A stretch of DNA of 64,000 nt from Chthoniobacterales bacterium (GCA_038207335.1 JBBQZX010000004.1:128001-192000); one strand, 5' to 3'; counted from the first letter of the stretch, positions 1 through 64,000 are shown. The notes: generated from the sequence alone by a model not told the origin. Numbers and translations: made by a program.

Positions 1-1336
1 ATCGCGTGCCGTCGAGACTCGCGAGCGCGGAGACATCGGGCTTCGCGCGGATGCCGGATTTCAGGATGTCCTCGAGCGGGATCGCGCCGTCACTTTCCAC
101 TCCGACTCGCTGCCCGCCCATGCGACTGAACATGCGAAAAACATTCAGCACCGGGAGATCGATGCCGCCCGTCGCAAGCTGGCGGAAGCCCGCAAATAGC
201 GGCTGATCTTCAAACGTGAACGCCCATGTCAGCGCGCCTTCGAGATTCACGCCGCGCCGCGCCGCGAGGTCGTGCGCACGGGCAAAACTCGCAGCGGTAT
301 AGCTCGAATACATCGTCGTATTCCGGTATCCGAGTTGCGGCCCCTGGCACGCCGCGCAGCCGTCTGGGTCGGACTCCCCGATCACGATCGGCTTGTCCTT
401 GAATGCTGGAAATCCGGCGATGACGCGGAACGCGCCGTCCATGTCGCGGAGCTGATTCGAGATGCCCATCTGCACATGCCCATCGACGAATCGCGGCTGC
501 CCTTTTGCGTGAAACGAGATGAAATCTACGGGCGTCCCCGCGTCGAGGCAGTGCTGGAGAAAGTCGCCGAGGAACTTGCCGCCCGCGCCTCCCGCGACAT
601 CCGGCCCGCCGACTTTCGCCGCGGGCAACGCGCGCCGGACGGCAGCGATCGCGCGATCGTGAAGCTCGTAAAACTGCTCCCGCGTGCCGCGCCAGTAACC
701 GATGTTGGGCTCGTTCCAAGTCTCCCAATCCCAGCGCGCGACCTCCTCTGCACCGTACCGCTCGACGCAGTGGCGCGCCCATTGGAAGACCAGTTCCTCC
801 CACTTCGCGAAGTCCTTCGGCGGATACGCCCATCCAGTGTAAATCTCGTCGTATTTCGCCTGCGGAGTCCAGTGGTGGCGATACGGCTCGGGCTTCACCG
901 ACAGCGCCTCTGGCATGAAGCCGATCTGCGCGTAAGGCCGCACGCCACTCGCGAGATATGCGTCGAAAATCGCATCGACGATCCGCCAATCGTAAATCGC
1001 CCGGCCTGTCGCGTCCTCCGTGTAGGCATTCGTGCTACCCCATTTCAAAGCCGGAGCTCCATCGCCCGACGTGAGCAAATTATGCGTGCGAAAAAACACC
1101 TCGCCGGGCCGCAACTCACCTAATTCACGCAACAGCTTAGCGCCGTTTTTCATCGTCGCGTAGTTTGGCTCATCCGCGCCGAAATATCGCCAAATCGGCT
1201 TCAGCCCGCCGAGCCCACGCGCCGCATCCACGCGAATTGCGACGCGGAAGGCCGTGGGCTCGTCCGCTGCCACTGCGGAGCGCGAGCAGATCACGGACGC
1301 TGTCGCCAGAACAATTCGGGCAAAGTGGTGTTTCAT
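1..1336 (-). CDS. GH39 beta-xylosidase-like glycoside hydrolase, secreted (3' end outside window)
   Basis: Absent from the ORF track because it has no stop in the window. Manual translation from ATG 1336: MKHHFARIVLATASV...LKPIWRYFGADEPNY...RTHNLLTSGDG..LKWGSTN...WETWNEPN...GESDPDGCAAC. Signal peptide plus WNEP acid/base motif typical of GH39. Confidence 0.85.
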   Translation of the reverse strand, partial: MKHHFARIVLATASVICSRSAVAADEPTAFRVAIRVDAARGLGGLKPIWRYFGADEPNYATMKNGAKLLRELGELRPGEVFFRTHNLLTSGDGAPALKWGSTNAYTEDATGRAIYDWRIVDAIFDAYLASGVRPYAQIGFMPEALSVKPEPYRHHWTPQAKYDEIYTGWAYPPKDFAKWEELVFQWARHCVERYGAEEVARWDWETWNEPNIGYWRGTREQFYELHDRAIAAVRRALPAAKVGGPDVAGGAGGKFLGDFLQHCLDAGTPVDFISFHAKGQPRFVDGHVQMGISNQLRDMDGAFRVIAGFPAFKDKPIVIGESDPDGCAACQGPQLGYRNTTMYSSYTAASFARAHDLAARRGVNLEGALTWAFTFEDQPLFAGFRQLATGGIDLPVLNVFRMFSRMGGQRVGVESDGAIPLEDILKSGIRAKPDVSALASLDGTR

Positions 1337-1504
1337 CGAGACAGAGAATGCGGGACGCGATCGATGGGCCACAACTTCCGAGATGCCATTTGTGAAGGCG
1401 CGATTTTCGCCCGATCAAGACCGCATCGACGTTTTGAGCCGAAGTGCTTGTAGCCGCTCACCGGTCGCCCTTATTTCTCGCACCTCCTAATCTCACAAAT
1501 CCTC

Positions 1505-1948
1505 ATGGCTGAATTCATCTCGATCGCTTCCTTCAACACCCGCCCGCCCGCGGAAAAACTCGCCGAGCAGCTTCGCGAAGCCGGCTTCGCCTCCGAGGTC
1601 TTCGACGAGTCACACGAGCAAAAATGGCAGCTCTTCCAGCTCGATCCCCACGCACATCTGCGAGTGCGCGTCCCTGAGCCCGAACTCCAAAAAGCGACCG
1701 AGCAGCTCCACGCATGGGAAGGCTCCGACACCACGCTCGCGCAGGCCGTGCATTGCCCAAGTTGCAATTCCACCCGCGTCGAGTACCCGCAATTCTCCCG
1801 GCGCACTCTCATCGGCGCGCTCCCCGCGATCGCCGCATCCGCAGGGCTCATCGAGCAGAATTATTTCTGCGAGTCGTGCAACTTCACCTGGCGCGCAGAG
1901 CCTGCGAAGCCCGATGTTGATCGCGACGCGCTGAATTGGAAAAAGTAG
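1505..1948 (+). CDS. hypothetical protein, DUF2007-like N-terminus plus CxxC...CxxC zinc ribbon around a hydrophobic segment
   Basis: AEKLAEQLREAGF...LRVRVPE motif; CPSC and CESC pairs. Confidence 0.6.
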   Translation: MAEFISIASFNTRPPAEKLAEQLREAGFASEVFDESHEQKWQLFQLDPHAHLRVRVPEPELQKATEQLHAWEGSDTTLAQAVHCPSCNSTRVEYPQFSRRTLIGALPAIAASAGLIEQNYFCESCNFTWRAEPAKPDVDRDALNWKK

Positions 1949-1994
1949 CCTACCGAGGGGGCGGGCGGCTTCGCTCTTTGTGAAAAACGCGTTA

Positions 1995-2023
1995 TTGACG
2001 CCGCGGCGCCTCGCTCCTAGCCT
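1995..2023 (+). promoter_or_regulatory. sigma70-like promoter of rpsU
   Basis: TTGACG-17 bp-TAGCCT upstream of ATG 2061. Confidence 0.55.
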
Positions 2024-2060
2024 TCGCACCCTCTAAACCACAATTTTAACCGAACCACAC

Positions 2061-2261
2061 ATGCCTGAAGTCATCGTCCGCAAAGGGGAGCCAATCGACC
2101 GCGCTCTCAAACGCCTTAAGGGAAAACTCGAATCCGAGGGAATCATGGAGGAAGTCCGTCGCCTCCGCGCCTTCGAGACGCCCACGCAGAAGTCCAAGCG
2201 CAAGGCCAAATCGAACGCCAAGCGCGCAAAGGCGAAAATGCGTTTCCACACCGCCGCGTAA
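2061..2261 (+). CDS. rpsU: 30S ribosomal protein S21
   Basis: MPEVIVRKGEPIDRALKRLK...EGIMEEVRRLRAFETP; 66 aa, basic. Confidence 0.95.
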   Translation: MPEVIVRKGEPIDRALKRLKGKLESEGIMEEVRRLRAFETPTQKSKRKAKSNAKRAKAKMRFHTAA

Positions 2262-2285
2262 CCCGCAGCGCGAAACCTTTCCAAG

Positions 2286-2320
2286 CAGCCAGCCCGCGAA
2301 ATCGGGCTGGCTGTTTTTGT
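2286..2320 (+). terminator. intrinsic terminator after rpsU
   Basis: CAGCCAGCCCG-cgaaat-CGGGCTGGCTG followed by a T-run. Confidence 0.85.
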
Positions 2321-2381
2321 TTCCCACGCCAGCGTTTTTGCTTCGCAAGAAATCGCGCACTTTCGTCCTTCTCCCATTTTC

Positions 2382-4097
2382 ATGACTTCTGAACCCACCG
2401 CATCGCCCGAGCCCTCCGACTTCATACGCGACATCGTCGCCGCCGACCTCGAGGCGGGAAAATTCGCGCAAGTGGTCACTCGTTTCCCGCCCGAACCGAA
2501 CGGCTACCTCCACATCGGACACGCGAAATCGATCTGCCTGAACTTTGGGATCGCGCGCGAATTTGGCGGCATCTGCAACCTGCGGATGGACGACACAAAC
2601 CCGACAAAAGAGGAGGTCGAATACGTCGAGTCTATCATTGCGGATGTGAATTGGCTGATCGGCGGATGGGCCGATCGGGTTCTCCGATTTCAGACCGCGA
2701 AGGAGCCATTCTACGCAAGCAACTATTTCCAGCAGCTCTACGACTATGCCGTCGAGCTCATCTGCACAGGCAGGGCATACGTCTGCGATCTCTCGCCGGA
2801 AGAAACCGACCGGTATCGCGGCGCGCCGGATCGTGCTGGCATACCCAGCCCATTCCGTGAGCGCTCGATCGAGGAAAGTCTCGACCTTTTCTCCCGGATG
2901 AAAGCCGGCGAATTTCCGAACGGCGCGCGCACGCTCCGCGCAAAAATCGATATGACCTCGCCAAATGTCTGGTTGCGCGATCCCCTGCTCTACCGCATCC
3001 GTCACGCCGAGCATCACCACACCGGCGGCGCGTGGTGCATCTACCCGATGTACGATTTCGCGCACTGCCTCAGCGACTCGATCGAGGGGGTCACGCACTC
3101 GATTTGCACGCTGGAATTCGAGGTGCATCGCCCGCTCTACGACTGGCTGCTCGACGCGCTCCCTGTGCCGCAGCCGCGACCGCATCAGCACGAATTCGCA
3201 CGGCTCAATCTGAGCTACACCGTGATGAGCAAGCGCAAGCTCATGCAGCTCGTGAAAGAGCGGCTCGTCACCGGCTGGGACGATCCGCGGATGCCGACGA
3301 TCTCCGGCCTGCGCCGCCGCGGAGTGCCCGCGGAAGCGCTGCGAAATTTCGCGTACCACATCGGCGTGACGAAATACAACGGACTCACCGACGTCGCCGT
3401 GCTCGAGCACGCGATCCGCTCGGAACTCAATGCCAAAGCCCATCGCCGGCTCGCCGTGCTGCATCCGGTGAAGGTCGTCATCACCAATCTGCCTGCCGAT
3501 CATTCCGAGGAAATCGAAGCGCCAAATCATCCCGCCGACCCCGCCGCCGGCACGCGCACGCTCCATTTCGGACGCCAGCTTTTCATCGAAAGCGACGACT
3601 TCATGGAGGTGCCCGCACCGAAATATTTCCGCCTGAAACCCGGCGGGGAAGTGCGGCTGAAATACGCATACATCATCAAGTGCGACGAAGTGGTAAAAGA
3701 CACCGACGGCCACATCGTCGAGCTGCGCTGCACCGCCGATCTCGACTCGAAGAGCGGCGGCGCGACCGCGAGCCGCAAAGTCAAAGGTACGATCCACTGG
3801 GTCAGTGCCGCGCACGCCATCGACGCCGAAGTGCGACTCTACGACCGCCTCTTCACCGAAGCCGAACCCGACGCAGAAGGCCGCGACTTCAAGGAATTCC
3901 TGAACCCGCGCTCCCGCGAAATCATCATCGCAAAACTCGAGCCATCCCTCGCCGACGTCGCCCCAGAAGCTCGTTTCCAATTTGAGCGTCTCGGCTATTT
4001 CTGCCTCGACGCGGACTCCAGCGGGAGCGCGCGACCGATCTTCAACCGCACGATCACGCTCAAAGACGCGTGGGCCAAAGAGCCGCCTCGCGGATAA
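2382..4097 (+). CDS. glnS: glutamine--tRNA ligase
   Basis: TRFPPEPNGYLHIGHAK (HIGH), MSKRKL, GWDDPRMPTI, FQFERLGYF. Confidence 0.97.
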   Translation: MTSEPTASPEPSDFIRDIVAADLEAGKFAQVVTRFPPEPNGYLHIGHAKSICLNFGIAREFGGICNLRMDDTNPTKEEVEYVESIIADVNWLIGGWADRVLRFQTAKEPFYASNYFQQLYDYAVELICTGRAYVCDLSPEETDRYRGAPDRAGIPSPFRERSIEESLDLFSRMKAGEFPNGARTLRAKIDMTSPNVWLRDPLLYRIRHAEHHHTGGAWCIYPMYDFAHCLSDSIEGVTHSICTLEFEVHRPLYDWLLDALPVPQPRPHQHEFARLNLSYTVMSKRKLMQLVKERLVTGWDDPRMPTISGLRRRGVPAEALRNFAYHIGVTKYNGLTDVAVLEHAIRSELNAKAHRRLAVLHPVKVVITNLPADHSEEIEAPNHPADPAAGTRTLHFGRQLFIESDDFMEVPAPKYFRLKPGGEVRLKYAYIIKCDEVVKDTDGHIVELRCTADLDSKSGGATASRKVKGTIHWVSAAHAIDAEVRLYDRLFTEAEPDAEGRDFKEFLNPRSREIIIAKLEPSLADVAPEARFQFERLGYFCLDADSSGSARPIFNRTITLKDAWAKEPPRG

Positions 4098-4254
4098 ACA
4101 TTCACCGCGCGACCTCTATCCGCGAACCAAGCCCACGGCTCGGCCTCAGCGTTATGAGGAGCACAGTGTCAGCTTTTGGGGCAGAGAGCGACTTGTAGGC
4201 GCCTCCAGCAAGCGCCTGGCTTGACTCACTCGCCGATTCTCGCAGAGTTCGTGC

Positions 4255-4462
4255 ATGCTTCTCACCGCCGTTTTGATTCCGGCCATCGAGGGCGGTTTCG
4301 TCGCACTCAACCCAGAAACGGACACCACGACTCATGGTGAGTCTGTGTCCGAAGCAATCGGCAACCTCCGAGAAGCTACCGAACTTTATCTGGAGGAGTT
4401 TCCTCTCGAGGAGACCGGCCAGGCACTGCGGACGACCTTCGAGGTTGCGGCCCCATGCCTAG
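4255..4462 (+). pseudogene. hicB: HicB-family antitoxin, +1 frameshift at the 3' end (reads through to 4578)
   Basis: GGFVALNPE..TTTHGESVSEAIGNLREATELYLEE is HicB-like. The expected TAG 4460-4462 overlapping the hicA ATG is out of frame by one extra C in CCCC 4451-4454. Confidence 0.7.
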
Positions 4463-4669
4463 ACTTCCGCGCATCTCGGGATCAGAGGCTGTGCGCGCAA
4501 TACGAGGGCTCGGATTCGAGATCGCACGACAGCGAGGAAGTCACATCGTCATGCGGCGGGGATCGTCTGGTTGCGTGATCCCGGATCATCGCGAACTGAA
4601 GGGTGGCACGATTGCTGGCCACTTCGCCAAGCGGGTGTCTCCGTTGAGGAGTTCGTCGCCGCACTCTGA
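4455..4669 (+). pseudogene. hicA: HicA-family mRNA interferase toxin, frameshift near 4620
   Basis: MPRLPRISGSEAVRAIRGLGFEIARQRGSHIVMRRG...VIPDHRELKGGTIAG; the family-like end LRQAGVSVEEFVAAL* continues in a shifted frame, 4622-4669. Confidence 0.75.
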
Positions 4670-4747
4670 ACCTGAACCGCCTCGTTTCCGACCGCGCTCG
4701 AAATGCCAATCAAAGGCGACAAACATCGTTTCGGACGCGTCTCCGCA

Positions 4748-6016
4748 ATGAATTGGCCAAAAAAAAATTCCGTTACTGCAATCCTTGCCATCGCACTTTT
4801 ATTCGGGATCGCCGGTGGCATACGCGCCGCGATGCCTGCATTTCAGCAGATCGACCTCCCGCCGCACAGCTACCGCGACCGCACGCCGACCGACGCATTC
4901 ACGCGTCTCACTGCCGATCTCGAATCCGGCCGCATCCCCCTCAATTCCAGCAGCGAAAAAGCATTCGTTACGAGCCTCCTGAACGCCCTCGGCGTGCCGG
5001 TCAGCTCGCAGATGCTTGTCTTTTCCACCACGAGCCTGCAACTCCGCCTCATCACGCCCGCCAATCCTCGCGCACTCTACTTTTCCGAGGAAATGTATGT
5101 CGGCTACGTCCCCGGCGGCCGCATCGAGATCGAGGCGCTCGACCCGGAACTCGGTGGTATTTTCCACATCTTCGACATCCCCGCTCCCGGCGAAAAAATC
5201 CGCGTCGAGCGATCCGAGCGCTGCATGAATTGCCACGCGAGCGCCGAGAATCAGCGCGTCCCTGGGCTGCTCTTGAAGTCGGTGATCCCCGGCCCGCGCG
5301 GCGGCAGCCTCACTGCATTTCGGCTCGATCAAATCGGTCACGGCGTCCCGTTCGCCCAGCGCCTCGGCGGCTGGTACGTTACTGGCACGCACGGCATCGC
5401 GGATCATTTGGGAAACACGTTTGGCGACCTCTCCCCGCGCGGCCTCACCAAGCATCCGATCGAGCCGGGCCGCTTGTTCGAATTCGCAAAATACCCCGCG
5501 CCGACCAGCGACATCCTGCCGGAGCTGCTCCTCGAGCATCAGGCCGGATTCATTAACCGCGTCGTCGAAGCATCCTACCGCGCCCGCACCATCGGTTTCG
5601 CCAGCGGCGAGAATCTCACGTCCGAGCAATCGAGCGAACTCGACGAGCAGGCACGCATCCTCACGCGCTATGTGCTCTTCGCCGACGAGGCGCCCCTGAC
5701 CGCTGGCGGCGTCGAAGGCGACGCTAACTTCAAATCCGACTTCCTGCAAAACCGCCGCAAATCGACCGCCGGCTTCTCGCTGAAGGACTTCGATCTCCGC
5801 ACGCGCCTCTTCCGCCACCGATGCAGCTACATGATCTACACCGCGCCATTTCAAAAGCTCCCGGCGCCACTGAAACAGCGCATCTTCACCCGCCTCGCCA
5901 TCGCGCTCGACACCGCAAAACCCGCGCCCGAATTCGCCTACCTGCCCCCCGCCGAAAAGCACTCCATCGCCGAGATCCTCCGCGAGACACTCCCCGACCT
6001 GCCGCCGGGATGGTAA
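4748..6016 (+). CDS. secreted PVC-type conserved protein with a single CxxCH heme-c motif
   Basis: N-terminal hydrophobic signal; SQMLVFSTTSLQ...NPRALYF; ERCMNCHAS; RCSYMIY. Confidence 0.65.
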   Translation: MNWPKKNSVTAILAIALLFGIAGGIRAAMPAFQQIDLPPHSYRDRTPTDAFTRLTADLESGRIPLNSSSEKAFVTSLLNALGVPVSSQMLVFSTTSLQLRLITPANPRALYFSEEMYVGYVPGGRIEIEALDPELGGIFHIFDIPAPGEKIRVERSERCMNCHASAENQRVPGLLLKSVIPGPRGGSLTAFRLDQIGHGVPFAQRLGGWYVTGTHGIADHLGNTFGDLSPRGLTKHPIEPGRLFEFAKYPAPTSDILPELLLEHQAGFINRVVEASYRARTIGFASGENLTSEQSSELDEQARILTRYVLFADEAPLTAGGVEGDANFKSDFLQNRRKSTAGFSLKDFDLRTRLFRHRCSYMIYTAPFQKLPAPLKQRIFTRLAIALDTAKPAPEFAYLPPAEKHSIAEILRETLPDLPPGW

Positions 6017-6021
6017 AAAAA

Positions 6022-6056
6022 CGGGCGCTCCCGCCAGTAGCAGGAGCGCCCGAAAA
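6022..6056. terminator. hairpin terminator between convergent genes
   Basis: CGGGCGCTCC...GGAGCGCCCG stem with an A-run on the left (T-run for the minus strand). Confidence 0.7.
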
Positions 6057-6070
6057 TCAAGCTGCGCGGC

Positions 6071-6457
6071 TTACTTGCCCGCTTCCATCTTCTCCCCCGC
6101 GTCCTTCCATCCGGAGATGCCCGCGGAGAGATGCTTCACGTTTGTGTAGCCAAGTTCCGACGCCTTTTTCGCCGCAGCCGCATACGCGCCGCACGTCGGT
6201 CCGCCGCAATACGCGACAACAAGCGCGCCTTTATCTTCCGGAAGCACCGTCGCAAGTTCGGCTTTGTTTTTGACGAAATCGATCGCCGTTGGGATGTGCC
6301 CGTCGCGATACGATTCGCTGCCATTGACATCGATGACCGTGACTTTTTTCGCCGCGATCGCCGACTTCAACTCAGTGATGCTGATGTCGGGATATTCACC
6401 GGCGTAAGCCCCAACCGCGAGGACGGCAGACGCGAGGATTGTGAGGAATTTTTTCAT
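6071..6457 (-). CDS. secreted rhodanese-like domain protein
   Basis: MKKFLTILASAVLAVGAYA signal; VIDVN...GHIPTA; YCGGPTC active loop; LSAGISGW. Confidence 0.85.
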   Translation of the reverse strand: MKKFLTILASAVLAVGAYAGEYPDISITELKSAIAAKKVTVIDVNGSESYRDGHIPTAIDFVKNKAELATVLPEDKGALVVAYCGGPTCGAYAAAAKKASELGYTNVKHLSAGISGWKDAGEKMEAGK

Positions 6458-6604
6458 TCTGTGTTTTGGTTTGATGGGTGTTGGTTTTTGAGAGCCTCGA
6501 CCGCGGAGCGAGCGTGTTGCTTGCTCCGCGGTCATTGCTGGGCTGGCAAGATAGCCTGATCTGCGCACCGCACAATTCACAACTTCACGCGCCTACGTTC
6601 CCGC

Positions 6605-7999
6605 TTGTCGGCTCCGCCCGCGCCCGCGACGCTCCCGCACTCCATGCCCCGCGAGCCGACTGCGCACGATCCCTACGCCGCGTTCCGTTTCCCATCTTAC
6701 CGCAATTACTGGATCGGCGGATTCATCGCCGTCATCGGCCGGCAGATGCTCGCCGTCGCGGTCGGATACGAGATTTTCCAGCGCACGCATTCCGCCACCG
6801 CGCTCGGCCTCGTCGGCCTCGTCGGCGCACTACCTGTCATCTTCCTGTCGCTTCCCGCTGGCCAGCTCGCCGATCGTTTTCGCCGCAAGCGCATCCTTAT
6901 CGCGACGCAAATCCTGCTCGTCCTGAGTTCGATCGCGCTCACTGCCGTCTCGCTCAATCACGCAGAAATTCCCGGCCTCCCGCCGCTGCTCTGGCTCAAC
7001 CACGGCATTACCGCCACCGCCGCATTTTTCGGCGAAAAGAGCGGCGTCGCATTTGAGCCCGCGCTTCCGCTCATCTATGCGCTGCTCCTGATCAACGGTG
7101 TCGCCCGCGCCTTCGGTTGGTCCGCGCGCAGTCCCTTTGCCGCAAACCTCGTCCCGCGCGAAGCCCTCGGAAACGCCGTCACATGGGGCAGCATGAATTT
7201 CGAGGTCGGCTCCGTAGTCGGCCCCGCCATCGGCGGCCTCGCCATCGCGAGCTTCGGCTACTCCGCCGTCTATGCCATCGACGCCATCTGCGGCGTGATC
7301 TTCATCGCATTCCTAATCCCCATCCACGACAGGCAGGAGTTGCACCAGCCAACCGCGCATCCGCTCCGCGACCTCTTCGCCGGCCTCAGCTTCGTGTTCA
7401 AAAAGAAAGCCATTCTGGCGACGATCACCCTCGATCTTTTTGCAGTGCTACTCGGCGGTGCCACGGCGCTTCTGCCGATGTTCGCCGACCAAATCCTGCA
7501 CGTCGGCGCGGTCGGCCTCGGCTGGCTCCGCGCCGCCCCCTCCCTCGGCGCCCTCACGATGGCACTCACCATCACGCACCTCCCGCCTATGCGCCGAGCA
7601 GGTATCGCGATGCTTTGGGCCGTCGGCGGATTTGGCGCGGCGACCATCGGCTTCGGTCTCTCGCACACGCTTTGGTTTTCGCTCATCATGCTCGTGATCC
7701 TCGGCGCACTCGATAATATCAGCGTCGTCGTGCGCCACACACTCGTGCAGCTCCTTACGCCGGACTCGATGCGCGGCCGCGTAGCCGCCGTGAACAACGT
7801 CTTCATCGGCTCCTCGAATGAACTCGGGGCGCTCGAGTCCGGCCTCACCGCCGCGCTTTTCGGCCCGGTCCTCTCAGTCGTTGGAGGCGGCGTCGGCACC
7901 ATCCTCGTCGTCATCGCCGTGGCCCTGGTCTGGCCGCAAGTCCGCCGTCTCGGCCCTCTCGACCAGACAGCCGAAAACGAAGACCGCCTCCAGCCGTGA
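6605..7999 (+). CDS. MFS transporter (MFS_3/EntS-like)
   Basis: About 12 TM segments; AGQLADRFRRK motif A; TPDSMRGRV. Confidence 0.9.
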   Translation: MSAPPAPATLPHSMPREPTAHDPYAAFRFPSYRNYWIGGFIAVIGRQMLAVAVGYEIFQRTHSATALGLVGLVGALPVIFLSLPAGQLADRFRRKRILIATQILLVLSSIALTAVSLNHAEIPGLPPLLWLNHGITATAAFFGEKSGVAFEPALPLIYALLLINGVARAFGWSARSPFAANLVPREALGNAVTWGSMNFEVGSVVGPAIGGLAIASFGYSAVYAIDAICGVIFIAFLIPIHDRQELHQPTAHPLRDLFAGLSFVFKKKAILATITLDLFAVLLGGATALLPMFADQILHVGAVGLGWLRAAPSLGALTMALTITHLPPMRRAGIAMLWAVGGFGAATIGFGLSHTLWFSLIMLVILGALDNISVVVRHTLVQLLTPDSMRGRVAAVNNVFIGSSNELGALESGLTAALFGPVLSVVGGGVGTILVVIAVALVWPQVRRLGPLDQTAENEDRLQP

Positions 8000-8060
8000 C
8001 CCGCAACATCTGCGCGGGCTTGCCTCGCATTTCGGGACGCGCGCAATTACAAAAGCAAAA

Positions 8061-8507
8061 ATGCTCGCAACCGTCGGCAGCCTTCTCAACGAAAAGCGCA
8101 TCGACCTCGACCTGCCCGCGGGCACGGAAACCGACGCCATCCAGCGAGTCGCGGCACTGGTTCGGGCCGATCCCGCCGTGCTCTCGTTTCAGGCATTCAC
8201 GGCAGAGATTCTTGCGCGGGAAAAAATCAGCCCCACCGCAATCGGCCAAGGCGTCGCATTTCCTCACGCCCGCACCGAGCACGTCAACGAAATCGTCCTC
8301 GCCGCGGGCCGCAGCCGGGCCGGAATTCCATTCGCGGGCGGCGCTCAAACTGTCCACCTAATCTTCGTCATCGGCACGCCAAACGACCGCGTCCGCGAAT
8401 ATCTCGCGCTCGTCGGCGGCCTCGCGCGTCTGCTGAAAGACAGCACCGTCCGCGAGAAGCTCATGCAAGCCGCGACCCACGCCGCCTTCCTCGCTGCGCT
8501 GCGCTGA
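8061..8507 (+). CDS. PTS EIIA domain protein (fructose/nitrogen type)
   Basis: REKISPTAIGQGVAFPHART phospho-His motif; start chosen at ATG 8061. Confidence 0.85.
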   Translation: MLATVGSLLNEKRIDLDLPAGTETDAIQRVAALVRADPAVLSFQAFTAEILAREKISPTAIGQGVAFPHARTEHVNEIVLAAGRSRAGIPFAGGAQTVHLIFVIGTPNDRVREYLALVGGLARLLKDSTVREKLMQAATHAAFLAALR

Positions 8508-8510
8508 GCG

Positions 8511-10313
8511 ATGCAGTCGGCGCGTGAATCGTTCGTCCGGCGCAGGCTCCTGCCGCTGCTCAAGCTGCGCGTCTGGATTTCGGAACTCATCCGCCCCAGC
8601 GAACTCCAAATCACGCTTTTCTGGGCTGGCATCATCGGCTTCCTCGGCGCGGTTTCTTCCGTCGCATTTCGGCGCCTGACCGATTTCGTCCACTGGCTCC
8701 TCACCCAACGGCACGACGGTTTCGTGGAAAGCTTTGCTCACCTCACTTGGTGGCAGCGCCTCGCGACACCCGCCGTCGGCGGCCTCCTCGCCGGCTTCAC
8801 AATCTTCTTCGGCATGAGACTGCGGCGCGCAAAAATCAGCACCGACTACATGGAGGCGATCGTCCTCGGCGACGGCATCGTCCCCGCCCGACTGAGCCTC
8901 ATTAAATGCCTCTCCGCGCTTTTCACCGTCGCCTCCGGCGGCTCCATCGGCCGCGAAGGTCCGCTGGTACAGCTTTCCGCGATGCTCGCCTCCACCGTCG
9001 GCCGCTGGCGGCGCACCACGACGCTCCAGCTTCGCCTCCTCGTCGCTTGCGGCGCGGCAGCCGGAATCGCCTCCGCTTACAACGCGCCGATCGGCGGCGC
9101 GATGTTCGTCTCGGAGATCGTCCTGCGCTCGATGGCGATGGAAACGTTCGGCCCGCTCGTCTTCTCCTCCGTCGTCGCCACGCTCACCGTGCGCCAATTT
9201 CTCGGCGGAAATCCCCTCTACGAAATCCCCGTCGTCCGGCTGAATTCCAACTGGGAAATCCTCCCACACCTCCTCCTCGGACTCATCGCCGGCCTCGCCG
9301 CGCCGCTCTTCCTGCGCCTCCTGCGAGCGAGCGAAAAAGGCTTCTCCAAACTAGCGCTTCCAGCCTACGCACGCCTCGCACTCGGCGGCCTCATCGTCGG
9401 TGCACTCGCCATTTTTCACCCCGAGGTCTGCGGCAACGGCTACAGCACCGTTACCCAAATCCTGCACGCCGATTGGCTCTGGCAGACACTTCTCGTCGTT
9501 TTCATTTTCAAAATCGCAGCCACCGCCGCCACCTTCGGCTCCGGTGCAGTCGGCGGCGTTTTCACTCCCACTCTCTTCGCTGGCGCGTGCCTCGGTTACG
9601 TCTTCGGCCACGCCGCACAGGCCATCTGGCCCGGCCCGCCGCTCACCGCCAGCGCATTCACGCTCGTCGGCATGGGTGCCTTTCTCGCTGCCACCACGCA
9701 CGCGCCGATCATGGCCATCATCATGCTTTTCGAGCTTACGCTCGACTACCAAATCATCCTCCCACTTATGCTCGCGTGCGTCGTCGCGCACTACACCTGC
9801 CTCACATTCGAGAAAAAATCCATCTACAGCGAATCGCTCCAGCGTAAAGGCGCGGGCACATTCCAGGAGCATCTCGCCTCGCTCCGCGTCGCCGATTTGA
9901 TGAAACCGGACCCCACCAGCGTTTCGGAAAATGCGCGCTTCGCCGACATCGCGGAAACATTCATCACCCACCGCTTCAACTACCTCTACGTCATCGACGA
10001 AGCCCGGCGCTTCCTCGGCGTCGTCTCGCTGCACGACATCAAAAGCTACCTCAGCCAGCCCGAACTCGCCGAACTCGTCATCGCCCGCGACATCCTCCGC
10101 ATCACCTTTCCCACCATCTCACCGGACAGGTCGCTCGCCGACGCCCTCACTCATTTCTCCCATCACGACGGCGAGCGCCTCCCTGTCATCGAATCCAACC
10201 GCACCATCATCGGCACCATCTCGAAAACTGACCTCATTCTCGCCCTCGCCGAGCAGTCGAAAGAAACCGGCCCGCCAGCCGAAGCAGCGCCACAATCATT
10301 CTCAGCCCCATGA
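8511..10313 (+). CDS. clcB: ClcB-like voltage-gated chloride channel with CBS pair
   Basis: GGSIGREGP, AYNAPIGG, GAVGGVFTPTL, C-terminal CBS domains. Confidence 0.9.
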   Translation: MQSARESFVRRRLLPLLKLRVWISELIRPSELQITLFWAGIIGFLGAVSSVAFRRLTDFVHWLLTQRHDGFVESFAHLTWWQRLATPAVGGLLAGFTIFFGMRLRRAKISTDYMEAIVLGDGIVPARLSLIKCLSALFTVASGGSIGREGPLVQLSAMLASTVGRWRRTTTLQLRLLVACGAAAGIASAYNAPIGGAMFVSEIVLRSMAMETFGPLVFSSVVATLTVRQFLGGNPLYEIPVVRLNSNWEILPHLLLGLIAGLAAPLFLRLLRASEKGFSKLALPAYARLALGGLIVGALAIFHPEVCGNGYSTVTQILHADWLWQTLLVVFIFKIAATAATFGSGAVGGVFTPTLFAGACLGYVFGHAAQAIWPGPPLTASAFTLVGMGAFLAATTHAPIMAIIMLFELTLDYQIILPLMLACVVAHYTCLTFEKKSIYSESLQRKGAGTFQEHLASLRVADLMKPDPTSVSENARFADIAETFITHRFNYLYVIDEARRFLGVVSLHDIKSYLSQPELAELVIARDILRITFPTISPDRSLADALTHFSHHDGERLPVIESNRTIIGTISKTDLILALAEQSKETGPPAEAAPQSFSAP

Positions 10314-11407
10314 CCCCACTCCGATTCACCACCGCCCTCCTCGTGCAACTCCTCTTCGCCTGCACATTTTCCACTCTCCACGCCGAGCCCGTCGAGGTCA
10401 TCCCCGCCACGCTACACGGCGCGATGCAGCCGCAAATCGCAGTCGCTCCCAGCGGAACAATTCACGTCACCTTTGGAAAAGACGGCGTCATTTTTTATAC
10501 CATCTCGCACGATCGCGGACGCACATTTTCGTCTCCCGCAAAAGTCGGCGCGCTTCCCAAACTCGCGCTCGGCCTGAGACGCGGCCCGCGCATCGCCGCC
10601 ACCGATCGCATCGTCGTCATCACCGCGATTTCCCACGCGGACGGTGACCTCCACGCGTGGACTTCAGCCAACGGCGGCGCGACTTGGAGCGAATCCAAAC
10701 ACGTCAACAGCCCTCCCAATTCCGCGCGCGAAGGCCTCCACGCAATGACCGCCGACGGCGCGGGAAACGTCTTCGCCACATGGCTCGACGACGGAAGCGG
10801 CGGCAAGGAACTCTGGCGCGCACTCTCCAGCGATGGCGGCCGCACGTGGGGAGAAAGCGCTCTCATCTACAAATCCCCCGACGGGCACATCTGCGAGTGC
10901 TGCAACCCCAGCGCCGCGATGGACGCACAGGGCCACGTCTCCGTCATGTGGCGCAACTGGCTCGGCGGCTCGCGCGACATGTTCACCGCCGCCAGCGGCG
11001 ACGGCGGCAAGACCTTTAGCTCCGCAAAAAAACTCGGTAGCGGCACATGGAAACTCAACGGCTGCCCGATGGACGGCGGAGCGCTCGCGCTCGCAGCGGA
11101 TGGAAAGCCGCTCGCAGTCTGGCGTCGCGAAAAAGCCGTCTTCGCCAGCATCGCATCCGATCCCGAGCAGGCTCTCTCCGATTCCGCAGTTCAGCCCATC
11201 GCTGTCTCGACGGGCCCGCACACGTTCATTTTCTGGCAGAGCGGCGGCGATTTGCTGTTAAAAAAAGACGACACCACGCCCGCACGCATCGCCACAAATG
11301 CCGCCTTCGCGGCTGCCGCACCAATGCCAGACGGCGCAGTCATCGTCGTTTGGGAATCCTCCGCAAACGGCACAAAAACCATCCTGTCTCAATTCATTCC
11401 GAAATGA
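10310..11407 (+). CDS. secreted BNR/Asp-box (sialidase-like) beta-propeller protein
   Basis: Signal peptide; SxDxGxTF/W repeats ([32 protein letters not shown]); HICECC and GCPMDGG motifs. Confidence 0.75.
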
Positions 11408-12021
11408 CTCCACCACCCCGCAACCCTGTGCGCATCGGCATCGGCGGCCCGGTTGGCTCCGGCAAGACCATGCTCGTCCTGCGTCTTTGCCAATGGCTCG
11501 CCGGCGAGTTCTCCATCGCCGTCGTCACCAACGACATCTACACGCGAGAAGACGCCGAGTTCCTCGTGCGAAACGACGCGCTCGCCGCAGACCGCGTCAT
11601 CGGTGTCGAAACCGGCGGCTGCCCGCACACCGCCATCCGCGACGACACCAGCATGAATCTCGCCGCCATCGCCGAGCTCCAGCATCGCCATCCCGATGCG
11701 CAAATCGTCTTCGTCGAGAGCGGCGGCGACAATCTCTCCGCCACCTTTTCACCCGAACTCGTCGAGGCATTCATCTACGTCATCGACGTCGCCGAGGGGG
11801 ACAAAATCCCGCGCAAAGGCGGCCCCGCGATCCGGCACAGCGACCTCCTGCTCATCAATAAAACCGACCTCGCCCCATACGTTGGCGCCGACCTCGACGT
11901 CATGGCGCGCGACGCGAAAATCATGCGCGGCAACAAGCCCTTTCTCTTCGCCGACCTCCGCTCCGAAAAAGGCAAAGACGATCTCCTCGCCTGGCTCCGT
12001 CGCGAGGTGCTTTTTGTGTAA
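11404..12021 (+). CDS. ureG: urease accessory GTPase UreG
   Basis: [36 protein letters not shown] overlap with the upstream gene. Confidence 0.95.
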
Positions 12022-12023
12022 AA

Positions 12024-12902
12024 GTGGACGTCCTCGCGCCATCCGCACCGCCCGCGAGGAGCCGCGGAATCCGCGGCCATCTCGACCTCGTATGCGCCGC
12101 GAATGCCGATGGAAACAGCTTCTTGCGGCGACAGTCCTTTTCCGCGCCCATCCATCTCAGCAAGCCGCACCTCGACGAAAACGTCCTCATCGTCAACGTC
12201 GTCAACCCGACCGCGGGTCTCCTCTCCGGCGACCGCGTGAACATCAAAGTGCGCGTGGAATCCGGCGCAAAAATGCTCCTCACCGCCCCCAGCGCGAGCC
12301 GCGCCCATCGCATGTCCGAGGGCCGCGCCGAGGTGGTCCAGGAGTTAATCGTCGAGCCCGGCGCGTCCCTCGAAATCCTCCCCGAACTCTTCATCCCGCA
12401 AGCCGGCACGCGATACCTCCAGCGCACCTCCGCGCGAGTCGCGGAAGGCGGCGAACTCCTCCTCTTCGAAACCATTGCGCCCGGTCGCGTCGCATCCGGG
12501 GAGTCGTTCGCCTACGACGCACTCGAATGGTTCACCGACGTTTCTGCCAGCGGTGAGGCATGTGTCCGCGAGCGCATCCACCTCTCCCCGGCCGACGAAA
12601 GCCTCACCCCGCTCCGCACACTTTTCGCCAACGCCTACGTCGCAAACTGCTTCATCATCACTCCACGCCTCACCCCCGACTCCCCCTGCTGGCCGCCGAT
12701 CCGATCCCTTCACTCCTCCTCCGTCTGGGTCGGCACCACCCGCCTCCACAGCACCGGCTGGTGCATCAAATTGATCGCCGAAAGCAGCATCGCCCTCCGC
12801 GCCACCCTCCAAATAATCCGCGCGCAAATCTACGCCTCCCTCGCTCGTCCAGTCCCCTCGCTCCGCCGAAACGACCACATTTCTCCGCCTCCCGAAAGCT
12901 GA
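12024..12902 (+). CDS. ureD: urease accessory protein UreD/UreH
   Basis: NPTAGLLSGD, TAPSASRAH, PELFIPQAG, PGRVASGESF; follows ureG. Confidence 0.85.
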   Translation: MDVLAPSAPPARSRGIRGHLDLVCAANADGNSFLRRQSFSAPIHLSKPHLDENVLIVNVVNPTAGLLSGDRVNIKVRVESGAKMLLTAPSASRAHRMSEGRAEVVQELIVEPGASLEILPELFIPQAGTRYLQRTSARVAEGGELLLFETIAPGRVASGESFAYDALEWFTDVSASGEACVRERIHLSPADESLTPLRTLFANAYVANCFIITPRLTPDSPCWPPIRSLHSSSVWVGTTRLHSTGWCIKLIAESSIALRATLQIIRAQIYASLARPVPSLRRNDHISPPPES

Positions 12903-12936
12903 GCGGTCTACGCCCACAACCCCCGCATCCACCCCA

Positions 12937-14040
12937 ATGCTCAAAGCCCTCGACATCTGGCTCCCAGCCTGGCGCAACCGCCCTCGCAACCCTCCCCGTC
13001 CGCTCGGAGTCCGACACGTCATGCTCTGCGTCTGCGACCACTTCGAGCCCTTCCACCACGCAAAAAAGCCCGTGGCCCTCGCACGCGTGAAAACCTGGCA
13101 GGACGAATTCCCGCAACTCGCCGACGAGTTTTCCGACGCCGATGACATCTCCCCGCGCCACACATTTTTCTATCCTATCGAGCAATATGACCCCGACATC
13201 GTCGCCGAGATCGCCAGCCTCTGCCACGCGACCGGCTGCGAGACCGAGGTTCATCTTCACCACGAAAACGACACCTCCGAAAATCTGCGAGCAACGCTGA
13301 ATCAAGGTGCAGAGCGGCTCGCCAGCCACGGCCTCCTCTCGCTCGACGCTTCCGGCACGCTGCGATACGGCTTCATTCACGGTAACTGGGCGCTCGATAA
13401 CTCCCACCCCGAAGGCCGCCACTGCGGCGTCCGCAACGAACTAAGCACCCTCCGCTCCACCGGCTGCTACGCCGACTTCACCCTCCCCTCCGCGCCAAAC
13501 CGTACACAGACCCGCACCATCAACAGCGTCTATTATGCACGCGGCACCGACTACCCGAAATCGCACGACACCGGCCACCGCGCCTTCGCCGACCGGGACC
13601 AGCAGCCGCCAGTCGAAAACGATCTCCTTATAGTCCAGGGCCCGCTCGCGCTGAACTGGAAGCGCCGCAAACTCGGCATCCTCCCGCGTATAGAAAACAG
13701 CGACCTCACCGCAAAAAATCCGCCGACTCTGGACCGCCTTCGCCTCTGGCTCGACTGCCGCATCACCGTCGAAAATCGTCCCAACTGGCTCTTCATCAAA
13801 CTCCATACGCACGGCGCGCTCCCGGCCAATACGCGAATGCTCCTCGGCGACCCAATGCGCGCATTCCACCGCTCCATCGCCGAACTCGCCGCCCGCGACC
13901 AGACCCTTCGCTTCCATTACGTCACCGCCCGCGAGCTCGTGAATATCATCCACGCAGCCGAGGCCGGACACTCCGGCGAACCCGGCCAATTCCGCGATTT
14001 CCGCTTCGCAAAATCCGCGGCAAGCGCGGCCCCGGCATGA
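12937..14040 (+). CDS. conserved His-rich protein of EPS loci, putative carbohydrate esterase/deacetylase fold
   Basis: CVCDHFEP, EVHLHH, FIHGNWALDN, GCYADFTLPSAP, FIKLHTHG; coupled by ATGA to a GT4 gene. Confidence 0.55.
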   Translation: MLKALDIWLPAWRNRPRNPPRPLGVRHVMLCVCDHFEPFHHAKKPVALARVKTWQDEFPQLADEFSDADDISPRHTFFYPIEQYDPDIVAEIASLCHATGCETEVHLHHENDTSENLRATLNQGAERLASHGLLSLDASGTLRYGFIHGNWALDNSHPEGRHCGVRNELSTLRSTGCYADFTLPSAPNRTQTRTINSVYYARGTDYPKSHDTGHRAFADRDQQPPVENDLLIVQGPLALNWKRRKLGILPRIENSDLTAKNPPTLDRLRLWLDCRITVENRPNWLFIKLHTHGALPANTRMLLGDPMRAFHRSIAELAARDQTLRFHYVTARELVNIIHAAEAGHSGEPGQFRDFRFAKSAASAAPA

Positions 14041-15185
14041 AGCTGCTTTTCATCTCGAATCTTTTCCCCGACACCCGCGAGCCCTACCGCGGCCTCGACA
14101 ACGCCACCGTCCTCCACGGCCTGCGCGAAAAATGGGACATCCGAGTCCTCGCGGTGCGCCCAGCGTTGCCGTTTCAAGTCCGCTCGTGGAAATGCCGCGA
14201 CGAAGACCATGCATTCGAACCGCGCTTCATCCACGCCCCCTACCTGCCGAAAATCGGAAGCCGCGTGAACCACCGCCTCATGGCCCGGGCCCTCCGCTCT
14301 CCCATCGAAATGCTGCGCAAAAGGTTCCGATTCGAAGTCGCCCTCTGCGCGTGGATTTACCCCGACGCGTGCGCCGTCTCGCTCCTCTCGAGCACCCTCG
14401 GTTTCCCCTTCGTCGCCATCGCGCAAGGCTCCGATGTCCACCAATACCTTCGCATCCCCGCGCGCCGCGAAATCATCTCGAAAACAATCCCCGCCGCCTC
14501 CGCCGTCATCACCCGCAGCGCAGAACTCGCGCGTCTCCTCGGCGAAGTCGGCATTGAAAAACAGCGCCTCCACGCAATCCACAACGGCGTCGATTTCAAC
14601 ACCTTCCACCCTGCCGACCGCGCCACCGCCCGTCGCGAACTCGGCCTCGATCCCGACACCCACGCAATCCTTTTCGTCGGCAACTTCTGCGCGATCAAAA
14701 ACCCGCTGCTCCTGCTCGAAGCCCACGCGCGCCTCTGCAACACGCCACATCTTGAAAACACCGAACTCGTGATGATCGGAGGCGGCCCACTCGAAACCGA
14801 AATCCGCGCCCGCGCCGCCGCGCTCGCCTCGCGCGTGATTTTCGCAGGACGAAAAGACGCCGCCGACGTCGGACGCCACATGCAAGCCGCCGACGTCCTC
14901 TGCCTCCCCAGCGACAACGAAGGCGTACCAAACGTCATCCTCGAATCATTCGCCTGCGGCCTCCCCGTCGTCGCGAGCAACGTCGGAGGCATCTCCGAAG
15001 TCCACACCAGCCCTGCGCTCGGCGCACTCGTCCCACCGCGCGACACCGCCGCACTCACCGCCGCATTGATCCAAACACTCACCGCCCCACCCCCACGCGA
15101 CGCCATCGCAGCCCACGGCCAAGAATTCTCCTGGCAACGCACCGCCGCGAAATACGACGCCGTCCTCACCTCCGCCGCGCGATGA
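14037..15185 (+). CDS. glycosyltransferase family 4
   Basis: HNGVD, ILFVGN, LPSDNEGVPNVILESFACGLPVVASNVGGISE. Confidence 0.9.
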   Translation: MKLLFISNLFPDTREPYRGLDNATVLHGLREKWDIRVLAVRPALPFQVRSWKCRDEDHAFEPRFIHAPYLPKIGSRVNHRLMARALRSPIEMLRKRFRFEVALCAWIYPDACAVSLLSSTLGFPFVAIAQGSDVHQYLRIPARREIISKTIPAASAVITRSAELARLLGEVGIEKQRLHAIHNGVDFNTFHPADRATARRELGLDPDTHAILFVGNFCAIKNPLLLLEAHARLCNTPHLENTELVMIGGGPLETEIRARAAALASRVIFAGRKDAADVGRHMQAADVLCLPSDNEGVPNVILESFACGLPVVASNVGGISEVHTSPALGALVPPRDTAALTAALIQTLTAPPPRDAIAAHGQEFSWQRTAAKYDAVLTSAAR

Positions 15186-16366
15186 AAATCCTCTTCCACT
15201 TCCGCACCCAGGGCACCGGCGCGGAAGGCGTTCACCTCGCCGGCATCGCCGACGCGCTGGAATCGCTCGGCCACAAACTCGTCTTCTCAAGCCCCACCGG
15301 AGTCGATCCACGCCACACCGCGGGTACAAACCCGTTCGCCCGCAAATCAAGGCGCAGCCTACTCTCCCAGCTCGCCGCGATAGCGCCCCCCGTCATTTTC
15401 GAGCTCCTTGAAATCGCCTACAACCTCGTCGCCTTCCTCCGGAACCGCGCCCTTCTCGCACACGAACGCTGCGATCTCATCTACGAGCGCCACGCCTTCT
15501 TCCTCTGCTCGACCGCGTGGCTTGCCCACGGCAGCCGCATCCCACTCGTCATCGAAGTCAATGAACTCTCCGGCGACGAACGCGTCCGCTCCGAGCCCTT
15601 TTTCTCCGCATTCGCCCGCTGGACCGAGCGCGCCACATTCACCCGCGCGACCCTCATCGTCGTCGTCTCCCCGCACCTCGCCCGCCGCATTTCAGCAATG
15701 GGCATCGACGCAAGAAAGATCCTGGTCCTCCCAAACGCCGTCAGCGAAGCGAGCCTAGCAAAACCCGCAAATCGCGACCGCATCCGAACCAAACTCCGCC
15801 TCGCCGATACTGTGGTGATCGGCTTCTCCGGCTGGTTCGTCGCCTGGCACCGCCTTGATCGCCTCCTCGCCGAGTTCGCTCCGCTCGCGCGCGAAAACCC
15901 TTGCCTCCGCCTCCTCCTCGTGGGCGACGGCGACCTCAAAACCGCGCTACTCGCGCAATCGCACGACCTCGGCATCGCAGAAATCGTCATTTTCACCGGC
16001 GCAATCCCGCACGACGAAATGCCCGACTACCTCGCCGCATTGGACATCGCCGTCGTCCCGCACAGCAATGCCTACCGCTCCCCGATCAAGCTCTTCGAAG
16101 CAATGGCCCGCGCCCTCCCAGTTGTCGCTCCGCGAGTCGAACCGATCGAGACCATCATCCGCCACGGTAAAAACGGAATGCTCTTCGACCTATCCATCGC
16201 CTCAGATTTGAGAGCCCAACTCGCCCGTCTCGTCGCCGATCGCGATTTGCGTACGTGCCTCGGAAATCAAGCCCAGTCGGACATCCGCGAGCACCACATT
16301 TGGACGAAAAATGTGGAGGCGATGCTCCGGCATCTCGAAGAACAGAACCCGACGGACCACGTGTAA
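15182..16366 (+). CDS. glycosyltransferase family 4
   Basis: LPNAV, GFSGWFVAWH, SPIKLFEAMARALPVVAP, HGKNGMLF. Confidence 0.9.
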   Translation: MKILFHFRTQGTGAEGVHLAGIADALESLGHKLVFSSPTGVDPRHTAGTNPFARKSRRSLLSQLAAIAPPVIFELLEIAYNLVAFLRNRALLAHERCDLIYERHAFFLCSTAWLAHGSRIPLVIEVNELSGDERVRSEPFFSAFARWTERATFTRATLIVVVSPHLARRISAMGIDARKILVLPNAVSEASLAKPANRDRIRTKLRLADTVVIGFSGWFVAWHRLDRLLAEFAPLARENPCLRLLLVGDGDLKTALLAQSHDLGIAEIVIFTGAIPHDEMPDYLAALDIAVVPHSNAYRSPIKLFEAMARALPVVAPRVEPIETIIRHGKNGMLFDLSIASDLRAQLARLVADRDLRTCLGNQAQSDIREHHIWTKNVEAMLRHLEEQNPTDHV

Positions 16367-16382
16367 GAACGGGCTAGCCCCG

Positions 16383-16410
16383 TTGACACACCCCAACCGA
16401 GCGGTACCCT
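16383..16410 (+). promoter_or_regulatory. sigma70-like promoter upstream of the E1alpha gene
   Basis: TTGACA-16 bp-TACCCT. Confidence 0.45.
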
Positions 16411-16429
16411 CGCGCGTCCTCTTCCACCC

Positions 16430-17359
16430 TTGGCCACCTCGCCCGACACCCTGCCGCCGCTCCGCGCCGTGTCACTCGAAACACTCGAATCGTTGCTGCT
16501 GATTCGTCACTTCGAGGAACTGTTACTCGATCATTTCCAAGCGGGAAAACTGAGCGGTACCACCCACACCTGTCTGGGCCAGGAATGCATTCCAGTCACC
16601 GTGATGCCGCTCCTCCGCGACGACGATTTCATCTTCAGCAACCACCGCGGACACGGCCATTACCTCGCGCGTTTTGACGACCCCGCCGGCCTGCTCGCCG
16701 AGATCATGGGCCGCGACGGCGGCGTCTGCCGCGGCGTCGGCGGCAGCCAGCACATCAAGCGCGGACGCTACATCTCCACCGGCATCCAGGGCGAAAGTCT
16801 CCCCGTCGCGGTCGGCGCCGCACTCCAGTTGAAACGCGAAAAGCGCGGCGGCATCGCAGTCCCATTCATTGGCGACGGGACATGGGGGCAAGGAGCCGTG
16901 TATGAGGCGCTGAACATGGCCGCGCTGTGGCGCGTCCCGATGGTCGTCGTCGTGGAAAACAACCACATCGCGCAAACCACGCACTGCACGCAAAACATGG
17001 CGGGAACGATCGAAGATCGCGTCCGCGCATTCGGCGTCGATTACCTCCGCGGCACCGGCCACGACATCGCCTCGCTGCGCGAAAAGATCACGCCGATTTT
17101 CGACCGCGCCCGCTTCGAAAACGCTCCCGCCGTCATCGAATTCGAAACCGAACGCCTCGGCTCCCACAGTAAAGGCGACGACACGCGAACGCCCGAATCC
17201 GTCGCCACGCTCCGCGCAAAGAGCTGGCACGCACACTTCTCGGCAGCTTTCCCCAAGCAGTTCGCTGTTGCGGAAGCGCGCGTCGCCGAGCGCATCGCCG
17301 CAGTCGCCACGGATGTCGAAAACCGGTCTCTCGCTACCTGGAGCCCGCGCCATGAGTGA
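16430..17359 (+). CDS. ThDP-dependent dehydrogenase E1 alpha subunit
   Basis: GTTHTCLGQE, SNHRGHGH, GDGTWGQG...ENN ThDP motif, RLGSHSKGDD. Confidence 0.9.
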   Translation: MATSPDTLPPLRAVSLETLESLLLIRHFEELLLDHFQAGKLSGTTHTCLGQECIPVTVMPLLRDDDFIFSNHRGHGHYLARFDDPAGLLAEIMGRDGGVCRGVGGSQHIKRGRYISTGIQGESLPVAVGAALQLKREKRGGIAVPFIGDGTWGQGAVYEALNMAALWRVPMVVVVENNHIAQTTHCTQNMAGTIEDRVRAFGVDYLRGTGHDIASLREKITPIFDRARFENAPAVIEFETERLGSHSKGDDTRTPESVATLRAKSWHAHFSAAFPKQFAVAEARVAERIAAVATDVENRSLATWSPRHE

Positions 17360-18353
17360 GCGCGTGGTCGAGAATCTCAACCGCGCGCTGCACGACGTGA
17401 TGCGCGCCGACGACCGTGTCTTCTTCATCGGCGAGGACGTTCTCGATCCTTACGGCGGTGCTTTCAAGGTCGCGCACGGACTTTCCAGCGCGTTCCCCGA
17501 CCGCGTGCTCACCACCCCGATCAGCGAACTCGGAATCGCAGGCGTCGCCAACGGCCTCGCTCTGGCCGGACAGCGCCCGATCGTCGAGTTCATGTTCGGC
17601 GACTTCATCTTTCTGGCCTTCGACCAGATCGTAAATTTCGCCGCGAAATCCGTGTCGATGTACGGCGAGCCAACTGCCCATCCCCTGCTCGTGCGATGCC
17701 CTGTCGGCGGGCATCGCGGCTACGGCGCGACACACAGCCAGAGTGTGCAAAAGCATTTCATCGGCGTGCCAAATCTCGCGCTCTTTGAAATCTCACCGCT
17801 CCACGACAACCGCAAACTCCTCCCGAAGCTCACCGCCCGCGACGAGCCCGCGATCCTGTTCGAAAGCAAAACGCTCTACGCACAAACGCAATTCAACGAC
17901 GGCGATATCGACGAACTCTTCCGCTACGACTTCCTCGACGAAGCGCGGATGACCGCCCGCGCCTTTATCGAAGCCGATCCGCAGGCGCTCGTCGTCACGA
18001 CCGGCGGCATGTTCAACGCGTGCCTCGCCGCCGGACGGCAGCTCTTTTTCGAGCACGAGATCGAGACGCAAATCGTGGTGCCGTTCCAACTTTACCCGTT
18101 CTATCCCGCGCCGCTCGCAGCCCTACTTTCGACTTGCTCGACGATCTATGTCGTCGAGGAAAGCACCGCCGGCGGGACGTGGGGAGCCGAGGTCGCGGCC
18201 GTCATCGCGCGGGAGTTCCCGAGCCTGCGCACGCAGATCCGGCTCATCCATTCTGCGGACAGCATCATCCCATCGGCCCGCCATCTCGAATCCGCGACAC
18301 TCGTGCAACCGCAGGACATCGTCGCGCGCATCGCGGCAGATTCCCTCTCGTAA
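17352..18353 (+). CDS. ThDP-dependent dehydrogenase E1 beta (transketolase C-terminal-like) subunit
   Basis: GEDVLDPYGGAFK, TPISELGIAG, FDQIVN, GYGATHSQS; overlaps the E1alpha stop. Confidence 0.9.
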   Translation: MSERVVENLNRALHDVMRADDRVFFIGEDVLDPYGGAFKVAHGLSSAFPDRVLTTPISELGIAGVANGLALAGQRPIVEFMFGDFIFLAFDQIVNFAAKSVSMYGEPTAHPLLVRCPVGGHRGYGATHSQSVQKHFIGVPNLALFEISPLHDNRKLLPKLTARDEPAILFESKTLYAQTQFNDGDIDELFRYDFLDEARMTARAFIEADPQALVVTTGGMFNACLAAGRQLFFEHEIETQIVVPFQLYPFYPAPLAALLSTCSTIYVVEESTAGGTWGAEVAAVIAREFPSLRTQIRLIHSADSIIPSARHLESATLVQPQDIVARIAADSLS

Positions 18354-18356
18354 TCC

Positions 18357-19475
18357 ATGAGCCCGATACTCGTCCCGACCATCAACAGCAACGACTCCGA
18401 CGCGCTGCTCCTCGCATGGTCGAAAAACAACGGCGACGAAGTCTGCAAAGGCGAAACGATCGCCTTGCTCGAGACGACAAAAGCCTCCTTCGATCTCGCC
18501 GCGGAGGCGGACGGACTCCTGCACACCGTCGCACTCGAAGGCCTGCGCCATGCCTTCGGCACGAGCCTCGGCTGGCTCTTCACCGATGCCGCGGAGCGCG
18601 ACCAGTTCTTCCTCCGCCGCACCTCCAAAACGCCCGCGGAGAGCGCCGGATTCGTCATCACAAAATCCGCGCGCGACCTCATCGCGCGAAACGGCATCGA
18701 CGGCGACGCGATCCGTGCGCTCGGCAAAAGGGTCATCAAAGCCGAAGACCTCGCGCCGCTCCTGAGGCCTGTGCCCGAGCCAAAGATTAGTGCGGCATTG
18801 CTCCCGGTCAGCCCGCAGCAGCAGTCGATCGCACGTGTCGTCGCGCACTCGCACGCTGCAATCCCGGCATCGTTCATTTTGAAGAGAGTCGCGGTCGATG
18901 CTGCGCTCGACGCCGTCGCGCAATTCAGCCGCGAGGAAAAGATTCTCGCTGGATTGCCCGACCTGCTCGTCTGGATCGCAGCGCGTCTGCCGGAAACCTT
19001 TCCTTTCTTTTTCGGCGCTCTCAGAGACGAGTTGAAATTCACGCCGTCGAACTCCGGCAGCATCGGGGTGACGTTCGACGTCGGCCACGGCCTCTTCATT
19101 CCCGTGGTGAAAAAGGCGGCTTCCCTCTCACTCGGCGAGATCGCGAAAACGATGATGGGATTTCGGATGCGCGCGGCTCGAAACAGCTTCCACGCGGAGG
19201 AACTCAGCGGCGGCGATTTGACGATCAGCCTCAATATGGACGCGTGCGTGGTCTTCGTGCAGCCGATCATTCAACCGCCGCAGACGTGCATGATTTCCGT
19301 CGGCGCAGTGACGGCCGAAATCGCGCTCGATGCCGATGGGAAGATGATTTCCCGGCGATGCGTGCATCTCGGCGCGGCCTTCGATCACCGCGTCATCAAT
19401 GGCTTTCAGGCCAACGCATTCCTCAACGCAATCGCGCAGCGGCTGGAAAATCCCGAGCCTGCTGCGTGGCGATGA
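18357..19475 (+). CDS. dihydrolipoamide acyltransferase-like E2 (lipoyl, degenerate subunit-binding and catalytic domains)
   Basis: LETTKASFDL lipoyl-Lys; KSARDLIARNGID; catalytic AFDHRVING. Confidence 0.85.
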   Translation: MSPILVPTINSNDSDALLLAWSKNNGDEVCKGETIALLETTKASFDLAAEADGLLHTVALEGLRHAFGTSLGWLFTDAAERDQFFLRRTSKTPAESAGFVITKSARDLIARNGIDGDAIRALGKRVIKAEDLAPLLRPVPEPKISAALLPVSPQQQSIARVVAHSHAAIPASFILKRVAVDAALDAVAQFSREEKILAGLPDLLVWIAARLPETFPFFFGALRDELKFTPSNSGSIGVTFDVGHGLFIPVVKKAASLSLGEIAKTMMGFRMRAARNSFHAEELSGGDLTISLNMDACVVFVQPIIQPPQTCMISVGAVTAEIALDADGKMISRRCVHLGAAFDHRVINGFQANAFLNAIAQRLENPEPAAWR

Positions 19476-19522
19476 GCGGTGCTTGCGCGGGTCGCACGGC
19501 TATCGAAGAATCCCGCGCCTCC

Positions 19523-19756
19523 ATGCCACTCCGCCTCCTGCAAATCATCGCCCGGGTGTTTAAAACACCGCCCGAAACCGTCACCGCCGAGAGCGGACCG
19601 CACACGATCGCGGCGTGGGATTCCGCGGGACATCTGAATCTGATCCTCGAACTCGAGCGTGAATTTAGCGTGCGATTCGACGACGACGAAGTCGTGGAAT
19701 TGGTCAGCGTCCAGGCCATCGCGACCGCCTTGGAAAAACACGGCGCGCAGCTCTGA
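19523..19756 (+). CDS. stand-alone acyl carrier protein
   Basis: 77 aa, acidic; WDSAGHLNLILELEREFSVRF phosphopantetheine Ser motif. Confidence 0.9.
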   Translation: MPLRLLQIIARVFKTPPETVTAESGPHTIAAWDSAGHLNLILELEREFSVRFDDDEVVELVSVQAIATALEKHGAQL

Positions 19757-19760
19757 ATCG

Positions 19761-20693
19761 ATGGCGCCGCGCATCGAGTGGCCAGACGGAAAGCGGTTTG
19801 CGTTCTCCATTTTCGACGACGCGGACTACGACCGATTGACCAACACGCGCCCGATCTACGACTTCCTCGCCAGCCTCGGAATCCTCACGACAAAGTCCGT
19901 TTGGACGCTCGCGGCGCAGCACGACGCAAGGCTCGGCGGCATGAGTACGGAGTCGGCAGACTATCTCGAATGGGCGCAGTCGCTCCAGCGCGCTGGCTTT
20001 GAAATCGGCTTCCACGGCGCGCGCTGCCACAGCTCCGAGCGTAAGGAAACGCGGCTCGGGCTCGACCGCTTTCGCGAGCAGTTCGGCGGTGACCCGCGGA
20101 GCATGTCGAATCATTTTCAAAACGCCGATTCCATCTATTGGGGTGCCGCTCGCCTTACTGGCGCGGCGCGGCTCATTTATCGCACCGCAAATTTCCACAG
20201 CCGATTGCGATGCGAAGGGCATGTCGAAGGCAGCACATTTTTCTGGGGCGACCTGTGCCGCGAGCGGATCAGATACGTGCGAAATTTTGTCTTCCGAGAT
20301 ATCGACACGCTCGCGACGTGTCCGTGGATGCCATACCGCGACGCCGCCTTCCCGTTTGTGAACGCGTGGTTTGCCTCGGCCGAGGGCGGCGACATCAATT
20401 CGTTCAACGCGATGCTGCGCGAAGAAAACCAAGACCGCCTCGCGGCGCAGGGCGGCGCGTGCATCATGTACACGCACTTCGCGAAAGGCTTTTCCACCGA
20501 TGGAAATCTGAATCCACGTTTCGTCGAACTGATGCAGCGGCTCTCGAAACTCGGCGGCTGGTGCGTGCCAGTCGGCACGCTGCTCGATTTTCTCGCGGTT
20601 AAAAATGGCGGCATTCACGACCTCACGAGCGCCGAGCGGAGTCGTCTGCAATGGCGCTGGCTCGCGACCAAGCTGCTCCACGGCTCCTCCTGA
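19761..20693 (+). CDS. polysaccharide deacetylase-like protein
   Basis: WPDGKRFAFSIFDDAD, GFEIGFHG, IMYTHF (NodB/CE4-like motifs). Confidence 0.7.
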   Translation: MAPRIEWPDGKRFAFSIFDDADYDRLTNTRPIYDFLASLGILTTKSVWTLAAQHDARLGGMSTESADYLEWAQSLQRAGFEIGFHGARCHSSERKETRLGLDRFREQFGGDPRSMSNHFQNADSIYWGAARLTGAARLIYRTANFHSRLRCEGHVEGSTFFWGDLCRERIRYVRNFVFRDIDTLATCPWMPYRDAAFPFVNAWFASAEGGDINSFNAMLREENQDRLAAQGGACIMYTHFAKGFSTDGNLNPRFVELMQRLSKLGGWCVPVGTLLDFLAVKNGGIHDLTSAERSRLQWRWLATKLLHGSS

Positions 20694-20708
20694 ATCGCCG
20701 CACCGTCG

Positions 20709-21956
20709 ATGCCACTCGAAATTGTCCCGTATCAGCCGCAGCACGAGGCTGCCGTCGCGGAGTTCAACGCCCGAGCCCGCGCCCACGACGCGCCGTTCAC
20801 CCTCAGCAAAACACCGCAATCGGAATGGCTGCCGAACATCCCGGGCCGCGCAGTCCGCCGGGAGTTTTTCCTCGCGCTCGACGGATGCGCAGTGCGTGGC
20901 GGCTTCACGCTGCGACGACAGGAGTTCCTATTACGCGGCAAAATCGCCGAGATCGCGAATTATCAGGGGCCGCTGTCGGAAGGCATTTGGGACCGCCGCT
21001 TCATGATGGTTGGCGTGCAGATGCTGCGTGCGGCGCTCCGCGATCAGCCGCTGCTCTACGCCCTCGGCATGGGCGGTCCCGCACAACCGCTGCCGCGGCT
21101 TTTAAGCATGTCGGGCTGGTCGATGACCCTCGTGCCATTCCATTTCAAAGTTCTGCGGGCTGCGGCATTTCTGCGCAATATCCAGCCGCTCCGCACGACT
21201 CCGTGGCGGGCGCGGCTGCTGGATTTCGCCTCGGCAATGGGCGCGGGCGAGGCGATTCGCGCGTGGCAATGGCATCGCAGCGCCACCCCGTGCGCGCGCC
21301 AACTTAACTTCAGCGCGCCGACCGGAGCGGCCAAAATAAATCGCACACGGCCATGGTTTCGCAGCGCCGATTCGCAGCGTTTGAAGGACTGCACCTGCAC
21401 AGCCGTTTCGGAGTTCGGTGCGTGGGCTGAGGAGGTGTGGAAAAATGCGCGCCTCGCTTCCATCGCCGCGCCGGAGCCTGACCCGTTGTCCCTGACGGCG
21501 TGGGAGCCATGTCATTTTGGTGCAGTTCGCGATCGAACAGCGCAGAACGTTTTGTTCGGTGATGGCAATCCAGCGAATATCATCCTGCGCTGCCTGGACG
21601 CTGGGGCGGATATCGGGTGGGCGGTGGTGCGCTCGACGCAGATGCGCGGCGATCAATATTTCGGCAACATGCGGCTCGGCTCGATCGTCGATTGCCTCGC
21701 GGTGCCGGATCAGGAATATGCAGTGATCGCGCTGGCGACGGAGCATCTGCGCGGTCTCGCCAGCGACCTCATCGTTAGCAATCAAATGCACTCCGAATGG
21801 CGGCAAGGTCTCCGGTTCAATGGCTTTCTCGATGCTCGCTCGAATTTCCTTTTCGCCACCTCCCCGGCGCTCACCGCGGCCTTGGGCGGTGAGGATTACC
21901 CGCCCGCGAGCATCCACATCAACCGCGCGGATGGCGATGGGCCGATCCATCTCTGA
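20709..21956 (+). CDS. tandem GNAT/FemAB-like putative acyltransferase
   Basis: [20 protein letters not shown] start; [28 protein letters not shown]. The two-GNAT architecture is inferred, not searched. Confidence 0.5.
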
Positions 21957-21973
21957 ATTTCCCGAGCACCCGC

Positions 21974-22001
21974 TTGAACGCCAAAAGGCGTTTGCTAGTC
22001 T
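21974..22001 (+). promoter_or_regulatory. sigma70-like promoter with an internal palindrome
   Basis: TTGAAC-16 bp-TAGTCT with TGn extension; AACGCC-AAAA-GGCGTT at 21977-21992. Confidence 0.45.
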
Positions 22002-22008
22002 CCGCCGC

Positions 22009-23040
22009 GTGTCATTTCTCCGCCTGCTGCTTTTTGGCCTGATTTTCGCGAAAGCAGCCGTCGCCTTCGCCCAGCAGGCACCGCCTTTGAGCGATGAGGA
22101 AAAGCGCCGCACTTTCCTCAGAGCCCGCGAGGAAATGCACACAATCCCGCTGACTCCGCGTCCCGACGCGATGCCGGCTCCGAAGCCGAAACCAAAGCCT
22201 GCCCGGCCAAAGCCCGAACCGGAGCCCAAGCCCCCGACTCCCAAGCCAAAACCCGAGCCGGAGCCCGAACCGGAACCGAAGCCAAAGCCCGCGAAGCCTG
22301 AGCCAGAGCCTGTTCCGAAGCCAAAGCCGACTCCGCGGGCGACACCGGAACCCACGCCGCGGCCCAAGCCCGAGCCGCCCGCGAAGCCGCTCGAGACACC
22401 GCAAAAGCCGAAGCCCGCGCCCGTGACTCCGGCACCGCGCACCGCCCCGGCTGCTCCGATCACCATCGAGAAATCCGGCCTCGAAGAATCCACGGGACTG
22501 GAGCCCGCGGAAAAGTCGGGTTGGTTCAGTCGCTGGGATTATCTCTCGAAATCGGTTCGGCGCGCGATCGACAAAGCGCCCGTGCAGTCGCGGCGCTGGC
22601 GTTACATCGTCGTCCACAACAGCGGCACGCGGCAGGGAAATGCGAAGGCATTCGAGTATTACCACCTGCATGTGCGCAAGATGCCGAACGGCCTCGCTTA
22701 TCATTTCGTCATCGGCAACGGCACCTCCTCCGGCGACGGCGAAATCGAGATCGGCAATCGCTGGGCACGCCAGATCAATGGCGGCCACGTCCACAGCGAC
22801 TATCTCAACAACATCGCGCTCGGCATCTGCCTCGTCGGCGATTTCAACCGCGACAAACCGACCAAGCGCCAGCTCGAAGCGCTCGACGAACTCATCCGAT
22901 ACCTCCGCGGACGCGTCGGCAAAATCGACCGCAAATACGCGATCGTAAAAGCCCATCGCGAAATCAATCCGCCGCGCTGGCCGACCGACTGCCCCGGCAG
23001 CAAATTCCCCTACTCCTGGCTCCACAAAAAATTCGACTGA
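22009..23040 (+). CDS. N-acetylmuramoyl-L-alanine amidase (Amidase_2/PGRP) with Pro/Lys/Glu-rich linker
   Basis: Signal peptide from GTG 22009; (PK/PE)n linker; [34 protein letters not shown]. Confidence 0.85.
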
Positions 23041-23105
23041 GCTCGATCGCCGCTGCGCAGAGATCGGTTGGCCGATGAGGTTTTTCCGCTCAACCACACG
23101 CGACC

Positions 23106-23693
23106 ATGAAAGACTTCTGCCTCATCCTCCTCGCCGTGCTCTCACTGCGCGCGGCGGAATCCACTTCGTTTCCCTCCCCCGATGGCCGGTTCGCCGTGCG
23201 GACGACGGACGCGGCGGATCAGTCGTTCAGGAATATCATCGAGGTGAAAAGCGGGCGCGCTTTGGTGGAGCTGAACGGCCCATTCCGGGCGAAAACCGAT
23301 CCGGTGCTTTGGTCCGCGAATTCGCGCTGGGTCGCCTACGCAAACCACGGCGGGCGCGTGGCCGACACATCCGTGCTGTTTTGGGATGGCACTGAATTCA
23401 CGGAGGTCGAGCTGCCCCCGATGATCGATCCCGAGCTCAAGTTTCCGCCGACAAAGCCGCGTGGCACAGAGGTGGAGACCCTCCGAAGCTATGCCTCGCA
23501 AAAGCCATTGCGCTGGCTGAAATCCGGCGCGCTCGTGATCGAGAGCGTCGTCGAAGTTTACCGACTCGAACCCGGCGAGAAATACGTGAACTACTCCCGC
23601 CGCAGCGTCTTCATTGTGGGCTTCGGCAAAAAGCAGCGAGCCTCCGTGCTCGATGTCGCGCGGGAGAAGCAAAAGACGGAGGTCACGAAATGA
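23106..23693 (+). CDS. secreted hypothetical protein
   Basis: MKDFCLILLAVLSLRAA signal; SPDGRFAV and LWSANSRWVA propeller-like motifs. Confidence 0.6.
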   Translation: MKDFCLILLAVLSLRAAESTSFPSPDGRFAVRTTDAADQSFRNIIEVKSGRALVELNGPFRAKTDPVLWSANSRWVAYANHGGRVADTSVLFWDGTEFTEVELPPMIDPELKFPPTKPRGTEVETLRSYASQKPLRWLKSGALVIESVVEVYRLEPGEKYVNYSRRSVFIVGFGKKQRASVLDVAREKQKTEVTK

Positions 23694-23830
23694 AAACGGT
23701 CTGTCACCAGACCTCCGCTGATGAACGGCGGGAAGTGTTTGCGGCAATTCTCAACTTGGCACCAGATTGATCCCCTCCCGTCTAGCTCAAAACTGCCACA
23801 AATTGCGGACAACGCGTCGAGGTGCAACAG

Positions 23831-24220
23831 TTATGCGGCGCGGGATTTGGAAGTAACGCCATAAGCGATGGAATAAGTAATCAAGGCGGCCGCAGACGCC
23901 CATGCGCCGGCAATCGCGAAAGAAACGGGGCCTTGGAGGCGTCCGACGACGTAGTGTGGCGAGTCGAATACGCCTCCGTCGAGAAACTCTCGGACGCGGA
24001 GCACGGCCAGTAAGCTGGTGCAGACGAAAGGACCGAGTGCGAGAACGAAACCCGCCGAGAAGAACGGAGGTCGGAACGGGCGCCGCCGCAGGACAAGAAA
24101 GAAGACGCAGACAAACGAAGTCAATGCGCCGAGCGTCAGCGACAACTGGACGGGAGCAAATGAGAACAGCCAATTCCCCAGAGAATCGTAAACCATCATT
24201 GCTGGGGGAAGGAAGAGCAC
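23831..24220 (-). CDS. cassette-borne membrane protein (about 3 TM)
   Basis: Hydrophobic 129-aa ORF directly downstream of attC 24278-24401; start uncertain. Confidence 0.55.
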   Translation of the reverse strand: MLFLPPAMMVYDSLGNWLFSFAPVQLSLTLGALTSFVCVFFLVLRRRPFRPPFFSAGFVLALGPFVCTSLLAVLRVREFLDGGVFDSPHYVVGRLQGPVSFAIAGAWASAAALITYSIAYGVTSKSRAA

Positions 24221-24277
24221 GATTGGAAGCGGTTTGCAGGTTCGTGATTCGCGTTACGTCAGAGTGTGCGTAGCATC

Positions 24278-24401
24278 GCCTAACGCCCCCAAGCTCAGCG
24301 ATCGCGGAGTGCGGCGCGGCACCTGCATGGCGGGCGGAAAGGCGGCTGCGGAAGCAGGTTCCGTGACAGCCGGAGCAGTTCGTTGCAATGCATGGTTGGG
24401 C
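24278..24401 (-). repeat. attC-like recombination site (intact)
   Basis: Minus strand GCCCAAC CATGCATTGCAACGAAC ... TCGCTGAGCTTGGGGGC GTTAGGC (RYYYAAC/GTTRRRY boxes), 7 nt after the GNAT stop. Confidence 0.85.
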
Positions 24402-24408
24402 GTTGCGG

Positions 24409-24837
24409 TCATTTGGGCAAATTACGCTTCTGGAGAAAGGCCCTGGTATGACCCTCAGGATAGTCCTCCAGGCGGCCGAACACCGAATAGCCAAGACGCT
24501 CATAGAAAGGGATTGCCTGAAAGCTGAAGGTGTCCACATGCGCGTGGTCGCAGCCGCGAATCCGTGCCTCTCGCTCAGCCGCTAGCATGAGCTGCCGACC
24601 CAAGCCCTGATGACGGAGCGACTCGGCGACCCAGAGATAGCGGATATGGAGCCAGTTCCAAAGCGTGAATCCGTATAGTCCAGCCACGATCTCCGTGTCG
24701 CGTCGTGCAAAGACCGCCAGCTCGCGAGTGGATGACGAGCCGGCCTGAGCCTCGTTGAAGCCATCGAGCTGCCGATAGAGGAATTTGGTGTCCTCGGCGG
24801 CAGGACTGTCGGAGGTATGGACTTCGATGCCGTTCAT
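24409..24837 (-). CDS. cassette-borne GNAT N-acetyltransferase
   Basis: LHIRYLWVAESLRHQGLGRQLM, VDTFSFQAIPFYERLGY. Confidence 0.9.
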   Translation of the reverse strand: MNGIEVHTSDSPAAEDTKFLYRQLDGFNEAQAGSSSTRELAVFARRDTEIVAGLYGFTLWNWLHIRYLWVAESLRHQGLGRQLMLAAEREARIRGCDHAHVDTFSFQAIPFYERLGYSVFGRLEDYPEGHTRAFLQKRNLPK

Positions 24838-24857
24838 TTCTGTGAGCACTTAGCTGC

Positions 24858-25001
24858 GTCTAACCACCCCAAGCTGAGCGATGCGGAGCGCGGCGGGCTG
24901 GCTGCGGAAGGCGGCTGGGGAAGGATGGGCGAAGGCGGCGAGACGGTCCGGCAGCAGCCGACGTGACGCACGGAGCGGTTCGCAGCAGCGCTTGGTTTGG
25001 C
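24858..25001 (-). repeat. attC-like recombination site (intact)
   Basis: Minus strand GCCAAAC CAAGCGCTGCTGCGAAC ... TCGCTCAGCTTGGGGTG GTTAGAC. Confidence 0.85.
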
Positions 25002-25016
25002 GATGCGGTTGCCACG

Positions 25017-25547
25017 CTATAAATCCCGTGCGGCAGCCTTTCCAGGCTGGTTTGCGGGAGATTTGTCTTTATATCGGATCGTCAGGCTATTCGGAATTCG
25101 GACGTCGCAGACAATCCCCCATTTTCCGGTGGTTTGGGAATACTCCCAGTAGGTGGCGCGATGTTCGGAGCCCTCCCTCTCTTCGCGTCCGGCCTTTCGA
25201 TACTTCGCCGTAATGAGTTTGCGGATGTCCTCGTATTGGCGAAGGGCATCCGACGGCGTGAGTCGAATAGACGCCTCCGAAAATTTACCGGCAGTAAACA
25301 ACAACTCCCATTTTTCGGTGGGCTGTTCGGCGAAACTCCCGCCGGCAAAATTGAGCTTGCCGTTCGTTTCGGAAACCAAGGTAACTCCGGGCCGGGCGAG
25401 CATGGCTTTCTTCGCGTCGTCGAGTGAACTACCCCACTCCACATCCGCCACACCGCTTGGACGGGTTGCTGGTGGGTCTAACGGTGCTCCGATAGAGGAC
25501 GCGGAAAGTAGTGCGATGACCGTTGCGATGATGAGTGGGGATTGCAT
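25017..25547 (-). CDS. cassette-borne secreted hypothetical protein
   Basis: MQSPLIIATVIALLSASSIG signal; ATG 25547 lies just after attC 25592. Confidence 0.7.
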   Translation of the reverse strand: MQSPLIIATVIALLSASSIGAPLDPPATRPSGVADVEWGSSLDDAKKAMLARPGVTLVSETNGKLNFAGGSFAEQPTEKWELLFTAGKFSEASIRLTPSDALRQYEDIRKLITAKYRKAGREEREGSEHRATYWEYSQTTGKWGIVCDVRIPNSLTIRYKDKSPANQPGKAAARDL

Positions 25548-25591
25548 TTGTGGATTTTGGGAGTTGAGGATTATGGAATGCGCGTAGCGAC

Positions 25592-25700
25592 GCCATACGA
25601 CCCCAAGCTCAGCCACTGTGGAAAGGCGACGGAGGCGGGTCTGCGGGCGGGAGCACAGGCTGTGATGCCCGGAACAGTTCGTTAGTCGCTTCCGGCCTTT
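25592..25700 (-). repeat. attC-like site (degenerate)
   Basis: AACGAACTGTTCCGGGCATCACAG...GGCTGAGCTTGGGGTC GTATGGC; core GTT mutated, left box unclear. Confidence 0.65.
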
Positions 25701-26343
25701 TTGCGTTGAGCACATAAGTTCTGTGGACGTGAAGATGGTAGTGAGTCTCGGGGCGTTGATAAGCGAGGCGAAGCGGAATCGTGACGTCAACCTTGAGCGT
25801 TATTGTCGTGCGGGACACTGACTCAACTGTGGCCGTGCCGACTCTGACAGAACGCCGGGGCTGCACCACTGGAATGTCGTAGCCAGTCATTCCATCGACG
25901 GCGAGTTCGCCGACGGCGGCGTTGGAGTAATCGCCCCAAGAAGGTTCATGGCGAGTGAAGGTTCGTTGAGATGCAGCCGTCCGCAACGGAATGATCTGAC
26001 CGACATCTAACCGCTCCGGCAGCAAGAACTGAATCTGGTAATACTGTGGATGAGCCGAGGTGTGCTCGATGACGGAGCCCTCGTCGAGTGTGACTGCCGT
26101 ATCGTGTCCGGGGATGGCGCCGTGACCGACCCAACGCCCGTCGATGTCATTGAGTTCGAGCGATGCATGCGGGTAAAAATGAAAGTCGGCCCATGTTCGT
26201 AGATGTGGCTTCTGACTGCCGGAGTAAGTCAGCGCGGCTGGTGGACGCGGTGCCGGAGTAAGCCGCTCATCATCGAGGCGTGTGACGCACGATGCTAACG
26301 GTAATGCCGCTGCTGCTAAAAGTGTGATGCGAAAGCCGTTCAT
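25609..26343 (-). CDS. cassette-borne lipoprotein, reads through into the downstream attC
   Basis: MNGFRITLLAAAALPLASC lipobox; its stop TGA lies inside the attC L-box. Confidence 0.7.
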   Translation of the reverse strand: MNGFRITLLAAAALPLASCVTRLDDERLTPAPRPPAALTYSGSQKPHLRTWADFHFYPHASLELNDIDGRWVGHGAIPGHDTAVTLDEGSVIEHTSAHPQYYQIQFLLPERLDVGQIIPLRTAASQRTFTRHEPSWGDYSNAAVGELAVDGMTGYDIPVVQPRRSVRVGTATVESVSRTTITLKVDVTIPLRLAYQRPETHYHLHVHRTYVLNAKRPEATNELFRASQPVLPPADPPPSPFHSG

Positions 26344-26359
26344 TTCAGGATGCGCAAGG

Positions 26360-26426
26360 AAGCGCCGACCCCAAGCTCAGCGACGGCGGCGCGTGACAAA
26401 CCGGGGGGATTCCGAACTCATTGGGG
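26360..26426 (-). repeat. attC-like relic (internally deleted)
   Basis: CCGGTTTGTCACGCGCCGCCGTCGCTGAGCTTGGGGTCG keeps both conserved sub-motifs but lacks the GTTAG core. Confidence 0.55.
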
Positions 26427-26599
26427 GGGAGTTTGGAGGGACATTGCGACTGGGGCAAGGAAGAAGGGGGTTGCCAGAGGGGTTGGCAAGGAGATAGGTG
26501 CGGCGTTGAGGTGGGTTGAAATGGGTGACCAACAGTGTAGAGGGTGATTTTTCACCTGTCAGGAGTCTGGGGGATGGCGCCGAAGGTCTTTGGCGGGTG

Positions 26600-26725
26600 C
26601 CGGACGGATGGTCGGGAGGTAAACGGGTGTCGATTTGGCTTCCGACCAGATGGTCACGAGGTGAACGGGTGGCGGTTTGGTGTCCGACCGGACGGTCGGT
26701 ATGTGAATGGGTGCCGGTTGTTAAG
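26600..26725. repeat. three tandem imperfect 42-bp repeats
   Basis: Units start at 26600, 26642 and 26684; consensus ccgaccgga(t/c)ggtcggnaggtgaacgggtgncggtttggnnt. Confidence 0.75.
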
Positions 26726-26932
26726 GATTTGTATGCCTTTAGGCATGGACTGGCTAACGTCGGCTGAATAGCGGGCTGCGCTATGCGACCTGCGCTATGT
26801 TTTTAACCCAAAGCCTCCCCGGCCTGAAGGAACGTGGGCTTTCCAACGGGTCGGATCTTTGCCGCTGAAATACTGGCGCCAGCCGTCTGCGGCAAAAGTG
26901 CCGACGGCAAAGGTGGCGGCGGCAGGTGTGGG

Positions 26933-28069
26933 TCAGGGTTTCTGAGGTTGGAAAAGCAGTGGGAGGAAGTCGGCGAGATACTGGCGCCAGACGGGCCATG
27001 AGTGGGCGCCTTCGGTGAGGTGCCAGTCGTAGGTGATGCCGCTTTCTTTGAGTTTGGCGACGAATTGCTCGTTGCGCTGGCGCAGGAAGTCGTCCTGCCC
27101 GACGCCGATCCAGAGGAGGCGCAGTTTGGCGTTGGTGCCGGCAGGGTCGGCAAGCACGGCTTTGGCGACGGCTTCGTCCGGGGGCACGCCGCTGAAGGAG
27201 CCGACCCATGAGAAGCGGTCGAGATTTCCCAGGCCGACGGTGAGGGATTGTCCGCCGCCCATGCTGAGGCCGACGATGCCACGGTGGACGGCATCTTTCT
27301 CCACGCGGTAGCGGCTCTCGATGAGCGGGAGGGCGTCCTCGAGGAGTTCGCGGCGGAAGGCGTCCATCGCGGAGCCGTATTTTGCAGCTTCCTCGCGGGA
27401 TATGGCGCCGAGGGGGTGGCCGTCGAGCATCACCACGATCATGGGGCGGGCTTTGCCGGCGGCGATGAGGCTGTCGAGGATCCAGTTGGCTTTGCCGTGG
27501 GCGACCCACGTCTGCTCGTTGTCGCCGGAGCCGTGCTGGAGGACGAGGAGCGGATATTTTGCGGCGGTGTCTGTCTCGTAACCGGGCGGGGTATAGACGC
27601 GCAGTTCGCGCGGGCGGTTCAGGACTTTTGAGAGGTAGCTGTGCTGATGCACGGCGCCGTGCGGCACGTCCTGAAAGTCCCACGGCTCGGGCGGCGAATC
27701 CGCGAAATGGAGGATGCTGACGCGTGGCTCGCGCATGGGCTTGAGCGCAGGGTTGCCAGGGTCGAGGATGTTCAGGCCATCGACGCTAAAGCTATATTCC
27801 CAGACGCCCGCGGGGATGGGGTCCGCGGCGACGGACCAGACGCCATCGTCACCGCGCGTGAGGGGCAGCGGTTGATTTGTCCACTGGCCGCGCAGCAGGA
27901 CTTCTTTGGCGTTGGGGGCTTTGATGCGAAAGGTGACGCTGTGGTCTGCTTTCACCTCCGGCGAGATGACTCGTGTGGGCCGGGGCGCCGGGGGTGGCGC
28001 TGGCTGCTGGGCAAAGATGGGAAGGCAGAGGGAGATGAAGAGGAGGGTGAGTGAGCAGTGCTTTTTCAT
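26933..28069 (-). CDS. secreted esterase (CBM48-like N-domain plus CE1 alpha/beta hydrolase)
   Basis: Signal peptide; VYTPPGY, LLVLQHGSG, GLSMGG nucleophile, GAHSWPVWR. Confidence 0.9.
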   Translation of the reverse strand: MKKHCSLTLLFISLCLPIFAQQPAPPPAPRPTRVISPEVKADHSVTFRIKAPNAKEVLLRGQWTNQPLPLTRGDDGVWSVAADPIPAGVWEYSFSVDGLNILDPGNPALKPMREPRVSILHFADSPPEPWDFQDVPHGAVHQHSYLSKVLNRPRELRVYTPPGYETDTAAKYPLLVLQHGSGDNEQTWVAHGKANWILDSLIAAGKARPMIVVMLDGHPLGAISREEAAKYGSAMDAFRRELLEDALPLIESRYRVEKDAVHRGIVGLSMGGGQSLTVGLGNLDRFSWVGSFSGVPPDEAVAKAVLADPAGTNAKLRLLWIGVGQDDFLRQRNEQFVAKLKESGITYDWHLTEGAHSWPVWRQYLADFLPLLFQPQKP

Positions 28070-28155
28070 GGGTGGGTATGGGTGAGGGCGGGGGTTTTCG
28101 TATTGATAGCTTGGGAATGATGATCGCGGGGTTCCATCAGTTAGTAGCGTGGCGC

Positions 28156-29799
28156 TCACGGGATCATCCCCGGGAAGACGTAAGCTTGGACCATTACCCA
28201 GACGCCGACGAGGAGCGCGAGGGCGACGCTGTGCCAGAAGACGAAGCGCAGGATGGTGCCGGCGTCCGGGCTGTCGGGATGGCCGCCGGTGGCGACGCTG
28301 GCGACGACGAGGCTCTGCGCGTCGATCATTTTCCCCATGACGCCACCCGCGCTGTTTGCGGCGCAGGTGAGGATGGGCGGGACGCCGATTTGGTTCGCGG
28401 TGATCTGCTGGAGGTTGCCGAAGAGGACGTTCGATGACGTGTCGCTGCCGGTCAGTGCGACTCCGAGCCAGCCGAGCAGCGGCGAGAAGAATGGAAAGAG
28501 CGCGCCGGTGCCGGCGAGCGCGAGGCCCATCGTGGTGTCGGAGCCGCTGAAGCGCGTGGTGAAGCCGAGCGCGAGCATGGTGGCGATCGTGAGCAGCGAG
28601 ATGCGGACGCGCAGGAGCGTGCGGGCGTAGAGCCGGGCGAGCGCGAGAGGACTCGCGCCGAGCAGGAGCCCGGCGCAGATGCCGGCGAGGAGCAGCGCGG
28701 TGCCGGTGGCGGAGAGCCAGTTGAGGAGGAAGAACGCGTCCTCAGCGAGTGGGAGCGGGACGACGGGCGGCATCCGCACGACGGCGCGGTGCAGAAACGC
28801 CACGGCGAACTTCGGCGCGGAAAAGTCGTTCAGCGTGCTTTTCACCCAGGGCAAACTCCACACGAAGACGAACACGGTGAGGCAAATCCACGGCAGCCAT
28901 GCGCGGAAGATCGCGCCTCTCTCGATGCGCGGTGCGGACGCGTTCCCGTGGCCGGGAGCGTGCTCCGTTTCCCATGCCGCCGAGCCGCGCGGTTTCCAGA
29001 ATCGGAGCAGCGTCATGAGCGCGGCCATGGAGACGAGCGCACTGGCGAGATCGACGAGCCACGGGCCGTGGGTGTTGCTCACGGCAAATTGCGTGAGCGC
29101 GAAACTCGCGCCGGTGACGAGGCACGCGGGCCACACCTCGAGCATCCCGCGCCAGCCCGCCTGCACGGTGACGAGCCAGAACGGGACGATGAGCGAGAAG
29201 ATCGGAAGCTGGCGACCGACCATCGCGCTCAGCGACTGGAGATCAAGGCCTGTGGCCTGATTCAGGGCGATGAGCGGGATGCCGAGCGAGCCGAATGCGA
29301 CGGGCGCGGTGTTGCCGATGAGCGCGAGTCCGGCGGCCTGGAGCGGCTTGAAGCCGAGGCCGATGAGCAGCGCGCCGGTGATCGCGACGGGCGCGCCGAA
29401 GCCGGCGGAGCCCTCGATGAATGCGCCGAAGCTGAACGCAATGAGCAGCGCCTGGATGCGGCGATCTTTCGCGAGCGAACCGATGTGGCGCTTGAGCGCG
29501 TCGAACTGCCCGGTGGTGACGGAGAGTTCGTAGATGAAGATCGCATTCAGCACGATCCACCCGATCGGGAAGAGGCCGTACGCCGCGCCATTCAGGGCGG
29601 CGGCGGCGGCGAGTTGCGGCGGCATTTTGTAGAGGAAAATCGCAACCCCGAGCGCACACGCGAGTCCCGCTAGCGCGGCGCGATGGGCGCGCACATGCCA
29701 GCCTGCGAGGAGCGAAAGGAGGACGACGACGGGCAGCGCCGCGACGAGCGCGGAGATGCCGACGCCGCCGAGAGGGGTGTAGTTCTGGGGCCAGGTCAC
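28156..29799 (-). CDS. lctP: L-lactate permease
   Basis: [47 protein letters not shown]. Confidence 0.92.
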
Positions 29800-29854
29800 C
29801 GCAGACGAATGCCGCAGAACCGGCGGCGAACGAAGCGCGAATGCGAGCGCGGGC

Positions 29855-30730
29855 TCAGCCGAAGAGGTTTTTCAGCGCGGGCTCGAGCTCGGGAAATTGA
29901 AAGCCGAACCCGTGCTCGGTCGCGACCGCCGGCAACACGCGACGGCTGTCGAGCAACTCGCGGCGGAACTCTCCGAGCGGCCAGAGCGCGACCTCCGGCA
30001 CGCGCAAAAACGCCGGACGATTGACCGCGTGGGCCAGAGCAGCGGTGAATGCGCCATTGCGCGCGGGCCACGGCGCGGCGGCATTCAGCGGGCCGGACAC
30101 GTCCATGTTTTCGACCGCAAAAAGGATCAACCGCGCCTGATCTTCGAGGTGAATCCACGACATCCACTGCCGCCCATCGCCGATCGGGCCGCCGAGACCG
30201 GCGCGAAAAATCGGCGCCATTGGAGCAAGAAAACCGCCGCCTTTTCCGAGCACGAGTGAAGTGCGCAGCAGCACCACGCGCGTCCGCCGCGCGCGCAGCG
30301 CAGCCGCTTCCCATTCGTAACAGACGTCCGCGAGGAAGCCTTCTCCGCGCGGAGAATCCTCAGTCAGTTCGCGATCTTCTCCGTCACCGTAAACGCCGAT
30401 GGCCGATCCGTTCACCAGCACTTCCGGCGGCTGAGTCGCGGCTGCGATTGCCTCGACCACGCGCTGCGTCCCGAGCACACGGCTGTCGCGGATGCGGCGT
30501 TTTTTCGCAGCCGTCCACAGACCGGCGACCGGCTCTCCAGCAACGTGAACAAAGGCATCGCAGCCACTCACGTCCGGCGGAGCTTGAGTGGAAAAAGCGC
30601 GCATCGCACAGCCGGGAATCGCGTGCGAGGGGTCGCGCGTGAAGGCCGCGATCTCGTGCCCGCGGCGCAACGCGATGTCGATGACGCGCCGTCCGATGAA
30701 GCCGGTCGCACCTGTGATTCCGATCAGCAT
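29855..30730 (-). CDS. TIGR01777/YfcH-family NAD-dependent epimerase-like oxidoreductase
   Basis: [40 protein letters not shown]. Confidence 0.9.
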
Positions 30731-30781
30731 ATTCGCACCCTCATCGCGCGCCACGGTCGGGACGCGCGCTTAAAAAGGCCA

Positions 30782-33700
30782 TCACTTCGTCGGTGCGAGG
30801 AGCTCCTGCACGGCTTTCGCCGCCTCCGCATCGCCGTCCGGGCTGTAGCCGGTTTTCACCCACGCGATGTTTCCATCGGGGCCGACGATGACGGTGTGCG
30901 GGATGCCATCGACGCCGTATTTCTGCGCGATCGACTGGCCCGCATCCATCGCCACCTCGAGCTTCCAGCCGCGAGTTTCGAGAAAGCGTTTCACCTGTTC
31001 CGGCGCCTCACTTTGGTTCACTCCGATGAGCTTCACGCGATCCGTCGGAAAGGCCGACATCACCTCGATGAGGCCCGGCAGCGACTTGATGCACGGCCCA
31101 CACCACGTCGCCCAAAAGTCGAGCACCACAACTTTTCCTTTCTCCGCAGACAGGTCGAAATCGCCGCCCCCGAGCATCGGCAGTTTGAATGGAGTCGCGA
31201 CTTTCCCGAGCATCGGCGAACTCTCGCCGCCGCTCTCCGGCACGACCGGCTCGGGCGCGAAAACGAGTCGCCAGCTTTCCAGCGAAAGCATCGCCGCCGT
31301 CGGCTCCGGCATCCCGGTCCGAATCGCGACGATCTCCGTCATCGGGATTTTGCAACGACCGTAAAGCGGATGATGACCCGCGACGAAATCCGGGGCGAAC
31401 TGATCGACCGCGAGTCCGAGCCGCGCGCCGCTCGCGAGTTGCAGCCAGTGCGTGGGGGAGCCGGTACTGCCACCAAAGTCACTCACGATCAGCTTCGCCA
31501 GCGCGACGTGATTCGCGGCGGTGTTCGTCATCGCGAGTTGGCCAATCTTTTCCTGCCACGTCGCGCTCGCTCCGGCGGGGAAGGCGATGCCGCGTTTCGC
31601 GAGAACTTCCTGCGCAGGGGCATCCGTCGGAAATGCGCGCTGCTCCAACCAATAGACTTTCTGCACCACGCCGCCCGTGGCGCGCGGCCCCGCCTCGAGC
31701 ACGATCGTACCACTCGGATCGATGCGGTAGTGCAGCTCAAAAATCGCGCAAATCTGGTCGAGTGCTTCGCCGATGGTTTGATTGCCGAAGTCCATTTGAA
31801 ACCGGCGGCTGTCCGTCTTGTCAGGCAGCTTGAATTTCAAATCGGCGGCCTCGCGCTGAAGGAACGCAATGAGCGATTGCAAGCCGCTGCCACTGTAGCG
31901 CGTCTGGCGCTCGATCGGCTTCTCGAGCCGCTTGGATACTGGGCTCGCGGGCTGCTGCACAGTTTCAGCCCCGGGCTTTTTAAGCCAAACCGCCGCCTTC
32001 ACACGATCCCTCGGAATGCGGAGATTTTCGAGCCCGGAGCGGAAGCCGAAATGCGTCGTGGTCACCGCCTCGATTTCGCCGCGAATCACGTCTCCATTCG
32101 TACCGATCATCACATGCCGGGGCGGATCGTCTTTCCGGAAACGCGGCACCGTGAGGGCCTGCGTTTTCGTCTCGGGGGCGACTTCCGGGAGCCATGTGCG
32201 GCCCGGCACGGACTGCGCGGTGAAGCTGCTGAGTGTCGCGGGCGACACCATGTTTCCCCAAAGGCTCGCGGGCTCAATGATGAGCCCCACGCCGAGGCGC
32301 TTCGCCGGCGGGATGTTGTATTTTTGCAGCGGCACGTCGTTCACGTACACATCGATTTGCTTTTCCAAGATGCCGAGCCTGACAACGACGGGGCCTCCCA
32401 CCGGAATCGCGACCTGCCGCTGATTCGCGAGCTGACCCTCGCTCGATTCGATGCCCGCATACACTCGGTTTCCCATGCACGAGATTATGAGATTCGTCGT
32501 CTTCGCCGGATCGGTGCCCGCGCAGAAAAGCCGCAGTCGCACGCCAGAATAACCACTCGATTCGAGCGAAAACTTCACCTCGCTGCTCTGCAGCACTGAC
32601 GGATGCCCGAGCGACGTGCCGGGATCCAGCCCGACCTTTTCGTCCGACTTCCGCAGCGTCGTCTCGGTACCCTTCAGCACGCGCCAACCCGCATCGCCGA
32701 AGCCGTTGATATTCCCCTGCCCGCTCGCGCCAAACTGAATCGCATCGAGATTTTCCGACGGCAGTTTCGTTGCCTCGACGATGCCCGACTCAAACTCGAC
32801 GCCCGTGCGATCCAGCGCGCGCAGCGTGCCCGGCAGCACATCGCCGGAGACCGTGTAGAAGAGCGCGGGAGCGCTCTGCGGCTTGGCATCCGGCGGAAAT
32901 GCCCGCGTGATTTCGCTGACAGTTCCTTTCGCCGCCAGCGCGGGTTTTACCGCTCCTACCGCGAGCCAGCGCGGCGACGCATCGCCCGCGCCGGAGACAG
33001 TGCCGTGCAGCGTCGTCTGCTGCGCGACCATCGTGTCGAGCGCGGTGAGCGGCGTGTCCTCCGGCGCTGCGGGATGGACGAGCCAGCGCCGCAGCCCGCC
33101 GATGTCGAAATGAAGCGGGGCATCCGAAAAAGCGACGCGCAACTGTCCGGATCCGTTCGCGAGCGTCGGCATCTCGCCGAAAATCTCCGTCCCATCGTCG
33201 AACGAAATCGTGGCCTCGCGCTCACGCGGCGCGAGCGCGTCGGTTGAAAACACGATCGATTGCAAGTCGGCGAGTGTGGGCTGAGCCTCAGCGACCGGCG
33301 GATCGAGCACGACGCCGGACGCCGACGCTCGGATGACTTTCGCCTCAAAAGCACGCCCATCCGCGAGCGCTACGCGCGGTTTCGTCAGGTCGATTTTCGT
33401 CGGCCGCGCGCCATTCCACGGCTGCACGCGAAGCATCTCCAGCGCGAGGTCGCGACCGTTGTTTTGCAACCCAATCCCTATCATCGTGCCGCCACTTTCG
33501 ACCGCAAATTCCCAGTCCGCGAGCCACTCCCCTGCCTCGGTGAAGACCGAGCATTTCTTCGCGGGTCGATCCCAAAAAACGCGGAGGCCGATCTCCCGAT
33601 CCGCATCTGCGATCTTTCGCAGGCTCTTGAATTGCGCGCCCGCCGCGAGCACCAGTTCGTCGTCCCACGTCTCGATCCGCAGCCACTGATGTCCGTCACC

Positions 33701-34321
33701 GCTGAGCGCAATCTGAAACTCCGGGCGCAACGAGGATCGTACGCGAAACTCCACCGCCACGCGCTCCGGCAGTGCGGTTTCGAGCGCCGCACCGCCATTC
33801 CAAAACGGCAGCAAGAGCGCCCCCCCGGGACCGCTCGCGATCTTCGAGACAAGCGGCGAAAGGTTCGCGTTGTTCGCGGCCTTTTGATTCGGCATCGGGC
33901 TCCAGCCGACATTCCCCGTCGGCCCCGCGAAGACGAGATCGCCACCGCGCAGGCGTTGCAGCGAGAGCACTTCGGAGCGCTTCAACTTCGCATCGCCGTG
34001 GAGCGTGCTGCGGATCGCGATGACATTTTCATCGATCGAAACGAGGTCGCCGAAAAGGTAGCTGCCGTCGCGAAGCCTGAATGCAAAAGGGTCCGCGGTC
34101 CGCGATGCCTCGCGCGGCTGGTCGATCCGCCGCAGCGCATTCCAGCGCAGCACAAGCGGCTCCTCGAAAAGCGGCGTCATCCATGTCGCCGTCTCCGCGG
34201 TCGCGGCAGTCAACTTTCCGGGAATGCTCTCGCCATTGCGCCAGCTGAGCGTCGCTGTCGTGGGCTCGGCTCGCGCGATCGCGACGACGACAAGAATAAA
34301 AACCAGAAGCCACTTTTTCAT
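30782..34321 (-). CDS. large secreted multidomain protein with C-terminal TlpA-like thioredoxin
   Basis: MKKWLLVFILVVVAIARA signal (ATGA overlap); VVVLDFWATWCGPCIKSLP; GIPHTVIV. Confidence 0.8.
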   Translation of the reverse strand: MKKWLLVFILVVVAIARAEPTTATLSWRNGESIPGKLTAATAETATWMTPLFEEPLVLRWNALRRIDQPREASRTADPFAFRLRDGSYLFGDLVSIDENVIAIRSTLHGDAKLKRSEVLSLQRLRGGDLVFAGPTGNVGWSPMPNQKAANNANLSPLVSKIASGPGGALLLPFWNGGAALETALPERVAVEFRVRSSLRPEFQIALSGDGHQWLRIETWDDELVLAAGAQFKSLRKIADADREIGLRVFWDRPAKKCSVFTEAGEWLADWEFAVESGGTMIGIGLQNNGRDLALEMLRVQPWNGARPTKIDLTKPRVALADGRAFEAKVIRASASGVVLDPPVAEAQPTLADLQSIVFSTDALAPREREATISFDDGTEIFGEMPTLANGSGQLRVAFSDAPLHFDIGGLRRWLVHPAAPEDTPLTALDTMVAQQTTLHGTVSGAGDASPRWLAVGAVKPALAAKGTVSEITRAFPPDAKPQSAPALFYTVSGDVLPGTLRALDRTGVEFESGIVEATKLPSENLDAIQFGASGQGNINGFGDAGWRVLKGTETTLRKSDEKVGLDPGTSLGHPSVLQSSEVKFSLESSGYSGVRLRLFCAGTDPAKTTNLIISCMGNRVYAGIESSEGQLANQRQVAIPVGGPVVVRLGILEKQIDVYVNDVPLQKYNIPPAKRLGVGLIIEPASLWGNMVSPATLSSFTAQSVPGRTWLPEVAPETKTQALTVPRFRKDDPPRHVMIGTNGDVIRGEIEAVTTTHFGFRSGLENLRIPRDRVKAAVWLKKPGAETVQQPASPVSKRLEKPIERQTRYSGSGLQSLIAFLQREAADLKFKLPDKTDSRRFQMDFGNQTIGEALDQICAIFELHYRIDPSGTIVLEAGPRATGGVVQKVYWLEQRAFPTDAPAQEVLAKRGIAFPAGASATWQEKIGQLAMTNTAANHVALAKLIVSDFGGSTGSPTHWLQLASGARLGLAVDQFAPDFVAGHHPLYGRCKIPMTEIVAIRTGMPEPTAAMLSLESWRLVFAPEPVVPESGGESSPMLGKVATPFKLPMLGGGDFDLSAEKGKVVVLDFWATWCGPCIKSLPGLIEVMSAFPTDRVKLIGVNQSEAPEQVKRFLETRGWKLEVAMDAGQSIAQKYGVDGIPHTVIVGPDGNIAWVKTGYSPDGDAEAAKAVQELLAPTK

Positions 34322-35352
34322 CGCTCGTAAATCGGGAGGAATCGAAAATTCAGCGCCAGACCGAGCAGCGACATTCCGGTGCCGTATGCGCCGCTGCCGA
34401 TCGCGCCATTGTCGCTCTGCATGTCGTGGAGTTCGCGGACCTTCGCGGCGTTCCACTTTTGCCAAGCCTCGTAATCGCCCTGGAAAAGCGCCTGCGCCAT
34501 GTAGTAGCGGAAATATTCCGCGTAAGTGCCGGCCTCGCGATGCTCAAGATTGTCGAGCAGCCGCTTGAGCGCGGCTTGGTATTGCTCGGATTCTTTCGTC
34601 TTCGAGACCGCGCCGACGAGCGCGGAAATCGCCGTGAGATTCATCGATCCACCCATGCTGCCGAAGCCGCCGGAATACGCCACCGAGCCGTCGCGGCCCG
34701 TGCTGCGGCGCATGTATTCGAGCGCGCCGTTCACGCTCTCGTCCGGCACGTCCATGCCGGCGTTGCGCGCGGCGAGCAGTCCCATCAGCACCGCGCCCGT
34801 CACCGACGTGTCGGCATCCGTCGCATCGGGCGAATAACGCCAGCCGTTCCAGCGATTTTTTTTCTGCGCAGTCACCGCGGCGCGAATGGCCAGCTCGAGC
34901 GTCTGCGCGATGCTGCGCTTCGGCTGCACGCCGCCCCAGAGCCGCGACTCGTCGATCACCCCGTATGCCTCGGACAGCGCGAGCATCGCAAATCCGTGGT
35001 GATACATGCTGTTCGGCAGGTAGCCCGACGAGTCGTCCTGCTGCGATATGATCGAGCGCAACGCGCGGCGGATCGTCTCCGCGTATCGTCCGAAATTCGG
35101 GTCTTCCCCACTCGCGAGGAACGCCATCACGCAAATCCCATCGACGCCCGCACCCTCGTTTCCCCCGCCCTTCCAGCCGCCATCTGCGGTCTGCGCGCCC
35201 GCCAACCACGCCAGCCCACGCTCGTAAATTGTCTCAACCTCTGGTGGAATCTGTCCGCCGAATCGAAGGCTCGGATCCTGTGCGTGTGCACTTTCGAGCA
35301 TGAAAAGCAACGCGATCGCCGCGCTCAGAGACGTCCTGAAAATCGCGCTCAT
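34318..35352 (-). CDS. prenyltransferase/squalene-cyclase-repeat (QW-motif) secreted protein
   Basis: RGLAWLAGAQTADGGW, MYHHGFAMLALSE, GWRYSP..ADTSVTG, QSDNG. Confidence 0.8.
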   Translation of the reverse strand: MSAIFRTSLSAAIALLFMLESAHAQDPSLRFGGQIPPEVETIYERGLAWLAGAQTADGGWKGGGNEGAGVDGICVMAFLASGEDPNFGRYAETIRRALRSIISQQDDSSGYLPNSMYHHGFAMLALSEAYGVIDESRLWGGVQPKRSIAQTLELAIRAAVTAQKKNRWNGWRYSPDATDADTSVTGAVLMGLLAARNAGMDVPDESVNGALEYMRRSTGRDGSVAYSGGFGSMGGSMNLTAISALVGAVSKTKESEQYQAALKRLLDNLEHREAGTYAEYFRYYMAQALFQGDYEAWQKWNAAKVRELHDMQSDNGAIGSGAYGTGMSLLGLALNFRFLPIYER

Positions 35353-37358
35353 TTGTTGTTCACGTTCACGCGAGACTTGTGGAGCTGCTGGATGTTTTCC
35401 CAGTAGTTCTGACTGTTCGAGTTCTCGCTGCTCGCTCTCCAGCGCTCCCATTTCTCCTTGCCGAGCAGAGGCTTCAAATCCTTCTCCGGCACGCCAGCAA
35501 ACGGAAGAAACATGCTGTAGCTCTGAAAATACCACGGCGCGCCGCGCGAGCCCGCGAACATCCGCTCGATGTCCGTCGAATAGTCGCGCACCACGGCAGC
35601 CACGAGCGGCTCGAGCTTCGCGCGTTGCTCCGGCGTGAGGCTGAATTTGCGGTCGAACTCACCGATCAAAAGCGCGTCGACCGTGTGCTCCTGAAACGCC
35701 GCGCGCGCCGCCACTTCCTTTCCCCACGATGCGGTCTGCGCTTCATCGAGCGCGGCTTTTGCCGTCTCGCGCCACACGGGCGCAGACTCCGGCTCCGTCA
35801 CGCCGGCTCGGCCAAATTGATAATCTTCGAGCCCCGCGAGCCGTTGCTTCACATTCTGCGCCGTCGCCCCTTGCACCAGCGAGCGCGCGCTCAATTCGGC
35901 ATTCGCGCGCCATTGCTGAATCGCACCCTCCGCTGCGCCGCGCGCAGCCGTCTGTAGCCTCGCGGCGGCTTCCGGCGGGAGCTTGCCCACCCGCACCGCA
36001 TCCTCGGCTTCCAGCAGCATCGTCGCGAGAACAGGCTTTCGCGCGGCAACCGTTTTCGCGTGAAGAAAATCAGAGAGCGCGTTCTCGAAATCCTCCGGCT
36101 CGGGCGGACGCGCGGGCTGTTTCGTATCCTCGGGCTTTTGCTTCTTCCGCGGAGATTCGTCCTCCTCCTCGGCGATCTCGGCACCAGCCGCTTCCTTCCA
36201 ATGCTGGCATTGCAGCGGGTCCAAAATCTTCCCTAGCTCCTCCGGCGTTGCCTTCGCACCCGCGGCGAAAAGCGACTGCACCCCGATGTCACGTTCATCG
36301 TCCGACGACTCCTCCGGAACGAGATTTTCGTCCTCCTTCACCAGTCTCTCCGCGATCGGGAGCAACTGCTCGCGCTGCGCCGCAGTAAACGCCACTTTCG
36401 CATCGAACTGCGCGATCAACAGCCGCCCCATCATCGCCGCGCGAAGCTTCCGCTTCTCTGCTCGCGCGGCCTTCAGCATCGCCAGTTCTTCGCGCGTCAG
36501 AACCATCGCCAAACCCTCCTGCCATCCCATTTGTGGGTCGATCGACTCACCGCCATTCATCGGGAAAAAATTCCCCTGCCTCATCCGAGCATTCCTCTGG
36601 GCAGGATCTGTCAGCAGTAAAGACTTCATCGCATTTTCGCCCCAAGTCTCCGCATTTTTTTTTGCGAGGCTTTTCGCCAGTTCATCGACCGCCGCGCTCC
36701 GCTCCTTCGTCAGGTCGAGCGCCAGTTTCGCGTCGTCCGCCTTACCCATCAGCGTGATTTGCGCCTGCTCGCGCATCGTCTCAATGAGCGGCTTCAGGTA
36801 TTCGGTGATCTGCTTTTTCAAGTCATGATCGCGCTCCTCCAGCGCCTTCGCCCACTGCGCGTTTTGCTCCGGCGAAAGCGCGCCTTTCAGCGCCTCCGTC
36901 CACGCCGACTGCTCCACTGGACGCACGTATTTTGGTACGATCTCCTGGTCTTTGTAAAAGCTCAGTTGCACGAGCACTTGGTCGAGCATCGTAGCCATCT
37001 CCGCAGTGCCTTGATTACCCGGATTCTGGCGGAACATCTCGGCCAGTTTTTCCGTCCATTCCGCTAGGCTGTGATCGACCGCCTCCTTTGCCGCCGCCTC
37101 AAGCGCCGCGCTCCCCTCCGCACCGAGCCCGGTCGCTTTCACGACATCGCCAATCTCCTTTTTTAGCTGCCCCGCAAAAACCTCCCGCTTCCCCTCCGAT
37201 ATCTTTGCGACGACCTCGCTCAGCTTCTTCTCGATCTCGGGAGGAAAGTTGGACTTCGCTTTTTGCTCCGGCGTTTTTTCTTTTCCTGAGTCCTCGGCGA
37301 CTCCCGCGAACGGTAGCGAAATCGCAAAAATCGCGGCGAGACCGCGCTTCCCTTTCAT
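35349..37358 (-). CDS. secreted alpha-helical hypothetical protein
   Basis: Signal peptide; LSPEQ/LTPEQ helical repeats; ATGA-coupled on both sides. Confidence 0.7.
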   Translation of the reverse strand: MKGKRGLAAIFAISLPFAGVAEDSGKEKTPEQKAKSNFPPEIEKKLSEVVAKISEGKREVFAGQLKKEIGDVVKATGLGAEGSAALEAAAKEAVDHSLAEWTEKLAEMFRQNPGNQGTAEMATMLDQVLVQLSFYKDQEIVPKYVRPVEQSAWTEALKGALSPEQNAQWAKALEERDHDLKKQITEYLKPLIETMREQAQITLMGKADDAKLALDLTKERSAAVDELAKSLAKKNAETWGENAMKSLLLTDPAQRNARMRQGNFFPMNGGESIDPQMGWQEGLAMVLTREELAMLKAARAEKRKLRAAMMGRLLIAQFDAKVAFTAAQREQLLPIAERLVKEDENLVPEESSDDERDIGVQSLFAAGAKATPEELGKILDPLQCQHWKEAAGAEIAEEEDESPRKKQKPEDTKQPARPPEPEDFENALSDFLHAKTVAARKPVLATMLLEAEDAVRVGKLPPEAAARLQTAARGAAEGAIQQWRANAELSARSLVQGATAQNVKQRLAGLEDYQFGRAGVTEPESAPVWRETAKAALDEAQTASWGKEVAARAAFQEHTVDALLIGEFDRKFSLTPEQRAKLEPLVAAVVRDYSTDIERMFAGSRGAPWYFQSYSMFLPFAGVPEKDLKPLLGKEKWERWRASSENSNSQNYWENIQQLHKSRVNVNNK

Positions 37359-40300
37359 CGGCTCGCTGCCTGCTCTTCGAGCAGGTTGAAATACGCGTCG
37401 AGCCCCGGCTTGAACTCATCCGGGAACTCCTTCCCCGCGCGCCCGGTAGCCTGCCCGACCGCTCGCGCAGCCACCATGCTGTCGGCATCCGAGCCAGGGC
37501 CGAGGTCTGCGAGCGCCGCCGATGAAGCCGTCGCCGCGCGCCCTCCGCCACCGGCATTCGATCCGCCGCCACCGCCGCCATTCGGGCTGTTGCGCTTTGC
37601 TTGGAGCAAAAGCTCGATAGCCTCGGTTTCCGCGGCGATCGCCGTCGAGCCCGTCTCTGGCGTGCTCAGAATCCCATTCGCTTCGTTCATCACGACAACC
37701 ACGGCATTCAGCAGTTTCAGCTCTTTGCCAAACTTCGATGCCCCCTCAGGCAGCGCGATGATATCGCCGATCGCGCTTGCCGTGTGACGTCCGATCGACT
37801 CCTGCTTCTTCGCCGCGACGTTCGCGTCTTCGCCGAATTTCTCCGGCGTCACCGCGGGCTTCGCGTTCTCAATTTCTCGCGTCTCGTCGCGCAGCTTCAT
37901 CTCGTCGCGCAGCGCCTGCATCACCTTCAAAACGATCTCCGGCGGCAGGCTGTCGCCGCTGCAGCTCGAGCACGATTTGCAGTTGCTCGCCGCGACCATT
38001 TCTTCCGCCCATCGGTCGAGCGTGTCCGCCCAAAATTCCGACCCGATCATCGACTGACCGCTCAAATTGATCGCCACTTTCTCGCCGCCCGTCGCGAGCG
38101 CGCGGACAATTTCATCTTTCTTCATTTCCTCCAAAATCGCCTTCAACCGGCTATCCTGCTTGCGCTGAAAATAAGCGTCCAGATCGCTCTGGATCAGCCG
38201 CACGACTTCACTCTGCGTTTTTGCGTTTTTCGCGATCGGCTCAGCAGCCTTCACCGCTTCGCGCTCGATTCCGAACGCGTCGAGCGTCTTCTGGTTGATG
38301 TTCGTCGCGATGCTCATCTGCTGCCTCGACGCCGCCTTGAAGCGCTTTACGAACGTGCTCGCCTCGAGGCTAGCGAGGATTTCGCCGAGCTGATCCGAGA
38401 CTTTCGCAAACTCCGCGAGCAGGTCTTTTTGCTCCGTGATCGCCGTGTCGAGTTTCTGCTGTGCGGGCGTCTCTGGCGGCTTCACGTCGTCGTCCTTCTT
38501 TTGATTCGGCGCAGCCGCGAGCATCGTATTTGGCAGGCGCAACTTTCCGCCACCCGGCGGTTTGGGCGCAGCATTTGGGTCCGCGGGCTTCGGCTCCGGC
38601 GGCTTTGAAAATCCCGCCTCACGGTCCGCGATGCTAGGCGCAGCGGGCTTCGGCGGCGCATTGGGGTCGATCGCCGGAGCCGGCGCGGGCGCGCTCTGAG
38701 GTTGCTCGCCATGCGCCACGCTGGGCGCGCTTTTCGCCCCGCCGGGCTTCGATGGCGCTCCCGGTTTTCCGCTCTGCTGCGGCTGCTGCGAGCCCGCTGG
38801 CGGCGCTTCGCCGGGCTTCGCGCCCGCCGCGCTCGCGGTCTGTTTCAGCAAGTCTGCGACGCTCGGCATCCGGTTCGCCGCGATGTCCTTGAGCGACTTC
38901 AGCATCGTCGCCCACGACTCCAGCCGCTTCGCGTCGAACTCGTCGTTCTTCGTCGCCTGCTCCACGAGATTCCGTCCCGATTGCGTGAGGCTGTCCACGC
39001 GCGCAGCGTTCGCATTTTCCGCCGACGCCTGCTGCGACACCCGCCGTCGATTTTCCGGGCGATCCAAATCCGCTGCGTCGAGGCCGCGCAATTCCTTGTT
39101 CGTCTGGTGAAGTTGCTGCTCCCGCTCGTAGCTCTCCTTCGCGACTTCGAGCCATTTTCCAAATTGCTCCGTGAGCCACAGCGCGTGATCCGTCTTGTCC
39201 AGAACATGCAGCACAAACGACGCGGAATGCGCCCGCTGACGGCCTGGCAAATAGTCATCCGTCCAGCCTCGCATCTCGATCGTCTGCGGCGCGACCCCAT
39301 CCCGCGTAGCGCAAAAAGTCGCGCGCACCGCGAGTTCTTTCTTCTCCGGCTCGCCGCCCGCCACGATCTTGTCGCCCGTGATCGGCGTCTTCCCATCCGC
39401 ACCCGTCTGCGAGCCGACCCACTCGAGCCCGACCCGCTTCACGCCGAAATCATCGCTCGCCGCGAGATCGAAACTGACGACCTCCGAATCGAGCACGACC
39501 TGCTCCTGCGTCTCGCGCCGCGCGAGAATCCGCGGCGCATCATCTTCCACCGCGCGCACTTTCAAAACCAGCGGATCGCGTGGCGTGAGCCCGTCCCGAT
39601 CGCGCCATGTGAACTTCCTCTCCGCATCCCCCGCCACCGCCGAAAAGCCCGTCGCGATCACGTCCCCCGTCACTTTTTGCGCCTGCCCGTCCAGCTCCGC
39701 CGCCGCCAGTTCGCGGCTCGCGCGCGCCGTGAACGCCGCCTCCGCGCCTTTCAAAATGCTGACCGATCCGCCGCGAACATCCATCCGTTGCGCAGACGTG
39801 TAGCCGAGATATTCCGGCAGCCGCAACCGCACCGCGAGGTCGATCAGCTCAGGTCGCGGGCGCGGCTGCACCTCGATCGACTTCCGCACATCGCCGAGCG
39901 ACACGGCCATCGCCGCGTCCTTTTTCTGCGGCGGAAACGCGAGTGGATAAACGCCCGCGTCGAGCTTCGCCGTCACCGCCGACTGCCCGGCGATCCTGCC
40001 TGTGCCTTGATCCGGCGTCCGCTGCGTATCCGCGCGCAGCCGCACCGGCAGCGTGAAAGGCTCCGCGTACGGCACGACCAACCGCGGTGGAAGCGGCTCC
40101 ACTTTCGCAAAAGTAAATCGCTCGACGTGCCGCCACGGCATGAGCCAGCGCGAGAGCGCATTCGCCGCTGCCGCGTTCACAAGAAAAAACGCGACGACCG
40201 CCACGGCGAGTGCGCCGCCAGCCGCCCACGCCCATTCGCGATGCCGCGCATCCGGCACCGCATTCGTGAAATCCCGATCCTTCACCGCATCCGCCGCCTG

Positions 40301-40690
40301 CGCCATCGCCGCCTCCACGAGCCGCTCGCTGCGCCCCGCCGCGCCGTGATCCATCCGCGCCAGCTCCACGATGCCGAGCAACTGATCGCCGAGCCGCGGG
40401 AACGTCTGCCGCAGGAGCCGCGCCGCATCTTCGAGCCGCCGCTGACGCCACACCCAGCGGTGCCACTTCAGCGGCAAACCAAGTCCCAGAGCCGCTCCGC
40501 CGCCGATGAGCAGCGCGAGCCGGAGCGCCGCCGGAGTTTCAAAAAACCGATCAAGCGCGAAAACGAACAGGTAAGAAATCGCGATACCAAAGAGCGCCGC
40601 CAGCGCGCCCTCGACGAGCTTCACAACCCACACACGTCGCCGAAATTCGGCGAGCTTCGATTCGAGAACCGGCGGGAGTGTGGTGTTCAT
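37355..40690 (-). CDS. membrane-anchored long coiled-coil protein (DUF4175-like)
   Basis: Three N-terminal TM segments, PRLGDQLLG, ASDDFGV, Pro-rich linker, EFPDEFKPGLDAYF terminus. Confidence 0.75.
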   Translation of the reverse strand: MNTTLPPVLESKLAEFRRRVWVVKLVEGALAALFGIAISYLFVFALDRFFETPAALRLALLIGGGAALGLGLPLKWHRWVWRQRRLEDAARLLRQTFPRLGDQLLGIVELARMDHGAAGRSERLVEAAMAQAADAVKDRDFTNAVPDARHREWAWAAGGALAVAVVAFFLVNAAAANALSRWLMPWRHVERFTFAKVEPLPPRLVVPYAEPFTLPVRLRADTQRTPDQGTGRIAGQSAVTAKLDAGVYPLAFPPQKKDAAMAVSLGDVRKSIEVQPRPRPELIDLAVRLRLPEYLGYTSAQRMDVRGGSVSILKGAEAAFTARASRELAAAELDGQAQKVTGDVIATGFSAVAGDAERKFTWRDRDGLTPRDPLVLKVRAVEDDAPRILARRETQEQVVLDSEVVSFDLAASDDFGVKRVGLEWVGSQTGADGKTPITGDKIVAGGEPEKKELAVRATFCATRDGVAPQTIEMRGWTDDYLPGRQRAHSASFVLHVLDKTDHALWLTEQFGKWLEVAKESYEREQQLHQTNKELRGLDAADLDRPENRRRVSQQASAENANAARVDSLTQSGRNLVEQATKNDEFDAKRLESWATMLKSLKDIAANRMPSVADLLKQTASAAGAKPGEAPPAGSQQPQQSGKPGAPSKPGGAKSAPSVAHGEQPQSAPAPAPAIDPNAPPKPAAPSIADREAGFSKPPEPKPADPNAAPKPPGGGKLRLPNTMLAAAPNQKKDDDVKPPETPAQQKLDTAITEQKDLLAEFAKVSDQLGEILASLEASTFVKRFKAASRQQMSIATNINQKTLDAFGIEREAVKAAEPIAKNAKTQSEVVRLIQSDLDAYFQRKQDSRLKAILEEMKKDEIVRALATGGEKVAINLSGQSMIGSEFWADTLDRWAEEMVAASNCKSCSSCSGDSLPPEIVLKVMQALRDEMKLRDETREIENAKPAVTPEKFGEDANVAAKKQESIGRHTASAIGDIIALPEGASKFGKELKLLNAVVVVMNEANGILSTPETGSTAIAAETEAIELLLQAKRNSPNGGGGGGSNAGGGGRAATASSAALADLGPGSDADSMVAARAVGQATGRAGKEFPDEFKPGLDAYFNLLEEQAASR

Positions 40691-40754
40691 GGCGTGGCGG
40701 GTTATTTAGCAAATATCCTGATCCGAACTGCGACGACTGGGGAAGATGGCGCAT

Positions 40755-40815
40755 TTAGAACATTCCCGCAGCTTTTCTTCCGAGCTAAAAAAAGCCCAGC
40801 AACAACACCAGCCCG
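40755..40815. repeat. degenerate direct-repeat copy of 41717-41777 (3' end of the vWA gene)
   Basis: Manual ungapped alignment gives 52/61 identical, including the stop codon. Confidence 0.85.
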
Positions 40816-40961
40816 ACCCTCGCTCACCACCTCGGGTTTCGGGTGCGCGGACTGCCCGACCACGATCCCGTTATGCAGGTGTCGCCGGATCTAGAAACCA
40901 GGATCCACCAAGCGCGATCAGTCGGTGCATCCGATCAAGCACCGGTGGCAACGTCCCTGAG

Positions 40962-41651
40962 TCAGTGCGGAAGCTGGGCGCGGATCGAGTCGGCGACCTT
41001 TTCCGCGAGGGCCTTGTAGCCGGCGTCGGTAAAGTGGACGTTTTTCGGGCGCTGAATCGACGGATCCGCGACCACCACAGCGTGCAGGTCGTCGATCGCC
41101 ACGCCCTCGGATTTCATCACCCGCGCCGCGACTTCGTTGTATTTTTCCTCATCTTTCGCCACGCGTCCGCCGGACTCCACCGGGACCGGCGTGGTGCTGG
41201 CCCAAATGAGTTTTGCGCCAGTGGCTTTGAACCGCTTCACGAGGTCGCGCAGGTTTTTTTCGTACTCCTCCACGGGCGTCACCTGCGGGCCGGCGAGGTC
41301 GAGCTTGTTGTCCTTCCAATGTTTGAGGTCGTGCAGGCCCCAGTTGAAGTGAATGACATCCCATTTTCCCGCGCCGAGCCATGCGTCGAGCTTCGCGAGA
41401 CCGACTCCGGTGGCGCTGCCATTTTCGGGAATGCGGTGGACGTTCGCCTTCCCTTTGAGCAGCTCGCGAACGGGCAGCGTGTAGCCCATGGAAATGGAGT
41501 CGCCGATGAGCAGGACGCGCGGCAGACCAGGCACGTCGCTAATCGGCGTCAGCGACGGATCCCGCTTCTTCTCGCCGCCTTTCTCGACAGTCGGAGTCTG
41601 GGCAAAAAGCGCGAGCGGCAAGAGCAGGCTTAGGACGAGGGAGAACTTCAT
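40962..41651 (-). CDS. secreted SGNH/GDSL hydrolase
   Basis: LLIGDSISMGY, HFNWGLHD, NVHF. Confidence 0.9.
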   Translation of the reverse strand: MKFSLVLSLLLPLALFAQTPTVEKGGEKKRDPSLTPISDVPGLPRVLLIGDSISMGYTLPVRELLKGKANVHRIPENGSATGVGLAKLDAWLGAGKWDVIHFNWGLHDLKHWKDNKLDLAGPQVTPVEEYEKNLRDLVKRFKATGAKLIWASTTPVPVESGGRVAKDEEKYNEVAARVMKSEGVAIDDLHAVVVADPSIQRPKNVHFTDAGYKALAEKVADSIRAQLPH

Positions 41652-41716
41652 GCCGGATTGAACCTGCGGGGCTGCGATTTATTTGGCCACGGAAGGTGCG
41701 CCATGGTTCGCGCCGC

Positions 41717-43921
41717 TTAGAACGCTCCCGCAGCTTTTCTTCCGACCCAAAAAACTCCCAGCAGCAGCACCAGTCCGCCCGCCCACGCGGGGTGCGCCCA
41801 CAGTTGCACGCGCCGCTCCTGCACCTGCGGCGGCGGCAGCGCCGCGATCGCCGCCACCACCGCCGCCGGGTCCGCGCTTTCGATCACCCGCCCGCGTGTG
41901 AGCTGCGCGATCTCGCGGAGCACGTCGAATTTCCCCGGCTGCCCGCGCTTCTCCCGGCTCGTCCCCTGCACCGAGACCACCGCGTCCAGCGCGCTCCCCG
42001 CATCCGCACACGTCAGCCGCACGCGATGCTCCCCCGGCTCGCCCGGCGTGAACGTCCCCGTGAAAAGCCCCCACGCATCCGACCCCGCCGGCGGCAGACG
42101 TACGCTCGAGATTTTCCCCGACGGCGCAGTGATCTGCGCGATCACCGTCCCATCGCGCAACGGCTCGCCCGTCAGCCCGATCACGTTGGCATTCAGCGTC
42201 AGCACCGCCCCGGCGATCGGCCGATCCGGCGAGTAGAAAAGCCGCATCTTTTCCCCCTGCGACATATTCCGCTGATACGCCATCCACCGCACGACCTGTC
42301 CCCAGAAACGGTAGTGGTAGCGATCCTCCACGCCCTTTCGCCAGCGCCACGCGCCATCCGTCCCCATGAAGAGAATCTTCCCCGCCCCGTGCGTCTTCGT
42401 CACCAGCAGCGGCACGCGGCCAAAGCGATTCGTCTCCGTCCCGTGCGTCGCCAGGATTTCCGACCCGGCCTTCGCGCGCGCCACCGGCGCATACCATTGG
42501 AAGCCCGGCAGCGTCTGCCACACCCGCGCGCTCGCCTCGTCCGTGTCGTCGAGCTTCGTTAAAAGCGAGCGCGTCCCGGCCTCCGTCAGCGCAAAGCGCC
42601 CCGGCGACGAAGTCCCAAATCCGCGCGGCTGCGCGTCGTCCCACACGATCGGATTCAGCTCCCCGAGCGCCGTCTCCTGCAGCGTCAGCTCCGACCCGCG
42701 CATCCCCGGCAGCAGCACCAGCCCCGCCGCCTGATCCCGCACCAGCTTCTGCACAGCCTCGCACTGCTCCGCCGTCAACTCCCCCTTTTCCACCCCCACA
42801 TCGCCCAGGAAAACCACGTCGTATTTCGACAGCTCCTCCACCTTTGGAAACCCCGCCAGATACCCGCGCCCCACCCCCGGCTTCCCGAGATCGGGATGAA
42901 AAAGCACACAATTCACCTCCACCCCCGGGTCCCGCTCCAGCGCATTCCGCAGATACCGATACTCCCAGCGCGGCGTCGATTCCACGATCAGCACCCGCAG
43001 TTGCTCCTTCCTGATCGAGAGCGGCGCCTCCATCGCATTATTCTCCACAAACCGCTCCGCCCCCGTCTTCGGCACCGTCAGCGTCACCGTCATCTCGCCC
43101 GGCCGCTCCGGCTTCCACACCATCACATCCTGCAGCCGACCCATCGCCGGGATCACCACCGACTTCGTCATCACCTCACCCGTCGAAGTCTTCATCTCCA
43201 CCGTCGCCGCCTCATCCCGCGGCAGCGAGCTCTGGATCGTGAAAGGCACGCGCAGCGGCTTCCCCGCGATCGCAAAAGTCGGCACGTCAAAGCTCGTCAG
43301 CTCCACATCCGGCAGCCGCGTCTCCGATCCCAGCGGCACCGCAAAGACCGGCACCTCCCGCATCCGCAGCCGCGTCGCCGCCTGCGCCGGAGCCTCCCCC
43401 GTGTTCCAGTCCCCATCGCTCAGCAGCGCCACCGCGCTCAGCCGCGGATACTTCTCCGCCGCCCGCAGCAGCGCCGCGTTGAGGTCCGTCCCCTCCTCCG
43501 CCGGCTGCTGGCTCGAGGAGAAAGGCTCCACCACCACATCCATCCGCCCCGCGATCTCCCGCCACGCCGCCTGCTCCGTCAGCGGCTTTGCCAGCTCCGC
43601 GCGCGACCTCGGCTCCGCCGCCGGACTCGCCGCATCCACCACATCGCGCGTCTCCATCGAGCGCGACACATCCTCCAGCACCACCAGCGTCGGCTTATTC
43701 TCCGGTTTGAAAATCTCGCGCCACTCCGGCTGATTCAGCGTCACCGCGATCACCACCGCGATCAGCAGCCGCAGCGCCTCCAGCAGCCCCGTCGAACGCC
43801 GATACCCACTACGTCTCCACGCGATCACCCCCAGCACCGCCACCACCAAAACGAACCCCACCGACACCGCGACCGAAGTCGGACTCGGCGTAAAAATGAG
43901 TGATTTGCTGGCAGCGTTCAT
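41717..43921 (-). CDS. membrane protein with vWA-like and glutamine-amidotransferase-like domains
   Basis: DVSRSM MIDAS-like, GTDL, LLSDG, PRWEYRYLRNALERD, WRWR...YRFWGQVVRW, C-terminal TM. Confidence 0.8.
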   Translation of the reverse strand: MNAASKSLIFTPSPTSVAVSVGFVLVVAVLGVIAWRRSGYRRSTGLLEALRLLIAVVIAVTLNQPEWREIFKPENKPTLVVLEDVSRSMETRDVVDAASPAAEPRSRAELAKPLTEQAAWREIAGRMDVVVEPFSSSQQPAEEGTDLNAALLRAAEKYPRLSAVALLSDGDWNTGEAPAQAATRLRMREVPVFAVPLGSETRLPDVELTSFDVPTFAIAGKPLRVPFTIQSSLPRDEAATVEMKTSTGEVMTKSVVIPAMGRLQDVMVWKPERPGEMTVTLTVPKTGAERFVENNAMEAPLSIRKEQLRVLIVESTPRWEYRYLRNALERDPGVEVNCVLFHPDLGKPGVGRGYLAGFPKVEELSKYDVVFLGDVGVEKGELTAEQCEAVQKLVRDQAAGLVLLPGMRGSELTLQETALGELNPIVWDDAQPRGFGTSSPGRFALTEAGTRSLLTKLDDTDEASARVWQTLPGFQWYAPVARAKAGSEILATHGTETNRFGRVPLLVTKTHGAGKILFMGTDGAWRWRKGVEDRYHYRFWGQVVRWMAYQRNMSQGEKMRLFYSPDRPIAGAVLTLNANVIGLTGEPLRDGTVIAQITAPSGKISSVRLPPAGSDAWGLFTGTFTPGEPGEHRVRLTCADAGSALDAVVSVQGTSREKRGQPGKFDVLREIAQLTRGRVIESADPAAVVAAIAALPPPQVQERRVQLWAHPAWAGGLVLLLGVFWVGRKAAGAF

Positions 43922-44025
43922 CGGCGTGAAATCATTCTCTACCCTAAAATCCTAAAACTGCCCGCCCTCATCCGCGCTCATTTCCAGAGCCGAATTCACG
44001 CTATTCGGCCAAACCCGCGATTGCC

Positions 44026-44227
44026 TCACAAGTCTCCGCAACGCCCCTCGCGAAAGTCACGGATGGCTCTCGTCTGTGAGAGCGTCCAGAGGTCCGGCTG
44101 CGACATCCTCCTCAAACTGTTTGTCCCACGCGACGGCGTCGAACTCTGAAAACCAATCACGGAAAGACAAAAGCTCCTGACGGGAGAGCTTGCTGACGGC
44201 AGTTTCGATTTCGAGGACGGTGCTCAT
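44026..44227 (-). pseudogene. frameshifted antitoxin of a RelE/ParE-type TA pair (toxin essentially lost)
   Basis: MSTVLEIETAVSKLSRQELLSFRDWFSEFDAVAWDKQFEEDVAAGPLDALTDE, then a +1 shift near 44068 to AIRDFREGRCGDL*, ending in a GTGA overlap. Confidence 0.65.
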
Positions 44228-44510
44228 GGCGGGTGGGGCGGGTGAGCCAGACGGTGTAGCCTTGGAAGACGCCCTTTTGACACGTCAGTTCCGGGTGGCC
44301 GCTGGTGAAGAGGTCGCCGGTGAGCACGGGGATGGTGGTCTGCGCGTCGGGCGGGACGATCTCAGCGCCTTCGATCCCGAGCAGGATGCCGTCGGCGGGG
44401 TCGTAATTGGCGGCGGCCTTGATCCCCGCGACCACGGTGGTGAAGAACCCGAGGAACCCTGGCTCCAGCAGAACCGGCGCAGAACTGGACTTTGCAGATG
44501 CCGGACATAG

Positions 44511-44524
44511 TGTTCGTGAGAACA
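44511..44524. promoter_or_regulatory. Verrucomicrobia-type LexA (SOS) box
   Basis: Perfect TGTTC-GTGA-GAACA immediately upstream of imuA. Confidence 0.85.
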
Positions 44525-44526
44525 CC

Positions 44527-45243
44527 ATGTTTTCTGTCGTCACAGCTTCATCCAGTCTCTCGGCTTTTCCCGGCGATCGTGCGGGGAAGGTCGCACAGTT
44601 GCGGGCGATCCTCGCGGAAAAATTTCCGATGGTGCAGCCGAGGGCGAATGGGGTGCTGGCCACTGGGGTGCCGGAGATCGATGAGGTGGAAGGTGGGTTG
44701 CGGCGGGCTGCGCTCACGGAGTTTTCGGCGAGTTCGGGGGCGGGGGCGCTTTTTATTCGTGCGCTGTTGCGGACGATTTGTCGGGAGCGTTGTCTCGCGG
44801 CTTTGGTCGATGCAGGGCGCTCTTTCGATGCGGAGGGAGCTGGGGCGGCGGGGCTGGCGAGGCTGCTCGTCGTCTTTTCCGCGGATGGGATGCAGGCGGT
44901 GAAGGCCACGGATTTGCTGCTCCGCGATGGCAATCTTTCGCTCGTGCTGCTCGACATGCAGGCCATGCCGCCGCGCGAGTTGCAGCGCATCCCGGCGAAC
45001 ACTTGGCACCGGCTCCAGCGGCTCGCGGAGCAAACGTCGGCGGCGCTCGTGGCGCTCACGTCGCAGCCGATGATCGAGGCCGCGCAGGTGCGCATCGGCA
45101 CAGGGAAAAGCTGGACGCTCGACACGCAGCGCCGCTGGCAGCGCGATGTTGTCGCGTCCACAGCCTGGCGGGTCTTTCCGCGACGAGTGGGGGGGCGGCG
45201 GATGCCGGTTTGGGAAGATGGGCACGCGTCCGCCATCGCATGA
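44527..45243 (+). CDS. imuA: ImuA/RecA-like mutagenesis protein
   Basis: LATGVPEIDEVEGGLRRAALTE, ALVDAGRSFD, ATDLLLRDGNLSLVLLD, WHRLQRLAE; precedes imuB; start uncertain. Confidence 0.8.
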   Translation: MFSVVTASSSLSAFPGDRAGKVAQLRAILAEKFPMVQPRANGVLATGVPEIDEVEGGLRRAALTEFSASSGAGALFIRALLRTICRERCLAALVDAGRSFDAEGAGAAGLARLLVVFSADGMQAVKATDLLLRDGNLSLVLLDMQAMPPRELQRIPANTWHRLQRLAEQTSAALVALTSQPMIEAAQVRIGTGKSWTLDTQRRWQRDVVASTAWRVFPRRVGGRRMPVWEDGHASAIA

Positions 45244-45252
45244 GGAGGAGCC

Positions 45253-46779
45253 ATGTTCGCGGTCATTCTTTTGCCAAATTTCCGGCTGCAGGCGGCGCTT
45301 CGTTTTCGCGAGGAAATGGATGCGCTGCCGGTCGCGCTCGTGGATGAGCAGGCTCCGAAAATGGGCGTGCTCGAAGCCAGCTCCGCGGCGGCGGACGCTG
45401 GCGTGACGGCGGGGCAGACGACGCCACAGGCGCTCGCGCGATGCGAGTCGCTCGTCATCCTCACGCGTTCCCGCGCGCAGGAGCGGAGCGCGCAATCCGC
45501 GCTGCTCGAAATGGCCGCGGCGCTCTCGCCGGAAGTCGAGGCGACGGCGGATGGATTTTGCACGATCGGCCTGCAAAGCTCGCGGACAAAGGATTGGCAG
45601 GCGATGGGCACTTGCGCCATCGCCGGGCTCGCAGCGCTGAGACTCCGCGCGCAGATCGGCTTTGGCCCAAATCCCGACCTCGCATTTCTCGCCGCGCGCC
45701 GCGCCCGTCCCGTGCTCGTGGTGCAGTCGCCCACGACTTTTCTCGCCGACCTCGCGGTGCAGGAACTCGACCCCGCGCCCGAGTTGCTCGCGCTGCTACG
45801 CGACTGGGGGATCCACAATCTCGCGCAACTCACGAGCCTTCCGCGCGGCGACCTGATGGACCGGCTCGGCCCCGAAGCCGGGCGCCTGTGGGAGCGCGCG
45901 GCGGGGCGCGCGGAGCGTCCGCTGCGGCTCGTGAGAGAGGTCGAGGAATTCATCGAGGAATTCGATTTCGAGCGCGAAATCGACACGATCGAGCCGCTGC
46001 TTTTTCTGCTGCGCCGCTTCCTCGACCAGCTCGCGCTGCGGCTCAGGCAGGCGTATCGCGTGGCCGGGCAGATGGCGTTCGCGCTCCCGCTGGCGGATGG
46101 CAGCGCGCACGAGCGCATCTTCACCGTGCCGTCGCCGACCGCGGATGTGGACGTGCTTTTTCGCATCCTGCACACGCATCTCGAGGGCCTGCAGCTCCAT
46201 CACGGCGCGACCGGGATGCGGCTGCACATCGTGCCGACGCGCGCGGAGCGGCAGCAGTTCCAGCTCTTCGAGACGCCGCTGCGCGACCCGAATCGTTTTG
46301 GCGAAACGCTCGGCCGGCTCGCGGCTCTGGTCGGGAGTGAAAATGTCGGCGTCGTGCATGCGCTCGACACGCATCGGCCCGATTGCATCGAGCTGCGGCC
46401 GCCGCGTTTTCACGAACTCGATCCCGCAGCCGCGCCCGGCGAAGACCTCGCGATCGGACTGCCGCTGCGGCGCTTTCGTCCGCCGATCGCGGCGACGGTG
46501 CGCGTGATGGCGCATCATCCGGTGTGGCTCGATTCGGAGCGCGTCCGCGGCGAAATCTGCGCCTCGCTCGGGCCGTATCGCGCATCGGGCGGATGGTGGG
46601 AGAGCGATCGCTGGAGCACGGAGGAGTGGGACGTGGAGATGGAAAGCAGCGGGCTCTACCGACTCGCGCGCGTGCGGGACGAGTGGCGCGTGGAAGGCAG
46701 CTACGATGAGCCTTCGCGAGGAAATCGCCGCGGCGCCGGGGCGGTCGTGGCGATGCAAAATGGGGAACTCGCGCGATGA
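45253..46779 (+). CDS. imuB: inactive Y-family polymerase ImuB
   Basis: AGVTAGQT..QALARC, LSPEVE, WGIHNLAQL, GPYRASGGWW...EEWDVE. Confidence 0.85.
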   Translation: MFAVILLPNFRLQAALRFREEMDALPVALVDEQAPKMGVLEASSAAADAGVTAGQTTPQALARCESLVILTRSRAQERSAQSALLEMAAALSPEVEATADGFCTIGLQSSRTKDWQAMGTCAIAGLAALRLRAQIGFGPNPDLAFLAARRARPVLVVQSPTTFLADLAVQELDPAPELLALLRDWGIHNLAQLTSLPRGDLMDRLGPEAGRLWERAAGRAERPLRLVREVEEFIEEFDFEREIDTIEPLLFLLRRFLDQLALRLRQAYRVAGQMAFALPLADGSAHERIFTVPSPTADVDVLFRILHTHLEGLQLHHGATGMRLHIVPTRAERQQFQLFETPLRDPNRFGETLGRLAALVGSENVGVVHALDTHRPDCIELRPPRFHELDPAAAPGEDLAIGLPLRRFRPPIAATVRVMAHHPVWLDSERVRGEICASLGPYRASGGWWESDRWSTEEWDVEMESSGLYRLARVRDEWRVEGSYDEPSRGNRRGAGAVVAMQNGELAR

Positions 46780-49700
46780 ATTACGTCGAGCTCCATGCCC
46801 GCAGCGCGTGCAGTTTTTTGCGAGGTGCTTCTCACCCGGAGCATCTCGCCGAGCGCGCCTCGGAACTCGAGTTGCCCGCCGTGGCGGTGTGTGATCGCGA
46901 TGGTTTGTATGGCGCTGCGCGCTTTTTTTCCGCAGCGAAAGAGCACGGCATTCGTGCGATCGTCGGCGCGGAGTTGACGCTCGAATGCGACTCCGTGCTG
47001 CCGGTGCTAGTGCAGTCGCGCACTGGATATCGCAATCTCTGCCAGCTCATCACGCAGGCGAAATTGCGCGGCACGAAGACCGACGCGCCGGTGCGCATCG
47101 GCGAGCTCGCGGAATTCGCCGAGGGGCTCGTCGCGCTGACCGGCGACGAGGAGGGACCCGTGCGCCGAGCACTCGCGCGGAACGATGCCGCAGCCGCGCT
47201 TTCATGCGTGGAGCAGCTCACAGCGAGCTTCGGAAGCGGGAATGTCTTCATCGAAATCCAGCGCCATCTCCGCCGCGGCGAGGCGCGCGAAAATGACGCG
47301 CTGCGCGATCTCGCCGCCGCGGCGAAACTCCCGCTGCTCGCGACGAACGGCGTGCTCCACGCGACCCCTGCCGAGCGCGCCGTGCTCGACGTTTTCACCT
47401 GCGCGCGCCAGCACACGCATCTCGACGCCGCAGGCCGCTTTCTCGCGCTGAACGACGAGCGCCACCTCAAGCCCGCAGCCCGCATGACGCGGCTTTTTGC
47501 CGACACGCCGGACGCGATCGCAAACACGCTCCGGCTCGCCGACCGGCTCGATTTTTCGCTGCAAAACCTCGGCTACGAATTCCCGAAATATCGCGTGCCG
47601 GAAGGCGAGTCGATGGACTCCTTTCTGCGCAAAATGACGCTCGATGGTGCGCGCGGCCGCTACGGAAAACCCGACGCAAAAGTCCTCGCTCAAATCGACC
47701 ACGAGCTTGATCTGATCGCGCGGCTCGGCTTCAGCGGCTACTTTCTCATCGTCTGGGATCTGGTGAATTTCGCGAAGAGCGAAAACATTCTCGTGCAGGG
47801 CCGCGGCAGCGCTGCGAACAGCGTCGTCTGCTATTCGATCGGCATCACTGCGTGCGATCCGATCGCGTGCAAGCTGCTCTTTGAGCGCTTCCTTTCCGAA
47901 GGCCGCACCTCCTGGCCCGACATTGATCTCGACCTGCCGAGCGGCGACCGGCGCGAGCGCGTCATTCAGGAAGTCTATCGCCGCTACGGCCAGCACGGCG
48001 CGGCGATGACGGCGAATGTCATCTCGTTTCGCGGCAAAAGCGCGATGCGCGAAATCGGCAAGGCGCTCAATTTTCCGCCCGATGTGCTCACGCGATTTTC
48101 GCACCTTTTCGGCAGCGGCGATTTTCCGCACACGCTAGACATCGAGGCGCAGGTCGCGCAGTCGGGCATCGCCGACACGCACCCGCGCGCCGCCGCCGCG
48201 GTCGCGCTTTATGCGCGCATTTACGGCCTTCCGCGGCACCTCGGGCAGCACAGCGGCGGCATGATTATTTGCGAGGGCAAGCTGAGCGGGATCGTGCCGC
48301 TGGAGAATGCGTCGATGCCCGGCCGCGTCGTCGCGCAGTGGGACAAGGACGACTGCGAAGACCTCGGAATCATCAAGGTCGATCTGCTCGGCCTCGGAAT
48401 GATGGCTGCCATGCAGGACTCGCTGGAAATGTGCGCGGCGCGCGGACATCCCGTCGCTCTGGCGACGATTCCGAAAGACGATACCGCCACCTTCGACCTG
48501 CTCTGCCGCGCCGACACGATCGGCACTTTCCAAGTCGAAAGCCGCGCGCAAATCGCGACGCTCCCGCGCCTCCAGCCGCGCGAATTTTACGACGTCGTCG
48601 TCGAGGTCGCACTCATCCGGCCGGGGCCGATCCAAGGCAATATGGTGCATCCGTATCTCAAGCGGCGGCGCGGAGAGGAGCGTGTGGAGTTCATGGACGA
48701 GCGGCTGCGACCGGTGCTGGAGCGCACGCTCGGCATCCCACTTTTCCAAGAGCAGCTTTTGAAAATCGCGATGGTCATGGCGGGATTCACCGGCAGCGAA
48801 GCGGAGGAGCTGCGGCGCGCACTGAGCTTTCACCGCTCGCAGGAGCGGATGGAAAAAGTATGCGTAAAGTTGCGCGCCGGACTGGCCCGGAATGCTGTGC
48901 CAGCGGGCACCGCCGAGCGCATCGTGCAGTCCGTGCAGTCGTTCGCGGTCTATGGATTTCCCGAGTCGCACGCCATTTCATTCGCGCTCATCGCGTATGC
49001 GAGCTGCTGGATGAAAGTGCATCGCGCACCGGAATTTTACGCCGGACTCTTCAACAATCAGCCGATGGGATTCTACTCCGCGGCGACGCTCGCAAAGGAC
49101 GCGAAGCGGCGCGGCGTGCGCATCCGGCCGGTGAATGTTTTGGAAAGCGACTGGCTCTGCACGGTCGGCGCGGACGACTCGCTACGCCTCGGTCTCTGCT
49201 ACGTGCGCGGGCTCTCGCACGCGGATGGGGAGCGCATCCTCGCCGAGCGAAAAGCCGTGCCGTTTGCATCGCTCGTCGATTTTCAACTTCGCACGCTGCT
49301 GCCAAAAACCGCGTCGCGCGCGCTCGCGAAAGTCGGCGCGCTCAACGGCCTTAGCGCGCACCGGCGCACCGCGCAGTGGCAGGTCGAAGTCTCGCGCGCC
49401 GACGACGATTTATTTGCCACGGCGGAGTCGAGCCTCACGCCGCCGCTGCGCCCGATGAATGCGACCGAGCGGCTGAATGCCGACTACACCGGCACGACGC
49501 TGACGACCGGCCCGCATCCGATGGCGATTATCCGCGCGCGTGTGCCACACCTCTGGCGCGCGATCGATTTGGAGTCCGCGGCGAACGGCGCTCACCTCGC
49601 CATCGGCGGCATGGTCATCTGCCGGCAGCGTCCGGGCACCGCGCACGGCGTCGTCTTTATCAGCCTCGAAGATGAAACCGGCATCGCCAACGCCATCGTC

Positions 49701-49868
49701 TCCGCGCTGCTTTTTGAGAAAATGCGGCTACGAATCTCCGAAGAGCCTTACCTCGAAATTCGCGGCGACCTTCAAAAAGTCGAAGGCGTGATCCACGTCA
49801 AAGCCCGCGGGATTTTGCCCCTCTTCATGGAGGAAATTGCAGCCGTACCCTCACACGATTTTCACTAG
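46776..49868 (+). CDS. dnaE2: error-prone DNA polymerase DnaE2
   Basis: YVELHARSACSFLRGAS, GRGSAANS, PDIDLD, PRHLGQHSGG, YGFPESHA, C-terminal SHDFH. Confidence 0.95.
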   Translation: MNYVELHARSACSFLRGASHPEHLAERASELELPAVAVCDRDGLYGAARFFSAAKEHGIRAIVGAELTLECDSVLPVLVQSRTGYRNLCQLITQAKLRGTKTDAPVRIGELAEFAEGLVALTGDEEGPVRRALARNDAAAALSCVEQLTASFGSGNVFIEIQRHLRRGEARENDALRDLAAAAKLPLLATNGVLHATPAERAVLDVFTCARQHTHLDAAGRFLALNDERHLKPAARMTRLFADTPDAIANTLRLADRLDFSLQNLGYEFPKYRVPEGESMDSFLRKMTLDGARGRYGKPDAKVLAQIDHELDLIARLGFSGYFLIVWDLVNFAKSENILVQGRGSAANSVVCYSIGITACDPIACKLLFERFLSEGRTSWPDIDLDLPSGDRRERVIQEVYRRYGQHGAAMTANVISFRGKSAMREIGKALNFPPDVLTRFSHLFGSGDFPHTLDIEAQVAQSGIADTHPRAAAAVALYARIYGLPRHLGQHSGGMIICEGKLSGIVPLENASMPGRVVAQWDKDDCEDLGIIKVDLLGLGMMAAMQDSLEMCAARGHPVALATIPKDDTATFDLLCRADTIGTFQVESRAQIATLPRLQPREFYDVVVEVALIRPGPIQGNMVHPYLKRRRGEERVEFMDERLRPVLERTLGIPLFQEQLLKIAMVMAGFTGSEAEELRRALSFHRSQERMEKVCVKLRAGLARNAVPAGTAERIVQSVQSFAVYGFPESHAISFALIAYASCWMKVHRAPEFYAGLFNNQPMGFYSAATLAKDAKRRGVRIRPVNVLESDWLCTVGADDSLRLGLCYVRGLSHADGERILAERKAVPFASLVDFQLRTLLPKTASRALAKVGALNGLSAHRRTAQWQVEVSRADDDLFATAESSLTPPLRPMNATERLNADYTGTTLTTGPHPMAIIRARVPHLWRAIDLESAANGAHLAIGGMVICRQRPGTAHGVVFISLEDETGIANAIVSALLFEKMRLRISEEPYLEIRGDLQKVEGVIHVKARGILPLFMEEIAAVPSHDFH

Positions 49869-49930
49869 GTGCTGGTCGGTGCAGCTTCCACCGCGGCCAT
49901 CGTCAGCATTCACGAAACCTGACGGATGTG

Positions 49931-50701
49931 TCAGTCCACCCAGATTCCGCGATACACTTTGGGCGCGGCTTTTTCCCGCCGGTCGCCGTAGAAAGGCTGG
50001 AGGGGTGGGCCTCCACGGCCGGGGAGGAGGCGCATACGGCTTAGCGTTTCGAGGTCGAGGCGACCGGTGAGCGGGAGGCGGTTGCGCTGCTGGTAGCCGA
50101 GGAGAGCTTGCTCCAAATCGCCGCTCGGTGCGCCGTCGATGCGCTCGCGGAAGATGCCGTCGCGAGCGAGTAGTCGCTGTGCGTCGCTCACGGTTTTTCG
50201 CTGAACCTGCTCGGGCGCAGTGGCGAAAGGCGTGCGTGAAAAAAGCGCGGCATAATTCCCGCCAGGTGCCATCGGTGGAGGTGCGGACGGGGAAGTGCGC
50301 GACTCGTCCGGAGGCGCGGGCGGGGCTGAGGCTGGTGGCTCCGCTTGCTCCTCGCGACGGAGAAATTGCCGATCGCTTTCGGTGACCGTTTCGCCGCGGC
50401 GCAGATTCACGGGAGGCTCCGCGGAGACAGGCGGCGGCTGTCCTGCGGGAGGCGATGTTTTCCCGGCGAGGCCAAGCGATTCGAGGGTTTGCCGGGTCAG
50501 AGTTCCGGTGACTTCGAGGCCGTTGCGAATCTGGTATCGCTTGAGCGAGGCGGAGGTTTCGGTGGTTAGGTTGCCGTCCACTTCACCATAGAAAAAGCCC
50601 TCGTTCTTGAGTTCAGCCTGCGCGTTTTTTGTGAGGCTGTCAGCATGCGCGAGTGTGGTGGCGAGCAGGAGGAGGCCAGGGAGGACGAAGATTTTTTTCA
50701 T
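49931..50701 (-). CDS. secreted protein with two peptidoglycan-binding domains
   Basis: QAELKNEGFFYGEVDG...YQIRNGLEVTGTL and YQQRNRLPLTGRLD. Confidence 0.85.
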   Translation of the reverse strand: MKKIFVLPGLLLLATTLAHADSLTKNAQAELKNEGFFYGEVDGNLTTETSASLKRYQIRNGLEVTGTLTRQTLESLGLAGKTSPPAGQPPPVSAEPPVNLRRGETVTESDRQFLRREEQAEPPASAPPAPPDESRTSPSAPPPMAPGGNYAALFSRTPFATAPEQVQRKTVSDAQRLLARDGIFRERIDGAPSGDLEQALLGYQQRNRLPLTGRLDLETLSRMRLLPGRGGPPLQPFYGDRREKAAPKVYRGIWVD

Positions 50702-50752
50702 GCGAATCCAGGCGCTTTGACGCCGCGCGGTCGCGGGATATTCACGCCGAAA

Positions 50753-51571
50753 TCAAGGCGAGACGCGGGCGAGACGGGTAGGCCGGTCGTCGCGAGGTTT
50801 CGCTTTTTCAAAACGCATGATGCCCTCCGCAATGGCGGACGCGAGGCGATCGCGATAGGCGGGAGCGGAGAGAAGCCGTGCGTCGAAAACATTGCTCAAA
50901 AATCCACCCTCGACGAGCACCGCCGGCGCGCGGACGTGCCGCACGACGTAGAGGGCTCGGCTGCCAATGCCGCGGTTTGTCGAACTGGTGCGATCAACGA
51001 GCGCGGTCTGGATGAAGGCGGCGAGTTCCTCGCCGTTGTCGAGCGCGGGCGGCTCGGGCGAGCTGAAGAATCCGACCCACGTCCATGCGTTTTCAGGGAG
51101 CACTTTTTCGCGAGCGTAGAATGTCTCCACGCCACTGGCTTCCGAGGCTGAGCTTTGATTGAAGTGGATGCTGACGAAGATCGAATGGTCGATGCGGTTC
51201 GCCAGGTCGGCGCGCTCTTCGAGGCTGACGTGCGTGTCGTCGGTGCGCGTCATTTTTGTCGGGAAGCCGAAGCTTTTGAGCACTTCGGCGAGACGCTTCG
51301 CGACATCGAGCGTGAGGTTTTTCTCGACGAACCCATTGGCCTGCGCACCGTCGTCGCGACCACCGTGGCCGGCATCGATGACGATGGTCGGGAGCCTGCC
51401 GAGCGCCTCGGAAATTCGGCCCGGCGCCGGTTCGTCATCGGGCGCGATGACGAAGGTCAGGCACCCGGCGAGAACGACGAGCCCGACGCATGGCATCGAG
51501 TTTTTCACGGAAAAAAAGTGCCATATCCGCCGCGAGAAGCGAGGCCAGAAATGAGGGCGGCTGTGGGACAT
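50753..51571 (-). CDS. N-acetylmuramoyl-L-alanine amidase (Amidase_3)
   Basis: IVIDAGHGG, EKNLTL, FVSIHFN, AVLVEGGFLSN. Confidence 0.92.
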   Translation of the reverse strand: MSHSRPHFWPRFSRRIWHFFSVKNSMPCVGLVVLAGCLTFVIAPDDEPAPGRISEALGRLPTIVIDAGHGGRDDGAQANGFVEKNLTLDVAKRLAEVLKSFGFPTKMTRTDDTHVSLEERADLANRIDHSIFVSIHFNQSSASEASGVETFYAREKVLPENAWTWVGFFSSPEPPALDNGEELAAFIQTALVDRTSSTNRGIGSRALYVVRHVRAPAVLVEGGFLSNVFDARLLSAPAYRDRLASAIAEGIMRFEKAKPRDDRPTRLARVSP

Positions 51572-51575
51572 ACGC

Positions 51576-52358
51576 TTATTCCTCGTATAGCAGGGCGCGA
51601 ATGGCCGTATCGGTGAGCGGACGCCAAGTCATGGGCGTGGGGGATGCGCGCTCGAGGATGGCGGCTTCGAGCGTGGCGGACGCGAGTTGCTCTTCGCGAT
51701 GGCGGGCGAGTTCGGTGTGAGTCGGGAGGTCTTCGCGCGAGTCGTCGGTGAGCGTGAGGTGGCCGATGAGCCAGGCGTGCAGGGCGACTCCGATGGCGTG
51801 TTTCAGCGTCGTGTCTTCCAGCTTTTGCTCGCGCAAATATCGCTCCATGAGCGACGTCGAAAGCGCCGTACCTGAGACGACGCCGAACTGCTCGAACTCA
51901 CGCGCGAACGGTCCGCCATTCGTGTGGATCGAGCCGTCGTATTCGAGGCGGAGGAAAAGATTCGGCGCGTCGCCGCGGCCGACTTCGGCGAAGAGGAGAC
52001 GCGTGAGATACGGCGGCCCATAGATCTGCTCGAACGCGGCCTTAAGCGCGGGGCTGAGGGAGTAATTCGCGAGGCGACGCAGCGAGACATCGTGGGGCGA
52101 GCGCGCGAAGCCCTCGGTGCTCGTGAGTTCGATCGAGGACATGCGCAGCCGTTCGAGATCGCCCGGATGCCCGATGCCGCCCATCGCGATACGATCGTAG
52201 ATTTCAAACAGCTTCTGCCGCTCGCGCCCGAGTGTGAAAAGCAGCACGCCGTCGCGATACGTGACCGCCGCGATGGGACTGCCGCCCGCGAGCTGATGCT
52301 CGATGTATTCGCGGCGATTCGCGATCGCCTCGACCCAGCGATATGGCTCCTCGGTCAC
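51576..52358 (-). CDS. prcA: 20S proteasome alpha subunit
   Basis: RREYIEHQLAGGSP, KLFEIYDRIAMGGIG, LEYDGS; coupled to the beta subunit. Confidence 0.85.
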   Translation of the reverse strand: MTEEPYRWVEAIANRREYIEHQLAGGSPIAAVTYRDGVLLFTLGRERQKLFEIYDRIAMGGIGHPGDLERLRMSSIELTSTEGFARSPHDVSLRRLANYSLSPALKAAFEQIYGPPYLTRLLFAEVGRGDAPNLFLRLEYDGSIHTNGGPFAREFEQFGVVSGTALSTSLMERYLREQKLEDTTLKHAIGVALHAWLIGHLTLTDDSREDLPTHTELARHREEQLASATLEAAILERASPTPMTWRPLTDTAIRALLYEE

Positions 52359-53158
52359 GAGACTTTCTCCTTGAACATCCGCGCGAGCTGCTTCTCCGAC
52401 AAAGTTGCGATGCCGCGGCGCGTCACCGTTTTCACGATCGGATACACGCGTCCGCGCCGATCGACGCCGCCGGTGGCGGTGTCAGTCTCCGCCGCGGTGT
52501 CGAGCGTGCGTAGCGCGAGCAGCACGGCTTCGGGCTCCTTCATTTTGCGCAGCGGTTTTTTCCCCCACGTATTTTCGTAGTGGAGAATGCTGCGCACCGA
52601 GCCGGAGCCGGAGCCGCTCGCGGCGTAATCGGCGGCCTCGAATTGCGCGCCCATCGCGTCGTAAAAATAAAGACGCGCCGCATCGGCATCCGTGTCGAAA
52701 GTCGCGAACAGGGGCACCACGACGCCGACGCCTTGCATCACAAATCCGAGATTGTCGCGGAGCAGCTTCGAAAGCGCGCGCACCTTTCCCTCGTGGCTCA
52801 TTTCCTGGAGCTGGCTGCGGCGGTAAAATTGAAACGAATGCTCGAGCACACGCGCCATTTCCCAAGCAGTCGCCGGCACGCCCGCGATGGCCATGAGCGA
52901 GTGGCTGTCGATTTCGAGCACTTTGTCCGCGCGATCATACACGACGAGATTTCCCGCCGTCGCGCGCCGGTCGCCCGCGACGAGAACGCCGTCGGCAAAT
53001 TTAAACGCCAAAATCGTGGTCGCCTGCGTTTGCTCAGGCGCGGGAGTATGGGCTGCAAAACCTGTGGCAGCGGGGCTCGGCGGGTAGAGGCCGTGCCGCC
53101 GGAGCATCCCAGCGAAGTCTTCCGACGCGGCGGCTCCAGCCACGGGCGAGGCGTCCAT
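52355..53158 (-). CDS. prcB: 20S proteasome beta subunit with propeptide
   Basis: QA/TTILAFKFADGVLVAGDRRATAG (Thr1), ASGSGS, DTATGG. Confidence 0.92.
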   Translation of the reverse strand: MDASPVAGAAASEDFAGMLRRHGLYPPSPAATGFAAHTPAPEQTQATTILAFKFADGVLVAGDRRATAGNLVVYDRADKVLEIDSHSLMAIAGVPATAWEMARVLEHSFQFYRRSQLQEMSHEGKVRALSKLLRDNLGFVMQGVGVVVPLFATFDTDADAARLYFYDAMGAQFEAADYAASGSGSGSVRSILHYENTWGKKPLRKMKEPEAVLLALRTLDTAAETDTATGGVDRRGRVYPIVKTVTRRGIATLSEKQLARMFKEKVS

Positions 53159-53334
53159 TACTGTCCCGTCCGCTGGCGGTATCGCTGCGATTGATTCGGG
53201 TCCACACGGCGCATTCGCTGGAGCAAATCTTTCGTGTCAGGCTTTGAAACGTCGGGGCTTTTCGGCCCGTCGCCTTCGCCCTTCTTCGGCTCCCAAGGCG
53301 CGGGCCCAGTCGGTCGTTGCGTCCGTTCAGGCAT
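53158..53334 (-). CDS. ubact: ubiquitin-like protein UBact (58 aa, below the ORF-track cutoff)
   Basis: Manual translation MPERTQRPTGPAPWEPKKGEGDGPKSPDVSKPDTKDLLQRMRRVDPNQSQRYRQRTGQ*; C-terminal R[ST]G[EQ]; TAATG overlap with prcB. Confidence 0.92.
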   Translation of the reverse strand: MPERTQRPTGPAPWEPKKGEGDGPKSPDVSKPDTKDLLQRMRRVDPNQSQRYRQRTGQ

Positions 53335-53452
53335 GGCTGGAACTTTATGAACCGCGACTCAAAACGCAAGGCCCGCCCGCGCCGACGCCGCGGCGCGATA
53401 TGTAGATAATCGTGCGGCTGCACTTGCCAGTTTCCCCAGAAAATGAGAACCA

Positions 53453-53899
53453 ATGAACATGAGGCGATTGATCCCGATTTTACTACTCCTCTCTCTGCTC
53501 CCGCTCGTGCGCGGCGCGGACGAGGCGGAATCCGTCGAGCTCCGCGAAATCCGCGAACTGCTCGTCCAGCAAGCCAAAAAGATCGAAACGCTCGCGGGAC
53601 AGGTCGCGAAATTGACTCAAACGATCGAAGCTCAAAAAGAAACCGCCGCGGCACAAGCCCCCGCCGCAGCCGAGCCCGCTCCGGAAGCGCCGGTGCCGCG
53701 CGCCGAGGCCGTGGAGCCCGCCCCGCGACATGTGGTGGAGAAAGGCGAGACATTGACCTCCATCGCAAAGCACTACAACATCACTATTTCCGAGCTGCAG
53801 AACTTGAATAAAATCACCGACGGGCGGAAATTGCAGATCGGACAGTCTCTCATCATCCCCGCGCCAAAAGCGCCTGAACCCCCCGCCGATAAAAAGTAA
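53453..53899 (+). CDS. secreted coiled-coil plus LysM protein
   Basis: HVVEKGETLTSIAKHYNITISELQNLN...LQIGQSLIIP. Confidence 0.9.
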   Translation: MNMRRLIPILLLLSLLPLVRGADEAESVELREIRELLVQQAKKIETLAGQVAKLTQTIEAQKETAAAQAPAAAEPAPEAPVPRAEAVEPAPRHVVEKGETLTSIAKHYNITISELQNLNKITDGRKLQIGQSLIIPAPKAPEPPADKK

Positions 53900-53909
53900 T
53901 TTTCTGAAC

Positions 53910-54428
53910 ATGGACGAGTCGCAACGCTGGTATCTTTTGAAACATGACGACGGGTCGCTTTTCGGTCCCATCGGCTTCGAGCAGTTGAAACAATGGGCGG
54001 TCGAGGCGCAGATTTCGCCGTTGGATAAGGTCTCCAACGACGAGAAAAACTGGGTGAAATCGCCGATGATCCCCGACCTCGAAATGGACTATTTGGTCGA
54101 GGTGAGCCCCGATCAATTTTACGGACCGACGACCATCGGGGCGGTGCGCGAGTTTCTGCAGATGGGCGAAATCGGAAGCGAAACGCGCATCACGAATTGT
54201 CGCGACGGTAGCGAGCGGCTCGTGAATGAAATCCCGGAACTCGCCACGCAGGCGACTGAGGAAGAGCAGCCAATCCGTACAAGCAGCATCCGGCGCAATT
54301 TGCAACAGCGCATTCGCGAACTCGAAGAGGCGTTGCTCGACGAGCGCCGCGGACGCGAATCCGCGGAATCAATGGTGGACAAGCTCGAGGCGAAACTCGC
54401 GAGCGTGAGCCGCGCCGCTTCGCTGTAA
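53910..54428 (+). CDS. GYF-like (DUF4339) domain protein with C-terminal coiled coil
   Basis: WYL...FGPIGFEQLKQW and FYGPTTIGAV repeats. Confidence 0.6.
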   Translation: MDESQRWYLLKHDDGSLFGPIGFEQLKQWAVEAQISPLDKVSNDEKNWVKSPMIPDLEMDYLVEVSPDQFYGPTTIGAVREFLQMGEIGSETRITNCRDGSERLVNEIPELATQATEEEQPIRTSSIRRNLQQRIRELEEALLDERRGRESAESMVDKLEAKLASVSRAASL

Positions 54429-54449
54429 ACGGTCGCAATCTTTTCAGAC

Positions 54450-54486
54450 AGCCCGCCATTTCGCGAGGAATGGCGGGCTTTTTCTT
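54450..54486 (+). terminator. intrinsic terminator
   Basis: AGCCCGCCATT-loop-AATGGCGGGCT followed by TTTTCTT. Confidence 0.85.
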
Positions 54487-54561
54487 GCTTGTCGGATTCT
54501 GATTTCCGCTGGGCGAGATCGGCGCGCGTTTTGGAGGCGCGACGACTCCCAATCGATGGAG

Positions 54562-55203
54562 TTATTTCGCCGGGGCTGCGGGCGGCGGCTCCGGCGCGGG
54601 CGTGGAGGGCTCGGGAGTTGCCGGTTTTGGCTCGGCAGCAGGTGCAGGAGCCGCAGCAGGCTCGGCGACAGGCGGCTTTGGCTCGACCGGCGCGGCGTTT
54701 GCGGGCTTTTCCAGCGCAGGTGCAGACGGTGCCGGATCTTCAGGTTTCGGCTGGCTCGCAGGCGCCGGTGCAGCGGGCATTTTCTCGGGCGCGACAGGCG
54801 CGGGGTTTTCCGCTGGAGCAGCGGGCTGAACGGGCGGCGTTGTAGCCTCGGGTGTCGTCGGAATCGCAGCGGGCACCGGAACCACTGGTGCAGGCGTCGC
54901 GGGAGCTGGCGGGATGACCGTCGGCGCGGTGAGCTTTTGGTGAATCGCGCTCTGGATACGCGTCTGTTTCACGTAGAGGCTCGAGAGCAAAAGCGTGAGG
55001 ACGAAGAAAATCCCGGCGAGCCAGCGGGTGATCGTCTGGAGCACATTCGTCGTCTGCGCGCCGAACAAATTGTCCGTCATCCCGCCGCCGAATGCCGCGC
55101 CGAGACCTTCATTTTTCGGGCGCTGCATGAGCACCAGCAGGACGATGAGCAGCGAGACTAAAATGTGAATCGCGAGCAAAAAATTGATAACAATCGGCAA
55201 CAT
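54562..55203 (-). CDS. secG: preprotein translocase subunit SecG with long Pro/Ala-rich tail
   Basis: LVLMQRPKNEGLGAAFGGG..DNLFGAQTTNVLQTITRWL. Confidence 0.92.
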   Translation of the reverse strand: MLPIVINFLLAIHILVSLLIVLLVLMQRPKNEGLGAAFGGGMTDNLFGAQTTNVLQTITRWLAGIFFVLTLLLSSLYVKQTRIQSAIHQKLTAPTVIPPAPATPAPVVPVPAAIPTTPEATTPPVQPAAPAENPAPVAPEKMPAAPAPASQPKPEDPAPSAPALEKPANAAPVEPKPPVAEPAAAPAPAAEPKPATPEPSTPAPEPPPAAPAK

Positions 55204-55357
55204 GGGGCGCGGAATATGGGGGAAACACCCCGACCTGTAAAATGAAGTTTGTGCGTTTCAAGCGGCCCCTCATTCTGCCTGCAACTGCGGCAAATTTTCC
55301 GCACCCGCACCACAAAACTAAGACTCACTCTCTTCGTAGATTGACCGCCAGACACCC

Positions 55358-56677
55358 ATGAAATCGCCCCTCCCGTTCCTCGCCCTCTCAATTCTCTGCA
55401 CCCTCGCCGCGCGCGCGGAAAACTGGGCGCAATGGCGCGGTCCCGCCTTTAACGGCTCTTCGCCCGAAACCAATCTGCCCTCAAGCTGGAGTGCAACGGA
55501 CGGCGTCAAATGGAGCGCGCCCCTGCCCGGTCCGAGCGGTGCGACGCCCGCAATTTGGGGCGATTCGATTTTCGTCTCCAGCACCGATGCAAGCAAAAAT
55601 CTGCTCCTCCTCTGCCTTGATCGGAAAGACGGGAAGGTGCGTTGGCAAAAGAATATCGTCGAAGGCGGGAACATCGACAAAGGCCGCGGCAACATGGCAT
55701 CGCCGTCACCGGTCACCGATGGCAAAACGGTCTTCGCGCTTTACGGCACAAGCCACCTCGCCGCGTTCGATTTCGACGGGCAGGAGTTGTGGCGGCGCGA
55801 CCTCGGAGCCGATTACGGGAAGTTCGCCATCATGTGGACCTACGGCTCCAGTCCGCTGCTTTTCGGAGGAAAACTCTACGTCCAAGTGCTCCAGCGATCA
55901 CCCGCCCCGGCTGATTATCCCGGCCTCGCCGGTGCCGCAGGCGACAGGGAGAGCTACCTCCTCGCGCTCGATCCCGCGACCGGAAAAAGCCTCTGGAAGC
56001 AAGTCCGTGCCACCGACGCAAAACTCGAATCTTCCGAGAGCTACGCCTCGCCAATTCCACATGTCGTCCCCGGTGCGAAACCGCAAATCCTGCTCGTCGG
56101 CGGCGACTGCCTCACCGGCCACGACGCGGAAACCGGTGCGGAGTTGTGGCGCGGATTCGGGATCAACCGCAAGCGCGGCGAATGGATGCGCGTCGTCTCG
56201 AGCCCCGTCAGCGCCGCTGGATTTGCCATAGCGTGCGGGCCGAAAAAAGAGCAGCTCCTCGCCTTTCGCACCGACATGAAAGGCGACATCACAGAAAGCG
56301 GAATCGCGTGGGCTTTCGACGAAAAAAAGACGCCGGACGTCTGCACGCCCGCCATCTACGATGGAAAGCTGCTCGTGCTGGACGGCGACTCGCAGACGCT
56401 CACCTGCCTCGATCCGAAGACCGGCGTAAAGAAGTGGCAGGGCAACCTCGGCGACCGCACAGTCGTCCGCAGTTCGCCGACAGCGGCGGACGGCAAACTC
56501 TACGTGATCAACGAAAAAGGGACGGTCTTCGTCTGCGGCATCGGCGATGAATTCAAACTCCTCGCAACCATCCCAATGGGCGGCGCGGAAGGTACGCGCT
56601 CCTCGATCGCCGTTTCCGACGGCGAGCTTTTCATCCGCACCACCGACGCGCTGCACTGCATCGGAAAATCGAAATAG
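55358..56677 (+). CDS. PQQ-like beta-propeller repeat protein (PVC-expanded family)
   Basis: ENWAQWRGP, ASPSPVTDG, YGSSPLL, SSPTAADGKLY. Confidence 0.85.
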   Translation: MKSPLPFLALSILCTLAARAENWAQWRGPAFNGSSPETNLPSSWSATDGVKWSAPLPGPSGATPAIWGDSIFVSSTDASKNLLLLCLDRKDGKVRWQKNIVEGGNIDKGRGNMASPSPVTDGKTVFALYGTSHLAAFDFDGQELWRRDLGADYGKFAIMWTYGSSPLLFGGKLYVQVLQRSPAPADYPGLAGAAGDRESYLLALDPATGKSLWKQVRATDAKLESSESYASPIPHVVPGAKPQILLVGGDCLTGHDAETGAELWRGFGINRKRGEWMRVVSSPVSAAGFAIACGPKKEQLLAFRTDMKGDITESGIAWAFDEKKTPDVCTPAIYDGKLLVLDGDSQTLTCLDPKTGVKKWQGNLGDRTVVRSSPTAADGKLYVINEKGTVFVCGIGDEFKLLATIPMGGAEGTRSSIAVSDGELFIRTTDALHCIGKSK

Positions 56678-56708
56678 CGAAGTCGGGCTCCAGCCGCGCT
56701 ATCACGCG

Positions 56709-57632
56709 TTACTCCTTTTCGGATTTCTCGTGCGCCGCGTGATTGGTCTCCCAGCGGGCGAGCGATTCATCGTGAAGATGGCGCCGGCGGGAGAGCTTTG
56801 AGATGAGGCCGTAGCGGGGGCTGAAAAAGTAGGCGCAGAGAAAAATGAAACCCAGCACGAGCACGATACACGCGCCTGAGGGGAGATTGAGCCAGTAGGA
56901 GACGAAGAGGCCGGCTGAGGAGCCCAGCATTCCGACGAGCGCGCCGCCCCAAAACATGGCGGCAAAGGAGTCGGAGAAAAGGTAGATGGAGGCCGCAGGC
57001 GCAATGAGCATCCCCAGCGCGAGGATGACCCCCACGGCTTGCAGCGAGGAGATCATGGAAAGGACGAGCAGGCCGATGAGCAGGTAGTTCAGGAGCCGAG
57101 TGCGAACACCCTGGCTTGCGGCGACCGAGGGCTCGAACATCATCAAAAGCAACGGGCGCTGGAAGGCGACGAGCAGCGGCAGGACGATGAGGCTGATGAA
57201 GTAGATGATCCATAGGTCTGCATCGGCGAGACCCAGGATATTTCCGAAGAGGTAATGGGTGACATTGACCTGCGACGGGGAGTAGTTCAGCAGCACGAGA
57301 CCCAGCGAGAAGGAGCACGCAAAGAGCAGGCCGAGCGAGGTGTCTTCCTTGATCCGCGAGCTACCGGAGATGATCTGCACACCCGCGGCGACTAGCAGAG
57401 CGGCGACCAGCGCACCGGCGAAAAGGGTTCCCGGCGTGAGGCCGAAAAGGATGAGTGCCACGGCAACTCCTGGGAGGAGCGAGTGGGCGATGGCATCGGC
57501 CATGAGCGCCAGTCGGCGCAGGACGATGAAGGCGCTGAGCGCGCCATTCACAAAGCCGATGAGCGCGCATCCGAAGAGCGCGCGCAGCATGAATTCGTGC
57601 TGGAAAGGTTCAAGCAGCCACGCCGTGGTCAT
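56709..57632 (-). CDS. Zn/Mn ABC transporter permease
   Basis: LMADAIAHSLLPG, YLFGNIL, LQAVGVIL..MLIAPAA. Confidence 0.92.
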   Translation of the reverse strand: MTTAWLLEPFQHEFMLRALFGCALIGFVNGALSAFIVLRRLALMADAIAHSLLPGVAVALILFGLTPGTLFAGALVAALLVAAGVQIISGSSRIKEDTSLGLLFACSFSLGLVLLNYSPSQVNVTHYLFGNILGLADADLWIIYFISLIVLPLLVAFQRPLLLMMFEPSVAASQGVRTRLLNYLLIGLLVLSMISSLQAVGVILALGMLIAPAASIYLFSDSFAAMFWGGALVGMLGSSAGLFVSYWLNLPSGACIVLVLGFIFLCAYFFSPRYGLISKLSRRRHLHDESLARWETNHAAHEKSEKE

Positions 57633-58362
57633 GAGTGCCTCCTGAGAAGATGTGAGTGTGAAAGGTCTTCGTGATGTTCGTCTCGTGGAAGACCTCCGTG
57701 GTGTCTCCGAAGGCGATGAGTTCGCCGTTGAGGAAGATGACTTGGTCGAAAAGTTCGGGGACGGACTTGAGGTCGTGGTGGGAGCCGATCACGAGGTTTC
57801 CAGCATCCGCGAGTTTATGGATGGTCTGTCCGAGCAGCTCTTGCGCGGGCTTGTCGAGGCCGGTGAAAGGTTCATCGAGCAGGAAGACGTGGGCGTTTTG
57901 GGCGAGTGCGCGTGCGATGAATGCGCGCTGCTGCTGACCACCCGAAAGCGCGCTGATTTGGCGGTCCGCGAGGTCTTCGAGTTCCATGAGGTGCATGGCT
58001 TCATCGACTGCTTCGGCGTCTTTCTTTGCAAAGGTGCGCCACCAGCCGAGCCGGACGTAGCGGCCCATCTCGACGAGGCCGCGGACGGTCGTGGGAAAAT
58101 CCCAGTCGATCATGCTGCGCTGTGGGAGGTAGGCGATGTCGCCGTTCTTCGCGGCGTTGCCGTGGCCTCCGAATTCGATGGAGCCTGTTTCCAGCGGCAC
58201 GAGACCTACAAGCGCCTTGAGCAGGGAAGTCTTGCCCGCGCCGTTCGGTCCGAGCAGGGCGATGCGGTGGCCGCAGTGGAGTTCGAGGTTCAGATGGTGA
58301 ACCGCAGGCACGCGCTTGTAGCTCACGGTCAGATCGCGGATGTCGAGTTGGTGCGAAGACAC
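57610..58362 (-). CDS. Zn/Mn ABC transporter ATPase
   Basis: GPNGAGKT, LSGGQQQRAFIARAL, LLDEPFTGLD. Confidence 0.93.
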   Translation of the reverse strand: MSSHQLDIRDLTVSYKRVPAVHHLNLELHCGHRIALLGPNGAGKTSLLKALVGLVPLETGSIEFGGHGNAAKNGDIAYLPQRSMIDWDFPTTVRGLVEMGRYVRLGWWRTFAKKDAEAVDEAMHLMELEDLADRQISALSGGQQQRAFIARALAQNAHVFLLDEPFTGLDKPAQELLGQTIHKLADAGNLVIGSHHDLKSVPELFDQVIFLNGELIAFGDTTEVFHETNITKTFHTHIFSGGTHDHGVAA

Positions 58363-58371
58363 GGCGCTAGT

Positions 58372-58788
58372 TCAGTTGAAGGTCAGCACGTCGCTCACGC
58401 TGCCTTTTCCCCACAGCGTTTGCGTTTTGGTCTCGATGCCGTCGGGAGTGACATCGAGTTTGACCGCCGCGGGATCGGGGAAGTCCCATGTGACATCGAC
58501 AAGAAGGTCGATTCCCTCTTTCGGGAAGATCAGCGCCAGTTCGGTCTGCGCTTCAAAATCGTTTGAGTTCCCTTGCCACACGATCTTACCGAGATGACTG
58601 ACCTCGTAGTGAAACGGCACCTTTGTCGAACTTATCGTGAGGTGGACTGCGGCAGGCGCTTCGGATGTTACTTTAGCTGCCTGTCCGAGCTGCGAAACCC
58701 GATGCGTGGTAAGGCTGCACAGCGGCACGATGAGCGCGAGCATCGCGACGAAGACTAGGATGAGCCGAATGAGTGGCGATCCTTTCAC
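58372..58788 (-). CDS. membrane-anchored hypothetical protein inside the metal ABC operon
   Basis: N-terminal TM; 3- and 9-bp gaps to neighbours. Confidence 0.6.
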   Translation of the reverse strand: MKGSPLIRLILVFVAMLALIVPLCSLTTHRVSQLGQAAKVTSEAPAAVHLTISSTKVPFHYEVSHLGKIVWQGNSNDFEAQTELALIFPKEGIDLLVDVTWDFPDPAAVKLDVTPDGIETKTQTLWGKGSVSDVLTFN

Positions 58789-58791
58789 GGG

Positions 58792-59664
58792 TTACTTCAG
58801 TGCGTCCACGATGGTGGAGACGTTGTGCTTCATCATCCCGGAGTAAGTTCCCGTCTCCCCGGTGCCGAGCCCGTCGGCGTAGAGCGTACCGCCGATCTTT
58901 GCGCCTGTCTCGCGGGTGATCTCGGTGACGACTTTTGGGTTCAGGGTGCTTTCGAGAAAGATCGCTTTGACTCCTTGCGCTTTTACTTCGTCGATGAGCT
59001 TTGCCACCGCGCGGTTCGACGGTTCCGTCTCGGTGTTCACGCCTTCGATCGCGAGGATGGTAAAGCCGTAGTCGTGGGCAAAGTATTGCAAGGCGTCGTG
59101 CGAGGTCACCAGCTTGCGCTTGTCGCGAGGCAGCTCGGCGACCTTTCGCTTTGCCCAGCTCTGCAAGTCATCCAGTCCTTTGGAATACTTTGCGGCGTTT
59201 GTGGTGAAGGTGTCCTTGTCCGCGGGGTCGACCTCGATGAGTTCGTCGCGGACGATCGCCGTGGCTTTCTTCACATTCTCCACGCTATGCCACCAGTGCG
59301 GGTCTTCGCTTGCTGCGCCGTCGATTCCTTTTGTTTTCAAAGATGGGATCTTGTCTCCGACCTTCACCAGCTTCGCGTGCCCGCCGGTGGCTTCCTGCAG
59401 CTTGTCGATGTAGCTGCCGAGATGTTTGCCTGAGGTGAAGATCAACTCCGAGGCACCGACTTCTTTCAGGTCGGCAGGCGTAGGCTGATACTCATGCGGG
59501 TCGGTGTCCGGCTTCACGAGACCCGCGACTTTCACATGGCTCCCACCGACCTCCTGCGCGATCTCCGTAAGGATCGTGGAAAAGCACGAGACCTTTACCG
59601 GGTCGGCGGCGGACGCGGAAAGCGCGGCGACCAGGATGGCGATGGCGAAGGCCGCAAATTTCAT
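58792..59664 (-). CDS. Zn/Mn ABC substrate-binding protein (cluster A-I)
   Basis: DPHEYQP, DPHWWHS, TSHDALQYF, LYADGLG. Confidence 0.93.
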   Translation of the reverse strand: MKFAAFAIAILVAALSASAADPVKVSCFSTILTEIAQEVGGSHVKVAGLVKPDTDPHEYQPTPADLKEVGASELIFTSGKHLGSYIDKLQEATGGHAKLVKVGDKIPSLKTKGIDGAASEDPHWWHSVENVKKATAIVRDELIEVDPADKDTFTTNAAKYSKGLDDLQSWAKRKVAELPRDKRKLVTSHDALQYFAHDYGFTILAIEGVNTETEPSNRAVAKLIDEVKAQGVKAIFLESTLNPKVVTEITRETGAKIGGTLYADGLGTGETGTYSGMMKHNVSTIVDALK

Positions 59665-59749
59665 GGCGGCGGAGCGTAGGAAGGCAGTCGGCGGGTTGCA
59701 ACTACTCGCGCTTTTTCTGCAAACGACCCGCCGGGATCGGCGATCCCGG

Positions 59750-61561
59750 CTATAGCGCGCGGCGGTGGCGGCGGAGGCCGACGAGCATTCCCATGCCACT
59801 GAGGAGCGCGAGGAATGCGGAAGGCTCAGGCACGACGGTCAGCGTCAGGTCGTTTCCGGTGCCGCCGGTGTAGCTGGCGTGAAACGTATTTGTGCCGAAA
59901 GCAAAAGTGCTGTTGTTCGCGAGGTTTGCGAATGTGCCGGCGATCGGAGCCGCGCCGGTGTTGTCGATGACCGTGAAACTCAGGCCCGGAGTCAGCGTGC
60001 CGCTGCCGATGTCGCTGAAGGTGAACATTGCGCCCGAACTGAGGCTCACCGAGGGAGCTATGAGCGTGTCCGCAGTCCCCGCCGCGGAGTCGATGTTTAA
60101 AGTATAAGCCGCATCCGAGGCGAGACTCAGTGCGCCGGTGGTGAGCGTGCCGACCGTTGTCGCGGTGCCGGGCGCGATGCGCGCGCTCGAGCTTGCGCCG
60201 CTGCCGTCGCCGATGTTCACGGCATTCGCGAGCGAGCCGCCGCCGGCGAGCGTGGCGTTTTTCACCGCGGTGCCGACGCTTGCGGAGATCGAGCCATTCA
60301 CCACGAGCGTCCCCCCGTCCACGAACGTCGGGCCCGAATAGGTGCTCGTGCTCCCGACTGGGAGGGTCAGCGCGCCTGCGCCGAGTTTTCTCAGGCCGTC
60401 GTCCACCGGGCTGTCGCCGCCGATACCGGAATGCACGAGCGGTGCTGCTACCGTCACGTCGAAGCCATTCGTATCGATCCGCGCGCCGGAGTCGCGAACG
60501 TTGGCAGTCACGCCGGTCAGGGCGAGCGCCGTCCCGTTCGCACGCAGCGTTCCGCCGTTGAAATTCACCACGCTCGCCTGGGTCTTCCCCACCTCGGTAA
60601 TGGCATACGCCCCCGGGCCGACTGCCGTATTCGTCGCGAAAGTGCCACCATTCAGATTCAGCGTGCCGGAACCGCTTCCCAGATTGCCAAGCCGGAAACT
60701 CCCCGTTGCCACGCCGGTCGTGAGCAGCCCGGTTCCCGAGATCGTGATCGTCCCCACCGTGTTGGCTGTCGCCTGGTAGCCCGTCCCGACATTCACGTTA
60801 CTCGTGGTCGTCAGCGTGCCGCCGGAGACATTCACAACTCCGCTATCGGCGCCTGCGGCTCCCATAAAGAGCGTTTGCGTCGTATTGAACGTCCCAGCCG
60901 TCACGTTCAGCGTCGCCGATCCACCGTCGCCCACACCCGTGTAGCTCCCACCGGTAAAACTCGCCGCCCCGCTGCTGTTGAAGACCACGCCCCCTCTGAG
61001 CTGCAGCTTCGCCACCATCGTCGATGTCCCTGTGTAGTTCACCGTGCCACCGTTCACGATCACCGCCAAGCCGCTACCGCCAGAAACTCCGCTTCCGATA
61101 TTCAGCACGTTCCCCCGTCCCGATGTTCCAAGTCTGACTCGCACTGATCGTAAGCGTCTGGTTGATCGTCGTCGTCCCCGCCGAGAGCGCCGTCGTCGTG
61201 ATCCCGCTGCCAAAGAGGAAGAAGTTATTCGTCGTCCCGCCAGCCAGCGTGTAGCCGCTCGCGGTGAAAATCAGCCCCAGCGCATTGTTGGCGTCGTCAC
61301 CGTTACCGTCCCTGCCGTGCCGGCGAAAGTCGCGGTATTACTTTTCACGTTTGGCCAGACCACATCCCCCGCCACACCGGCGAGATGCCAAAAGCTCGAG
61401 GTCGTATTCCAATCCGCCGTCCCACCCGAGCCAGGATCGGTCCCGAGCTGAGTCGGATCCCAGAAGTAATTCGCCGCGCTGGCAAAAGGCGCGAGTGCAG
61501 GCAGAGCGACGGCGGCGAGGATGGACGTGGCGAGGATTGGGAGGCGGTTTTTGCGGGTCAT
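59750..61561 (-). pseudogene. PEP-CTERM-sorted beta-strand-repeat surface protein with two compensating frameshifts
   Basis: Signal MTRKNRLP...ASAANYFWD; LRKLGAGALTL passenger repeat; VPEPSAFLALLSGMGMLVGLRRHRR terminus; frame breaks near 61290 and 61113. Confidence 0.75.
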
Positions 61562-61751
61562 AATCAGGAGCTTAGAAGGGGATTCAAAAAACGGGGGAAA
61601 AGGACTTACTCGAACACTCGCGGCATTCAAGCAGCGGTTCCTGTAAAAAATTTAGTTCCCGGCTAGCGGTGGAGCAGTAACGCCCTTCCCCCCAATAGCG
61701 AAGAGAACGGCAAAGCGTTCACCTCAAGCGGTTAAGATAAACCGCCGGCAA

Positions 61752-64000
61752 CTAGGTGGCAGAGGAAGGCGAGAGATCTAGTTCGCGGATGGTGACGCTG
61801 TTTTCGGCGGGGCCGATGGGGAGGATTTGAGCGTCGGCGAGGTTGTTCAGAGCGTATCTCGTGGGGCCGATTGTCACGCTGCGGATGAGTTGGGCGACGA
61901 TGCCGGTGCTTTCTCCGGGGGCGCCGGTAACGGTGCCGCGGATAGTGATGCTCGCGATTTTGGAGACGATGCCGGGGTCGTCGAAGCCGGGGGCGATTTC
62001 GTCGAGGGCGTTGCCAAAGCCCGCGTCGGCTCCGACAGCAACGCCTGCGACGATGCTGGATGCGGTCCAGTTGCCGTTCACTTTTATGCTGCCGATTTGG
62101 GCGTCGGGATTGGACGGTGTGCCGGTGAGGTCGTATCCGGCGAGAATGTTCGTGGCGCTCGCGTTTCCACGGACGGTGAGGCGCGCGAGCTTGATACCGA
62201 CGGTGAGTTCCGAGTCGGTGAGGTCGTGGGTAAAGGTGAGCGCGTTGGCGGTATCGGCGACGCGTAAGGTGGTGCCGTTGGCGTTGCCGCCCACGGTGAA
62301 TGTCTTGAGTTTCCCTCCGATGAGAATCGTGGAGCCGATGCTGGCGTCGCCGAGGATGCGGAGGGTGCCTGCGTCGCCGTCGCTGAGGAGTCCGTCGCCA
62401 GTGCGGATGGTTCCGCCGCTGAGCGCGCCGAGTGTGAGTTTCGCGATGCCGCCGTCGGCGGTGATCGCGCCGCTGCCGATGCCCGCCCCTGCGCCGAGAT
62501 GGCCGGAGATGCTGATGTTTCCAAGGTCCCCGACGAATTCGCCCGTCTCGTCGATGCGGTCGAAGGCCGAGACCGTGCCGCCCCGGTTGCCGTCGCCGCC
62601 CTGAACGTTGCCGGTGATTTCCACCTTTCCGATCTTCCCGAGCGCGGAGACTGCGCCGCTGAAAAGTCCGCCGCCGCCCGCGAGCGCATCGAGCGCCGTG
62701 GTGGCACTGCCGCCGATCGTGACGCTGCCGAGCGAGCCGCCGGAAATCACTGCGCCGGAGTTGCCGCCCATACCGCCCTCGACGTGGCCGAGCACGGTGA
62801 TCGAGCCGAAGCCGCCGGCTTGCAACGGATCGAGTCCGCTCCGAACGAGGCCGCTCTGCTGACCATCGGAGCCGGTGAGGTCGCCGCGAATAAGGACGCT
62901 TTTCACCGCTCCTTGCGCGAGGATCGAGCCGGAGCCATCCCCCACCCCGCCCTCGACGCTGCCGATGATCTCGATCTTACCGATGTCGCGCCCGCTTTCG
63001 ATCGAACCGGTCTGGGCGAAAGAGCCGCCGAAGATGTTTCCCAGCACCTTCACATCGGGCAGGCCATCCGCGAAAATCCCGCCGGAGCGCGCACCCGCGT
63101 TTGGAGTGGTGCCGTCGATATCACCGGTCAGGCGCACTTTTGCGATCGATCCGATCGCGCTCACGAAGCCGCTCCGCGGCCCCACACCAGCCACGATGTC
63201 CTCGCCGACTGTCAGCGACGAAATGTTTCCGAATGCCCGGAGCGTCCCCGAGTTTTCCCCGATGCCGCCCGCGACGTCGCCGCCGATCTTCACGGCGCCG
63301 ACATTTCCGCGGCTCATGATGGTACCGCTGTTCGTACCATCGGCGCCAGCGAGCCCGCCGGAAATATCCACGCTCGCGATTCCCGCAGCCGCGCTGATCC
63401 TCCCGGAATTCGCGCCGCCGCCGCCCATCACGCTTCCGCCAATCACGATCGCGCCGATGCCGCGTTCGCTGGTGATTTCTCCCGTGTCGTCACTCGCCGC
63501 CTCCACCGCCGTGCGGCCGACGAGCGAGCCGCCGATTGCGAGCGAGCCGAGCTTTGCGGCGGTCGTCACCTGGCCTTGGCTATTCTTACCGTCGATGACC
63601 CGGACGCGCGCGTCCTTCACGTCCGCGATCACTTTCAAAAAACTCAATTCCCCAGTGATCGTGCTTACGAGATCCGGAGCGGGATTCGTGGCGGTCGGCT
63701 CAGCCACTTGGATTTGTGTGGAAGTCCCGAGTTGCCCGATAGATTGCACCGTAAGCCCTGCAAGCCCGATTTTCAGCGCCGCACCGCCTGCATCGACCTG
63801 CCCGAGGTCGCCGTCGATTACGATCTTCCCGAGCGAAACTCCCACGCCGGAAATCGCGCCGACATTTGCGAAACCATTGGCCATGCCCACTTGCTCCGCG
63901 ATGATCGTAAGCCCCACGCCATCCACCGTGCTGCCTTTGCTCGCGATCACCGGGAATTTCGTGAAGTCGATCAACTGCAACTGCTGCGGTGTCGTCGAGT
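61752..64000 (-). CDS. large Gly-rich beta-helical repeat surface protein (5' end outside window)
   Basis: Repeats of IGGxxxGGxGxxSGxI; frame open to the window edge. Confidence 0.8.
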   Translation of the reverse strand, partial: STTPQQLQLIDFTKFPVIASKGSTVDGVGLTIIAEQVGMANGFANVGAISGVGVSLGKIVIDGDLGQVDAGGAALKIGLAGLTVQSIGQLGTSTQIQVAEPTATNPAPDLVSTITGELSFLKVIADVKDARVRVIDGKNSQGQVTTAAKLGSLAIGGSLVGRTAVEAASDDTGEITSERGIGAIVIGGSVMGGGGANSGRISAAAGIASVDISGGLAGADGTNSGTIMSRGNVGAVKIGGDVAGGIGENSGTLRAFGNISSLTVGEDIVAGVGPRSGFVSAIGSIAKVRLTGDIDGTTPNAGARSGGIFADGLPDVKVLGNIFGGSFAQTGSIESGRDIGKIEIIGSVEGGVGDGSGSILAQGAVKSVLIRGDLTGSDGQQSGLVRSGLDPLQAGGFGSITVLGHVEGGMGGNSGAVISGGSLGSVTIGGSATTALDALAGGGGLFSGAVSALGKIGKVEITGNVQGGDGNRGGTVSAFDRIDETGEFVGDLGNISISGHLGAGAGIGSGAITADGGIAKLTLGALSGGTIRTGDGLLSDGDAGTLRILGDASIGSTILIGGKLKTFTVGGNANGTTLRVADTANALTFTHDLTDSELTVGIKLARLTVRGNASATNILAGYDLTGTPSNPDAQIGSIKVNGNWTASSIVAGVAVGADAGFGNALDEIAPGFDDPGIVSKIASITIRGTVTGAPGESTGIVAQLIRSVTIGPTRYALNNLADAQILPIGPAENSVTIRELDLSPSSAT

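What the first reader, a model, noticed from the sequence alone, without database searches (positions are those of the whole stretch)
12937..21956. Candidate undescribed glycan-acylation pathway: dedicated E1alpha/E1beta/E2 plus ACP plus GNAT inside a glycosyltransferase/deacetylase cluster
Seen: co-directional, tightly spaced His-rich esterase-like gene, two GT4s, E1alpha, E1beta, a lipoyl-bearing E2 (ETTKA; DHRVING), a free-standing WDS-type ACP, a CE4-like deacetylase and a GNAT/FemAB-like protein. There is no E3 and no NRPS/PKS in the window. Known: in naphthyridinomycin/quinocarcin biosynthesis, PDH-like ThDP enzymes with a lipoyl/acyltransferase module take a C2 unit from ketose phosphates and load glycolyl onto an ACP for an NRPS. 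Inference: the same chemistry is rerouted here to envelope glycans. E1/E2 would load an acyl group (glycolyl, acetyl or another 2-oxoacid-derived acyl) on the ACP rather than CoA, deacetylases would free sugar amines, and the GNAT would install the new acyl group (an acyl swap on EPS/LPS). The substrate is unknown.
Basis: partly seen in the sequence, partly recalled or inferred. Interest (0 to 1): 0.82.

Follow-up and report, generated by a model that had tools for sequence, protein, structure and literature searches.

The report
Swappable acyl generator for surface sugars
Inside a surface-polysaccharide gene cluster sits a pyruvate-dehydrogenase-like trio whose closest relatives come from natural-product clusters; it likely loads a two-carbon (probably glycolyl) group on a small carrier protein, which a neighbouring acyltransferase would put on an amino sugar, and a related genome carries a different carrier-loading enzyme in the very same slot.

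Summary
Observation confirmed. Nine co-directional genes: HisX, two GT4s, E1alpha, E1beta, lipoyl-E2, ACP, a CE4-fold protein (CE4x) and a tandem-GNAT-fold protein (GNATx; both folds from confident models). E1alpha groups (100/100) with NapB/Qnc-type enzymes of alkaloid clusters, apart from PDH, AcoA and BCKDH; E1beta and E2 share derived motifs with them. The key new evidence is a slot swap. In genome G385 the same locus (HisX-GT4-GT4-[loader]-ACP-CE4x-GNATx-sugar transferase) holds MaoC/SDR plus FkbH where E1/E1/E2 sit here, and two genomes of that genus have no cassette. In 80 GNATx loci the loader is FkbH (34), AMP ligase (21), KASIII (5) or E1/E2 (3); FkbH and E2 never co-occur; 63 carry a deacetylase. 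Best reading: E1/E2 likely make glycolyl-ACP from ketose phosphate, CE4x would free a sugar amine, and GNATx would N-acylate it for a Wzy-type polysaccharide. Acyl group, acceptor and the swap are untested. No canonical PDH was found in this assembly, though two cassette-bearing relatives have one. The scan noted the same idea on other DNA (e1-3306341). I found no paper on it in nine searches. New variant of a known kind; interest 0.72.

The parts
12937..14040 (+). HisX, 367 aa, conserved His/Asp-motif protein of no known family (CDHFEP, HLHH, FIHGNW, KLHTHG); possibly a CE4-clan metallohydrolase; part of the host polysaccharide locus, not of the cassette
   Evidence: No Pfam/NCBIfam hit; nearest named ESM clusters are polysaccharide deacetylases at 0.80-0.82, a lead only; 41 of 121 family genomes; motifs
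14037..15185 (+). GT4 glycosyltransferase a, 382 aa
   Evidence: PF00534 E 7.5e-31; nearest NCBIfam stp2 (TIGR03088), below cut-off
15182..16366 (+). GT4 glycosyltransferase b, 394 aa
   Evidence: PF00534 E 2e-23; nearest NCBIfam stp3 (TIGR04063), below cut-off
16430..17359 (+). E1 alpha, 309 aa (start uncertain), ThDP motif GDG148...NN178; NapB/QncN-type clade
   Evidence: PF00676; TIGR03182 194.5 bits, cut-off 393.85; motifs; trees
17352..18353 (+). E1 beta, 333 aa, with clade motifs GGAFK and RGYGATHSQ
   Evidence: PF02779+PF02780; motif shared with NapD-like and RenH, absent from 5 PDH/Aco/BCKDH-type beta subunits; census
18357..19475 (+). E2, 372 aa: lipoyl domain (K42), linker, acyltransferase core (DHR, H344) with SLNMD in place of the usual SNxG
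   Evidence: PF00364+PF00198; alignment; 0 of 93 clade E2 cores have Asn at the usual position
19523..19756 (+). Free-standing ACP, 77 aa (alternative ATG at 19472), WDS34 phosphopantetheine site; swapped together with its loader
   Evidence: PF00550 E 1.9e-05; alignment; 38% identical to the ACP of G385 while the flanking genes are 54-73%
19761..20693 (+). CE4x, 310 aa, CE4/NodB-fold metallo-amidohydrolase, predicted de-N-acylase
   Evidence: Model pLDDT 96.5; VIA Z 16.8 to 1z7a, 16.3 to 3qbu, 14.4 to ArnD 8t0j; D19, D20, H85, H118, H239 invariant in 96 sequences
20709..21956 (+). GNATx, 415 aa (about 370 in relatives; two loop inserts), tandem GNAT acyltransferase with a conserved C-terminus
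   Evidence: Model pLDDT 91.0; VIA Z 18.7 to NMT 8fbt, 15.9 to 4zm6, 15.1 to Eis 3sxn; inserts; 70 of 100 sequences end GDGPIHL

Best explanation
The nine genes are a glycosyltransferase locus carrying a six-gene cassette in which E1alpha/E1beta/E2 likely load a glycolyl group on the ACP, the CE4-fold protein would free a sugar amine, and the tandem GNAT would move the group from the ACP onto that amine in a surface polysaccharide precursor. Steps: (1) E1 cleaves a C2 unit from a ketose phosphate on ThDP and oxidises it onto lipoyl-K42 (inferred from the NapB/D and QncN/L relatives). (2) The E2 core passes it to the ACP phosphopantetheine rather than CoA (inferred from the shared changed motif, the adjacent ACP and the slot swap). 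(3) An E3 encoded elsewhere would reoxidise the lipoyl arm. (4) CE4x de-N-acetylates a nucleotide- or lipid-linked amino sugar in the cytoplasm (fold shown, substrate inferred). (5) GNATx N-acylates it (fold shown, chemistry inferred). (6) The GT4s and the Wzy/Wza/Wzc genes on contig C1 build and export the polymer (inferred from the joined locus in G361 and G385). My odds: acyl-ACP generator for GNATx 0.8; acceptor is a surface glycan 0.75; acyl is glycolyl 0.6; CE4x/GNATx act as a swap on one amine 0.55.
For: Slot swap: G385 has HisX-GT4-GT4-[MaoC/SDR, FkbH]-ACP-CE4x-GNATx-sugar transferase; L057 has the same order with E1a-E1b-E2 in the slot; G407 and G390 have HisX-GT4-GT4-sugar transferase and no cassette. 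G385's GNATx nests among E1/E2-type GNATx (support 99). In 80 GNATx loci: FkbH 34, AMP ligase 21, LuxE 9, KASIII 5, E2 3, any loader 56; FkbH and E2 never together; CE4x 32, canonical CE4 35, both only 4, either 63; a glycan gene in 64. E1alpha lies in a 100/100 clade with actinobacterial NRPS-linked E1s, apart from PDH/AcoA/BCKDH; L017/L024 match the dnacin/nap gene set (against PMC7570522). E1beta RGYG[AP]THSQ in 98 of 98 near and 69 of 71 deeper relatives. GNATx aligns to the C-terminal end of Eis (model 1-410 to chain 1-402) and has a fixed C-terminus; in NMT and Eis the terminal carboxylate is the base for an amine (recalled). The deeper sister clade puts the same E1 next to a lipoyl-PglD/NeuD sugar N-acyltransferase fusion in 60 of 80 loci, 45 of the 60 with a sugar transferase or DegT aminotransferase. 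LipA, two PPTases and an E3-like gene are in the genome.
Against: No substrate or product is shown. Characterised QncN/NapB sequences were not in the tree; I used synteny proxies and RenH, and the branching next to the Verrucomicrobia clade is unresolved (84/81). GNATx works with several loaders, so the family does not fix the acyl group. No loader was seen in 24 of 80 GNATx loci and no deacetylase in 17 of 80 (many are short contigs). No canonical PDH E1alpha, AceE or PDH E2 was found in this 94.7% complete assembly. Here the cassette is detached from the export genes (C1) and holds no amino-sugar biosynthesis gene. CE4x lacks the usual HxxxH spacing (second His at +5, in 68 of 96). Both E3-like genes score under the cut-off (377 and 365 against 408.8).
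Confidence: 0.5

Rival explanations
1. Same route, other acyl group: E1 takes pyruvate or another 2-oxoacid, so the ACP carries acetyl or another short acyl group that GNATx puts on the sugar.
For: E1 substrate cannot be read from sequence; best Pfam/NCBIfam hits are PDH models; the lipoyl-PglD fusions of the sister clade pass the NeuD/PglB/VioB acetyltransferase cut-off.
Against: E1alpha nests with NapB-like enzymes and keeps their Arg/Lys motifs in E1beta; the slot partner FkbH gives a hydroxy-acyl group (FkbH loading: PMC4552970 passage); removing an acetyl to put an acetyl back would be futile.
Confidence: 0.2
2. The acyl-ACP is made as above, but GNATx acylates something other than a freshly deacetylated sugar amine (a sugar hydroxyl, a lipid, an amino-acid amide on a uronate, or a protein), and CE4x acts separately or edits wrongly acylated products.
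For: The best fold match is protein N-myristoyltransferase; 17 of 80 GNATx loci show no deacetylase; asparagine-synthase-like amidotransferases occur in 18 of 80; in L159 a related E1/E2/ACP set sits with MBOAT O-acyltransferases and no CE4x or GNATx.
Against: CE4x is directly upstream of GNATx in 25 loci and a canonical CE4 directly downstream in 20, and the two are nearly exclusive; glucosamine N-acetyltransferases are among the top folds.
Confidence: 0.2
3. The trio is a working pyruvate or acetoin dehydrogenase for central metabolism that happens to lie in a glycan locus.
For: No canonical PDH was found in this assembly; lipoyl Lys and catalytic His are intact.
Against: Scores far under the PDH cut-offs; apart from PDH/AcoA in the tree; present in only 6 of 121 family genomes; G332 and G336 hold both a canonical PDH E1alpha and the cassette; replaced by FkbH in G385.
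Confidence: 0.04
4. E1alpha/beta add a C2 branch directly to an NDP-4-keto sugar, as recalled for the AviB1/B2-type pairs, and E2/ACP are secondary.
For: E1 pairs acting on sugar nucleotides exist (recalled, not checked); the locus is a sugar locus.
Against: E2 and ACP are conserved in every copy; no NDP-sugar dehydratase in the cassette; the three genes are replaced as a block by an ACP loader.
Confidence: 0.04

Closest known systems
QncN/QncL/QncM, NapB/NapD/NapC, SclQ1-4, DinU/S/T, RenH/RenI (two-component 'transketolase' that makes glycolyl-S-ACP for NRPS)
   Same: E1alpha + E1beta + lipoyl/acyltransferase + free ACP; same E1alpha clade; 52-58% identity in E1alpha and 47% in E1beta to synteny-defined NapB/D-like proteins; shared E1beta and E2 motifs; three separate genes, as SclQ2/3/4 (PMC6335953 passages).
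   Different: No KASIII and no NRPS; the downstream genes are a CE4-fold hydrolase, a tandem GNAT and GT4s; E1beta and E2 are not fused as in QncL/NapD; 0 of 76 non-Verrucomicrobia near relatives have CE4x, GNATx or these GT4s.
FkbH glyceryl-ACP loaders (TIGR01686)
   Same: Occupies the same slot beside ACP, CE4x and GNATx in G385 and occurs in 34 of 80 GNATx loci.
   Different: HAD-family enzyme giving a C3 unit from bisphosphoglycerate (recalled); none found in this genome (whose control rang nowhere).
Dedicated-ACP N-acylation of O-antigen amino sugars: Flavobacterium psychrophilum wfpC-G; Vibrio cholerae O1 tetronate on perosamine
   Same: A polysaccharide-specific ACP supplies an unusual N-acyl group (predicted in PMC6519341, passage; tetronate acylation and wbeL in PMC3441752, passages; the ACP and LuxE-like genes of that locus are recalled).
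   Different: There the acyl group comes from FAS-II or AMP-ligase enzymes and the amine from an aminotransferase; here a ThDP/lipoyl machine and a deacetylase.
Pyruvate dehydrogenase complex (E1 alpha2beta2, E2, E3)
   Same: Same domains, lipoyl Lys, catalytic His.
   Different: Below family cut-offs, separate clade, changed E2 motif, no E3 in the operon, ACP next door.
NMT / Eis / GlmA-type tandem GNATs
   Same: Whole-length fold match (Z 14-19).
   Different: 5-13% identity; profile search of PDB sequences finds nothing; always near ACP systems, so likely ACP- rather than CoA-fed.

Membership tests
Qnc/Nap glycolyl-ACP generator | ThDP-binding E1alpha plus E1beta (pyrimidine and C-terminal domains) | tested here: met
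Qnc/Nap glycolyl-ACP generator | Lipoyl domain plus acyltransferase core with catalytic His | tested here: met
   separate gene, as SclQ4
Qnc/Nap glycolyl-ACP generator | Adjacent free-standing ACP | tested here: met
Qnc/Nap glycolyl-ACP generator | E1alpha groups with NapB/QncN-type enzymes, apart from PDH/AcoA/BCKDH | tested here: met
   (100/100); proxies by synteny (L017, L018, L024) and RenH; the characterised QncN and NapB sequences themselves were not available
Qnc/Nap glycolyl-ACP generator | Hand-over to an NRPS, through KASIII or a C domain | tested here: not met
   No KASIII or NRPS among the neighbours; so it works like the generator but is not a member of an NRPS pathway
Qnc/Nap glycolyl-ACP generator | Uses ketose phosphate, yields glycolyl-S-ACP | not testable with these tools
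   needs an assay
Housekeeping PDH complex | E1alpha over the TIGR03182/TIGR03181 cut-off and in the PDH clade | tested here: not met
   194.5 against 393.85 bits; tree
Housekeeping PDH complex | E2 core with [ST]NxG motif | tested here: not met
   SLNMD; 0 of 93 clade members have Asn there
Housekeeping PDH complex | E1/E3-binding domain in E2 | tested here: inconclusive
   No PF02817 hit in the window E2; residues about 100-135 resemble one by eye; a relative, L346, has the hit
Carbohydrate esterase family 4 (19761-20693) | NodB barrel fold | tested here: met
   Z 16.8, rmsd 3.4, 225 aligned
Carbohydrate esterase family 4 (19761-20693) | Motif 1 Asp-Asp and motif 5 His | tested here: met
   D19, D20, H239 invariant in 96 sequences
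Carbohydrate esterase family 4 (19761-20693) | Motif 2 HxxxH metal ligands | tested here: inconclusive
   H85 invariant; second His at +5 in 68 of 96; H118 invariant and may serve instead
Carbohydrate esterase family 4 (19761-20693) | De-N-acetylates a sugar | not testable with these tools
   needs an assay
Tandem GNAT (20709-21956) | Two GNAT domains in one chain | tested here: met
   Z 18.7, rmsd 5.3, 322 aligned to 8fbt
FemABX aminoacyl-tRNA transferases (20709-21956) | Closest fold and profile are FemAB | tested here: inconclusive
   No PF02388 hit; FemX/FemA rank 22 and 24 (Z 11.5, 11.2), well under NMT/Eis
GT4 glycosyltransferases | PF00534/PF13692 over cut-off | tested here: met

The most novel reading that the evidence does not exclude
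Bacteria have a widespread, undescribed plug-in system that rewrites the N-acyl groups of surface sugars: a deacetylase and a tandem GNAT work with an ACP whose loader is exchangeable (FkbH, AMP ligase, KASIII, or this ThDP/lipoyl trio). This copy would make N-glycolyl sugars straight from pentose-phosphate ketoses, a route to N-glycolyl that needs no oxygenase, and the Qnc/Nap chemistry of antitumour alkaloids would be one offshoot of an E1 clade that mostly serves glycans.
Probability: 0.4. Interest if true: 0.85.

Novelty: new variant of a known kind. Interest (0 to 1): 0.72.

Why it matters
How bacteria put glycolyl, glyceroyl and similar N-acyl groups on surface sugars is called an open problem in the literature I read (PMC5378307, passages). 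The known N-glycolyl routes hydroxylate an N-acetyl group (recalled). This cassette names candidate enzymes for a different route and gives functions to two large unnamed families (GNATx: 273 confirmed stretches in one scan; CE4x: 2765 hits). The natural loader swap predicts which acyl group each strain should display, and a cultured organism (Chthoniobacter flavus Ellin428, L057) carries the E1/E2 version, so the claim can be tested directly. The enzymes could also serve for making hydroxy-acylated glycans.

Tried and rejected
Pfam, NCBIfam and PDB sequence searches gave nothing for HisX, CE4x and GNATx (only a chitin deacetylase at E 0.18). The ESM Atlas gave unnamed clusters first and CE4-like clusters only under 0.9. 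A class-wide sample found GNATx strongly only in this genome (4 of 301 at E<=0.001, three of them weak). HisX was not folded: both jobs went to GNATx and CE4x. Foldseek against the PDB and the complex prediction of GNATx with the ACP were not available, so binding is neither supported nor excluded. The primary paper on QncN/QncL (Peng and co-workers, 2012; recalled) is not held; its chemistry is taken from passages of PMC6335953, PMC7570522 and PMC13249901. The two inserts in GNATx are not a repeat found elsewhere in the genome and stand unchanged in contigs of run X1, which may be the source of this DNA and so is not independent. No RNA holder was listed. A first E2 motif census by fixed slicing was unreliable and was replaced by an alignment-based one. 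The careful 65-row tree did not finish (one search is the quick tree); one search is a finished tree on 37 of the 65 rows. Rejected: housekeeping PDH; FemAB-type tRNA transferase as first choice; HisX as part of the cassette; a direction of transfer between Actinomycetota and Verrucomicrobiota (trees are midpoint-rooted, no clade test was run). Nine literature searches listed no paper on an E1/E2/ACP set in a glycan locus; the library lacks most subscription journals and I read no supplements.

Full report
Observation. Between 12937 and 21956 lie nine + strand genes that overlap or stand 3-63 bases apart. Family scans name six of them: two GT4s, E1alpha, E1beta, an E2 with lipoyl domain and acyltransferase core, and an ACP. 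Three proteins have no family hit. GNATx (20709-21956) folds with mean pLDDT 91.0 and matches tandem GNATs over its whole length: N-myristoyltransferase 8fbt Z 18.7 (rmsd 5.3, 322 aligned), a glucosamine N-acetyltransferase region 4zm6 Z 15.9, Eis 3sxn Z 15.1; FemX and FemA come lower at 11.5 and 11.2. CE4x (19761-20693) folds with pLDDT 96.5 and matches CE4/NodB barrels: 1z7a Z 16.8, HP0310 16.3, the deformylase ArnD 14.4. HisX (12937-14040) was not folded; only a weak CE4-like lead exists. A hydropathy scan shows no clear signal peptide in the six cassette proteins (highest 19-residue mean 1.44), so I take them as cytoplasmic. GC content is that of the surroundings.

What the E1/E2 trio is. 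E1alpha scores 194.5 bits on the PDH model (cut-off 393.85). In a finished tree of 37 of the 65 collected rows it sits in a Verrucomicrobiota clade of 7 (96/90), inside a clade of 22 (100/100) with actinobacterial E1s and a PKS-linked Paenibacillus E1, inside a clade of 26 (100/100) that also holds RenH; the 11 PDH, AcoA and BCKDH rows lie outside (the quick 65-row tree agrees). The branching just around the Verrucomicrobiota clade is unresolved and the root is the midpoint, so no donor is claimed. Of the 80 best E1alpha relatives from a scan that covered 20 of 64 parts of the collection, 4 are Verrucomicrobiota; of the other 76, 64 have a protein of the NRPS/AMP-binding cluster within 10 kb, 45 an ACP, 16 a KASIII, and none CE4x, GNATx or these GT4s. 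L017 and L024 carry HpaB-type hydroxylase, two ABC transporters, FAD monooxygenase, a 244-aa methyltransferase, E1alpha, ACP, an E1beta-E2 fusion, KASIII and an NRPS piece (on L017; L024 has the same gene lengths), the gene set of the dnacin/naphthyridinomycin clusters (PMC7570522, passages and table text). I used them as stand-ins for NapB/C/D/E. That such sets turn a ketose phosphate into glycolyl on an ACP is stated in PMC6335953 and PMC13249901 (passages); the primary paper was not held. The window shares two derived features with this group. E1beta has RGYG[AP]THSQ (98 of 98 near and 69 of 71 deeper relatives; absent from 5 outgroup beta subunits); its Arg could bind a substrate phosphate, which is inference. 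The E2 core has SLNMD where PDH-type E2s have [ST]NxG, and none of 93 clade E2 cores has Asn at the usual place, which fits a changed thiol acceptor.

Housekeeping PDH. This assembly (94.7% complete) has one more E1alpha/E1beta/E2 set on C12, under all PDH cut-offs and on a long branch, plus SucA/SucB and one 2-oxoacid:ferredoxin oxidoreductase; no canonical PDH E1alpha, AceE or further E2 was found. This counts against a tidy story. But most family genomes have a canonical E1alpha, and G332 and G336 have it together with the cassette. LipA, two PPTases and an E3-like gene on C41 (best hit lipoamide dehydrogenase, under cut-off) are present.

Synteny and the slot swap. The order E1a-E1b-E2-ACP-CE4x-GNATx recurs in L001, L002, L003, L016, L057 and L158, behind the GT4 pair in four of them. 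In 121 genomes of the family HisX occurs in 41, GNATx in 7 and the E2 orthologue in 6; these overlap with the named loci and are not additive. The seventh GNATx genome is the telling one. G385 has HisX-GT4-GT4-[MaoC/SDR fusion, FkbH]-ACP-CE4x-GNATx-sugar transferase (FkbH 282.6 bits, cut-off 146.65). L057 has the same order with E1a-E1b-E2 in the bracket. G361, of the same genus as G385, has HisX, the E2 orthologue and GNATx in that order on one contig, with Wza, Wzc, Wzy-like, GT2 and GT4 genes upstream. G407 and G390, same genus again, have HisX-GT4-GT4-sugar transferase with no cassette. G385's GNATx nests among the E1/E2-type GNATx proteins (support 99). Its CE4x and GNATx are 73% and 54% identical to the window's, its ACP only 38%: loader and ACP were exchanged as a unit. 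FkbH domains load unusual units on ACPs (PMC4552970, passage); that FkbH gives glyceryl, and with dehydratase and ketoreductase lactyl, is recalled and was not read in a call. So the slot holds an ACP loader, probably of a small 2-hydroxy-acyl group, which suits glycolyl. In this genome the export and polymerase orthologues (41-64% identical to those of G361/G385) lie on C1:83046-93153, apart from the cassette.

The wider GNATx family. A scan confirmed 273 stretches and kept the best 80, from Acidobacteriota, Planctomycetota, Gammaproteobacteria and others; 79 yielded gene calls. With clusters labelled by a Pfam scan of one representative each: FkbH 34, AMP ligase 21, LuxE 9, KASIII 5, E2 3, any loader 56 of 80; FkbH and E2 never together; a glycan gene in 64. 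An ACP was found in 47 by tblastn and in 60 when three clusters labelled by eye are added. CE4x occurs in 32, a canonical polysaccharide deacetylase in 35, both in 4, either in 63; CE4x is the gene directly upstream of GNATx in 25 loci and the canonical one directly downstream in 20. Two unrelated-looking deacetylases filling one place next to the acyltransferase is the best argument for a deacetylate-then-reacylate step. Misses: no loader in 24 and no deacetylase in 17 of 80, often on short contigs; relatives are not independent, so no statistic is given. GNATx ends in a fixed C-terminus (70 of 100 GDGPIHL) that aligns with the end of Eis; the role of that terminal carboxylate as base for an amine acceptor in NMT and Eis is recalled.

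The same E1 clade serves glycans in other ways. In the 80 best loci of the deeper branch (30 of 64 parts scanned), 60 have a lipoyl domain fused to a PglD/NeuD-type sugar N-acyltransferase in place of E2, 45 of the 60 with a sugar transferase or DegT aminotransferase nearby; 5 have a true E2 core, and L329 and L346 show ACP-E2-E1-E1 among glycosyltransferases. L159 has E1/E1/E2, a methyltransferase, an ACP and MBOATs in a Wzx/Wzy/Wzc locus. I saw the lipoyl-PglD fusion first; earlier notes of the scan describe it too.

Mechanism and odds. Shown: gene content, folds, clade, motifs, the slot swap, co-occurrence. Inferred: ketose phosphate as donor, glycolyl as product, ACP as acceptor of E2, an amino sugar as acceptor of GNATx, the order of steps, E3 in trans. 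I put the acyl-ACP generator role at 0.8, a surface glycan as target at 0.75, glycolyl at 0.6, a swap on one amine at 0.55, and the whole chain at 0.5. Rivals: another acyl group (0.2), another acceptor or a separate role of CE4x (0.2), metabolic PDH (0.04), direct C2 branching of a sugar (0.04).

Comparison and novelty. It works like the Qnc/Nap generator and meets four of its sequence features, but fails the hand-over to an NRPS, so it is not filed in that pathway family. Dedicated ACPs for N-acyl groups of O-antigen sugars are predicted in PMC6519341 (one passage), and tetronate on perosamine is the classic case (PMC3441752, passages). The genetic basis of N-glyceroyl and a possible N-glycolyl group on Tannerella sugars is called unresolved in PMC5378307 (passages). 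Nine searches (listings and abstract starts seen) showed no paper on an E1/E2/ACP set in a glycan locus; the library lacks most subscription journals, and supplements, which I did not read, may list such genes. The scan recorded the same idea on other DNA (e1-3306341, read after I had stated my reading); that is not independent evidence. Verdict: real, a new variant of a known kind, interest 0.72.

Noticed in passing
L021-L023, L275-L354 (e.g. L320:13279-14406): Sister E1 clade with a lipoyl-PglD/NeuD fusion in place of E2, in 60 of 80 loci, mostly beside sugar transferase or DegT genes; suggests acyl transfer from lipoamide straight to an amino sugar.
   Followed up: partly
L394:9374-12342 (G385): MaoC-dehydratase/SDR fusion plus FkbH in the slot of E1/E1/E2; may give lactoyl- or glyceroyl-ACP.
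   Followed up: yes
L159:9872-17213: E1/E1/E2, methyltransferase, ACP and MBOATs inside a Wzx/Wzy/Wzc locus of a Verrucomicrobiales genome: a possible O-acylation or methoxyacetyl route.
   Followed up: partly
L004:1-3176: Gemmatimonadetes locus with fused E1alpha/beta, E2, ACP and a single-domain RimJ-type GNAT instead of CE4x/GNATx.
   Followed up: no
L102:7242-8989: A split transketolase-like pair (277 and 306 aa) between DegT and CE4x-GNATx in a Planctomycetota locus.
   Followed up: no
L006-L015, L019: Recurring Micromonospora-type cluster: NRPS fused to an MFS transporter, a lantibiotic-dehydratase N-terminal protein, ACP, E1alpha and an E1beta-E2 fusion.
   Followed up: no
L030-L032 (e.g. 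L031:395-3214): In Lysobacteraceae HisX is fused to a beta-helix domain (917-940 aa), in a locus with FkbH, CE4x and GNATx.
   Followed up: no
window 21280-21520: GNATx here has about 45 extra residues in low-confidence loops, absent from its closest relatives; in frame and not a genomic repeat.
   Followed up: partly
window 11428-12902: ureG and ureD directly upstream of HisX with no urease structural genes beside them; L016 has ureF-ureG-ureD at the same place.
   Followed up: no
window 21931-23040: Amidase_2 protein with a long Pro/Lys/Glu repeat, directly after GNATx, also in L001 and L016.
   Followed up: no
window 44527-49868: Three + strand genes (238, 508, 1030 aa) that look like an imuA-imuB-dnaE2 mutagenesis cassette; label by eye and recall, not scanned.
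   Followed up: no
window 51579-53334: Two - strand genes resembling proteasome alpha and beta subunits and a 58-aa ORF resembling a Pup/UBact tag; label by eye and recall, not scanned.
   Followed up: no
G000:C1:77308-93153: Wza/Wzc/Wzy/GT locus orthologous to the one joined to the cassette in G361 and G385, next to an MBOAT and a 615-aa carbamoyltransferase-like gene (by eye).
   Followed up: partly
G000:C12:22880-26100: Second E1alpha/E1beta/E2 set, under all PDH cut-offs and on a long branch; similar-scoring E1alpha genes occur in most family genomes; substrate unclear.
   Followed up: partly
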